A stretch of DNA of 64,000 nucleotides from Phoronis australis (GCA_002633005.1 NMRA01000016.1:1315481-1379480), one strand, 5' to 3'; numbered from the stretch's first letter, positions 1 through 64,000 are shown. Translations and numbers: made by a program. Notes: generated by a model not told the origin, from the letters alone.

Positions 1-67
1 GTGTGTTGTGTGTGTGTGTGCGTGTGTGTGTGCCTGCGTGTGTGCGTGGGCGTACGTGGGAGTGTGT
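1..67. repeat. (GT)n/(GCGT) microsatellite
   Basis: Imperfect GT dinucleotide run at the window start. Confidence 0.9.
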
Positions 68-1203
68 CCTTCTGTAATTGTTTTTTCTTCACTAAATTAA
101 AAAAATGTTGAACTGCAAAGCGTAGCAAACTCTTTTTTTTACAAATAACAATAACTGAGTAGTGAGCGAGCTTCTTTAATAAAACAATGTCCCGAATGCT
201 TGAGCGCCCTAAAATAAACGAAAGCTTTCAACGCAAGAAACGCTGTTTTCTAAAATAATGGAAAAGTACACTTTCTGATGTAAGATAAGAAGAACACTTC
301 TTTCCACCTTCTCGTATTCAGGATCATTCATGATATAACATCACACAGTAGCTGTTACCGACCTTCAAAACTTAATGGGAGTTGACCATTTTGTCATCGT
401 AGTGTACTTTTCTCAATCTCAGTGTTGTCTTCATTTGAATAAAATGACCTGCGGATTTCATGAAATCGATCACATTTTCCGATAGCAAGAGAAACGCAGG
501 GCGTTGCAGATTGAAATGCGTCCACTGTGTGCTTCGCGTGCAGGGGATGATCATTATTATTTTAAAAATTCCCATTCTCATGAAAACACGTGGAAGATAT
601 TGAGGTGGGCGCGAAAAAGAAACAAAATTGCCTCCCTGTTGCGCCCTATTTGACAGATCTGTTCGGAAATCTTAGTTAGCTGCCCTCTCCTCAATGAGAA
701 CGCATCTGATAAGCGCCATTAAGTACATCAAAGTAAAAAATCTTGGTAGATACTGAGGTTCCAGTGATTCCCCATAGCAAGTGTCCACAGCAGAAGTTGC
801 TTCCACAAACCGTGCAAAAATATCCTTGAATCTAGCGTAAAAGATGATAATTCATATGTTCTTGATATTCGGGATTTAATTCAAGTTGATATGTTCTGCG
901 AATGACCACATAAACAACTATTTCATTTGTGTGATTATTTTGCTTTGATATCTATCCGGAACGTGTCAGTAGTGTGACCTTAATATAGTTGTCAAAGTGA
1001 TTCTAAGCAACTGTGGTAAGACTCAAAGCTACTATATTGCTGTCGACAAAGTCACCGCCATCGATACCACCTAAAAGGTAGCTTAATTATTTTAAAGCTT
1101 TGCTGAGCCAAAAAGTACCAATAGTAAATCATATTTGAGAGATGCGACGGACAGTCAGACAAGTCACGACACCTATCGCTACAGCTGCAAGTTTAATCTC
1201 TGA

Positions 1204-1470
1204 TTGGACGGAGAAATAACTGCATTTGAAATTTGTAGCACAATTGAAGAGCTGCCTAATGGTAAAGCTACTGGAATCGACGGACTAATACTTGAAATGA
1301 TTAAAGATACTAAAAGAGCTTTTAATCCAATCTCGCATCGTTTGTTTAATTCAATTTTCCGGACTGGGAATTACCCACAAATGTGGTGTGATGCGTGGTC
1401 TCAATGACAAAAATAACTATGGATGCATCAGGGTTTAGAAAACGTAACTGTGGTCAAGATCAAATTTTTG
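1204..1470 (+). mobile_element. Degenerate non-LTR retrotransposon (LINE) ORF2 fragment, region just upstream of and at the start of the RT domain
   Basis: Translation DGEITAFEICSTIEELPNGKATGIDGLILEMIK...LFNSIFRTGNYPQMW matches the LINE motif EI..AI..L..GKA.G.DG...E..K...LFN.....G..P..W. A shifted frame gives GFRKRNCGQDQIF, resembling GFRKGRST.DQIF. Confidence 0.8.
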
Positions 1471-1794
1471 CATATTTGCAATGCATCAAAAGCACATTGA
1501 CAGGGGCCCGTTTCATGAATTTTTTTTTCGGTCTTAAATTTTTCCAAAATCGGGCTAACTTAAGACCAAAATGTCTTAGTCTCGTGTCATGAAATTTCTT
1601 AAGACCTTTAAGGGGGCGTTTTTTGATTAAATTCATTTTTAGGTTGCAAAAAAGTTACACTACCAAAATCAGTCTTTTAAAAGAGTGATTTTGGCTGTGC
1701 AACTTTTTGAGTTTCTTCCGTATGCTGTGAAATTCGGTGAAATACGGGAATAAATAACATCGCCTTGAATAGAGTAAACGGAACTCTTCTGTCT

Positions 1795-2199
1795 GCATTT
1801 CATGGAAAAATAATTCTAATTTATCACCAAGCAGACTCCAAACTTACCGCCACCGATCTCGGTAAGGTGGCCTACCGAACTTTGAAGAATACGGTACAAT
1901 CAAAATTTTTATAAATCCGTAGTAGCGAAATAAACAACTCATTTGTTTAAAAACTCAAATGTATTTGCAAGGGCTTTACATCAAATTTTGATAATTTATT
2001 GGTGTATAACGACGAATTCAAGCGATAAGCTGACACCTTTAAGAGTCTTGTGAACTGCTGAGCAGACTGTGTTAGAACCTGTAACGTCATTTTCAGCACT
2101 GCCGTCTGCCGTCTTGTGTCAGATAAAAGAATTGAACTTGCGAGTGGAACTACTTGATGTAAATTGATACAAAATACGTTGTTTTGGTGGCATTTTCCT
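1795..2199 (+). mobile_element. 3' fragment of the Kolobok-like family seen at 3179-4850
   Basis: Diverged direct copy of about 4440-4850, ending GTGGCATTTTCCT followed by TTAA. Confidence 0.7.
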
Positions 2200-2299
2200 T
2201 TAAGGTTATGCAGTACCTTATCTACAAGTCCTTGTACTAAGCAAAACACCTAAAACTATTCATTTTAAAGAGACCTGGAACGCGATAAACTACATTGCA

Positions 2300-2552
2300 A
2301 TATTGAAAGTGGTTCTTTGCCAATGGAACAGAATTTAAGCTGCTCACCAGGTATTTTTAGGGTTTGTCCTTAAATATTTCTGTTGATATCAAAGCATTTT
2401 CTTTTAGTTTCAAAATTCAAAAAACAACCTGTCAACTGCTCGCCACTTCGTCGATTTTTCTCCTACAAGGCAAAGCACGTCTCCTTATTTGGTATGGCAA
2501 GACATAAACGTAACACATTTCTCTTATATGGAAAATGTGACCTTTGACCTCA
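2300..2552. repeat. Dispersed repeat; inverted copy at about 51362-51600
   Basis: CTGTCAACTGCTC...TCTCCTTATTTGGTATGG...ATATGGAAAATGTGACCTTTG is present in reverse complement at 51364-51477. Confidence 0.75.
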
Positions 2553-2682
2553 AGTGACTTCAAACAATTGACTGTGAGCGCATTTATCATAAGTGGGAGG
2601 GAGATTAGAAACTCTGTGGTAACAACGTAGTTTTTCCTTCGCGCGTATTTCAAAGTCGTGAGTTTTGGAAAGTGAATTATAG

Positions 2683-3056
2683 ACGTTGTGACAAATAAAA
2701 CAGCCATGGGTAGCAACTAGTGCGCATGTTCACAAGGCCGCTGACAACATTTTCAGAACGCTTACATCAACTAAAAGAGCAACATTATGTATATACTACT
2801 CCAGGAGTACGCTGATTGGGTACAACAAAAATAGGTCAAACTTTCAAGGGGCCTTCCAACCATGTGTTTTTGACCTCGTCACTTGAGGTCGAACTCTGGA
2901 CAGCTGGATATGATCGCAAATTACCGTCAGAAGCATTTATGTTTACTCTGCCTCTAATGTTGCTGTTTTTAGTTGATGTAAGTGTTCTAAAAATGTTGTC
3001 AGCGGCCTTGTGAGCATGCACATTAATTGCCACCCATGGATGTTTTTGTCACTACG
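2683..3056. mobile_element. Imperfect inverted repeat (MITE-like), arms about 100 bp
   Basis: 2721-2787 (TGCGCATGTTCACAAGGCCGCTGACAACATTTT...) pairs with 2955-3020; weaker pairing extends to about 2683/3056. Confidence 0.75.
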
Positions 3057-3178
3057 CTTTGCCATGAATGTTGGCGATTGAAATCGGAAAATCTGGGAAA
3101 AGTATTTTTTATTGGTTTCGATGTCAACAAATGGAAGTAGTGAAAGTGTTGATTTCGCAGATAAAATGTTTGACTTAA

Positions 3179-4850
3179 AGGAGAATGCCACCCGATTTAA
3201 TTAGTCTTTTTTACCGTCTTAATCGGTCTATATTCACATCGCCTCGCATACGTCGACCTTACCTTGCCAAGAGGTGTCGCATTAACCTGTGAGGAAGGTA
3301 AGAAACGACGCTAGCGACGTCAGTGGTTCATATGTATAGTGAATGCCGGTATGTTGCGGTGCATCGTTCCCGCTTGTCCGAACTAAGCAGCCGCGAGGAA
3401 AGCGGGTATATCGTTTTTTTTTTTACTTCCTCGAGAGTCCGAAATGCTTAGAAAGTGGCTCAGGGTAGTGAAGAATGAAATGTACGCTGTAAATAGCAAG
3501 TATGAGGCCATGAAACATCTCCGAGTCTGTGGCCTGCAGACGTCGACAATGGCTGAAGAATGCCGGCTTACCAAATAATTCCATACGTTCCGTTGTCTGA
3601 GCTTGTTCACGGCGCCTATCTAGTATTTCTTCATCACTGTATTCCTGTTCGAATTGATAGCCTGTAAATCTTAACGATCCACCTGCGAAGTCGGGACTGA
3701 TGAGCTCTAGCTCGTCCTAAGTCGGGATTGCGAGTTGCCATTACTGAGCGTTCTGTTTCAAAATGAATTATTCTCACCCTAACCAATACTTTTATAAAAC
3801 TGAAACAAAGTCTGTCTCATTAGATGCAATATGCAATGCCTTTGGGTGTTCGTGAGTGCAAATGATTTGAGAAGCCATCAATGAATAAATCACTGCGTTA
3901 CCGGCTTTAGGTGCAATAAAACTAAATGACGGGACACCGAGGCCGTGTGAGCTCATGCTAATTTAGTGTTTGCTGGCAGAAACTGTTATGAAACAACTCG
4001 ATTTCCATCCCACGGCCAGGAGTTAGGGGAATCTTTATTTACATTTACATTACTCAAATAATGATTGTCAATGTACAACTTATGCCCTGACGGTGCCTGT
4101 GGCCAAAGCGGAACCTGAATTCGGCGGCCCCCGACGAGTAAGTAGATTTGCAGTTTCGTGGCTAATTCACCAACATAATCACGTGCACACTGCTTTGGCT
4201 CACTAGTATAGTATTTTCTTGACTGGAAGTTTAGTTTCCACTGAACTTTGGCTGGTTTATGTTCGTGATGTCTGATCAGTTTCCGAGCCACTGGCCGGGA
4301 TAACGAGTCAATCCGGGCCCGGCCGCGACGGGCCTGATCGGGCTCCGAGCCACTGGCCAGGATAACAAGCGTTTTGTGTTTAGAAATCAAAAGATCACAA
4401 GTCTAAACAACACAGATCTAGGTTCTCCTGTCAGTATCTCACGGAAAAATACTTCGAAATTATCTCCGAACAGACCCCAAACTCCTGCTACGCACCTTAT
4501 TGGCCTGCCGAACTTTGCAGGCTACGGTGTGTCCAAATACCTATAAATCCGTAAGAGCGAAATAAAACAACACGTTTTTATAAGATCTCGGTGTATTTTT
4601 AAGGGTTTTACATCGAAGTTTGATGATTTATTGGTGTTAAGCAGTGACTTCAAGCGATAAGCTGACACCAGTAACCCGTGTTGTGAACTGCTGAACAGAC
4701 TGCGTTTGAAACCGATGACGTTATTGGATAATTTCAACAACTCCGTCTGCCGTCATGTGTCAGGTAACGCAACCGTACGTGTCGTTATGGAGTAGAACTA
4801 CTCGATCTAAATTGATACAAATTAGGTTGTTTTTTGCGTGGCATGCTCCT
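3179..4850. mobile_element. Non-autonomous DNA transposon, Kolobok-like (TTAA TSD, AGG...CCT termini)
   Basis: TTAA|AGGAGAATGCCAC ... GTGGCATGCTCCT|TTAA: TIR matches at 12/13 positions, TTAA on both sides, and a second partial copy at 1795-2199. Confidence 0.7.
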
Positions 4851-5159
4851 TTAAATTTCTGTGAGGTTTGACACGCTTGGAGCTTTTCCGGAAGTACCTG
4901 GCAGGCGGCCATATTGGATAGCAGTCGTATACCTTTCTCTTTATTTATATACTATCCTCTAGGGCTGATCAAAGGTGGCTGTGGTTATACAAACGGCCTC
5001 TCTAGTGATACTCTACAATTCATATAAATATTTGATGTTTATAATAATTCCATAATTAGTCGTTCTCATCAGTATATAGCTCATCCTACAATTTCCTTAC
5101 TTTTAATTATTTTTAGTTATTAATATTAATATTGTATACCTTGTTCTTGTTTATTGTCT

Positions 5160-5241
5160 TAGAGCGGCATATGGTAGACAAGTTATGCTTAACATGCTTT
5201 TTATCTACTCTCAATAAAAAATTACCTTATCTTATCTTATC
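5160..5241 (+). mobile_element. Probable 3' tail of a CR1/L2-type LINE or SINE
   Basis: AATAAA followed by a (CTTAT)3 terminal microsatellite. Confidence 0.4.
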
Positions 5242-7473
5242 CTCAGCCCAACTCACGAGACAGGTGAGGGTCACTTCATACTACTGTATGCTTCCTTCAC
5301 AAGAGAGCTATCTCTGTGTACATTTTGTCACAGCCATTTTGTACATACAATCTTGATATAGTTCGCCCAGAATCCGTGTTTGTTTATTGCCGAGGGCTAA
5401 CAGTATTCATATACGAGCCAGAAATGTGAAAACGTGGCTGACCTGGCAAACCCTACAAGTAATCACCGGTTTGTGACAATCGTGAATTTGTTGGGAATGG
5501 CATAATTCCAACTATTCAACTATTTAGAGGCGACGTTTCAAAAAGAATTGGATTTTGAATCCTGTTACTCTCCCCTCCACTTACATCGGAACCGAAAATG
5601 AATTGGCTTCTTTACTCTACCTAATTAGATGATGGGCGAAAAGTTGACTTTTTATCAAATTTCGATTACTTGGGTCACGTGACGGTGGCTTTTAGTTAAA
5701 TTTAGCATAAAGTAAAGTACATCGATACTAAAACCACAGATGTAATTTGGAAAACTACGAAACAATTTTGTAAATTTCATTGCATTTTCGTTATGTAACT
5801 ATTGAGTNGTCGTCAGCTTATACTCTGTGGTGGCATTACTGCGTCATTTTATCTTCACTTGAGAATGAAACAAGTATGTTTCGAAATATCGTGTGTCTTT
5901 TTAATTATGTCACTAGGTCAGTTACTGTATCTATGTTCAGTAGAGAGTAGAGTTTTGTTCAGAAAGTATGAACGCAACGGAATAAAGACCGTGAAAAATG
6001 AAAAGTGTCGTGTATTCAACACATTCTGTATAACAGAAAACTTGCTCCCGAAGTACAGTCAATTAGATGATGGGGGAAAAGTTGACTTTTTATCAAATTT
6101 CGATTACTTGGGTCACGTGACGGTGGCTTTTAGTTAAATTTAGCATAAAGTAAAGTACATCGATACTAAAACCACAGATGTAATTTGGAAAACTACGAAA
6201 CAATTTTGTAAATTTCATTGCATTTTCGTTATGTAACTATTGAGTTTTTTATGACAATCATCAATGGCCAAACACTTGATAGAACAATTCCTAGCACTGT
6301 CGTGGAGAAGTATGCAAACACCCATCTCTGAGGTACGATTGTCCGGAATTGGTCACCATTGGACATTTTCCTAAGGCCCTGCATAACCTAAACGCCAGTT
6401 ATGGACGTGATAGATGGAATAAGTCAGCAGGAAAGGGCGTCAAATTTATTTCTGCTTAGGGACCCTAATGGTTTAGGACCGGCCGCGGGTGACAGTAAAC
6501 GGGGGTGGTCGACCATTGCGCAGAAGTGGCTCATGCTTTCCTTTCAAATTAGTTGTGTTTTACCGTATTTATTGTCAGGTCGTTCTTCAAATCATTCAGG
6601 CGGCTTTAGACCTGCCTTCCTCCGCAGGAATTAAGTTTTTGTTGAGTTCACTAATTGACATATAACCTTTGACCTAAACTTGTTCCTTACTCAGGTGAAA
6701 AGTGTGTGCTAGGTGTGATTAAATTGACAGTTTATTAGTGCACGGCGCTTCAGGCGGCACGTCGTAGCAAGCCAGCTTGAAAACTCTTAAACTGGTTTCA
6801 AACAATAACGATCTGTCAACTCAGTATCCCAAACCACATCTGAAATGACTAAGGAAGACTACTGAGACCAATTTTTAGACGACGAATGGTATTAACCATA
6901 TGTTCTCAAAGCCTTGTAAGTTTTTGTCTTAAACGCACAAAAATGAAATTCCTACACACTCGGCACATTTTGAGCAGTTCACGTTTTCCAACAAGACATC
7001 AATCACGGAAACTAATTCGTGTTTTTGTTGGACGATTTGTTCACTGGTACAGCCTCGTTTTGAAGTTGGTCAAAATTCAAACTCTCAGTCATCGATGGTC
7101 TTGGGAGCCGGAAATGCAGCAATAAAGACACAAGTGAAAGTCGCTTTGACAAATCTTTATTTTGCTTTAGTCGTCCGTACATTTAATGACCGGTGTCAGT
7201 TTCAAATGTCATCCATGTCGTTGACCAACTAATCCCTGAAAAACAAGTTTAAAACGCTAATTATGTATTTGCAATCTTTATATAGTGGAGCACAAACTGA
7301 AAGACACTTGCGGTGAGTACACACTGTGGCAGAGCGAAGAATTTTCGAAATACAGGTCAGAGTTATACATGCAGTTTTCGTTCGAAGAACAGATTTCCGG
7401 CAGCAGCGTCGACATGTTCCGTTAAAAAAAATATCACTGCAAAGTAATTTTCTCAACGTTGCGAAGCCGCCTG

Positions 7474-7891
7474 TGCCCAGTTGCATGAAACAGTCCCAAA
7501 AGGGAGTCAACTAACTTCCCTAAAGCTTTTGAGTATTTGTGTCATTCTTTATACACAGATGTAATTTTTTTCCACCATTTTATCTTTATTATGAGGCCCT
7601 TTTCACTAATAGCATATTCTAGTAATATAACTAAAAACTGCGCCCTAATTAGCCCAATAGAAATGTATAGGGACTTAGTCCTCGAATTACGGGCGTTGCA
7701 TGAAAAGATCCCTATTTATTTTCAATAATATTGAGAATTTAAAGTAGAGTTCACTCTCAATTTGTATCAAAGCCACAACTTGACATGGTAATGAAACTAA
7801 AACAACACAAAAACAAGTGTTTTCGAGAAGTCCACAAATACGCAGTAGATTTAGGGAATTTAGTTGAGTCCCTGTTTTACGCAACTGGGCA
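7474..7891. mobile_element. MITE with about 45-bp imperfect TIRs (PIF/Harbinger-like ends)
   Basis: TGCCCAGTTGCATGAAACAG...TCAACTAACTTCCCTAAA pairs with TTTAGGGAATTTAGTTGA...GCAACTGGGCA. The internal part is repeated at about 8840-8925. Confidence 0.65.
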
Positions 7892-8100
7892 TTGATGATT
7901 GACTGGTTCACGCTCTAAATTCGTCACCCTCTGTCAAATTTCACACACAAAACTGCAAGAACCTCTCTCTAAATAGAGACAGAGAGAACAGATTTGAGTT
8001 ACCAGATTCATGGTCAAGCGCCTTGCAGCTTTTGTCTATCATGAACACCGGTACAGAGCAATGAAATTTTGGCGCGAACCAGTCAGTCATCAATCCCCAA
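7886..8100. mobile_element. Small MITE-like inverted repeat abutting the previous element
   Basis: ATTGATGATTGACTGGTTCACGC pairs with GCGCGAACCAGTCAGTCATCAAT. Confidence 0.55.
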
Positions 8101-9662
8101 TAGAAAGAGCGAGGCGGCTCTAAAACGTCGGGAAAGCAAGTTTGCAGAAAGTTTCAGAAGTTTCACCTCGATAAGTTTATGTTAATCTCCCCCGTCTGAA
8201 ATGGCCCCGCGTTTGTGGGGTCAAGTTATAATCATTTATAACACAAACGTTTAAAACGAAGGCAGATATTTCTCAAATCAGGACAATAACTACGAGTTAA
8301 ATTATTCCCAATTCCTGTACCCTAGGGTTCTAATCAACAGGTTTAGGCTCGACTCAGACTTGCACTCAGAACTTAGTCAATCAACTAAGTTCCCTCAATC
8401 GTCTCCGTAGGTGTGTCGTTCATAACTCACTTGTGTAATCCTTTTCGATCATCTTTATCTTTACCATGCTGCCTTTTGATTAATGACAAATTCTAGTAAT
8501 ACAAATAAACAACCTTTGTTTAATGAAAAGAAAATGAGCCCATCTGTTAGGCTTGCAATGTGAAATAACTCGAAACTTTTCATTCTTTGCATGCAGTTTT
8601 TGACAAGAGTGAAGAAAGAGTGACGAGTCCATTGACGTGTGTTCTGATAGGCAAACCTCAGTGAGAACTGTTCTGTTCCACCTAATTGCTGCGTTTGATC
8701 TTCTTTAGTGGTAATACAACAGTTGAATTTGCTGAACAGGAGAAAAACGCTATTCCGAGCATTCACATGCAAGCAAGAATACCGGGAGTTCCCGAGTATT
8801 TACGCGGGTATTTACGAGGTAATCGTGTGAATGTATCTATAGTCCCAAAATTATGGTCGTTGTTTTAACAGTTCCCTAGTTTTGTTCAATAACAGTGAGA
8901 ATTTAAGGTAGACTTCACACTCGATTCGACTTTTATACACCAACTGAACTAACTGAAAACGGCATGACAAAAGATAATCGGTGTATTTACACGTCCAAAA
9001 CTCTGCAGTAAATTTAGCCGAGTCCCTACTTGGATCACTTTCAGGAAGGCAGCCAGGCATTGGTTCCGAATTATCGTTCATCACCATCTTGCACACGCTG
9101 CCTTGCTGTTCAATAAGCTGCACTAGATTCTGCACTATACGATAAGTCATGTGATATCAGGATTGAAGTTAGAAGCTGTCTTGCGGCTAGAAGAAATACA
9201 CGGCAATGTCACCCGTAATCTCGCGAAGTCGTGATTTTCCAGCGAGGTTCTAGCGTTGTTAATTCTACCCAGTATTGGAAAAGTAGAACAAAAAACTTTC
9301 AGTCTTAAATCTAAGTTTTGTAAGGATCTTGGCTAATAGTCACATAATATGCGTTGGTGTACGATTTTCTCCAGCCCCACCCATATATGACGCTGTGGTA
9401 CTCAGATCGAACGAGGCCATTTTACTCGTGGGGTGTGGGGAGCTGACCGTAACACAAAACCGCACCACTTGCAACCAAGAAAGAGGTGATTTGTGCTAAG
9501 TTGCCGTACAGTGTTGTTACGTACATGTACGTTTGTGTCGCTTTTGGAACAAACATTTCCAAAATTGCTGGGGTTGGGTGCTGTTTTAAATAGTGAGGCA
9601 CAGTTTTCAAAAAGGTCGAGAACCAGTTATTATATTTTCCTTGATTTTGTATTGCTTTATAC

Positions 9663-9784
9663 TTACCATGGTAAACACTCGCACTGTCCATTGGTACACA
9701 CTGGTTGTTTTTGCTGTGGAATGCATAGATCCCAGCAATCAAAAGTCTGTTGCGTAGTACATCGGCGTGTTCTTTGCAGTGCAA
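9663..9784 (-). CDS. Exon encoding the propeptide end and the mature CS-alpha/beta (defensin / scorpion K+ toxin-like) peptide
   Basis: Acceptor ctctatttcag at 9785-9795. The phase-1 frame reads (V)ALQRTRR-CTTQQTFDCWDLCIPQQKQPVCTNGQCECLPW*, with spacing C-x7-C-x3-C-x8-C-x4-C-x-C directly after a furin motif. TG|GTAAGT at 9667/9666 may instead be a donor, so the last residue is uncertain. Confidence 0.82.
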
Positions 9785-12700
9785 CTGAAATAGAGGGCAT
9801 AATTCACTTGTAAAATACGCTTGTGCTTCATTAGTGTTTTTTTGTAGCTGATTTCGTTTTCCTGGTGACGTTTTTTTATTTTTATCTTTGATCCTGTCCC
9901 AGGGGCGCTTAAGTCTCCTGAACCCTCCCCCAAATAGATCCGTCTCTGCAACAGTAGGACATTCTCTACAGGGGGACAATCACAATTAACTACCACACTG
10001 TGACACACAGAACCTGGGACACATACAACCCCGTCCAATGCACAGAAACCTGACACACAGAGCCCCGATATGCATAAAACGACGGTACACATAAAAATTT
10101 TACAGGGGAGGAGAAAAACGCCCTCCCGACCTCCCCGAGCGTGACGCTACGCGACTCGGATTCGCGCGAAGTCTAAAACCCCTTACTGAAAACGTGGTCT
10201 GCCACTGTTTCGTACCTGATTCCATGCGTCCGTTGTTAGAGTTCGACCAGCCGAGAAAGTCAACATAAGATCGCCGTTTGCTACCCAGCCAAAATGTAGC
10301 AAACTAAAGGTGCATTTTCAAGATCCAGCTCGCATTCGAAAATTCCAGGGGGGCATTGATTGATCTGACAACGACCAGGACAAAAATTGTCACCTAGACC
10401 TAAAATGGCGATTGTAGCTAAAACTTGCACACTCGTCCGCTTAGCACCTGGAACACTAAAGACCGGGACACATAGATTCCGAAGTCCATAAAACGGGAAC
10501 TTTAGAACCGGAGACGCATAGAACACGGGACGCAATGCTATGCTCCCAATTTATATTATCTAAGACTACATGTAATATTTACATGTAAACTCGATCTTTA
10601 CAATTACTATAAACTAGATCGTTAATTTAGAGGTGGATTTTTGTATAATTTTCCACTCATCTCCAAAACAATTACCACAGAAAAATGAGTAAATAGATGT
10701 GATCATTGATCATTCATAAATAAAAGCTTTGTAATTTTACATGTCTGATGGCTAAACATGAGTCTGCTGATGCATCCACATATCCACTCCAGACATTTAA
10801 ACTTTGCATTACTTCACTACCTGCACTAGTGCCTCAGTGCTAATAACATTTTGCAATGCACTTTCAGATGTAGCAGTTTCGAGTATTTTAATTCTAAGTG
10901 ATTTTGTGACTATGCATTGCCGCAAGAGAAGGGGAAATAATTACTTCTACACTACGTACATTTACTTAGACGGTCACGTGCAAGCTTTGCACTGTTCCAT
11001 GACTGTGGGTCAAATTATTCTGCAATGTCTGCACATTTCCACATCACAGCTTGTTAACAGATTCAAACGTTTCCTTTGGCAAATTAATTTACTACCTGTA
11101 ACACTACTATAAAGAATATGTTAAAGCCATGTGCAGAAATACATTGTCGCAGTATTGTATTTCTGAACTCTTGAGGGTCAAATGATTCTTTTATTTGTGC
11201 ACATTTTGCACTGTCTCGAGCCTGGGTTAAAATGATTTTGCCAACGCATGCACCTTTTCACATCAGACTTGGTTAACATATCCCGAACTTTGCACTCTGG
11301 ACTGTTTGTCATTTTTTACCAAACTTCGAATTGCAGACCTCACAATTTTGTATTTTTAAACTCGGAGGGAATAGATTTGCCACTGTAGGACCGCTTAAGT
11401 TCTGTGACAGTATTTACACTGTACTTATATGGTTACAATGACACTATAAATAAACTATATACTTTGGCTTGAGCGGTAAAAAGTTGGTCTTGTAGTTACA
11501 AAGAATGCTGGGACTAGGACATCAGGCCTTAACAAAGTAATAAATTCCCCCTTTTCATACATTAAATTGCATGTCTGCTGGAAAACACTTGACTTCTCGC
11601 GGGCATGATTTCGGATGGTGTTATGGCGGACATGTGTCATCTCAGAGACAAAAACTGTTTCAAACAAATGGAATTAGATAATAAGATAACTAATATCACT
11701 GACAAGATAAAATATACGAACACAGAAACACATTCTGCTTCGAACCAACTTCACTCTAGGTTAACTGTTAGTTATCAATCTTGCTGAAAAGTGTCGCACT
11801 TTTAATAATGGCTGCCTCACCAAATCTGCGTTGTAAATGTATGCCTTGGAAAACTCTGAACTTAAGAATAAGAAGGGACCAATCAGGGCAAGTAATACGT
11901 TTTTGAATCACCGTGACAAGAGGAATCGGCAAGAATGTGAACAAGTTTGACTACTGCTGTTACTTGCCTCGATCTGAACATCAACTATTTCGCTCAACTC
12001 CTCAACCTTTGCTGTCCAAAATCAGAGTGAGAGAACACAACACCTCTGGAAATAATGTTGTCTGTTGTCTGATGCCAACTGTTTTGAGAATAATACTTTC
12101 CAGACGTCGCAATAAAGCCCTTTAATACCGCACTGACTCCCTGAATGACTCTTGTGACTATGGACAGCATGAAGTCAGCACGTTGAAATCACATTTTTAA
12201 CATAATTCAAGTTTGGAAAGGTGAATCACTAGGTCACCTGAGACACCTCTTTCTCCAACTGAAACTTACCTAATCTTAACAAGTAACAGATGGCCCATCA
12301 GCCTGCTCCTGATAGCCTTGCATACACTGAACACAAGGGAATAGTCAGATGAACTTTTGATGCACAGTGGCTCGTACAAAAACTCTGAAAACTGCCAACA
12401 CCCCTTCGTTTGCTCATTTGCTCACGTGGTGGTGCAACATGACAAATACAGACTGAATATCTGGTATCTAGGTATGGAAGGAAACGGTCAGTTCTGTGAT
12501 TGGATACACTGTATGATTTCAATTGAGATTAGGTAAACACCAGTTGACGAATTATTATCACAATCAGCCAGTTGATTTTACAGCACTGGAAGAACCAATG
12601 TTTCTACTATCCAAATAAAAACACCGTGCACATATGGGAGAAAACATGACAGCAAAATGATTTTGAGAATGAAATAATTTACAGTACTACTCACTCTTAA

Positions 12701-13494
12701 TAATTACAATTATTGTTTTTACAATTAACAGTGCCATTTCATTGATCTTCGTTGCTTATTTGAAAATTTGTTAAACAAGAAAAACGATATTCACATTTTT
12801 TTGTAATTTAGCACATTCAAAATATAGATTCTATTATTCTTTCATTTTAGCTGATCTGCGAAAACCTCACCACCAAAGTAAGACTTGGAAGCCAGGTGGC
12901 TGCTTTAATTAAAATTCTGAGGAAATAGCCAACTAGTTAGTATAATAGGGTAAGCTATCCGTTTCCTTGGCTTCTCTCCTCAGATAAACTACAACTGTTT
13001 AATTTGTATCCCAGAAACTTTGATTTGCCTGTGGTGTTGATGAAGTTCAATGAATAGGAAATAAAACAAAATTTCATGAAAAGAACATTTAGAAAACTTT
13101 CTTTAGCTCTTATCTTCATCTGATTAAAGAACCGTTTATTAGCAGCTGACTAATACGTGGCATTGATAGAACGTTATAAACAGTTCGTTCCTATTCAACT
13201 GGTTTAGATATCAGATCAGGCTATTTCACAAATTAAAGACCATGGTAAAACACCGCACACTGGTAATGCTGGAAACTAAATGTAATTTCATATATTATGC
13301 ACCAACGGAAACGTTTTACTTTTTAGAAAACGATAGCTTCAGTAATGTAATGGCTATTATATTCAGCGCTTTTCCCCTCTGGACGCAAGAGACTCGCGAA
13401 AACCAGGCATTACAAGGACTGCACGTAATCACTTGAACTTTTGCTTGCCAAGTTCTAGCGGGACTCGGCCAAAACTGACAGTTTCTGCTCTCAC

Positions 13495-13576
13495 CTCCGT
13501 CTTCGCCCTCTACCGGTAGCGCCTGGATGCAGCCCAAAGCCAGCATCAGTACAATGAATACCGCGACACACTTCAT
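13495..13576 (-). CDS. First coding exon (signal peptide plus acidic propeptide) of the secreted CS-alpha/beta peptide gene
   Basis: MKCVAVFIVLMLALGCIQA-LPVEGEDG has a basic N-terminus, hydrophobic core and IQA cleavage site. An acceptor ttacag lies 13 nt upstream of the ATG, and a phase-1 donor GAG|GTGAGA is at 13494. Confidence 0.82.
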
Positions 13577-15129
13577 TACTTCCAGTTTGCTGTAATATAA
13601 TGACAGGTCAAGTTAAGGAGAAACATGTATATAAGAGGAGAAAGAATTGAATGAGATTAAAACAAAATGTAAATAATTGACCTCAAATGTTTTTCTCCTC
13701 GATAGAACAATTATGCTTCCGTATTATCGAGTAAAAATTGAAACACGTGGAAAAGCGGTCGTCTGTACACCCTGTGTTTTCTAGGTACGGTTAAATAATC
13801 AAGTATTTGAACGCGTCTCTTTGAGAATTGCCTAACTCCATCCTGTGAACTGCGGATTTGAAAAAATGTCTTGTAACTTAGCAACAGTCAGCTAGCAGAA
13901 AATGCGTACCTTTTGGGTCTAGTTTTTATATTGATTTGCCATTAGACGGCAAAACAAGTCAAAGCCATATTTTTCTGGTAACCTGCAAGCTACGGATTTG
14001 CATAAGGAAATCCACTTATTCAGCACAATGTTTTACTACTTTGAGCTTATGTTATAGTAAACATTGATGTAGGGTAAAACTCTGAACAGTCATTATCAAA
14101 AATGTACAATGTGGTTCATGACAGTTTAAATTAACCTTTCAGGAAGTTGGTATTTCAGTGTCTTTTGACGTAGGTTGAACAGTTTTATATTATTTGCCCC
14201 GCCTAGTGCCAGCCTGTTGAAACTCGGGATTCGCATAACTCAAGATTGGATTCTTTCCGGAAAGCCCCTTTTCAATCACAATCCTAATGAAATGAACTTT
14301 CCCCATATTGAACTGTATTTTTTAATCGTATTATGGGTCATTTTCATTTGTGGAAATCGACGAAACCGACCGCAGTTTTCGAGACAGTGTGCTGTTTTTG
14401 TCATTCAAAGGCGATACTGTTTATCCCTGCACAACACTCCCCAATTAAGCTTACATTCCTGTGTTCTTGTTGAAACAATCAATACAGGGGCGCAAGTAAA
14501 GAACTGTTGTTCCGGGATGTTACAGTAATCGGTGTCGGCGGAGGTGCAAATGGAATCAAAAGATTTGGGGGAACGGGGCTGTCGGCGGAGACGAAACTGC
14601 AGTCGACGGAGGGAGGTTACGCTCACCCACCCAACACACACACAAGCAAACTTTCATACGCCTATGTATGACTGCCTAATTCTGACTAATATACTTGTGC
14701 CAAGGAGTGTACATAGAATAGGAAAGTTCACTACTCCATCTTGCCTTTCGCCACAATAGCGGATTTGCAGCGCAGACGAACTACGCATTGCGCATGTGCG
14801 AGTTACTTCCTTCGCTAAGGCTCATGGGATAGCTTGTGGTCAGGCATGTCTTGAGCAGACTGGATAGTGTGTGCATTTGGAGTAATTTGCAAACTAAAAA
14901 CCATGTTTCATTGTTTTGCTTTATAATACCAAGCAAGTTCTCTCTCTCGTTTGTAAACACAGCGCAGCTATGATCAGTGACCGAGTGACCGAGGGCACGA
15001 CTGTCGTCATGTTCAGTATTGGGGCTATCGGCGTTGATTTCGAAATCTCCTCCTGCTCCGGTTTCAGACAACTCGAGAGTTCTTAACTTTTGTAGCTTTC
15101 GCCGTGGATATGTTAGAGACGTTAATTTT

Positions 15130-15215
15130 AAGAGGAAACTTCGTCGGAATGTTGTTCTCATAAGTCTTTTTTCACCAGGAAAATGTTCGCTGCACACACG
15201 ATGGCCCCTAGGCAA
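15130..15215 (-). pseudogene. THAP zinc-finger C-terminal relic (transposon-derived)
   Basis: GHRVCSEHFPG, then a frameshift to KTYENNIPTKFP: the CxxHF and terminal [AV]PT-like boxes of THAP domains. Confidence 0.7.
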
Positions 15216-15897
15216 TTACATCGCACTGGATGCCGCAGGCATTCAGGGGCGATAGTACATCCTCACAAAAAGTTGCTCATTTCAAAATACAACAAATAAA
15301 ATCAAATGAACCATACATATAGCAACACGGAGTTATAATTAACACATACCACGACTCTGGATACAATTTAGTCAGCAAAACTTAAACAAATCGATGAAAA
15401 TCTGTCGCGGTTTGCTCGAGTTTCTTTCAGTTACCGGGTGCCATTTTGAGGAAGTTACGTGAAATAACGCATGTTGACGAATAAAAAGTCCAAGGGACAC
15501 ACATCTTACAAGTTTCACCCGATACCTTCTCATGCTATTTTACAAGTGTCGCGCGCTAGCGTCACGCGCTTCGCTCAGTCTCGCACTAACCTTTGCCTAA
15601 CTCACGGGATTCAGTCTTGACANGTGATATTCATCCTCGACACAATTCCACGAGCATAATGTACACACTCTGTCTTGTTATATCACATTTACGGGACGAC
15701 CAGTTTCTAATGCCAGTCTGTGGTTTGCACATCGAAAACATGTAAAACTTTGCACGGACACTCTTAAATAGTTTCATGTTCAAATACAACCTTAAACTTT
15801 GTGTAATAGTTTAACTTAGAATTGGAATCAATATCGGACTATAACATTCCATACCGTCATAGACTTCATAATTTTAGTTATTGCTCCTGAGGGTTCA

Positions 15898-16051
15898 CAG
15901 GGGCGGATCCAGGATTTTGAATTGGGGGGGCAGGGCAGCTACTGGCCAGGATTTTGCCCGTTAGACATTTGCACTCCCGAACTGCCAAATGGAATCTGGG
16001 AGAATATTAGGGGGGCATGGCACCCTTGGCGCCCCTCTCAATTCGCCACTG
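15898..16051 (+). mobile_element. About 150-bp MITE, CAG(G/T)GGCG termini, 5-bp TSD (hAT5-like)
   Basis: GTTCA|CAGGGGCGGATCC ... ATTCGCCACTG|GTTCA. Homologous copies at 34055, 40512 and 47455. Confidence 0.8.
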
Positions 16052-19005
16052 GTTCAGGGGGAGTTGCCCCTATGGAGGTGCTAGCAATTAAAGGGGTACA
16101 ATTAGGAGCTCTGCTCAAACCAGGTGGGCGCCAATGGGCACCTGTTGACAACTCCCCATGGGAGGAGTGCTAAACAAGTAAAATTCATTGGGGTATGCCA
16201 CATGATTGTGGGCCCCTCTCATCCGTCACAAACTTTGGTTGTTCCCCTGACCATTGACAACATGTGCTGAGGTGGTGATAAGATTTGACCGCCTCGTTTT
16301 GTGCATGACCCCAAGGACTTTTGCCTGTAAGGACTGACATGCTCCAGTTCCATCCTGGGTGTTTCCAACGTTTCCTTACAAAGTGCTCCAAGCCCACTGC
16401 TTGTTTCATGTCCACCCAACAATTTTGAATGTGTTCCCAATTGAATACGCCAGGCTGATGTGTAATACAAGTAAGAACAAGAAAACAAGACAGTTTTAAT
16501 TGTAATTAATTAGTGATTAAAATCACTACCACAACACTGTATTCCATTCTGTTGTTCACATATAATTGATAATAAATTAGCTGCAGAAGGTAGAGCGTAG
16601 CCTGTGCAGTAGCCTACACTGCAGACGACAGCAGTCGGCATCGGTAACTGCGATCGACTTGCCATCCACCCGTGAACAGCTAACACACAAAATGGAAGAC
16701 AGTGTATCATATTTTTAAATAAAAAATAATCCTTATTTTCTGGATCCCTAGGAAACGAAAAAATGTCAAATCTGGGAATTCTGTGGAAGAATTAGTGCAA
16801 TTTATCGCGCTGCAAAATGCTCCCTTTCCACTGTTTTTGCGCAGCCTACTTGAATGTTGCTTATTCACCGCTTGGTGACACTAGTAGTTAAAGCGAACTC
16901 GTAAGTGAGCTCTCCTTTATGTACTACACTCCTTGTTGCACTGTTTACACTCGTTACAGCAAAGTTATGGACCACTAACGATATAGAACGTTATCATATT
17001 CTGCCAACTGTAATGCAGTAAATAACGGTCACAGATCTACTAAAGTGATGGCATAATGCTGTAATTGTGGTTGTATAATCACCAGCTACTAGTATGACGC
17101 AACACTAATTTGACGATGTCGAGATACTTCCGGCACACGCAAGCCCAAAATTTAGCAGTGGAACACTTGAGAGTTTTAAATTTTGACGTTAGCATTTAAA
17201 AATGAAATTTTAATTAATTTATATGAAGTAGTTAGTTTCCTCATCGCATACACAAAACGAACATTTAGGACAAATAACATGGCGAACTCGACAACCGTGA
17301 TCTGTGAAGTCCTTAACTACCATGTGGCTCACGGGACTTTACGAGACAGATCCAATTTTGTAAATTTCAAGATGTTGTTAGTACTTTCATCATCATATTG
17401 TAGTAGGGGTCAGTTTATGAAAACATCGGAGGCTTTGGCTGGCCGAGGAGAAGCGGGAGGAGGGGACAGTAGGCCCGGGATTCGAGCAAAGTGAGAAAAA
17501 CAAGAAATAAATACGAATGCAAAAAATCCATTGGAGAACGACGAAAAGGAAACTGCACGTAAAGAAGGTGTAATAAGTTAAGATTAAATAAAAAACATAT
17601 ATTCCCGCAGTGAAGTGGATACATATAGATGACACGCTCAATTTCTTGGCTAAGGGCAATGTAGCATTAAGACCAAGCCTGGCAAAGAGTTGAGTATATC
17701 ACTGCGAGTTGATAAAAGCAAAAACGTGATATACAACAACGCCATTGATAAATCTTGAGGAGTTCTCGTTGTCCTGAACTGTTTATTAGTCTGGAAATGC
17801 TGGCGCTTCTGACATCTGCTTAGGGTCACCGCAGACGGAGAACCATGAGCTCACGTGTATGCCTGAAGTGAGCAATTATAGCTGAGCTGGCGCGAACGTC
17901 AAGATGTGAAGACACGAGAATAACTGAACGAACTTTCAGCTGTATCGATTAAGAGTTCGGTCCTTGAAGTGACTTTTCCACTGAACTTCAACGTCACAGT
18001 GTCACTGTTCAATCTTTTAACACAAAGTACACAGATGTTTATTATGGTGTTCTGAGAGTACAATGCCAAATGTTCACATTCAAAAATGTTGGTGCTCTGA
18101 ACACGCTTGAAGGGCGTGTTTTAAAACTGCAGTTGTTTTTATTCTAAGACCATTTACGATGAACAACTGAGACGCATTTTTACAAACATTTATTTTCATA
18201 CTTTTTCTGAGTGTTTTGAAATGTACCTTATGAGAGGAAATTTCAGTCTGCAAACTCAACACGAAGATCTGTTGTGTAGAACTGCTGATCGTGACTCATA
18301 GACTTTGTAGAATCATAAAAATTTGTTGTCTTAACTGCAATTCTGAACGCAGTGTGTTCTGGCAAGACGCATCGCTCGAAGAACACCGAGCGTTCAACGA
18401 CCGACATTCAAATTCTTCAACACGCATGCACTTGTGAGTTTCTGCTATCCTCTTGTTTATTGCTTTTGTGTGAAAGACATTGTTTTTGTTTGTTTTATAG
18501 TAAGGATTCAGGTACACGTATTAGAAGCATAAATATAGAGTTATTCTTGGCTGTATATTTAAAGGACAAGATGTGGGTTTCATCCACAAAGCACCTTGCC
18601 TTCAACATTTGAGTATATTTTGTTTTTCATGGCATGCTAGTGTACATTGATAAGGATTTCCATTAATTAATGGTTTTGTGTGTCTAAGAACTATTGCACA
18701 TAGTATAGTAAAGATTCAAGTACATGTATAAGAAACATAATTATCCTGATATCCTCGTCTGGTTTTTAAGTCGCATTGTTGGCTAATACTTAGCCTGTGC
18801 AGCTCCTATTGTCTGCGGTATTGTTTTACGATATTTGTTTTATATGGCGAGTTGGTGCAACGAGCTAACACTTACATGTAACATGTACACCAATATTAAA
18901 TGGAAATCACAGGTTTTCACATTTTCAAAAACGAATTTTTCATATTGATAAAAATAAGCGCATTGTTACTTGACCAGTGCGCGACAACCTAACGAACGAC
19001 TTTAA

Positions 19006-19427
19006 AGGCGAAAGCAACCTTTTTCATGTCACTTTTAGCAAAAATAAGGTTAGTTGATTATCCCAGACACATTTTTCACTTAATTACAGCTTTTCGTAAT
19101 TTGATTAATTTCTCGTCCTCTACTCCGGAAGTGACGTTTTGGGAGGCAAGAGTTTCGCGCATGTTGACTGACTCGTAAGCAAATGCAAACGACGACCGAA
19201 CTTATCACAACCGAGGTAGAACAATGACTTACTCGACTGTTCGCACAGTCAGACTATATGAAAAGAAATTGGCGCGAAATTCTTGCCTCCCAAAACGTCA
19301 CTTTCGGAGTAGACGATGAGTAATTAATTAAATTACGAAAAGCAATAAATAAGTGAAAAATATGTCTGGGATAATCAACGAACCTCGTTTTTGCTAAAAA
19401 TGACATGAAAAGGGGTTACCTTCGCCT
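19006..19427. mobile_element. Kolobok-like MITE with about 155-bp TIRs and TTAA TSD
   Basis: TTAA|AGGCGAA...TTCGCCT|TTAA; 19006-19160 pairs with 19272-19427. Confidence 0.88.
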
Positions 19428-22400
19428 TTAAAGCTCATTGCATTACAACGCTTTATCAAATCACTTTTCAAGGATTGTTTGAAACGTTGCCACATGAGAG
19501 AATGCGATATCTGTAGTGTCTAAATTTTTAATCAGTGTCAACCATGCCTCCCGCAATGAACAAAAGTAAAAACCTTGCTATTCCCATAGATTCAATTTAT
19601 TGTGAAAAACTAGCTAGACAGTCTAGATTATGTTCACCATCATTAGAGCACGTAATATTCAAAAACCGCTCTTAGAACACCGAGACTGTGTTCTGTACTG
19701 TAAGTAGAACACGCGTCACATGTATTCAACAGTGTGTTCCAACTTGAACACCAGGAGTTCCAAAACAAATACACAGTGTTTGTACTTGAAAAACACTATA
19801 ACTGCGTTCACACAGTGCAACATTTGTGTGTTATATTTTGTGTTCAAAAGCAGATCACATAAGTTTAGAGTGTATCGTTCACTTGGGGCAGACAGCAGAT
19901 CAGCTCGTAGCTCTCCGACTTCGTTGTTTCTTAGAAACGATCACCACGACATGGGCGTTTAACAGACTTCAGACAATAGTACTACAGGAACGATCTCATG
20001 ATATCGGCCCTGTTTTTTCAAGCTTTTAAAAAATTGCTTCCAAGACATTCCTACGGAAAAGATAAGAAATTTTGAAAAATAGTATAGTTTGAATAAAAAG
20101 TAGTGTAAATTGTTTCCATGGGAACTATTTTGTAAATTTTCTGAAAGTCTTCAAGAGCGCGTTAGGCCATGCTCATTCGATTCATATCATAGTTTTCCAT
20201 GCCACATACATAAGCTAAGTTTGAGAAATGTGCCCTTCGTCTTTTCTAACGAGTTTTAAGGAACTGGAAGTGTTCATCACTATCCTAAGACTATGCAACC
20301 GTATGCAGTGAACAGTATATTTCTTACCTGCACAATCACCACTGTTGTGTATGCCGTGGAGCAAGACGATGCTTGCTTTTAAAGCCCTCCTCCACTTTTT
20401 GATCGGCTGTTACATAGAACATCACTCATAGTCTATGAATCACATTGTTTAACCAATCACGCATCATATTCCTCGTATCTTGAACGATTGAACAATTTCT
20501 GAACGAGAACGCTAAAACAAACAACATGTTTTACCAGGCAAAGTGTTGTTTGTCGGGTAAAGTGGTGGCTTGGAAACGAGGGTATGTCAAGAATGCTGCG
20601 TTCTGATTGGTCAGTTAAGCCGTCACTCAAAATCTTGGCGATAGGTCAAATGTTAAACGCACGTGCAATACAGTACAGAGATACAGTTTAAGCTGCACTG
20701 GATGAATGAAGATGGTCATGTTGGGAGATTGCCTTATTGGGTTGGTCGTGTGGGAAACTTGGAGCACAGAAATAAATATGGGTTCCTAGCTGCTTCAAAC
20801 TGTATCAAAACTAGGCAAGACATCGTGTTTGTGGGAACTGCTGATAAAAATTGGGTATCTATTGAAAAATATAGATTTTATCTGATCTTGTGCATATTGG
20901 AATGCATACAAAGCTATGACTCATTTACAGTCAAGATTGGTCGAGTTGTCTAATCTTCAGAATATACTCGACGATTTCAGACGCATCTTGAATACAATCA
21001 AACGGGAGATGCGATGGAAAGGATCGCAAATATGACAGTGATTATCCACACAGTATCGAAGTTTGACGTGATAACCCAATGTATTTCACTTGATTTTTCA
21101 AAACATTGTTAAATCACCAAATTTGTTGCACAAGCTGATCTAATTACATCTATATGAAGTAATGTACACGGTAAAGTAAAACTCAATGGACGAACTTTTT
21201 TGAACGGAAACGTGTTAGGCGGCCTTTCAGCTATCTGTGCGCATTCCTTCCTGAATCGTGTACAATTGATTATTGGAAAATAAGGATTTAAAAAATCATT
21301 TGATGCTATGAAGTAGCAAGACAGCAACGACCTGTCATTCAGAGGGCACTTTGTGTGTTGTGGCTATTCACATTCTATCGCCATTTATTTAAGGACTCAG
21401 CTTGTCAACGTTACTTATTCGCCGTTTCCCGCAAGGCGGTTGGAAGATTTTTATTTTATATTATTCTGCTTTGGAAAATCTCTCGGAAATTTTTAACTTA
21501 TTGAAGATTCCACCAATTTTAAAAGAACTTTTTTCAGTGAATATTTTAAGGTTGAATTTCAAGTAATCTATATTAGGTGTACTTACCGGCGGAGCTGAAT
21601 ATCGAAATCCAGATTTGGAAAGTCACGGGTCAGCCGCTCTGAAGTCTTAATTCAGTGTGATGACTTAACATTATATAACAGAAATCGGAATATTTTTATT
21701 CCTAATGCTGGTCTGGCATCTATGTCCAGCCCATTTTAAAAAGTTCATAATTTGCTAATGTAGGCACGAAAATGATGTTTTCGAACTAGGAGCAAACAGG
21801 TGTTTTTCACATTTTTCACGGAATAGTTTGGTGAGAAGTTATACTGTTGACATGACAGCCAGGCCCAACATACTGACCATCAGTGTAGTCAAGACGATCA
21901 CATTGATGTTACTTGGCCACATTTCCGATTGTATCTCCAGCGCAGCCGGGAAACATTTAAATCCGTGAGTTTTAACATTAGACAAAGACGCGAGTTGGCT
22001 TCAAATAGCTTCAGTAGGCACTTCCGAGCACAGACCCACGCTGAGTTAATCGAGCATTTTTAACGGCCTTGAGGTTAATATAGGGCCTTGTCGACATGGC
22101 TGTGTAGGTGGCAAATATTTTAAATCTATCATTTCAACGTGGTAAATCATCTATTTTTTGAAAGTGGAACGGCTATGAAATTTGATGTTTGACTTTATAC
22201 CGATGTGTTGTTGAACGGGTCACGTGACGATGTCCTCTGACAAAATATTAAAGGTGCCATATGATGGTCCTTCCCGATTTATCACAGTAGTCTGTCTCAA
22301 TAATATTTGCTTGATAAGAGTTATTATGCAAACACTGACGTAACTGAGACTCTGATCGAAAATCTGTAGTGTCCAACCATATTATGTTAGGAGGGTTATT

Positions 22401-22550
22401 CAACAAGGCATTTTGAATGTTAAAATCAAGATAAAGAAGTAACACTTAGTTTCTCAGCGTTCTGTAATTGTAAATGGAGTGTTTACCAGCAAATGTCTTT
22501 CGGTAACTTACGTAATAAGAACATAAAAATCAGTCCTATTTCTTAATTTA

Positions 22551-22786
22551 GCAGTTGCTGGAAGCGTCTCAGAACTTCATCACAAGTCAAGGCTCCATAT
22601 CACTGGCTGAAGCATAGAACAGACATTTCGTCGCACGTTTTGCTTGAATAGACTTGTGAACGTAAGGTCGAGAATAATAAAGTGATTTACTCGAATCAGT
22701 CTTCAGTCTACCGTAGCACCGAAAGCTATTAACACCGGTCGGAAACAACCTGCCCCCACACATCCAAGGGTTGCATGCGCGCACCC
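22551..22786 (+). mobile_element. Fragment of the LTR-like family at 31714-32788 (R/U5-like part)
   Basis: Diverged direct copy of about 32276-32487, including the AATAAA. Confidence 0.8.
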
Positions 22787-22807
22787 AGGGGCATCGAGAG
22801 ACTACAA

Positions 22808-22933
22808 CGAGCTCTCCCATTTGGCGAATAGGGCAAACAGGTCCACCACAGAAAAACAAAAACATCGAAAAAGTAGAAAACGAGACAAAAATCCACTAAA
22901 AACCCAGCAACAACCAAAATTCGGCGAATGCAC
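22808..22933 (+). repeat. Dispersed repeat; second copy at about 40098-40220
   Basis: Shared ATTTGGCGAA...AAAAAGTAGAAAACGAGACAAAA...ACCAAAATTCGGCGA. Confidence 0.75.
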
Positions 22934-23253
22934 AATTTGTAGCCGGCTTGTTCACCGCAGGGACGTCTTAAAGGGATTCCAAACCCAGTTTAAAAACGAC
23001 TTTCCTATCCAATTTACTGAAGTAAAGTAATGCCCTCTAACCCTTGACAACACTCAAAAGTTTAAAGGGAAATGTAAAAACGTCCTTTGAAGACTGCTAA
23101 GCGGGCTGGCGTGACCTACGCCAGTTTTCAGCGAATTAAAAGGAAACTGCGGGGAAAGATCACCCACCATGAACCATAATATCCAATCTACGACATAGGG
23201 TATATAAGTTTTTAGTTGATTCTTTCCTTAACTTCGAAAGTTGACGCCAATGA

Positions 23254-25068
23254 AAGGCCCGTAGCGCCATTGCGCTTTGGTGGTTCGATTTTCTTCAAAG
23301 GTGGACCTTTGATATTTCGGAAACGTCGACACAGGAGTTTTCGGTTTTGCCCATGAGGCAGCTTAATTACGGGGCAGGGAAATCTGTATGCACAGCAGCG
23401 ATGGCTCTCAGCTCTGTGTTCCTGAGGTAAGGCGGAATTCGTGATCCAGAAATGAGGACGCCGTGATGGTTGCTTGCAAAGAACGGGACTCAAATTCGAA
23501 TGTGGTCCACAAAAGAACGTTTTCACGTTACCTCCTGCCAAACTTTCAACTCAGGCGTGTTTAAATGAGTGGCTACACCTCATTACATACTCGGAAGGAA
23601 ATATTTAGTCGGAGATTTACTTGACGTAGTTTCTCTAAAGTTTCTTACATCGCTGGAAATGGGAACAGCACACTATTCCCGAAAGCTCACTAATTCGATG
23701 GTTCATTACTCCAAAAATATTTAAAATTTCGGACTCATGAGTAATTGTTAAACTTTTACATGTAAAAATAAACGACGTTTCGGTTATTAGATGCAGCTAT
23801 ACCGAAAACAACACCCAAGTAATAAATCACTGTTTGGATTTCATGCGCACGCCCGCATGTCTTACGAATACTGAAACATGAGTACCTACTTGCATTTCTA
23901 AAAGATAATGAAGTAGGAATATCGATGAATTATCAACCACGATACATTCATCTAATCGATGTCAAGATCACATCATTGCACAGCGCGACTGAAAAGATCG
24001 CGGCCACTGCGCTTCAACCTCATCCACCGGAACTACTCGTCGGACGGCTGGGTCGAAACTAAATGTAGTTACTAGGCTACTCTGTCCCTGACAGTCTTCA
24101 CGAAAGTCCCACTCAGTCTCCTTAAATTTAAAACCGCCGTTGGTTGCCGCAACCCGGACCCGTGCCCCAGATGTTTTCCCTAATTGAGAATGAGTCTACT
24201 TAGATTCAAGAACCACGATTGCCAGTTATTAGAACTGTTATTGTAACCAATGTAATCAATGTTTTAGGAACCTTCGGAGTAGTGAACCTTCGGAAAAGGG
24301 ACATGTAGCCATAGAAATCTTTTCCATCAACATTGTTACTTGAAGCTGCGCACCATTGACACTAAGTGAAGACTAACTTCGTTGATCAAAGTTTTAATTA
24401 GGTCTAAACTTGCTTTTCCTAATAATGTGAACATTCGGGGATTTTTCAGTGCAATGAGAAAACGTGTCTTGTTTCCGAAAAACGACGGAGTAGTGAATGA
24501 ACTTACCGTCGGCTTGTACTGAATTTTAAAGAACGCAATTCATGTCAAGCAACCAATCCACAATCAAAGTGGACACCGGATGGACAAAATCTTTGACAAT
24601 CACTTTCAATACGAAATTAGAAAGTGCTTGCACTTGATCATACTTATATGCTAGAATGTACACCAAATAGCTGATAACTCCCCATTTTCTGATATTTTGT
24701 CTCTTGGTGAATTTTAAGGCATTAACAGCGCACTACTTTTGGGAGCTCCCTCAATGCTTGGCTATGTACAGACATTCGCTTCTAGACGCCCTTGTTACCC
24801 TATGGTGTAGCGACCACGCGCGATCAATGCCGAAGAATAGCATAAGGCTTTCTCTAATCTCCTCATGATCCAGTCTGTACGCACACACCACTCGGGCCGT
24901 ACCCGGCCCGACGATTATGTAAAGCACTTTGAATAAGAAGCAAATTCAAAATTAACATTAATTTGATAGCGATTGTGGTTAGAAGTACTAGGGATCGGAT
25001 AGGCTAGGACTGGACCTTTTACGCGGGGGTCAATCGAACACCCCGACCGCCCCGCGGCTACGGGCCTT
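23254..25068. mobile_element. 1.8-kb non-autonomous DNA transposon with 5-bp TSD (hAT5-like)
   Basis: AATGA|AAGGCCCGTAGC ... GCTACGGGCCTT|AATGA: perfect 12-bp TIR and 5-bp TSD. A long inverted copy lies at about 58329-60290. Confidence 0.8.
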
Positions 25069-28000
25069 AATGATGCATTAGCTGGTGACGGAACAAAATC
25101 GACCATCTCGTCACCCGAAACCTAGAACCCTTCGTCATAGATACCCTAGCACATCTATGCATTAAGGCTCGTACCTGTACAACTGCTCGTGGAAATGATA
25201 AGTAACTTGTGTGCTTGCAAGTACACGAGTACCATTTGCTTGATGGATGGCAAACTCTAACAACACTGCAATAAATTAAAGTGGCATAGAACCAGCGATC
25301 TAATGTAAGGCCCTTACCACCACAGCTGTCCATTGCAATAAAGTGTAAATTTTGTACTTCAACAAGTTCACTGTGATCGTAAATCCAAATGGCATCTTAA
25401 ATGGCAATGTTAGGCCTACTCCTGGACCCGAAAACACTTACATGTACCAAATAAAACCTTATTTTAGGTGTTCCTTTTGTATTTTCTTTTGTCTTTTCGT
25501 GCTACAAACGTTTTTTTTATCAGTATTTGACCCTTATCGACTGTCATCGATTATTTCCGTACCCACATTTCCTGCTCATCAGTTCAGGAACTTGTCTTGA
25601 ACGCCGCCATTTTTTCTTGTGACTGAATGTGCTACCGGTTGCTCAAAAAATCGTCATTATTTTGTTTTATACCGCATTATCAGCCTGACATGGCCAATAA
25701 AACAGTTAAATAACCCATTTAGTTGTTCAACGCGAGGTGAATAACATTTTAGTGGGAAACCAAGGCAGGTTTCAAACCCGCTCCGCAAGAGTTTCGAGTG
25801 ATCGACTTAACCAATGAGATAAATATAGGTAGAGTTGAAGTCACTTGGTTTTAGTAGAGCGGAGTGGTCCGTCATCTTGCTGGTGAACCATGTTAGTCAA
25901 GATGCGTGTGTACTGTGTGGTATCTAGGAACCAATATCGGTTTCAACATGTGATTTCAAGTTAAGACTCAATTTTATTCTGAAAATTCCCCAGCTTCCAT
26001 CAGGCCACCGTGTTTAGTGTTTACATGTACATAGCGTTCATCATCAATATGGCGGTCCTCGTGTCATGCGCTGCCTCTCTTGCGACGTGTCGTCTCTATG
26101 TATCTAGCTCATTGGACTTAACCGCTGCGCAACTCAGCAGCTGACGCCATCGAATGTGAAAATAGAACACTTAAATGAGCACGCGCAATAACGGCGTGTT
26201 CAACAAACGGCATTGAATCGATATTTATACGCTATGAAAAATAAGACACGCAATTTCATTAAAAACGGCATCCTTAATTCAGTAAAATTTATCTGTCATT
26301 TTCTCTCGCTTGTAAATCATCTATCTCCAGTTTTGAATGCCGGTAACGTGTCGTCGGGATCCTCAGCAACCAGTGCGGAACTACTTTAGCAGACGATATC
26401 TTCACATTGGAAGCCTAGCATGATAAGACGGTGTAGTAAGCTAGACTAGTAGCATAAAACTTATTTTACAGATTCACTTTATTTCTATTTTGTTTAAATT
26501 TTCAATTGGTTTTAAGTAAAAATATCATTTTAACAAGAATGACTCGGTTTTTCTTAGGAGGTCACGACCTCCGACTACGGGCCTTGAACATAGAAAGTAG
26601 TTACAAAAGCCGAGACCAGCCGAGAAAGATAGATCGATTCATTGCAATGTTTATCGTTCAATATTTGGTATAAATAGATTATTACATGTTCTCAGACGTT
26701 ACCCTCTTTATCTAGGGCCCTCTGGATTTGGTAGAATTATTGCCCGAGGGGCTCTGGATTTTACGGGGGATAACGACTTCTCCATGTAAATACACAAATC
26801 GTACCGGGAGTGGCGTACATGAAGTAATATCCCACGAGACGTTATTCTGCGTATCGACCGAGACCGCTAAACAGGTAAAAATCAATGGGGCCAGAAGCAG
26901 ATCTACGGGGGTTCAGGGGTTTAAACCCCCCCTCGGGCCAGGACCCAAAAATTAAAAAAGAAAAAAAAACAAAAACGTCTCCACCAAAACAAAAACGGCA
27001 CCGCCAGCGTGTGTAAGCCCCGAGTAAACCAACTTGGAAAAAATGAAGGGGGGGTTCACTCTGAAAATATATTTTTTGCATTGTGAATTGCTGTTTTGAA
27101 AATCAACGCGTTTCGAGTCTTCGTGGCTCATCGACAAAACCCCGGAGATCAATTGTGCGCGTGCTTCCGACGACACTTCTGAAGTAGCCAAACATTTTAG
27201 ATGGATTCACCGCTGAAAAAGCAGATCTATAGCTGATTTCTTTGGTAACTAGTTTCTTTACTCTAAGATATGTTTTGATTTGATTAGGGGAAATACTGTG
27301 GTGCCGCAACCCTGATATTCAGGCGAATCGACGAGCAACGTTTTTACCTCATCTGTCGTGCCGTGTCATCCTATTACACCCCACACGTTTGTAACTCGAA
27401 TTTGACTGGTGTATTGTAAAGTTGTCTTGCACAATATCATACAGTTTACATGTACAGTACATGTAATACTTTTGAAAAAAACACTCGTTTTCCGAAGAAT
27501 TGCTATTGTGGTGGGGGCCTTGGTCTGGTCGCGAGTCTGTTTGAAGATTATGGCACTCTAACAAGTTATGTCTATGCAAGGAATGACCAAGGGGGCACTC
27601 ACATTTACAAAGTGACCGCATTGTGTACAGTACCAGAAATTGCGGGGAGGCTGTATTTTCACAACAAAGCCTTGCGGGAGCCCTAGTGCCGATCTCAACA
27701 CCTACCGTCTTTCTACCTGCAATAAGCACCACTGCCGTTTTCTATAATGGGAATTTCCGCAGAAAGGCCCACCCGACGAAACGCCCATGCCCATTGGGAC
27801 GTTTATTTCGAAAATTGCAAGAGATGCAAATGGGTCCTGGGATACATCGTCAAGGTTTGAAGTAGTCCATGATGAACGGAACAAATTTAGTTGCGCATGC
27901 TGTAAGTCTTTTGAACGGACTTGGTAACCTCAGGGGGCTTAGGGTCAACTGAGCTGCGAAGCGAGATGCTGCATTGTAGAGGTGGGCAATCTCATTGACA

Positions 28001-28544
28001 CAACAGTTGACGAAGTGCAAGCGTTGGGAACAAACGTCGAATATGTCTGGGTGGAATGGTTCTAAGACAAGCAAACCATTGGATCCGATATACAGACTCC
28101 TCGGCAGTCTACACAGCAGGAAGATAGGACCAACGTTCCTGGAGAAACACCCAGGTAATAAGTTATAATTATGCACAGTTTGTAATAATGTCGGTTTTTT
28201 ATGCTTGTGTACGATGAAAACGAAATAGAATTTATTTTTTAAGCATGCCAAATTTACTCAGTATACCAGAGAGTCTACGAGCGAACAGAAACTGATTCTG
28301 GTTTGTATTTCTACATGAGCCTATCTGCTTCATATCCAAAATCTTATTTCATGTAGAGCGTAGTTAAATCTGTACCCAATACTTGTTTCTTCCAGTGAGT
28401 ACTACAGAACGGTGCGAAAACCCTTCCTAGACAACCTCTCGCAGCAGTTGACCACCAGATGTGTAAACTACACGTATGAGCAACCACTGGGGATCAAGAC
28501 GTGTCTAGAGAGAAGTTTCAATTCGAAATTTTTTGCAAAGTACG

Positions 28545-28812
28545 TTTTAGGTCTCACGACGGACCAGGCCAGCTTGATTTGTGTAGATATCGAGTTTCAG
28601 TGTACTTCTGGTCCCTCGGCGAACTAGTCTTGTGATGTTTTTTACCAAAGTGTGCTTTGTAAAACTATTTATCTCAGCCAGTACTGTTTGGTCCCGCGAC
28701 AGATCGACTATTTTTATAGGAATAATAAGCACAGGTGTACTTTTGGTCTCTTGACGTACCAGGCCAGAGTTTTTGTGTACTCTCAGTGTACATCTGGTCC
28801 CTCTACGAACTG
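28545..28812 (+). repeat. Imperfect tandem duplication (about 195-bp period)
   Basis: GGTCTC..GACG.ACCAGGCCAG...TCAGTGTAC.TCTGGTCCCTC..CGAACT occurs at about 28550 and 28745. Confidence 0.65.
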
Positions 28813-29665
28813 CTTCTGCATATCTTTTCACCACGGTGTTGGCCTACGGAGTGTTTTGGTTTCGTGAAACTGTTTTCAGATGATTTGTTTCCTGATACAT
28901 TTGACGTTTTTCAATTGTTGTCAACGTGATTCAGCTTAATAAAGTGATACTTAATTGTTTGTTGTTGCTTTTAGTAATAGACTATGAGCTGAAAGCACCA
29001 TCGTTCGCCAGTTTTTTTCTTAACGAGACAGAACACATGTTTATTTCCAGACTAACAGTACAGGTCTTCATTCTTAAACAGCTTGCGGCTGTTGCGATCA
29101 TCTGATATTCAAGTTTTTATGCCCCGTGGGTGCTCCTTATGCACGTCAACGTTTGGTAGTTGTCTAAACCCCTGTATACACACCACACTTTCTCGTATGC
29201 TAAAAAGGTGTGTGTAAGCAGACGTTCCAACAAAAAAATTTGCTGGTGGTGTGACTCATACCAAGATGTTCACAAATATGGTTTCACGAAACTTATGAGC
29301 CAAGTTCATGTGACGAAATCGAGAAGGGCTTTTAATTATCTCAAGAAAAAACTCCAGGGACATGTTAAGTGCCAGAAACGTACCAGGATGCATGGAAATT
29401 TCACTGTTTGGCTACAAAAACAAAAAGTTGTCTTACCCCCCTCCCAACNCGCCTCGTATACGACCTTTGCGGGAATCCTAAACTCCCCCCTTACTGAAAA
29501 CGTAGATCCGCCACTGCATAGACTATAGTAGATGGGCCGCCAACTCCGTATACTTTCAATGGACGAAATCTGTAATCTTACGCATAAGCCCTTACGTCAT
29601 TATTCAGTGGCGACACCTGGCTAAATTTCTGGTGCAATTTCCGGCAAGAACGTCGTCTGGCAATC

Positions 29666-29863
29666 ATGGTCGGCTTCTGTGTGGCCGGTTGTTTGGCCAC
29701 ACAGGCGAAATGCAAAGGAATTAGCTTCCATACCATCCGAAGATCCCATAATCGGCTGTGGGGAGAAAACCTTATTTCTTGTGTCAACGTGAATGGCAGT
29801 TGTTTCAGCAATAAGACTTTATACATTTGTTCTGAAAGGCACTTTGAGGATGAACGTTTTTAA
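29666..29863 (+). pseudogene. Degenerate THAP domain (transposon-derived)
   Basis: MVGFCVAGC...ISFH...LW...YICSERHFED fits the THAP C2CH pattern, with the conserved FP lost and an early stop. Confidence 0.75.
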
Positions 29864-31713
29864 GAGGCTCTAGTAGGCCTACTACTTAATCCTGTCTTTA
29901 CAAATCCATTTTTCTTTTCTCCGTTTTGATGAAAACTATCCGGTAAACTTTTTGACGAAAATTGTCCGCTAAATTTCTTCCAAAGGTAGTGACTCGTGAA
30001 CTCTTGTGCTTACGAGGAACTTTAGTCATAGTCTAGTGAGCGAATTAACCAAATTACTCTTCGCTGGCCCTGATCAGACGGTTGGTCTCAGCAGAACGCG
30101 CACATTTGGCCAGGATTTGGACCAGCGATTTCAACAAATTCACATTCGTGTACAAATGAATAGAAAGCTGGTAAAACTTTTAACATAAATAAAGATTACA
30201 TTAATACTTCAGAAATAACCACCTGGACCAGTCAAAATCTATCTCACAATTCAACAACAGGTTACACACTCATATCATGTCGAATATATGCCACACAAAA
30301 TCTCTCGACGGCACTGAGTCTATGAAAATGCGACCAACTTCTTTGAAAACATGGAACTGGAAATTACACCAGAGGGTTGTGAAGGTTGTTTTTATTCTTC
30401 AATGTTAAATTTTTGTAAGCGAACAAATGGTTTTTAAATTTCCGCCTTAAGTCCTAACATTTCCAAACTTAAGTCGTTCAAACGAACGTTTATGACGAAA
30501 AAATTCTTCAACCAGTTTTGTAAAGTCCTATGCCAACTTTAGGGTACATAATGAACCAACAAAAGGGTCCCGTGCCTCCTGAAATATTACCGTATTCGCC
30601 CTAATAAGCTGCCAGGGCGATAAGAAAAATCCGCTTCAGGAAGGGGGGCTGCATATTATAGCCCAAAAATGGTTGAAACACGGTCTCTGAAACAGGTGAA
30701 ATCATAAGCTAAAATTCATCAAAATTACGCTCTGTGACGCATCTGTAACCTATGACAGAGTTTCTACAAAACAGCAGTGCATTGCTATCAAACTTTGTTG
30801 TTAACTTACGAGCATTTTTCAGAAAATCCCACTGCCAAAAATTGCCGTGAATCTGGTTTCAAGCTCCTCAGCTTTGTTTAACTATATATTAATAAACCAT
30901 AAAAATGGTTCCAAGTGATCAGTGCAATGGGCCCACATGCGCTGCCTGCGCACGTCTGGTAAAACGTTTATCATTCAGCTCCTGATTTGAACAAAGGTCT
31001 CGTTTTTTTAATTTTTCGTCCGGTATAAATAACGCTACGGACCTCGAAATCCAGCGAAACACTTCTACCTTACAAATCTGACAATCCCTAGTCTCAGTAA
31101 ACTTGAGCACCCAGCAAAAGATACTAATGATGAAATTCCGGTGATGATAATCACCCACTTTGTTTATTTATTTCACCTATAGTTGGTAAAATGAAGCCCA
31201 TTCGAGTAAGCACCATGTGGGTCCCAATGCTATCCCAACATATGATAGAACCCAACAAGCTCAAGTTGCAGTCAAATCAGGATGGGCATAAATAAGCAAA
31301 TTTACTGTATCAACAGATTGGCCAAATAAGAATAAGATACAAAGTGTTGCTACAGTGCACACGTGCACGATACTTGGTCTATTATTTTCCCGCCGTAAAT
31401 GCATGAACCAATCAGATCACCAATGGCGCAAAGTTTTCGAAAACAGCTCGATTCTTACGGAGTCCTGTTATTGCTCTATTTATTTTCAACTTTATTGTGT
31501 TACATTTAATTTATTTTCTGTTCAACTCAATGAAGCCACTTAATATGAATGCATTCAACACAGTTAATGCATTGTAAAAACCAAAAGTTATGCTCTATGA
31601 ACATTAGACGAAATCAGTACACCCCTTTTTTAAAAAATGGGTTAAAAGTTAGAAACAAAGGACACCAGTTTCCATCACTTGTAACGTCGATTTTCGACAT
31701 TGATGTTGGGGAG

Positions 31714-32788
31714 TGTCAGAATATAGTCTGACAGTATTTTATTTGTATTGTATTGTATTGTTTTGTTGTTCTGTTTGATTGGCATGACCCCTGAGTTAAG
31801 TACAGTGATGATATAATTTGTTTACTACAAAATAGTGGTGAACTTTCTAGAAGACTGAGGTCAGAACAGTGATGATCTAATTTGTTTACTGCAGTATAGT
31901 GTGGAACTTTCTAGAAGACTCTAGCATGACAGTGATTAATGCAGTCTGGAATATTCTAGAGACTAGTATATGTTTGTAGAATGATTAGGTAGATTCAGGA
32001 AAGTTCTAGAATGTGCTTGAATTGATGTAAAATTCCAGAACAATGCATTAGGCTATAAATACACAAGCACGGATTTGTGTTAGACAGATCAAGTCAGCAG
32101 TTCCTGAGAAGATCAAGTCGGGAGATTAAGTCAGTTCAAGAGAAGATCAAGTCAGTTCAAGTAAGTCAATCAGGAGAACTACAGTTGAGTTGCAGTGAAG
32201 AGAATCGGCAGTTACAGCTATAGTCAATAGAGAGCCAGCTATAGAGATAGCAGGTTATTGAATCGACGAGTGTAACAGTTGCTGAACGTGTCTCAGAAGT
32301 TCATCACAAGTAAAGGCTTCGCAGCACTGGCTGGAGTATAAACAGACATTACATCGGACGTTTTGTTTGAGTAGGCTTGTGAACGTACGGTCAGGATTAA
32401 TAAAGGATTAACTCGAACCAGTCTTCAGTCAATCGTTGCACCGAAAGCTATTAGCACCGTTTGGTAACCACCTGCGCCCACCCACACACGGGGAAAAACG
32501 TGACTAACACAAACCCGTGCTTGTGTATTTGTAGCCTAGTGAATTGTTCTGGAACTTTTTATCAATTCAAGCACATTCTAGAACTTTCCTGAATCTACCC
32601 AACCATTCTACAAACATATACTAGCCTCTAGAATATTCCAGACTGCATTAAACAGTCATGCTAGAGTCTTCTAGAAAGTTCCACACTATACTGCAGTAAA
32701 CAAATTACATCGTCATTGTACTCAACTCAGGGGTCATGCCAATCAAACAGAGTAACAAAACAAAACAATACAACTAAAAATACTGACA
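31714..32788 (+). mobile_element. LTR-like element with inverted U3-like ends, TG...CA termini and 5-bp TSD
   Basis: GGGAG|TGTCAG ... CTGACA|GGGAG. TATAAATA at 32054 and AATAAA at 32399. 32504-32788 is the reverse complement of about 31729-32083. Confidence 0.85.
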
Positions 32789-34054
32789 GGGAGGAACATC
32801 AGTCTGGCGACAGCAACACAAAATCGTACGACGGCGATGATTTTCAAAATTTAATTCGTTTTTGTTGTATGTCTTTCATAGTTTTTCCCTACGGTTCAGG
32901 TTACTTCTGAGTCGAGGAACAAAGGAACAAGAACCGAAAGAGGCAGGGTTCGTGATAACGTTGGAGAACGGTTACATTTATATAAGGTGTTACAACTGTC
33001 ATCGATATTGTCATCTCCTCTGTTTTCATCCAACCTTCTCTGATGAAAACTTGAATGAAGAGGACATTCAGTACTTGAGTGAGCACGGTATACTGTGTGA
33101 TTTATGTTGAATTATTCAACGGTTCTTTTAAGAACCATTTCACGCTATACCTAAGGCTCATGCACAGTACAACCAACGGTCCTTTTAAGGGCCACTCAAC
33201 ACTTCCCAGAAGAACTTATAAACATGCAAAGGTTAAACTAGTCAAATCGTTGCAGAGGCGCACTTTTTAATTCGAACAAAATTAATATTTTTCTAAACCA
33301 AAAACGTTATATAAGGATCTTTTGCATTCACAGGTACTCGTTCAAATTTGTGCACAGAATGCTTTCGTAGTTTTCTCAGTAGGCCTGTGTAAACCATAAA
33401 TCACAAACTGTCCGATAACTATTCTGCTATTGGGCAAGCAGACGACATAATCAGGCGGCACCGAAGTTTCAATTTTGTAATTAATTACCAGTAGCATTGC
33501 CAAAAGTACTCACAATACCAACACTTCTACTATTGAAAGACTTTGAAAAGTGTTTCAATGCCGAAATTAATATTTTTTCGTTGTTTTGGACAGTAAAGTA
33601 GATGCAAATATTTCTCGTCAAAATACACTAACCGGAAACTGTACCAGAAAGGTCAGGAGATAACCTGGTTCCCGGGCCTCACAAGCTGACGTCACGGATT
33701 GCTTGTGAAGGCCCAGGTACAGGGCACTAGAACGATGGATTTCATTGGCTGTCAGCTGGCAATTTTTAACCAGGAAGTTGGTTCTGCGCATGCTTACATC
33801 CGGTAATACGTTACTAGGTCGCTAGGTGTCGCGAAAGTAAAAGTTATTTTGCGAGTTGCGTTTGCGGTCGGAACTCTGGTGAGGTAGCTGTTTATATTGT
33901 TATATTATCAACAAACTGTGCAGAAATTCACGTCATTATCGATTCCTTATTATGAAAATAAATAAATCTGAATTAACAATGGCTTCTCTCTTTTCACTTG
34001 ACTTTTTCAGTTTCATTATTTACGCTTTATAGTAGGAAATGAAAACGTCTCTTG

Positions 34055-34204
34055 CAGTTGCGAATCCAGGATTTTGAGTTGGGCCGGGAGGAGGGGGCAG
34101 GGGCAAGGGCAGAGTAATTTGACCTTCAGACATTCACACCCCCAAACTTCCAAATTGAATCTGGGTTAATTTTATGCAGGGCCACCGCCCCCTTGCTGCC
34201 CCCC
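34055..34204 (+). mobile_element. Copy of the 150-bp hAT5-like MITE, interrupted at an N
   Basis: CAGTTGCGAATCCAGGATTTTGA... is homologous to 15898-16051. Confidence 0.7.
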
Positions 34205-37200
34205 NTTTTCAACCCTTCAGGTAGTTACAATTCCCGAGCTACACTCCTACCCTCGTTGCCATAGTTTTTTCTTCCCATTTCCCTCTTTGAGGTGGGACCC
34301 CGCACAACTTGAGGGTCCTAAGCCATTCAGATCACCTTGGGTGTATTCTGAGCCTTAAATTTCTCCTTTAAGGTGAATGTAACCTGCGTGACTTTCAAAC
34401 TTAGTGGAGAATGATTGGCCATAATGACCAAAAGTTCGAGCATGCACTGAAAACAATTACTTCCAAGGGCATCCAGAACACCTCGGATGTTTTCGTAACC
34501 TCAAATTTCACCTAATAGCTGAATGCTTGCTGCATGTGTGCGGATTTCAGTTAGCCTCAGTTATTCTCAATACTGAAATTCACGTGACTTGCCATATTTT
34601 GGATAACGTTCATCTTCCAGAGGATATTTGAGGCTAGGAAATTACCTGAAGTGTTTCGAAGAAAAATTTGTAAGTATGAAAATATAGCCGTCGTGTTCCA
34701 GATGTTCTGAGGGTAAATTTGTAGCTACGAAAATACCCAAGAGGTGTCCCAAATGGGACCTAAGCTTCAGTGTTATGCATAATATGGTACTAGAAGAATC
34801 TCCACCCATTTAGACTGTGGCTAAAAAACATTAGGGTTGTAGTCCGAGGTTTGAAGTTCAATAGTAATGTATTAGCTTAATGTTACAATTGCACAATATT
34901 TTCACAAGGGTTAATGCTAACAACTGAATCCTTTCGTAGTAATTCTTGAACGGCTGTCTTTTTCATCCATTAAGCTTGAAATAGTCGACTCAGTGATTCC
35001 AGTTGTTAAAAATGAATCTGGTGTCCAAACTTTTAAAAATACAGGTATCGTATTAAAAACCCCTCTGCAGTAGGAAAAAGGTACCATTTGCAGTGTTTTT
35101 AACTTCCAGAGTGAAACCCGTTATATTCATGGAAAAAGCTTGCTTTGGTAGGGATTTTTTGAAGCACTATTTTGAAGAAAAATTGCCCAGCCAGGTGTCA
35201 TGTACTGTATAAACCTGTGGGAGTACCCCCTGTAATGGTTTTAGGAGGGTACTCTGAAAGCCCAAAGATGGTGAAATGAACCCTATCCCTATATACCTAA
35301 CAATGTGGGTTGAACATCTTGGAAAGTACAAGCGCAATTGTTGATTTCAGAATGCGCTTATCAGATGGTGTCTTCTGGCTTCCAGATTTCCTTCGAATTT
35401 ATTGCTATGAATGCGTCTTGTGTGAAAAAGAATAAATTTTGATCTGAACAACTTACCCCTGTATACAGGAATTGGAATGACTAAAAGAAGAAAATGTTCC
35501 AGGTAATCTATCATTTCACAAATAGGCTTGTGTTATAGAAATATTTTTTGTGTTGTAAAATTTAACTGAAGTAAATGTTTGCATGAATCAAGTCAAAATA
35601 ATGATAAGAAAAAAGAAGCTGGAAGTCAAATAAGAGGAAATAAAAACAAAAAATAGAAAATTCTCTTAAAAGAGGAAAATGCCAAGTCCTGTATATATCC
35701 CTGTCTCAACTTGTTCCTTAGTGGACTTGGAAGAACTCAAACTTTGCTAGTGCTCAAAGCCATGGTTATTGCACCAGGTCTTGAGCAAAAACAAACTATC
35801 AGTTCAATGGAAGCCAATATGCCACGTCTAATCTCACTAAGGATCAGTACGAGATCAAGAATCTAATCACGAGCACACACGTGAAGATTGACACCGGACA
35901 TTGCTGGACATGCCAATTTTCATGCGAACAATTGTGATTAGATTTTTGCTACTATTTTGGCCAAAAACAACATTGTTAGTACGAGACCAATCTTATATTG
36001 TTACATGATGGTCCTAAAAAGAGGTTGGGTTAAAAATAGCTTGAAAAATGGTACACTTTGTGGATAAGGAACTTAAAAAGGATTAATTTTTTCAACACAG
36101 TTTAGTACAGATGTTTTCTTATTCTCCACATATAAATGCTTTTTGGGCTAAACAGATTCTAGCCCAGTCTTGTATTGATTGATTTAAAACCCTGAAAAGG
36201 GATTACGTGATCATGTTTTGGGAATACACCTCTAGAGTGAAGCTTTCAATCCAAATCAAACTCGAAATTGTTTTTGTCACTTCCACTCCACTTTCTTGAG
36301 AGATCAAGATAGACTAATTGAGTACTTAATGACCACTAGATTCGAACTAAAATTTGAGTAAAAACTTTTTAAGATTTCTAGTAAAACCTCGAACTCAGAC
36401 TCGAGCTTTTAGCTCTAATGCTGGGATCATTAACTGCCATCAATAAGCTCTCAAATATAAAATAAAAGAAACTCATCTCGAGTTCAAACAAAATAGAATA
36501 GAAAATAAAAAATCTTGGGCCCAGGTGTTACTTTCATAACAGTCTATGCTTTCACAATGCAGTGAATGTGCAACTTGAGTGGAAGTCGGGTCTTTAATAA
36601 CCTATTCCCCCAGCAGCACTGGTGTAGTCAGAATTATTCAACAGAGGTTGCCAAAATTGAAATTGTTGGCGACCAATGATTGTGACTGAAATGAGAGGCA
36701 ACCTGGAGGCACTGCAGGAACAAGGGACAGGGGAGCTAGGCAAGCACAAAACTGAAATGAGTTGCTATCAGGGGAAGGGTCTGCAATGAAGATGGTGTAG
36801 CCTTGTTGTGGGCCCTATGGCTATGTTAATGCCTTGGTACTTCAGTCTATCCCTAAACTAGACCATATTTCTAATCAATATATCAGCAAAATAAAGTTCC
36901 CAATGGTTAGAAAAATTTCTTGGCATGTTGTGTTTTTAGCCTATGAGTGTAATATTTATAGGAACACGTTAATGATGTCACAGTTTTTAATTTTGAGTCA
37001 ACGTGAGGGTGTTTGCCAGTGCGAATGTTCTGAAGCATTTCACACTGCCCAACTCTTGCCACGAGGAGGCCCCCTCAATAAGAGTCAAATTGGTAATTTT
37101 GAAAAACTTTTCGAAAAGACCGAAATGTTGACTAAAATCACTGCTGTATTATGTAGATCATAACAACAAGAATGAAACACTACAATGTTGCTCAAAACAC

Positions 37201-39828
37201 TAAATAAAACATAATGGTAATAGTCACATACAGGGCACCCCCACTTTGAGAACCAGTGTTTTCTACTGCATAACAAGAACCTGATTTTCACTGAATAGCA
37301 GGCGTTAAAACTTGTTCTCAAAATTTGGATTGCCAGTGAGTGACTACTGCCTGGATAACAATCAACTCACCTAAAGCACAGGGAACCTGTCGATTTGGGT
37401 TACGTGACCCAACTTAAAGACTCTGAAGTACCCTGACCTCCCAATTTTGAAATGTGAGATGTTTTTGCAAAAAGTCATTCCAACAAACCAGGTTTTTAAA
37501 GTTCACTTGCTTACAAAGTCTAACTCCCTAATGCTTTGATTACAGCGAACCTTAGTAGTTTCTGAATGTTTTAGAATGGTTCTGGTTTTGCAATTAGACT
37601 GAAATTAATAGATGATTTTTTCAAACTGCAACACTTGACATCATGTGATCGTGGAAAGCAAAAAATGAAACAGTCGACGAGTCGGGATCCAGGATAGAGA
37701 GAGAGGAGACTTGCATAGATTGCATATGACCAAATGTGCCACTCTGACCAGTGACTCAAGCATTGCAAAAGTCACTATGAAAGGGTGAATTTCCAAATAA
37801 ATTCCACACAAAAATATTTACTTTTAGGTTCGAACTGTATAAAATGAACCATTTTTGCACCAAAACCACTGAATGTTTCATATACAACTGAGGCTTCTTG
37901 TGTTTAAAAGAATACATCCCAGCTTTTTGTTGAAATACAATTCCCCGTAAATAATAACTTTGCATAATTATGTTATCAGAAAAGTTGATTTTCATTGAGG
38001 CTCTCACCAAAATGGGTCAGTTTTAATGATTGTACCAACTCACAAAAGGGTGAGGTTTTATCCTGATGATTATGCTAAAGAGTGGGTATAATCCTAATTT
38101 CAAGGCAACACCCTCCGAAATAATAATACTCTGTACGACTGTACGATGGCAGTCATTACTGAATGGCACTTACAGAAGCGATACTTGTCAGTCATTATGT
38201 ATAAAACAACTATTGCTAGACTACTTAATGTTTATGTGTTTAGGACCATTGACTGTATTTTTATGCTCCTGACTTCTGTTAGTAGTGACAAGTGTGCCAG
38301 TCTATTATACAATGACAATGAATGGCAGAATTTCAGCATTATCCTTATCTGACCCACTAGTTCAACTTTCACGGTATTTACGGGAGCTTATATAACGTAC
38401 ATGAACATGTTAACATACGAGAGGGTGTGCTCTGAAAAGATCGAGACAATCTCCCGTGGCCGCGACGCACTCAGCTACTCCTTTCCCACTATTCGGTGCT
38501 ACAGTACTCCTAAAATGACTGTTGTTGTGGGTGGCCTAGGCTAATGGTAGTGCCTATTAAGCCTAATTCTTCCACAAAATATTTCGTAAAAAATCTTCAG
38601 AATCCATCACAGTATATAAGATGATTATCACAACATGTTTCTTATACATTACTCGTGATGTTGTCCTTGACTCGTTAGCTTTGAAATGCGGGAGTTTGAT
38701 GAAAACAGAGAGATTTAAACAGCTGTAAATCCATCGACATTCTTTTACTGGAAGTCGCCATGTTGGTGAACTAGTTTGACCTATTATACAACTGACCAAT
38801 AGAATGCCTTGTTTCTTGAAATCGGAACAGCCAATGATATTCCAAGAATGTGGATGGAAAAGTGCCCTGTAGCAGACCCCAACCAACCTCGAGGGTCTGT
38901 GGTGGAGACTAGGTCAAGAGAGTGGTGGCGCCTCTTTGCTAGCACGTAAAAAAATGCCGGAGTTGCGAATCTGTTGTGTATAATCTATGATGTAAGCTAT
39001 ACTACAATCCTGATTACACACCTAAGAGTCCAGTGTTACATTACGTTGCAGATTATACAAAGACTCTTGTGATGGACCTGTTAAACTCTATGTCTGATCC
39101 AACCTACCAACACGTGGAGCTGTAACATGCTCCGTTACCTTTGTCGAGCCAATATGTGAGACCAGATAAAGAGGAGGCAGTTCAATCGTTTGTTACCAGC
39201 CTCCCGTTCAGTAACGCTAGGACCTCGCTAAAAAGCAAGACTTCGAGAGATTATGTGAGATATTGCCGTGTATTTTAAATGAGAACACGTGACTTTGACT
39301 AGGTTTTAGCTAGGTCCTAGCGTAGGTCCTAGCGTCCACTGAACGCACGCCAGGTTTTGCTGATGAGTGACGAGTCGATGCTGTTGAGCCGTAGTCACAT
39401 GCTGTTATCTGTTTATAACTCTGTTATAGATTTATAGATATACCATGCTGTCGTAGTTGTTGTCTTTGGTGATTAAAATAACGTTCTCCAAACAACCTTG
39501 CATTAAAAATGCCAACAGTGTTCGAAAATAGTTTGCTGTTTTAAATTGTTGAAAAATCAGAATTGGGAGTCTTGATTAGGCCTATTTAAGTTGTTCAATG
39601 TGTTTAGGTGTTTCACAAAACTGTCTCCCTATTGTGTATGTACTCAACATCTTATTGAGGTTACTGTAAGTCAGGTTTGCTACTTTTTCTTGTCAATATA
39701 AACCTGTCATAAAGAAGGTGGACGAATTAGGTTGATGTGCTCTGAGACTGAAAAATAATGTTTGTCAGCATCTGTTTTTGTATTGAATTTCATGCACATT
39801 CATAAGCATAATATGTTCTTGGGATTGA

Positions 39829-39947
39829 CTTATTATCTCTGTCGATGAAGTTACTATCTCTATCGGTAGAGTTATTAACTGTATCGATAGAGTTAATAAG
39901 TCTATCGATAGAGATACTAAGTCTATCGATATCGATAGAGTTAGCAA
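39829..39947. repeat. Minisatellite, about 21-bp unit with palindromic TCTATCGATAGA core
   Basis: Five to six degenerate TATCGATAGAGTTA units. Confidence 0.75.
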
Positions 39948-40511
39948 TAGAAAAAAGTTGCCGTGCCTTCCTTTTACAGCCACCGTAGGGGAACTATTCG
40001 GCTAATAGGGGGTTCACTATTGTGCGCTAGCTCTCGCTCAATGTTACAGCACGGTGCAAGTACTCCGCCACCTGCCGCTAAAGCATGTGCTCGAATGAGC
40101 CTCCTATTTGGCGAAGTGGAAAAAAGGTCCTCCTCAGAGAAGCAATGTCTCCGATAAAAAGTAGAAAACGAGACAAAAGTTCACTAAAAAGGCAGGAACT
40201 ACCAAAATTCGGCGACTGCATCATTCATAGCTCTGAACACTGGTACCCAGTGAATGTAAGTAAAAGGTACTTATTATCAAAAATTCGAGCCCCCATTTAG
40301 GCTGGGTGTGAGCGTGCAAAGTGTGGACAAATCTCATTAGGAAACGAACAACTTCGCACAGTTCGACAGAAGACAAAGTTCTAAAGAAACCTCTCGTTTG
40401 AGTGAGCGCTGTGGTCAGGTACCAGGTTGGCCTAAAGGCTGTGCGGCATTGTGACACAAGGCTATGACTAGTCCGTAAGTTTATGCAAGTGTCTGAAACT
40501 ACCTTTGTATT

Positions 40512-40656
40512 CAGGGGTGGATCCAGGATTTTATGTTGGGTGGGGGCAAAGCAGAGTATTAGCCAGGACTTTGCCTTTCAGACCATCGCCTCGTTCTGCC
40601 ATAGAGTCTTAAAAGAGGCATGGCCCCGTTGCCCCCCCCCCTTAAATCCGCCACTG
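40512..40656 (+). mobile_element. Copy of the 150-bp hAT5-like MITE
   Basis: CAGGGGTGGATCCAGG ... AAATCCGCCACTG; no TSD recognisable. Confidence 0.78.
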
Positions 40657-43110
40657 GCGTGTATACGGCATTTATAATTTGAACCTTTTACTCTTTCAAA
40701 ATAGTTCCTGCGACCGCATTCCTTTGCTGTTCGCCAGTGTCTGGTCGCGGTCCGCACCGGGTCATCGGCTGCTGGCCCGAATCCGGCAAAATAATTTCTG
40801 TCAAAATTTATTCGCCACATTTCGTCTGCAATTTCGATACAGTTGTTCCTATTTTGATTTTATTTGCGTTAAAACCCGCTGTCAACTAGTTTATGCCCGT
40901 TTACATGTTGGTAACAGACTCTGCTTCAGTCGCGCAGCCGGCGTTTTTGAGCCTGGGTTCCTGAATGAATTGTATTTTCGGTTTCGAGGTAAGTTCAAAA
41001 TGGTTGTGTGTTCTTCGGGTCGAATCGGGAGTAGAGCATTTATTTAAGCTTTATTCGAATACCGATTGTACATTAGTTATGGGGTATTTTTTGGTTCCTT
41101 ATAATATCATCTAACCATGTATTAAGGGCTAAAACCTTTGCTACTGGGACTTCTAATGCCTATACCAGCACAACTGCAAATGAAAATAAATTGCAAATTG
41201 TGTTCTTACAAGTACATGTGTACCGTTTACGTGGAGGTACTCCAACAACAGTGTGATCATAAATTAGATTGGCATAGAACGTGAAGAACAGACTAAACTT
41301 CATAATTCAAATTTTGTGTGCTACTGAAACAAAAGTCCAATTGTTCATTTTTACGATTTATTTGTAAAAATTTTGAATTTCTGATGATTTCAAAGGGTTT
41401 TTCTTTTAGTTTCATATTTCAAAAAAAAACATCTCTCAACTGCTCGTCGCTTCCTCGATTTTCAAGGAAAACCCTATACAATGGACTACGGCTAAAAATT
41501 ACAGTGCATAAAGACGTGTGCAAGTGGAAGCGATGTGATCGATATAATTCCGACCAAGGCATAAGCATTGATGCACACATGTTTTGACAAGTGATTACTT
41601 TGTCAGCATTATTAAACCTTCCTTTATAGCATTTCATATCACGGTTGTGAATTCAAAATCCCAAAATGAGAAACTAGGGGAAAGACGAATTCAGTTGAAA
41701 ATTTCTTAGCTACACGGACACGATTGTGACGTATAAACGTCAGTCACGTATACCAACAAGGCAGTTTCTTGTACAAGAATGTGCCATATCCGTGCTTTTC
41801 CGATGTCCCGGGGGAAACGGGGGAAAGTGAAAGGAACCCCAGCACGGCCAAATAGTGCTAAGTTGTGACAATCACCATAAACGCCTCGCCATTCCTTATC
41901 GTACCACAAACCACGGGAAAACGAGAAGCAATATCTGACGACCTTTCACATTAAACACAATGTAGGATAATTAGTGCTGTGATTGGTATTCCAGAATTGT
42001 ACTAATATGTTTCAGCTCTCCGCCCAACCCGCGATCAAGAATGCCCGGAAAGCGATCGATAACGAAATTTGGCGCGAGAAGCGAAGTCAGACAATTTAAG
42101 TAAATTTGGGGAATTTTCGTTGCTTTACTTTCAATATGATAACAGAGACTTGAGTTCAAGGCGTAACACATTGAGGAAGGACAGATAGAGATTTAGTCTA
42201 GCGTCTCTTCCAATTATTGGGGACGAAAAGTCTTCAAAAAACATATAACTGACCCTGCCTTCCGCAAACTGACCACTTCCATTCATTCAGAGGTTACCGG
42301 AATTTGAAATTGATTTTGAAATTGCACTGAATTTTGTGTCCTGGTCTATTCCCAAAAAACGTGAGAACCAAACAGTCTTCGAAGGAGAATCAAACTGTGT
42401 ATTAAAAGAGGGGCAGTTCACAGTGGAATTTATACGTGCGCAAAGCTAAACGATCCCAAAACCGACTGCGTGTCAACTTACTCGACTGGTTAACAAATGC
42501 TCTGTGAACCATTTTCAGGTTTCTTTTTATGCCTGTCCTTTACGAAAACAGTTTTAAAATGATCGCCAGTAATTATGTCGTTCCATCACTTAATTTACGA
42601 CTGGGATACCATCTTAAAATCGTTAAAATATGACCTCAACCGTACGGGATCCAATATTTGTCCCATTCAGACACCTGGAGAAATCGTAACGATAACTATG
42701 GCTTAGTAATGAAACTTCCGCTCGATATACGATTGGTATCCTACGCGACCGGCTGTGGCGCTGCGCACTAGCATTCCGTTTCCGTCGTCTGGTCCACTGT
42801 GCAATGAATGAAATTACGTCACAGAAACTGAGTGACGATGAAGAAACAGAAGCTGCTGGTAAGATGTAAATTTTAATCGAAGCCTCAGTGAATCACTCAG
42901 AAACTCATAGTTCTCTCTTTGTCAAAAATTAAAATTAAGACGATTTGCAAAGCAAGAACGTGGTTAATGGCAACAATAAAAATGGATTTGGTTTTTTGGC
43001 AACTCAAAACTGTTTTAAACACAACAACTCTGCTACGAATTGTTTGCATCAAATATAAAGCGTGTAAAAACATTACGGGTCCAAGCACTGGCTTCGCGCT
43101 CGAGCGCTAT

Positions 43111-44491
43111 AGACCCAATTCACGCGGCAGACATTAAAATCCAAAGCGAGGCTCACTGCGATAAACAAAGCCGAAGTTGACATTGCGTGAGTTAAATGGC
43201 CGGTCTTTTGGGTCCAACCTGGATATTAAATCTTAAAAATGTGTCGATAATTAACCACGGAGACGTAAAAAATACACTAGAGAACAAGTCAATGCACCAA
43301 AGAGTTGTCTGACGAAAGGGTATAAGCTTTTTTCGGAAAACTAGGTTCAAAACATGAAAAGTAAATATGACCAAATTGCAGCGATCGACGTGTTACGGCT
43401 AGGTTATTATGCTGCAAGCAGGGTTACGTTTCTTTTTGTAAATTGTGTAAAAATGCAAATTCCTACACGAACCAGCTCGTCTGCTCTTATTGTTGACGAG
43501 TTGATGAAATATTCGACAGCATTTTGCAGTCGTGTGCATCTGGTTTAATTTGTTCATCAAGAATATTAACATCAAGCGTAGCCTAGGTCTTGGTTATTAA
43601 ATTTATTTTTATTAAAATAAAAAACCTGGCTCGTAATTGAAAATAAAAATTGTTTGACCATCAATTCTGCTTTCTTGGTTTTAATAATTCTTACGTCTAT
43701 TGCTTGTGTTAGGTTTCAAATATCAATCTGTACCAAGTTGAATTTTAAAATTAAAACAAGAACCTAATTCTTTCGTCTAAAGCATAACCTCGTTTTAGAG
43801 CTCAATTTCAGTTAACTGGACAGACCAAGCATAGTTATCATGTTTCATCAGGGGCCTCGTTCGGGCGAGGGGAAAGATGCGGCCTGTGCCTTCAAGAGGG
43901 GGATTTTTTCGCCGAGTGACGGGAAAAATCTAGCTCCCGATAACCATCAATAGGACCCCGCCCTGTTGCAAGCTCTCATAGGCTATTTCTCAAATAGCAT
44001 TTTGTGCTCTTTCAAATTGTCACCTGTGTTGTTACACTCCAGGTGATTTGAACTTCGAAGAGAAATTTCCAATCACTTTTTTAGGCCTCGTGGGGAAATT
44101 TCGCGTGATTTTTAAATATTTTTAAAGGGAAATAGAGCCGATATTCGGCCCCAAAATCGAGGGATTGAGGGCCCTGTCCTTTTTGGAAAGAAAAATGCAT
44201 CATGAAAACACACTGAGCCTGGCTTGCCGAAGATTCTCCAGTCAGCAGCGAGATGCTATCAAATATGATCTAACTTTTCGACAACATTTATAAACTTTTC
44301 ACGGACATATTTTTGTCGTCGCGTCGTATGACAACGACCCAACGCATCCGCATCTCAGCGTCCTTAGCCGGAGATTGTAAAACAGACAGCTGAATGTCCA
44401 TATTTTTCGTAGCCGTTCGAGCAACGCGGAATACAGCTATCGTAGCAAGCCTCGTTTTGGAACTCGCCTCCTGTCGGCGTGAATTAGGTCT
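43111..44491 (-). mobile_element. ISL2EU-like DNA transposon remnant with degenerate THAP domain
   Basis: AT|AGACCCAATTCACGC ... GCGTGAATTAGGTCT|AT (TIR plus AT dinucleotide). The minus strand at about 44310-44450 gives frameshifted SCIPRCSN / LSVLQSPAKDAEMRMRWVVVIRRDD, THAP-like. Confidence 0.6.
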
Positions 44492-45198
44492 ATGGACCAT
44501 AAACGAGTACGGTGTTTTAGTTGGAAGCGTGGGGCTCAATAAAAGAGCACTCGCGCTCTGACCAATAGGTCGCTAGTTGGGGTCCTTGTAATTTTACATT
44601 CTATTCATATTCTCAGTGTTTTTTTATTATACTTCAGAGATCAAGGGAAAAGCTTGTTTTTAAAAGCAAAAACAAAATTTTACCCTTGGGGGAAGGAGAA
44701 AACCCCCTCTCGACCTTCCCCCGTTCGGCGCTACGCACCTCTACAATCGTGCTTTGCACGATTGCCTGGGAGACAAAATGTTGCCCCCCTTGTGATATCC
44801 TAGATCTGCCACTGTGTCTTGCTCATCAAAACCAACGTTCTTATCCTTTGTCGGAACTAAAATGCGCTTCAAAATATCCTATAGAATTCCTGGTAACTAT
44901 CCTGCTATGACTCAGCAATTTAAAAGCCCTGTCTGTTCTCAAGTCCAGAAATCACTTCTAACCTGAGTAGCTAAGCAACAGCTGAAACTGATTTCAAAAC
45001 AGAATGTGTCCTAAATCAAAAGCTGTTTTTTGATAGAAGGTGCGGATTTATTACTTCTTTAAGAATAGATTTTTGTTACTCTCATTAAAAACTCAGAATG
45101 TCATTTATGCAATTTCATTCCTTGTTTCTTCCATGCCTTTTCCTTTTTCAGTTTCCTTTCCCCTTTCCCTTTCCGTTTCCTTTTCCGTTTCCTTTGTT

Positions 45199-45284
45199 TC
45201 ACTTCCGATTTGTGGAATATTGCTTCCTCTCTTGGTCAATCCAGCTTCTCAAGGCGGTGACACGAGCGTACACGCCAGGATTAC
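45199..45284 (-). CDS. Trypsin-like serine protease (S1A), terminal coding exon
   Basis: Acceptor tttctag, phase 1; (G)NPGVYARVTALRSWIDQERKQYSTNRK* contains the PGVY.RV...WI motif. Confidence 0.92.
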
Positions 45285-47186
45285 CTAGAAAGTATTACCG
45301 TACCTGGATTTGAGATCGTCAAATGATTATAATTCAATGAGCCCACTGACAGTAAAATTGAACCTGGTTTTAATTTGGCTGAAATGACTTTTTCCATATC
45401 TCCCTCTGTTTACAAACTAGAACAACACTAGACACTGATATTCACCACCTCAAAGTTACACTGGTTGATTGTAACTTAAGTAAGGATTGCGACAATAATG
45501 AACGTAAAGCAACATTCAACCAGCGCTCATGCAATAGACACTTGATGGAACCTGGCATTGTTGCACACAGAAGTCACAGGAGTTTGTGTCCAAGTAATAA
45601 CTGGAACTGAACTGGACAACAACTCAACGTGTCTAGTAAGGGGCGAAGATTGACGTCCCGCGACAGAACTCGGTCATGAGATGGTCTTTGCGTTATACGG
45701 ACGAGTCTAGGTTGGAAAATGGTCAAACTGGTACTAGTCTTCCTGTGTGAGCGTGCGCATTACACATCCTACACTATGCAACAAACATTACGGATTATAC
45801 ACCAAAATGTGTGTAACTGAGCAAGAGCGCAGCTTGTCTGCAGGTTTGCGTCCACACCGCCACGGCTTGCGCTGGGACAAATAAACCTAGAGCATGTTAC
45901 CCTACATCGATAAGGAGGGGGTAGTTGTCACACGTGTGTCGAAATGTTGTGACGGCCGTTTTTATAGCTCAATTCCAATGAAAAGTGTTTCGTTTGATCA
46001 TCAGTTAGTTAGATTTCTTCAACTTACAGGCGCAGGCCAACTCATAGTGTGGATGGCACTTAGACAGATAAAGAAAGATGGCGCCACTAAGCAAGTTCGC
46101 CACGGTATTCTAGACTGAAATTACTCTACTTAGTAGAGCAGCTCACTATTGACTCTTACATAGAAGTGTGAGGTAGTTCACTAGCCAGTTACCCGTTTTC
46201 TGATAACCAAACCGTCACAAAATCCTTACAAAAAGAGAGTCAACGTGCACAGTAAAAGTCTTGAATTAATGAGCTTAAAAAGCTTGCAGTTGTCAATGCA
46301 AATGGGACAAGGCTGATGTATAAACTGATGGCAAAGAGAAAGCGGGCAGACTTGCAAAATAAGTGATTGTAACATCATTATCATAGGCTAAGGGATAAGC
46401 ACCAGGATGGCGCCATCACGTGTTTACATTTGATATTGTGTAGCTCAACTGGAAATGCCTCGCGACTTGATAACTTCCCGAAGAACCAGAGGACCAATAG
46501 GAGGGCTTGCATTACTTTCGCTTACGCGCTTATGATGCATTAAAAAGACACCAGAGCTCACGCATCGCTTTTTGAATTAACTATCAAGGAACTTGACAGA
46601 TATCGACACACGCAAGGCTAACCAAATCTGCCGCTAGGGGGCACAACGGTAGTTGCAATTGTCAGAAAGTCAACAACTTCATGTGTGTGCTCCTCATTAG
46701 AAACACGAGTCAAACATTACGATCCTTAGTGGTTCGGCAGACACTGACTTTACGAAAGCTGAAATTGTCACTAGGGGCGCATGAGAGGGGGGGGTTTCAT
46801 CCGAAAATGAGTAAATTCGTCCTTTTCCTGATAGAAACACATCTGCCAATGTTCGTCGAAATTCACCATCAGATGGAGCTTGATAGATACAGAGGCAGCC
46901 GAAAAAGTAAAATCGCCTGTTGGGGTACAGCAACAATCAGATCCGTCCGAAAATTTGGCGCGACTCACACTTTTTATAATAAAATTCGTGTCGGGAAAAC
47001 ATCAGGGTGCTTTAAGGGGATTTTTGGAGCTACCTGGTGAGAGGAGAACGCCGGATGTTCTGCCAGACCTATGACGTCAATACGCGCCCGCTTATATATA
47101 TGTGGGTGTCATAGAAGTTATCTGTATCTATCTATATTAAACTTTTGTTATTTTCACGCCATCGATTACATAGATATCCTTGGTCA

Positions 47187-47390
<204 letters not shown>

Positions 47391-47454
47391 CTATTTTTGT
47401 GATCAGTAATTAATATGCAGTACAACCAATCGAGTTACTAAGCTACTTAATTTA

Positions 47455-47610
47455 CTGGGTCGGATCCAGAATTTTAAACTAGGGGGCAGGGTAGAGTATT
47501 AGCCAGGATCTTGCCCGTCAGACATTCGCACTCCCGTACTGCCAAATAGAATCTAGGAAAATTTTAGGGAGCATGGCCCCTTTGCCCCCTCCCCCTTAAA
47601 TCCGCCACTG
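47455..47610 (+). mobile_element. Copy of the 150-bp hAT5-like MITE in a protease intron
   Basis: ATTTA|CTGGGTCGGATCC ... AAATCCGCCACTG|ATTTG (TSD matches 4/5). Confidence 0.78.
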
Positions 47611-48080
47611 ATTTGTCAGAATTAAAATCTCACAACCCCTGACCTCTGAGCAGTTGTAAAGCTGAGGCCGTCGTAAAACACAGAGGTAATAGATCTTGAT
47701 TTTTGATGAAAGAATGAACGTGTCATTGAATAGGGGCATATTACACACACGCGAGTGGAGTCAGTGATGTTTTGTCGAAAGTGTAGAAGTCGTTTAAGCT
47801 GATGAAAAAGTGACCTTGTGCATTTTCCACGTCTTAGCATACACCACCTACACGCGGTTTTACCTCGAGTGAATATTAACAAACATACAAAACTGTTTCC
47901 AACACAATGAATTCTGAAAATGGGTGTTTATCAAAAGTGCACTAAATGCAAAGCCTTGAAGAGGATGACGTTGGATTTCAATTAACATAGATTGCAGGAA
48001 TGGGAGAAAGGTAGACGTCTTGCATTTACACTTTTTGATTGAGGTTATTGGTAAGGTTTAAGTTTCACATATATGGGTAC

Positions 48081-48220
48081 CTGGCAAGAGTCTTTGCCGC
48101 CTTTATCGTAACCGGCACATATCATGGTGTTGTCAATTTCTCCTGGATACATCTGGTTACACTTAGAGTTTGAAATTATGGGAACTTCTACTTCCTGAAG
48201 TTTCCAGTTGTTCCCAGTGC
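48081..48220 (-). CDS. Trypsin-like serine protease exon with S1-pocket Asp189
   Basis: Acceptor tatttcag; (G)TGNNWKLQEVEVPIISNSKCNQMYPGEIDNTMICAGYDKGGKDSCQ; donor CAG|GTACCC. Phases 1/0 fit the neighbouring exons. Confidence 0.95.
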
Positions 48221-49918
48221 CTGAAATAGATCCACTGAACATTTGATCAGCCAAGATGCATTGTAGGTGTACAAGACAATAGTGTATGCGACAGTGACGG
48301 TGTAACAGCGTAATAATGCTGTTGTAAGTTATGGCTACGCTAAGATAGCTAAGACATGAAATAATGAGGTGACGAAAATACCAATGGTGCCCACAGTGAA
48401 AGACTATGAAAACCCAGGGGGTAACAAACTCGTGCTGGGCGACACAAATAACAAGGAGACATACTGTTGATGACCGTGGTGGTGGGGCGTTATCGGTCGC
48501 GACTACGGTGTGGGGACACAAACTGATGACTATCGGGGAAGAAAGAGTTGGAGATAAATTGTTGCCAGACGAGAACGGTCGGCAGTACGGTTATCTTCCT
48601 CCTTCGGTGTCGATAATCATAGCTACATGTAATGCGCAACCCAGACCTAGCTGCGGTACCGTTATCTTCCGCCTTCGGGGTCGATAATCGTGGGTACATG
48701 TATGCCCCTCATGCACGCAAACAGGGGTTGCTCAATAGGGAGGTCGTAGGGCACCCTCGCGGAGAGAGGTCGTTGTAAACAGATTCAATTTAGAAATGAT
48801 GTACCTTGAAATATGTTAATCTGACAGCGCAACATGACGAAGCACATCTTAAACAAGAACCATGTAAGACATGTAGCACTTAATGCGACATTTGATATCA
48901 GTAAAGTTTACATGTGGCGCTCTCCTTGATCCCATTTCCTTTTCGAAATTCGGCCCTGTCTCCTGGTGGAGAAACTGGTTGTGCACATGCCACTGTTTCT
49001 GTGGACATTATTTTGTTCATACTGTAGACCTGTTATGCAAAACAAGAGGACACGCTTTTGCAATTTACTGATTGTTGTAGGATTTTAAAATGAGTCTGTC
49101 ATGCGCCTATCTATGGAAAACCGACCAGGCGACTCAATGGGAATTTGTTCGTCTCATGCTTCAGGAATGTGTGGAAGATGTAAATAAGTACGTGACACGC
49201 GCGGGTTGAAGATAAGCCAGTCGGAATCTCGTTCTTTTAAACCGATCTACACAAACCTACACAATTTCATATGAATTCTAAATTCTACTTATTTCGGAAA
49301 AATCAGTGCAAATAGACTGATGTGGTTTTGACCAAGGGAGGGTATTATTTCACAAGGTATTAAAATGTTTTTGAAAGGAACATCCTCAGATTGATTTCTA
49401 GTCTACTAAATTTCCAAAAGATATGTAGCAATTTTATTAGATTGTTTATTTTTGGTCAGTCTGTATTTTAGCGAATAAACGCGTAGACTTGCCGAAAAGG
49501 TTACTGATAACGGCTCTGAGGAAAGACTTCCTGCTTTGCGACATATTAATGTAACTTACATATATTGAAGAAGACATTTTACTGATAGAAGGTCATCGTT
49601 TCAAACAGTTATCCGGTGTGGATAGAGATTTGAATCAGTGGGCCTCCAAAGCGTTCAATTGTTTGCGATCATTCTAACGTCAAATTATCAGTACTTCATC
49701 ATAGCGTGAGATTCTTAAGTTTTTTAAAAGTCAAAAAACTTAAAAGGACCATAAAATAAATTGTATTTCCAGTCCACCAACTATCACGTCCTCCAGAATT
49801 TAAAATTTGTGCCTCAGCCATTACATGTATTGGGGGAATGGCGTGCCAGTGAAATCTCCATAACAGCATTTAGTTAAGGGAGTGATTCCCCGAGATACAT
49901 GTTATTGACGCTACATAC

Positions 49919-50069
49919 CTTCAGTGATTCCCCAGCCGGTAACAGTTGCTAATACGTTATTGAAATCACCAGCGCTGGATGCGGGAAGGCAAACTGGCTT
50001 GACATAATTGTTGAATGTGAGCGGACTCTTAAGGAACAACAGAGCGATGTCGTTGGAAAAAGTGCGACT
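49919..50069 (-). CDS. Trypsin-like serine protease exon with catalytic Asp
   Basis: Acceptor ttttcag; SRTFSNDIALLFLKSPLTFNNYVKPVCLPASSAGDFNNVLATVTGWGITE; donor G|GTATGT. Confidence 0.95.
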
Positions 50070-50364
50070 CTGAAAATTAGAATAAACGATTAGTGCTCTT
50101 ATTACTAGTTCTGATTGCATTTGATAATTGAATATTTCCATTTAGAGTGACATTAGCGGTAATTTCTGAAAGCGCGTTTACGGGATTATTGTTGGGCTGG
50201 ATGAACGGCTTACGGTTACAAGCTTTGATGAGACCTATAAATCAAAAAAGTCTGTTGCGTTTTTTTTTACTAACCTCCAATTCTCGCCGTTGTCAACCTG
50301 ACATTGGCTGAAATCCACTCCGGTGACTTTACCTGTTTAAAAAGCTTACAATAGTTTGTCATGC

Positions 50365-50415
50365 ACGGTGGTTCATCTCCGCCTGCAGAGCGTTAGACTA
50401 CGACCGCCGGTGGTT
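50365..50415 (+). mobile_element. Degenerate tRNA-derived SINE head
   Basis: B-box GGTTCGATTCC preceded by a tRNA-like AGAGCGTTAGACT; no full cloverleaf. Confidence 0.4.
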
Positions 50416-52519
50416 GGAGGTTCGATTCCACGCTTAGACTTACCGCAGAAAATCACTTTTCTCGCTCATAACGTTTGCTTTGTAGTCACGTTCTGTTCCC
50501 AATAATTTAAAATGAATATAGCAAGTCATATCATATAACTTAAATTGGAAATTAAACAATGCGTTGGTGTCACAGTTCAGCTCCCTACCCTCGTGACGGC
50601 CATACAACATGGGCGACTGAAATTTGCCGCCGTGACAAGTAACCTAGTGGTTCTGGTCTGAAGCAGTAACAACTTTTCAAGTCTGTCTTTCCAAACCTTC
50701 CGATCAGTTCTAATCGAAGAGGCAAGGTGAGAACTAATAGTAAAAGTGTTTCTGATAGGAGTCGCTGGTTTATTACACCTTTACTAAGTAGATTAGGTTA
50801 TCATGTCTTCAGCGCGAACTAGGCCATTTAGGAAAGCGCCGGTCACGTGGAGGTAGAGAATGCCAAAAAGGGGATGGTAGGGAGTGGGAACTGAAAAATT
50901 AAAAGTTTTAGAACGTACGTCGACGAGGCCGGAACAAATGCGGCGGACTGAAAACGAGGCCAATAACAAAGTGAACGCCTAAGAACACGTGACTTCCATC
51001 AGCCAATAAACGCCCACAGTTAACCAAACTCAGGGCACGTGATAACAATTAACCAATGAGGCTGGGAAAACGAGGAGTAGTCCTACACAAAGGAATTAAT
51101 GGACTAGACCAAATAGAGGGGAAAAAGCAGTAAGACTGGTTCATATGCTCACATAAATATATTTAACGAGTGAAATACCATTTATGATCGATCATAAAAT
51201 ATGTAACTTCAACACAAAACGTTACACCATTTTATGTTATAATCTGGTGAGTTCCAGTTTTGCAAAATTTAGGCGGGGGGAGGGGCGGTCACCAACTTAG
51301 TTTTTGAGCTATGTCTGATTGGCTGCTGCCTGAAGTCGTCATTGTTTTGTTTAGATCAAAGACCAAAGGTCACATTTTCCATATAAAGAAAACGTACTAC
51401 GTCTATATCCATACCAAATAAGGAGACGTTCCCTGCAGCACGGGAGAATAATTGGCGAAGTGATGAGCAGTTGACAGACCACCTTTTGAAATTTAAATGC
51501 TTTGACATGAAAAGAAATTGAAAATCTTTACGAATAAACCGTAAAATTCCTGGTGAACAGTTTTGATTCTGTTCCTGTGGCAGAGAACCTCTTTGAATAT
51601 TAAAATTCAGTTTGTTCTTTACTTTCTATGTCACTTTAAATAATACACTCTGTATATCTAATGTTTGAATGCTTATAAATTACTCAATGTCACAAAACAA
51701 CGACTGCTATATGTTTTTTGCAAACTAAGTTGAAATAATTCTGTCGAAGAAACAAAAAAGTGCTTTAGACTATTTACCGTTAGTCCAAACTTGTTCCTCA
51801 CTCCAATAAGAAGTGACTTGGTCTTTCAAAGAACTGAACCTTCGTTATTGCTCGAGATATGCTCTTTGATCTAGGTCACTCGTCATGACAATCTATCTTG
51901 AAGAGCCTGGACCTACCCAATAACGAACCGTGAGGTTTTTGAAACCCTGAAATCGTCCCCCGATCTGACAAAAAAATTTGAGACCAATTTCATGACAGTA
52001 CATGGTCTAAATCAAAAGTTCGCTGATATGATAGAAAGCAGGTTCATTACAAAATGGAATCGTAGACAACTTAGGCGCTGCATTTTGAGAAAAGACGCAT
52101 TTGACTGCTCTGTCCACGCGATTGCATTTTGAGAAAACGCAACTTTTCTTTGCGCATTCAAAAAGTATCAGCCACAGTTATCGCTGTTCGTTTTAGTTTC
52201 TCGTCCACATGATTGAGTTAACCGATAATGCAATTTTCTCTTTGAGTTCTCAAAGAGCTATTCGTCCACACAAGTCACATATACGCGGATGCAACTGAGA
52301 TCTTGGTGTTTTCAAATATGTGCATTTTCACCGGTCTACAGAGAATACGGAAGTTTCAAACTATGCCAATCTGTAGAACGTTTTAAAAAACTAGGTTGCA
52401 TTATTGGTTTCCGTTTTCAAGGGATAAGTGTGTACAGAAGGCATAATTGTCTTTTCGCTGATTTAACTGTACGCATGCGCAACAATACTATTTAGGCTTC
52501 CTGTGCATATTCTACTCAC

Positions 52520-52634
52520 GCTGAAGCCGGGATGTTGTGTGTAAGATTTGACGAACACGATCTGCTCTGTCCCATCGTTAGATTTGAAGTCGTAATCTCC
52601 GGCTGCAACGAAATAGTTTTTGGCATCTCCGCCC
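52520..52634 (-). CDS. Trypsin-like serine protease exon (region after His57)
   Basis: Acceptor ttttcag, phase 2; GGDAKNYFVAAGDYDFKSNDGTEQIVFVKSYTQHPGFS; phase-0 donor |GTGAGT matches the next exon. Confidence 0.92.
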
Positions 52635-53546
52635 CTGAAAATATTCCAAACTTTGTAAACAGCTGTAAACACTCGCTCTATTTTAACGGCCGGGTTTACA
52701 GTATCATCAAATCCCCTGTAACACTGTTGAGTGCCGTCCACACAGAGACTTTCTGTACCCTAGAACAAGTTACTCTTGGAACGAGTTGTCGTTAGGTTTG
52801 AGTGCTACCTGGACGATTTAAACTAGCACAACTTTCCCCAATCAGACTTGTGACAATTTACTCCATATCATCGAAGTGAGGCAAGTTAATCTCGCGTAAC
52901 TTACACCATTTGTACAGTAATCGCTGTGTGGCCGCAAGAGTGGGGTAGGGCGGTAGTGATTATCAGCCGCGGTTACACACAGGTTTTATGTTTCGCGCCA
53001 TATCAGCCTCGTCCCCAAGACTCAAGATGGCGGTGATCGGTTTAGCCATTCGAGGTTTGGTTATGGGAAATACCTTCCGTGCAATGATTGGCCTCTACCT
53101 TGGCGTCATTAAAACGAAGGCAGATTTTAGTTAGTTTCACAGGCGTTGTTGCTGCCATTCATGAAGCAGGAGCCAGAGTGTTTTGGTTATTGTTTGAAAT
53201 AAAAAGGTTGTGGGCGGACTTATTTTCAGTTCATTTTTCATTAATAGTATCATATAGAAACTAATCTGTTTTCGAATCAAAATACATCATTTTTGCAATA
53301 ATTTAGACCTATACTCCTGCAATATACCGTTAGCTATCATTTTTGTATATAAATTTCGAAGTTTTTTTTTCATAATTTTATTCTTCAATAATATACATTG
53401 ATAATTTTTAAAGGGTGAAAGGGTGAACAAGGAAAAGGGGCAAGGACTTTCACTCACACACTCGCACACTCATTCACACACTTCATCATTTAATGATAAT
53501 ACTACTAAACAATATATGAGTTAAGTATATTACAGATATTACAGAT

Positions 53547-53871
53547 TCATTGCATGGCAGCACTGAGGCTCTCCCACATTTTAATATTAATATTGTCCGG
53601 TTCTTTTTGTTTTTGAAAATTAACTATTGAAATTTTAATATATTTTGACATGAATATTTTAAGGGCAGACCAATCTGGATGCAAGTGCTGTTGGCTACGT
53701 AAATAAATAAAATATTGGGCGATAGTGATAACATAATTAATCAACAGGGAGAATTCAGAACCTAAATGGCAAAACATGATTTCATTTTTGGTTATTCTGA
53801 CGTCTTCCTTAAGGGAAGATGTCAAAATATCCTGAACATTAATCAACAATCTTTGCACTACATCACAAAGG
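53547..53871 (-). CDS. C-terminal end of LINE ORF2 (L1/Tx1 clade)
   Basis: EIMFCHLGSEFSLLINYVITIAQYFIY...KMWESL resembles the ILFG...LIN.IL..AK.FIY...KW tail of Tx1-like ORF2. It is truncated by the N-gap. Confidence 0.7.
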
Positions 53872-54190
53872 NNNNNNNNNNNNNNNNNNNNNNNNNNNNN
53901 NNNNNNNNNNNNNNNNNNNNNNNNNNNNNNNNNNNNNNNNNNNNNNNNNNNNNNNNNNNNNNNNNNNNNNNNNNNNNNNNNNNNNNNNNNNNNNNNNNNN
54001 NNNNNNNNNNNNNNNNNNNNNNNNNNNNNNNNNNNNNNNNNNNNNNNNNNNNNNNNNNNNNNNNNNNNNNNNNNNNNNNNNNNNNNNNNNNNNNNNNNNN
54101 NNNNNNNNNNNNNNNNNNNNNNNNNNNNNNNNNNNNNNNNNNNNNNNNNNNNNNNNNNNNNNNNNNNNNNNNNNNNNNNNNNNNNNNNNN
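53872..54190. other. Assembly gap (N run)
   Basis: 319 consecutive N. Confidence 1.
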
Positions 54191-54193
54191 TGC

Positions 54194-54802
54194 TTATATG
54201 TCGTCTAAGGAATTAATTCTCTTGATGGCGCCGCTCTTTAGCTTCACAAATATTTTGCCATTGGTGCTCCACGAACTGTCCACTTGTTCATGCTTGAAGG
54301 ATTGTTTCAACAAGGAATAGTTTGTCGCAGTAAGATCTTCCAAAATGAATGTTCCGGTGTCTTTGGTTTTCCTCTTCTTGTGTAGCACATTCGACTTGGT
54401 TTTATACGACATAAATTTGACGATGATTGGGCGCGGTTTAATCAAGGCCGATGAATGTCTGGTTGTTCTTCTACTATCCTTTTTTCCGACTCGGTGCACT
54501 TTGTCTATATCTTTGTCAATAACATCAATTTCCAAGATATTCTTGCAAAATTCCAACACCAGCTGTTCACAGTTTTCGTCATCATTCTCCTCTATCCCAT
54601 ATACCCGAACTGAAGTCGAACGCGAATACTGCTCCAGTGAATTGATCTTTTCTCTCAACATCGTATTTTCTTGTTGTAAAGCAACAATGTCTTGTTTAAA
54701 ATATTGGAGCTCCTCTTTAATTGCCTGTCGTATTGAAGTGTTGAGTTTTCTCTCTAGTTGTTCCATGCGTTCATCAAAGTTGGTAACCGTGCCCGTTGCC
54801 AT
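54194..54802 (-). CDS. LINE ORF1 protein (coiled coil, RRM, CTD; L1 ORF1-like)
   Basis: Open 202-aa frame with heptad region, LEQYSRSTSVRVYGI, IDKVHRVG, PRPIIVKF, FILEDLT and WSTNGKIFVK motifs. Confidence 0.9.
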   Translation of the reverse strand: MATGTVTNFDERMEQLERKLNTSIRQAIKEELQYFKQDIVALQQENTMLREKINSLEQYSRSTSVRVYGIEENDDENCEQLVLEFCKNILEIDVIDKDIDKVHRVGKKDSRRTTRHSSALIKPRPIIVKFMSYKTKSNVLHKKRKTKDTGTFILEDLTATNYSLLKQSFKHEQVDSSWSTNGKIFVKLKSGAIKRINSLDDI

Positions 54803-56374
54803 GGCTGAGTGATGACTTATTGTTAGACTATTATTTGTCCACCAGTAGCTTTCCTGAGGGTTTCTCTTTAGACTTTCATTGGTGTTATATAATCACCTGT
54901 CAGGGGATTTGAATGTGACACTTCTTGGTCAAATCAAGACTGAAAAGAGTTTGTTCTTCACCACCAAGTCCTACCTTATTTACTGAATCAATTCAGATGA
55001 TATGCACTCCAGCCTTTTCTCCACAACTTGTTCCACATTCAAGTATCAAGAAATCTTCACACACCTTCAATAAAAATTTTTTTTCAAGAAAATGGTCAGA
55101 GCTGAGAACACGTGCGTGTTGTTATCTCGATTATCTCCCCTGGCACCCCTTGGTGTAATTTATATTACCCGTGATGTTCCGGAAATTTCCGTAAAAATGT
55201 GTCAGAATTTTCTGACACATTTCATTTCCCAGCCGTAACCAAGCCTCAAATGGCTAGGCCGATCAGCGCCATCTTGAGGCTTTGGGACGAGGCTGAGGCA
55301 TTAAGTGGCATTGAACAGTTAAAATGCAGCCACAACATCTTGTAGTGAGTTTAAATAAAGCGTGTGTTTTAGATTTGGCGGCAGTTTTGAGGAATGTGTT
55401 GAAGACAATTTCAAGAAAACTAATTTGCTTGATCTTTTGAATGAGAAAAACCACGTTTTAGCCCTGACTTACTTTGACGCAAAATGGCGGCTGCAATTTG
55501 CTTTTCAACTTCTGTCGCCTAGTGTTTGAGAAACCAGTGCGATTTCAGGTGTTTGTCAAACAGATCGAAATTGCCAAGAAGACAGCTGATCAGGGGCGTA
55601 CTATGACCACATCTAGCGAGAACGAGCATTCTGATTTGTTCTAGCAATTACTGGAAAGTGGAAAGTTTGCCGGGGAGCCGGAAAACTGTCAAATTTGGGT
55701 TTTTTTGATTCTCTATTTCTGTGCAGGGATTTTCTTTCGCTGTGAATTGACCGATTAAAAATCTGTAGCTTATTAAAGTTTCAGTTATCATGAGTAGTGC
55801 TTGTGAGTTGGGAATGTTATAAAACCCTTTTTATTTTCAGACTTTTGGTAAGGACGTGAGGAAAGGACTCATCTCCACTTAGGTGTGCGTCGACAGCTAA
55901 ATCCTTGTAATAACTGTAGTGTGCTCCCTCAGATTGCACAGCGTGACAACTTACCCTAGTTACATGTACATTCCATAATTCTTCTTGGAGAAGCACTGCA
56001 CGCTCCAACGTCAACATGATTGTTGAAGGCCATGTTGAATACAAATGACCTATCTGTTGGTAATCAAGCTCGAGTTTTTTCCTCCAAAATGATAGGCTCG
56101 TCTAATCATTTGTCATCAACAATTAGGTTGACGTTGTATTGTATTAACTGCTCCTCTTGAAGAAGGTTTGTGCATTGTAATTTGTTTGTCAGCAGTGACA
56201 CAGGGAATTGGGTAATAGTGCCAACTGCAATTGTAGAAAGAGAGAAATCCGCGCAACAATACTACATAAATTCACTATGGTATAATTGCGAGCGATGCGA
56301 GGTATGAGGCTTCAATACAGTAACGACATAAGTGGCACGTGGCCGAGTGTCTTCATTCCAGTACAAGTCGATAG

Positions 56375-59300
56375 TAGACCGGGTTCCCAGAGCTTTTTGG
56401 GCATGAAAAGGTAACCAATTTTCTTTGGTACTACAGTGGTCTATGGGTACCCTCATGCTTGGAAATGGACGGCTGGCAGGTTCGCTCTGGTGGGTGTGGT
56501 CAGGGGAGCCAAGAGAATGACTCTCAAAAATTGAGCTAGATCAACTTTTCTTGTAACCACTTCAAACTGCCTTTGATACTTACTACGTAACCCACTGTAT
56601 CAAAATTGCTCGCTTCCAGACAATTTCAGTGGTGGGGAGTATCAGCAAGATGGTTATAAGCAAGGTAAAAAATGAGCTAGATCAATCCATAAGGTAACCG
56701 CATGAAACCAGTTGGAAAATATTCACCGTAAACCCAGGTATCACGAACAAACACTGCAAGACTAATCTAGTGGTGGGTTAGTCCCGCCAGACACGCCCAA
56801 ATACCCGAGTTGAGCTAGATCAATCCAAGAGGCAACCAATTGAAACCAGTTGCAAAATATTCACCGTAGCCCAAGTATCACAAATGAAACCTGCCAGACA
56901 AACCTAGCGGTGGGTTGACACCGCTGGACACGCCGAAATACCAGAGTTGAGCTAGATCAGCCCACCAGTTAACCGTTTGAAACCAGTGGCACGATGTTCA
57001 GCATCACTGTACATGGCACAAGTGTTAGATGCCAGACAATTTCAGTGGTGGGGTGCCCCTGCCAGACGATTATCAAAAAGAGTTAAAAATTGAGCTAGAT
57101 CAACCCAAGAGGTAACCGCTTAAAACCAGTTGCAAAATATTCACCGTATGCCCAGGTACAGTGTATCACGAATAAACACTGCCAGACAAATTTAGCGGTG
57201 GGTTAGCCCCGCCAGACACTCCCAAGTACCTAAGTTGAGCAAGACCAACCCACCAGGTAACCATTTGAAACCAATTGCACGATGTTCAGCATCACTGCAC
57301 GTGGCACAACGGTAAGATGTTAAGCAATTTCAGCGATGTGATGCCTCCGTCAGGCAAATTATGAAGAGTCGAAACAAAATTGATTATAAGCCCATTCACG
57401 CTGAATAAGCATCACATTGTAACAGACACTTCGATTTTTAATAAAACCAGTGAGTACGTACGACATTAGTCACCACACAAGGTGAGAGATTTTTGTCCGC
57501 AAGTTTACGTCAGGGCATGAAAACCAGAAACATTGCGCCTGAGGTTGGAGCGACCTCACAAGTCTATGCGACCACAGCGGAATACCCCCATATGATTCAC
57601 TATTAAAAACAATACCTAAAATCCGTTCGTGACGGATGGCACATTGCGTTTGCACGAATTTCGATTTTTCGTTGTCCTATTTTACCAGTCTAAACAACGT
57701 CCCTCTGTCTTCGGACGAGTCATTTGATACAACTGCTAAAACGAGGAATAATCTAAATGCAGTCTTTTGCTGTCGTCTGCGTTATGTATGCGCGCCAACT
57801 TCCTTCATTTCACACAGTGATTAATGGAAAATTTGTGAAAACTGGTCATTTTTGGACAATCTACATCTTTCTCATAAACCGAGCCCACAGAGAACTCCAG
57901 AGATGCGTCAAGACCAATGACGTCAGTAGCTATATATCAACATTTTCCCCGACAATGCTAGATGTATTTTTTTCCATGAACCGCCCAAACTACGCCAGAT
58001 GGGGAACATTGTGGGAATAACGAGTTCTGATAGTTTTTAAGTTTAGTTAGATTGACAATCATTTCATTTGTACGACACATATGCGGGCGATGGAACTGTT
58101 CGCTTTTTGTCTTCGTGGTGAATACAAAACACGTTCAAATTAATTAATCAGAGATTTTGTATGTAAGGCTCAGTAATCGTGGCGACGGCCCCGGGCATCC
58201 CCACTGGGGGAGGGGGTGTCCAAGCACTATGTATAATCTTTTTGGAAAGCGTGACTGATTTTCAGTTGAATCAAATAATGATTCTAGTTTATGTTTCACC
58301 TTTTTACTTTTATTATTAATAGTTAAAGCAGGGGGTTCGGGCGGTTCGATCGAACCCCTACCCCGCTGAAAAGGTCCAGCCCCAGCATATTCGTTAAAGA
58401 TAGGATATAAATGGATAACAACAACAAAATTGTTACAGCTACTGGTGCTATTAAGTACAATGACAGCTACGTTAGTAATAAATCTGAATTTGCTTCTGAT
58501 TCAAAGCGCTTCACGGGGCATCGGGCCGTACTCGGCCAAATTCGCCCGAGTACCGTTGTTTGTTTAGATGACAGGATCGTGCATACATAAACTACGCGCG
58601 TGGTGGCTACACCAAAGAGTAACAGGGGAGTCTAAAAATGAATGTCTATACCTAAGCATAAAAGTCTAGTCCTACGACCTAAGTAACGTACATGTATATA
58701 GCAACGAGAGAGCTCCCAAAAAATTAGTGTGGCGTGAATGCCTTAAACTCGGCCAAGAAACCAAACTTCAGAAAACTGAGATTTGTTATTCTGATATTTT
58801 GGTTTAATGCAAGCATAGTACGGTTGAAGTGTTGGCGTTTTCAAATTTTGAATTGAAAGTGATCGTCAAATATGCAAATATCTTGTTCATCCAGTGTCCA
58901 CTTTGATTGTGGATTGGTGGATTGACATCCATGCGTGTACACGTGTGAGCGTTTCTGTTCTTCTAAATTCAATGAGTTCATTACAGTCAGTCCTCCGTCT
59001 TACTCAGAAACCAGACATTCAGCTACCGTGTTCTCTTGCACTGAGAATACCCCGTCGAGCATTTTCACGTTATATTGGAAAAGTAGGCCTAGACCTCAAT
59101 TTTGGTCAATGAAAATTTTCTCTAGTCATTCATTGTCAATGGTGCGCAACCCGGCAGACTTCATATGAGCTACAAACTTGATGGAAAAGATTTCCAAGGT
59201 TTCATGTCACAATGACGAAGGTTCAATACTCCGAAGGTTCGTTACCTTCTAAAATTCACTGCTTTGAATTACCACTACTACAAAACCAGGCACCGGTCTC

Positions 59301-62300
59301 TAATCTCGAAACGAACTCGAAATTATTTTTGGCAATTTCTCTGCTCCTTTTGTGCGAACTCATAAGTAGTTATCACACTGTGGTGGAATAATCATAGTTT
59401 ATGCATATGAGTTTATAGTCCAAGTTTGCACTTGAAGACCCTTACATTCGTGCTATACAAACTCGAGTAAAAACTCGAAATTTCGAGTTCAAACTCGAAC
59501 TTTTAGCTTTAATGGTAGGTTCATCAACTGCATAATAGGATTAATAAATTATCCAAGACATTATGTACTCGAACACAGAATAATAGACAATTACCTTGAA
59601 TCCGCACAAAAGTAGAGTAAAATATGCCAAACATAATTTCGAGTTCCATTTAGAGTAAACAGATTCGAGACTTGACCCAGAACTCCGACAGTTCACTACT
59701 CTTGACTGTGTGATCACCACTCATGTTCTCAAGCTGAGGTAACATCTGGGGCACGCTCAAGGCTGCGGCGACCAACGGCGGTTTCAAATTTAAGAAGACT
59801 GAATGGGACTCCCTGACTTCGTGAGGACTGGCAGGGACAGGGTGGCCTACTAACTTCATTTAGTTTCGACAAGCCTTTGTGCGTTGCGTTGCAATGCGAT
59901 CTTGACATGGATTTGATGAATGGGTCATGGTTGATAATTCATCAGTATTCCTAATTCATGTCGTTTTTAAATCCAAGTGCGCACTCATTTTAAGACATGC
60001 GGGCAATTTCTCATGCACAGTGAAATCTGACCACAGTTTCCTAAGTTGTGCTTGCCAGAAGGAGACAAAGTGTTTTAGAGCCCGGACGTTGCTTTCGGCC
60101 GGGTATAGGTGCATCTAATAACCAAAATATCGTTTATTTTTGCATGTAAAAAGTTAAAAATCACATTCGAATTTGAAAGTTTGGATATTTTTGGAGCAGT
60201 GAATCTTCGGAGTAGTGAATCTTCCAAGCAGTGAACCTTCGAGTAGTGAATCATCCAAATAGTGGTCTGTTCCCATTTCCAGCGATATAAGCAACTTAAG
60301 GTAGGTGGATACACAAAAAAGTAATTTTGACTGTTTTTTTACATTTCTTTCTTGATGCACAGTATACTGAAGAAAAATAAAATCATTCTGAAAATCCAAA
60401 GTTGTTTTTAATTTTATTTGACGAAGCTTTAGTAAGTCATATGGCTTCAGTGCTCACCAGCTCAGTGACTGACAAGTGGGGCGGAGCTTATACCAGGACA
60501 CTAGCTCTAATCTAACCCTGTCAGCAAACATTGAGTAACAGGGCAATCGAGAGTGCTGTACCAGCTGATATTGATGTTGTAGCAAGGCCAAGAATAAAAT
60601 AATTCTATTTTTGACCATGTGAAAGTTGGTGGTGAAATGGTGAAATAGCTCCTGTTCCAAGCCTGAGCCTGTTTGTCCATCTGCAAAAAAAAATAAGTTG
60701 AGTACGCCAAGTCCTGCACTCAGCTTGAGGAGTCAGCGCAGAAATGGCGCGTGTGCAAGAAAAGTCGGAAAGGTGAGGTGTCTTGCGAGAGGACGCTGAG
60801 CGTCGGCGTGGTTGGTGTTGCACGATTCGATGAAAGTGCATGTACGCGCTGTGAAGACACGCCGCGCGCGCGAGACATGGACAACTACATGCCGTCGGAG
60901 TAGAGTTTTGGAGATAAACCGTGCTTTTGTGCTAGGAACGCGCCGTGGAGAAACTAGGCTGCCAAAATCAGGGGATTTTTTAACTGAAAGTGCTATTTTC
61001 TCATCCCAAAGTCCATTCGGTCAAAATGTTGGCGGTACAGGCACGTGAATAATGTTGAACCATTACGATGAAAGTAGTTCTTTATCCTTGTCGCCAACAT
61101 TGTTATGTAGACAGTAACGCGGCGATTTGATATAACACATATATTGGTTGATGAAGAGACGGCAACTGCATATGATATTGGAATAGGCCAACTGAGTGGC
61201 GAGTTCAGATGAGTAGCATAAACAATAAACAGTTTTAATGATGTGTGGTAGGCACACCAGTACAGCAGACAATAGATCAATGCTAAGCTCCGCCCACGTG
61301 ACAGCCATATTTGTTTTGGTCGTCTGTCGTGCTTCACAAGTTCCCAAAAATGATTAAAATTACGCTATAAACAAACAGGTATGTCACATTTTCTAAACAT
61401 GAAGTAAATATCAGCTATATTTCTAGTACATCAACAAAAATTGGCCGCGCATTCTGAACGAATTTTGACCTCAAGTGGCAATCGATGCCCGCTTAACTTC
61501 AAAGCCGGTTTTTTCGGCTCGTGATTTCACGTTAGTGACAAGATTCTTGGGCCTATTTTTCCGCAACACGTCGGTCAATTTTTACGAAATTTGCAAATTT
61601 GAAATTATCTAGGACTGAAGCAAAATCGAGTACCGGTGTTTTTTGATACATGGACCAGATTTTTAGTTATTAGACGGAAAGTGACCAAATGACAGAAAGT
61701 AGCGAGCTTGCCCCAACTCACACGCAAAAAATGCCACAAAATCAAGATCATAACAGTTGTGTACATATATTTGGTATGGATAAGTAGAATATTGCGTAAG
61801 GAAACAGTTGATGATAATCCCTGTGCATTTTGAAAAAAAAAATCGAGGTAAAATTATATTTTTTGAAACATAAAAAATACGATTTTTCAAAAATACGAGC
61901 CACAAGAATTTTTTTTAGATTTTTGTCACTTTCAGAGTCATTTGTAACTAGTTAAAGCCCCCTTTATACTTTTTTAGATAGGAATCTGGAGATTTGACTA
62001 GTGTATACACCTACCTTAATGCTGGCTACGGGCCTGAATAGGATATATGCATTTAAGTTGAGAGAGAGAGGCGTTCAATAAAACGTCGCCCCTGTATCGA
62101 CCAAACCTCTGCATGCTACTGCCCCACGGCTGAAAATGTCTGTAAAGTACCTTTTTGTTGCATGCAGAATGTTGCTCGACAAATGGATTCAAACGGTTAC
62201 CTGGCGGATAAATCTGTCCCAACTCAGATATTTTCTTGTGTGTGGCGGGGCTAACCTACCGCTAGACTTGTCTCGCAGTGTTTATTCATGATACAAGGGC

Positions 62301-62943
62301 TTACGTAGAATATTTTGCAACTGGTTTCATGCGGTTACCTCGTAGGTTGATTTTCTTCAAATTTTAGCCCTTTCATTAGTCGTCTGGCAGGGGCACCTCG
62401 CCGCTGAAATTGTCTGGCATCTCACTGTTGTGCCATGTGCAGTGATGCTGAACATCGTGCAATTAGTTTCAAACGGTTACCTAGTGGGTTGATCTAGCTC
62501 AACTCAGGTATTTGGACGTGTCTGGTGAGACTAACCCATCACTAGATTAGTCTTGCAGTGTTTATTCGTGATACCTGGGCTCATGGTGAATATTTTGCAA
62601 CTGGTTTTAAGCGGTTACCTCTTGGGTTGATCTAGCTCATTTTTTTACCTTGCTCATAATCGTCTGGCTGATACTCCCCACCACTGAAATTGTCTGGCAG
62701 TGACCAATTTGGATACAGTTGATTCCGTAGTAGGTATCGCAGGCAGTTTGAAGTGGTTACCAGAAAAGCTGATTTACCTAGTCAATTTTTGAATGCCATT
62801 GACTTGGCTCCCCTGACCACACCCACCAGAGCGAACTTGCCAGGCGTCCATTTCCAAGCATCAGAATATCCATAGACTACCGTGGTACCAAAGAAAATTG
62901 GTTACCTTTTCATGCCCAAAGACAGCTGCGGGATCCCGGTCTA
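56375..62943. mobile_element. 6.6-kb non-autonomous DNA transposon with long modular TIRs, Academ-like
   Basis: TAG|TAGACCGGG ... CCCGGTCTA|TAG (3-bp TSD, TAG terminus). Arms at about 56375-57340 and 62180-62943 are reverse complements built from about 140-bp units. Confidence 0.8.
58329..60290 (-). mobile_element. Inverted, diverged copy of the 23254-25068 element nested in the Academ-like element
   Basis: Collinear reverse-complement blocks, e.g. 58885-58922/24551-24588, 59761-59870/24054-24155 and 60258-60285/23650-23677. It carries an extra insertion (about 59300-59640) related to 36255-36440 and a 16-bp minisatellite at 60193-60256. Confidence 0.8.
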
Positions 62944-63554
62944 TAGGGACGCAGTCACACCAAGGTAGTTTTCAGTGCCATCTTGTAAATGGGACAAACT
63001 AAGCGGGAAACAAGTAAGCGTTCTACTGGGCAAGACTTCCGAGGCAGGTATCTGGCCAGTGTTGCTCGATCGTTTCCGCACGTCCCCAGTCCGACGTTGC
63101 ATGAAGATGTTTAACGACCCATTATCAGACGGAGTCAGACTTTCTAAGTGCTTGTTTGTTGGCCCTACAGGACCCTTACACAAGCACATTTTCGGGAGAT
63201 GGAATTTTCGGGCTCAAAACTCACACACACATATACACTTGTGTACAGTGTATACTGGGAAATGAATAGTGAACGGGTTGAGAACGAGCACAGTAGTTTT
63301 CAAAAAAGTTTCTTCTTGTCCAATATTGGCGCAGTTTCGAAGCAATATTTTCCCACTGATCCTCATATGATATACTGTTATTTTTCGTCTGATTTTTCAG
63401 GTGTTTCCGCGTAAGCTGCGACGAAGACAGTATTTTTTCAAAACTACTGTACATGTTAAGAACCCCATGGACACAGTGTTTTGTGATTGGTTTATACATG
63501 AGAAATGAAAAGCACCCATTGCTACCAAAAATTACATTTCAGGTTCATTTGATC

Positions 63555-63899
63555 ATTTCATCTGCAGGGTAGACAGTCTTGGTGCCTAGCGCACCGCAAG
63601 GGCATTCTCGTTAACAAGGCTGTTTTCAGACTCAGCACAAAAATCTCCTTTTTATTTCACGGGTTACACTTTTGTTAATGTGGTAAAATACGTTCAACTC
63701 ATAAAATGAAGCATAGATCGGGCGCATGCGCACTAATTACCTGAAACCACTTGTATGCTTTATTGACATATAGTTAAAACCGAGCTGAGGCCCTAAAAAC
63801 CTGACTCAATGATTTAGCAGTGTGTCCCAGTGGGACTCGAACCCACGACCTCGAGTAAAGAAAGCGGGCACCTCCATTATACTAGACCACGCCGCCTCC
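63555..63899 (-). mobile_element. tRNA-derived SINE
   Basis: Minus strand starts GGAGGCGGCGTGGTCTAGTATAATGG (A-box-like), has B-box GGTTCGAGTCC at 63833-63843, then a non-tRNA body. The 3' end is approximate. Confidence 0.65.
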
Positions 63900-64000
63900 T
63901 CCATAGGTCGGAACTTTTAAAATAATTGCTTTAGATGAAGAAAAAACAATGTTATTGTGACGGAAGCGTACGCTGTTAATGAGAAATCCCCTGCGGAATG

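Follow-up and report, generated by a model that had tools for sequence, protein, structure and literature searches.

Six-cysteine defensins of the arthropod and mollusc type share a signal peptide, an acidic propeptide, a basic cleavage site and the CxxxC and CxC elements of the cysteine-stabilised alpha/beta (CS-alpha/beta) array, and they are encoded by multigene families. The consulted parts of PMC5506212 and PMC4996505 describe the succession of signal, acidic propeptide and basic site as the usual insect-defensin precursor, and the latter gives a C3-C4 spacing of 9-11 residues. Table 1 of PMC5506212 contains a beetle defensin whose last seven residues are discussed below, and the same paper cites anionic defensins from the silkworm and Plutella; a further anionic insect defensin, SpliDef, has antibacterial activity according to an excerpt of PMC3234185. 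With respect to gene structure, extracts of PMC2853521 place a phase-2 intron just after CxC in bee defensin 1 and navidefensin1-1, describe navidefensin3 as a prepro defensin with a short n-loop and count protease inhibitors among the CS-alpha/beta peptides. Mussel mytilin genes have four exons (PMC7168163, in the part available).

The same scaffold occurs in scorpion toxins of the alpha-KTx type. Their K-C4-X-N signature contains a Lys, and C-x-N alone can still give weak Kv block (PMC5004176, in part), while the natural scorpion peptide Bot33, which has no signature Lys, is inactive on Kv1.1-1.6 and Shaker (PMC9657394, in excerpt). The spacing of six cysteines is unable to separate toxins from antimicrobial peptides, as stated in portions of PMC5116183, whose section 8 treats a single origin of invertebrate defensins as an unresolved question.

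Gene organization of the Phoronis australis locus

The window, i.e., the whole 64-kb stretch of DNA that was analysed, is eukaryotic, has a GC content of 40% and contains repeats and introns. We found that it harbours a real, unannotated spliced gene, likely with four exons (Table 1), which is a CS-alpha/beta superfamily member from an undescribed, fast-diverging gene family. A first-pass annotation had described two exons joined across a 3710-bp phase-1 intron, and all its signals are present in the sequence: the ATG at 13576, the donor GT at 13494 (ACGGAG/GTGAGA at 13495/13494) and the acceptor AG at 9786-9785 (ATTTCAG at 9785/9784). The number of exons, however, had to be raised, as a 5' non-coding exon ending at 20328, 6.7 kb upstream, and a last exon 2.4 kb downstream (acceptor AAACTTGTTTTTCAG at 7237-7236) had been missed. 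A TTACAG acceptor is located 13 nt upstream of the ATG in exon 1. The stop that had been placed after the Trp was also given up: this TAA (9665-9663) lies inside the donor ATG/GTAAGT, a word that occurs nine times with both strands counted, and no AATAAA or ATTAAA is found between it and 8524. Since the stop codon falls within a GTAAGT donor, the precursor is probably 68 aa long (19 aa signal, 16 aa propeptide, 33 aa mature peptide) and the mature peptide would carry a charge of -3. We refer to this gene as the anionic copy. All of its six splice sites, its six cysteines, the RTRR site and the poly(A) signal are intact, and 9784-9667 is among the 11 acceptor-donor pairs that pass an ad hoc exon scan of the whole window, as is a real trypsin exon.

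Table 1. Features of the anionic copy (window coordinates; a slash marks the exon-intron border)
Feature	Position	Strand	Basis and remarks
TATA-like box TTTAAAA	20377..20383	-	sequence; about 25 nt before the inferred exon 0 start; promoter role inferred
Exon 0, 5' non-coding	20328..20360, start approximate	-	donor CAG/GTAAGA at 20327
Intron 1, in 5' UTR	13590..20327, 6738 bp	-	GT..AG ends; inferred from paralogue read ends
Exon 1	13495..13589	-	13 nt UTR, ATG at 13576, signal peptide, start of acidic propeptide
Predicted 19-aa signal peptide, within exon 1	13576-13520	-	hydropathy up to 3.5
Intron 2, phase 1	9785..13494, 3710 bp	-	GT-AG; position matched in paralogue reads
Exon 2	9667..9784	-	propeptide end, RTRR included (to 9762), then almost the entire mature peptide (from 9761)
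Intron 3, phase 2	7236..9666, 2431 bp	-	donor GTAAGT; third codon after last Cys; junction inferred
Exon 3	7140..7235, 3' end approximate	-	last base of split codon, one Asp codon, stop, short 3' UTR
Exon 3 stop TAG; poly(A) signal AATAAA	7231-7229; 7161-7156	-	sequence

Like the defensin comparators, the gene has one phase-1 intron in its leader and one of phase 2 shortly behind CxC. For bee defensin 1 the likeness concerns the phase and the place after CxC; here the intron would interrupt the third codon after the last Cys. Intron 1 also holds a kappaB-like word at 14268, which is not significant and was not used as evidence because six strict kappaB-like words occur in the window.

Cysteine array and predicted fold

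As first annotated, RTRR is followed by a CS-alpha/beta array, C-x7-C-x3-C-x8-C-x4-C-x1-C. The spacings of 7, 3, 8, 4 and 1 thus correspond to the C...CxxxC...C...CxC order of the superfamily; a relaxed version of this pattern has one match in the six frames of the window, compared with two in a set of 40 windows simulated at the same composition. The furin consensus is R-X-K/R-R, which RTRR fits. The hydropathy profile and the sequence predict the signal peptide, acidic propeptide and basic cleavage site of insect-type prepro-defensins, and navidefensin3 is likewise a prepro defensin with a short n-loop. The reported composition was also correct, with two Asp, one Glu, one Lys and six Gln in the exon 2 part and a Val before Cys4. 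The accompanying net charge of about -2 applies to exon 2 alone, whereas the full mature peptide reaches -3 once exon 3 is added.

The peptide departs from described groups in four respects. The insect-defensin spacing C-X5-16-C-X3-C-X9-11-C-X4-7-C-X1-C is broken at the C3-C4 gap, which is 8, while the other gaps fit. The net positive charge of insect defensins is replaced by -2 in exon 2 and -3 with exon 3. Instead of the gamma-core GxC at Cys4 there is P-V-C, with G-Q-C at Cys5. Finally, the alpha-KTx signature K-C4-X-N reads V-C-T-N, in which the Asn is present and the Lys absent. Because these three insect-defensin marks and the alpha-KTx signature failed, we filed the peptide under the CS-alpha/beta superfamily only. 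The inability of spacing to separate toxins from antimicrobial peptides (PMC5116183, in the portions cited above) limits every functional reading given here.

AlphaFold2, run without an alignment, predicts a helix (residues 3-16) and two antiparallel strands (18-23 and 26-31) with a pLDDT of 92.5 (91.0-92.5 over five models), so the helix plus beta-hairpin expected in the first-pass annotation is what the model gives. Another open frame of exon 2 is modelled as a single helix with a pLDDT of 71.7. The predicted structure has C2 and C3 in its helix and C5 and C6 in its final strand, which agrees with a CS-alpha/beta fold, and by analogy the disulfides would be C1-C4, C2-C5 and C3-C6. The top structural neighbours of the model are CS-alpha/beta peptides. 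The first rows in Foldseek are tamapin variants, P01, BmBKTx1 and cobatoxin (TM about 0.55-0.73, E>=0.9), and E<=0.001 is reached by none of the 62 rows. VIA-align returns a designed miniprotein, drosomycin, LURE1.2, alpha-KTx5.4, SP11, ASABF and nasonin with tied and low Z values of 2.7-3.8, none of the 53 rows at Z>=2 reaching Z>=5. The lack of strong scores in both is expected because the query has 32 residues only.

RNA evidence and sister genes

Three raw-read runs of one study (X1-X3), of which about 18-19% each was read, and one contig set (X4) have the same species label; strands were called by the usual library convention. Exon 1 is covered to a depth of 631, 918 and 968 in X1, X2 and X3 by first mates on the + strand, against 1.1, 0 and 0 on the - strand, hence the RNA originates from the - strand. 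These reads belong to sister genes that are about 84-90% alike, the main one with seven substitutions over 13505-13573 (90% identity). At 13498, 776 (X1), 1385 (X2) and 1802 (X3) reads continue into V-A-L-Q-R-T-R-R-I (paralogue A), which matches 20 of the first 23 bases of exon 2. At 13501, 333 (X1) and 205 (X2) reads continue into V-D-I-Q-E-R-N-S-G (paralogue B), with 11 of 27 bases alike. In both paralogues the exit from exon 1 coincides with the predicted phase-1 junction. The junction 13495-9784, which the first-pass annotation had proposed to verify in RNA, is thus backed by the same exon 1 exit in two paralogues, but no listed read joins the exons of this copy: the joint is absent from the four joints listed in one read mapping (threshold three reads), and none of the gene's introns is among the 15 of 79 joints listed for the other.

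Three distinct 5' ends (13576, 13582 and 13592) indicate at least three sister transcripts. Exon 0 lies outside both read mappings, and its evidence consists of the loose end of a paralogue and of sequence signals. The loose end at 13592 runs into a 14-mer that matches 14/14 at 20341-20328 with GTAAGA adjoining (chance about 0.001), and this is the best match in the whole window for the 5' loose end of paralogue C. For paralogues A and D, window-wide alignment of the 5' end did not point to exon 0 in particular.

At the other end of the gene, place 7218 is covered by 95, 191 and 207 reads (X1, X2 and X3), every one on the strand of exon 1, and the ratio of paralogue A counts to these reads is constant (7.5, 6.7 and 7.9). 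A loose end at 7233 (207 reads, X3) translates as G-V-C-V-C-R-R-stop in the frame of exon 3, and its CxC falls in register with that of the anionic copy. By these count ratios rather than by single spanning reads, the loose end probably belongs to paralogue A. This abundant paralogue probably ends, to judge from its letters, in a basic insect-defensin-like tail, identical to the last seven residues of the beetle defensin in Table 1 of PMC5506212. While exon 1 has about 90% identity, paralogue reads cease to fit after RTRR: the family keeps its signal/pro exon and varies its mature exon. Neither paralogues nor an alternative exon 2 were found within the 64-kb window.

Database and literature searches

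The earlier description of a secreted prepro CS-alpha/beta peptide of an undescribed family is supported by the fold prediction, the fold neighbours and the empty homologue searches. The search for paralogues and homologues that it had called for brought the sister genes to light through RNA reads, but no true homologue from databases. A relative of the gene or family turned up neither in 5.8 billion clustered proteins nor in 1.84 billion representatives, and the signal exon had no candidates among proteins of 47-151 aa. Two matches of exon 2 in the 1.84 billion representatives were rejected as tandem-repeat artefacts without the cysteine array. NCBIfam contained no family for exons 1 and 2, both metagenome DNA patterns had zero matches, and Rfam had zero hits. 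In Pfam, Albumin_I, Toxin_6 (E 0.004, 18 bits with a cut-off of 25) and Toxin_2 (E 0.028, 15.2 bits with a cut-off of 25.1) all stay under the cut-offs; the Atlas clusters Toxin_2 and Toxin_5 (0.86-0.87 by features) are a lead only, and the best PDB sequence matches have E values of 0.4-2.5. By features, Pfam and Foldseek, the nearest matches of this copy belong to the short scorpion toxins and not to the defensins. The resemblance to scorpion K+ toxins that had been noticed initially holds for fold and spacing but not for sequence, given the PDB and Pfam values and the absent signature Lys. In the literature covered, which excludes most subscription journals, we did not find this peptide family described, and a peptide-motif search matched the three motifs of the anionic copy in no paper and the paralogue tail in two insect papers.

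Other parts of the window gave observations of their own. A trypsin-like gene lies 32 kb away; its listed exon matches (7 of 17 and 4 of 4) have 53-78% identity and include krill, fishes and a sea cucumber, with no close relative among the database matches listed. Querying the Atlas with a transposon ORF yielded nothing informative. For TACATGTA, the most over-represented 8-mer in the window (30 counts versus 2.7 expected), none of the papers listed (30 of 332) was relevant to judge from title or abstract start. We take TACATGTA to be typical of marine non-insect invertebrates, as a lead only.

Function of the anionic copy and of its family

On balance, and with reservations, we favour the view that the anionic copy is a host-defence peptide, a diverged member of a multigene CS-alpha/beta defensin family with a four-exon gene. 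This reading is based on the beetle-like tail of the sister, the insect-defensin precursor plan, the phase-2 intron after CxC and the existence of an anionic antibacterial defensin. Three features speak for the defensin side of the superfamily: the basic tail of the expressed paralogue, an acidic propeptide at the N-terminus and a phase-2 intron following CxC. Since the strongly expressed sisters look like ordinary defensins, the anionic copy is likely a diverged immune peptide and not a channel-blocking toxin. From arthropod and mollusc defensins it differs in its anionic charge (-3), in a C3-C4 spacing of 8 and in the lack of a GxC at Cys4, and no sequence similarity to them was detected. 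SpliDef, likened here by description, shares the six cysteines, the signal and the propeptide, but its mature peptide has 50 aa versus 33 here. Mytilin genes likewise have four exons, encode CS-alpha/beta defence peptides and form a variable family. Their products, however, contain eight cysteines and combine a cationic core with an anionic C-terminal extension, where the present gene encodes six cysteines and an N-terminal propeptide.

A host-defence peptide of this kind would arise as follows. Transcription of the - strand, as read from the RNA, would begin at a TATA-like promoter near 20360, after which three GT-AG introns would be removed. The signals of all three are present in the sequence; paralogue reads leave exon 1 at intron 2, and paralogue read ends suggest introns 1 and 3. 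The 19-aa signal peptide would be cut off and the 16-aa acidic propeptide would then be released by a furin-type convertase, as the motifs suggest. The remaining 33 aa are predicted to fold into a helix and a beta-hairpin, presumably with the disulfide pairing of the superfamily. Across the sister genes, diversification would keep the leader exon constant and vary the mature exon. Because of its charge of -3 and the lack of a Lys before Cys4, the copy is unlikely to act by electrostatic attack on membranes or by plugging K+ channels; instead, it probably binds a specific microbial target or acts jointly with its cationic sisters.

It is rather unlikely, in our view, that the copy is neofunctionalised and acts on proteins of the host itself or of prey without plugging pores, for instance by binding a receptor as its ligand or by inhibiting a protease. 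Plant LURE and SP11 and some inhibitors use the CS-alpha/beta fold in such roles, and protease inhibitors are counted among the CS-alpha/beta peptides in extracts of PMC2853521. LURE1.2 (Z 3.3) and SP11 (Z 3.0) are among the top five fold neighbours, and the peptide is anionic, Gln-rich and lowly expressed compared with its sisters; these Z values are nevertheless low and tied with those of defensins, the peptide has no known partner, and the trypsin-like gene 32 kb away gives no evidence of a link.

We give even less credence to an ion-channel modulator of venom or a defensive secretion that has converged on short scorpion toxins. The alpha-KTx peptides tamapin/scyllatoxin, P01, BmP02, BmBKTx1 and cobatoxin have the same size, spacing, C4-x-N and predicted fold, and the Pfam E values for Toxin_6 (0.004) and Toxin_2 (0.028), the Atlas values (0.86-0.87) and the Foldseek ranking lean the same way, as does the weak Kv block conceivable for a peptide with C-x-N only (PMC5004176, in part). 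The anionic copy differs from these toxins by the missing Lys before Cys4 and its net negative charge (-3), and its sequence and Foldseek E values are not significant, every match being below significance. The abundant family member is defensin-like and there is no sign of a venomous host. Bot33 is a scorpion peptide likewise without the signature Lys, and since it has no effect on Kv1.1-1.6 or Shaker (PMC9657394, in excerpt), pore block by the present copy, which misses the same Lys of K-C4-X-N, is unlikely by analogy.

It is a doubtful proposition that the family represents insect-style six-cysteine prepro-defensins in a marine non-arthropod lineage where none have been described, with an ancient intron layout, and that this copy has independently shrunk to the scaffold of a scorpion toxin with reversed charge and a new receptor or channel target in host or prey. 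If that reading is true, the layout would be ancient because the phase-2 intron after CxC is common to bee defensin 1. Were the host to belong to a lineage from which six-cysteine defensins are not known, the intron positions in common would be relevant to the single origin of defensins raised in section 8 of PMC5116183; otherwise, the copy adds one more defensin-like peptide, anionic ones being already known. The gene and its family escape ordinary annotation, though one paralogue is abundant in RNA. A cationic defensin-like and an anionic short-toxin-like peptide on the same precursor form a natural pair, which may serve as a model for changes of function in CS-alpha/beta peptides.

Expression of the anionic copy

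That the copy is a redundant duplicate drifting towards a pseudogene is very unlikely. In favour of this reading, the reads able to carry its letter are at most 6/1358 (X1) and 1/1929 (X2) at 13549 and 0/1969 (X3) at 13517, and its cationic character is gone. Against it, the six cysteines, RTRR, all six splice sites and the poly(A) signal have been preserved, the fold is predicted with confidence, and low counts from three samples of one study leave room for tissue-specific or inducible expression. The anionic copy is expressed weakly, with a few reads in two of the three samples. Reads at least 99% alike in 9450-13700 number 14, 23 and 3 (X1, X2 and X3), and these few near-identical reads could stem from a closer paralogue instead. 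The bin 9592-9733 has a depth of 2.64, 4.2 and 0 on the strand of the gene and 0 on the opposite strand. At 7218 the letter of the window is kept by 2/95, 6/191 and 0/207 reads, the same pattern across the samples as in this bin.

The defensin-like gene and a paralogue

RNA reads from two runs (X1 and X2) that leave the signal exon at 13501 point to a sister gene, paralogue B, having this exon in common with the predicted defensin-like gene. Within the first nine residues seen in these reads, paralogue B has no RxxR (the pattern of a basic propeptide cleavage site) at the corresponding place, so that, judging from the sequence, its processing or mature peptide may differ from that of the defensin-like gene. 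Intron 1 of the latter contains a strict kappaB-like word, GGGGCTTTCC (14259-14268, minus strand), one of six across the window.

Other genes and repeats

A multi-exon gene for a trypsin-like serine protease lies at 45238-52759 (minus strand), with top identities to database proteins of 53-78%; exons for its N-terminal part were not found. Further upstream on this strand, an open frame of 232 codons (54197-54892), adjoined by a 319-N gap (53872-54190), resembles L1-transposon-related or baculovirus FP-like proteins, with a very high Atlas score.

Exons of the trypsin-like gene and MITE-like fold-back elements
Feature	Position	Strand
Trypsin-like gene exon	near 52466-52759	-
Trypsin-like gene exon	near 49919-50069	-
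Trypsin-like gene exon	near 48078-48230	-
Trypsin-like gene exon	near 47220-47309	-
Trypsin-like gene exon	near 45238-45279	-
Fold-back element	31748-32773	
Fold-back element	19018-19414	
Fold-back element	2697-3046	

The repeat at 3000-4800, with deep RNA-read coverage on both strands, contains a weak THAP-domain fragment (3387-3575, E 0.0064) and is probably a decayed DNA transposon. The three fold-back elements have arms of 80-154 nt with ~90% complementarity. An array (units of ~138-145 bp) is found at 56526-57333 and 62180-62920, the inverted copy being 5 kb off. A dispersed element occurs twice in inverted orientation, at 23687-24595 and 58875-60218, with ~35 kb between the copies, and another pair is in direct orientation (22549-22770 and 32273-32492). 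Across the whole window, TACATGTA is 11-fold over-represented and TAGGCCTA and GTCACGTG are likewise raised, possibly as a lineage signature.
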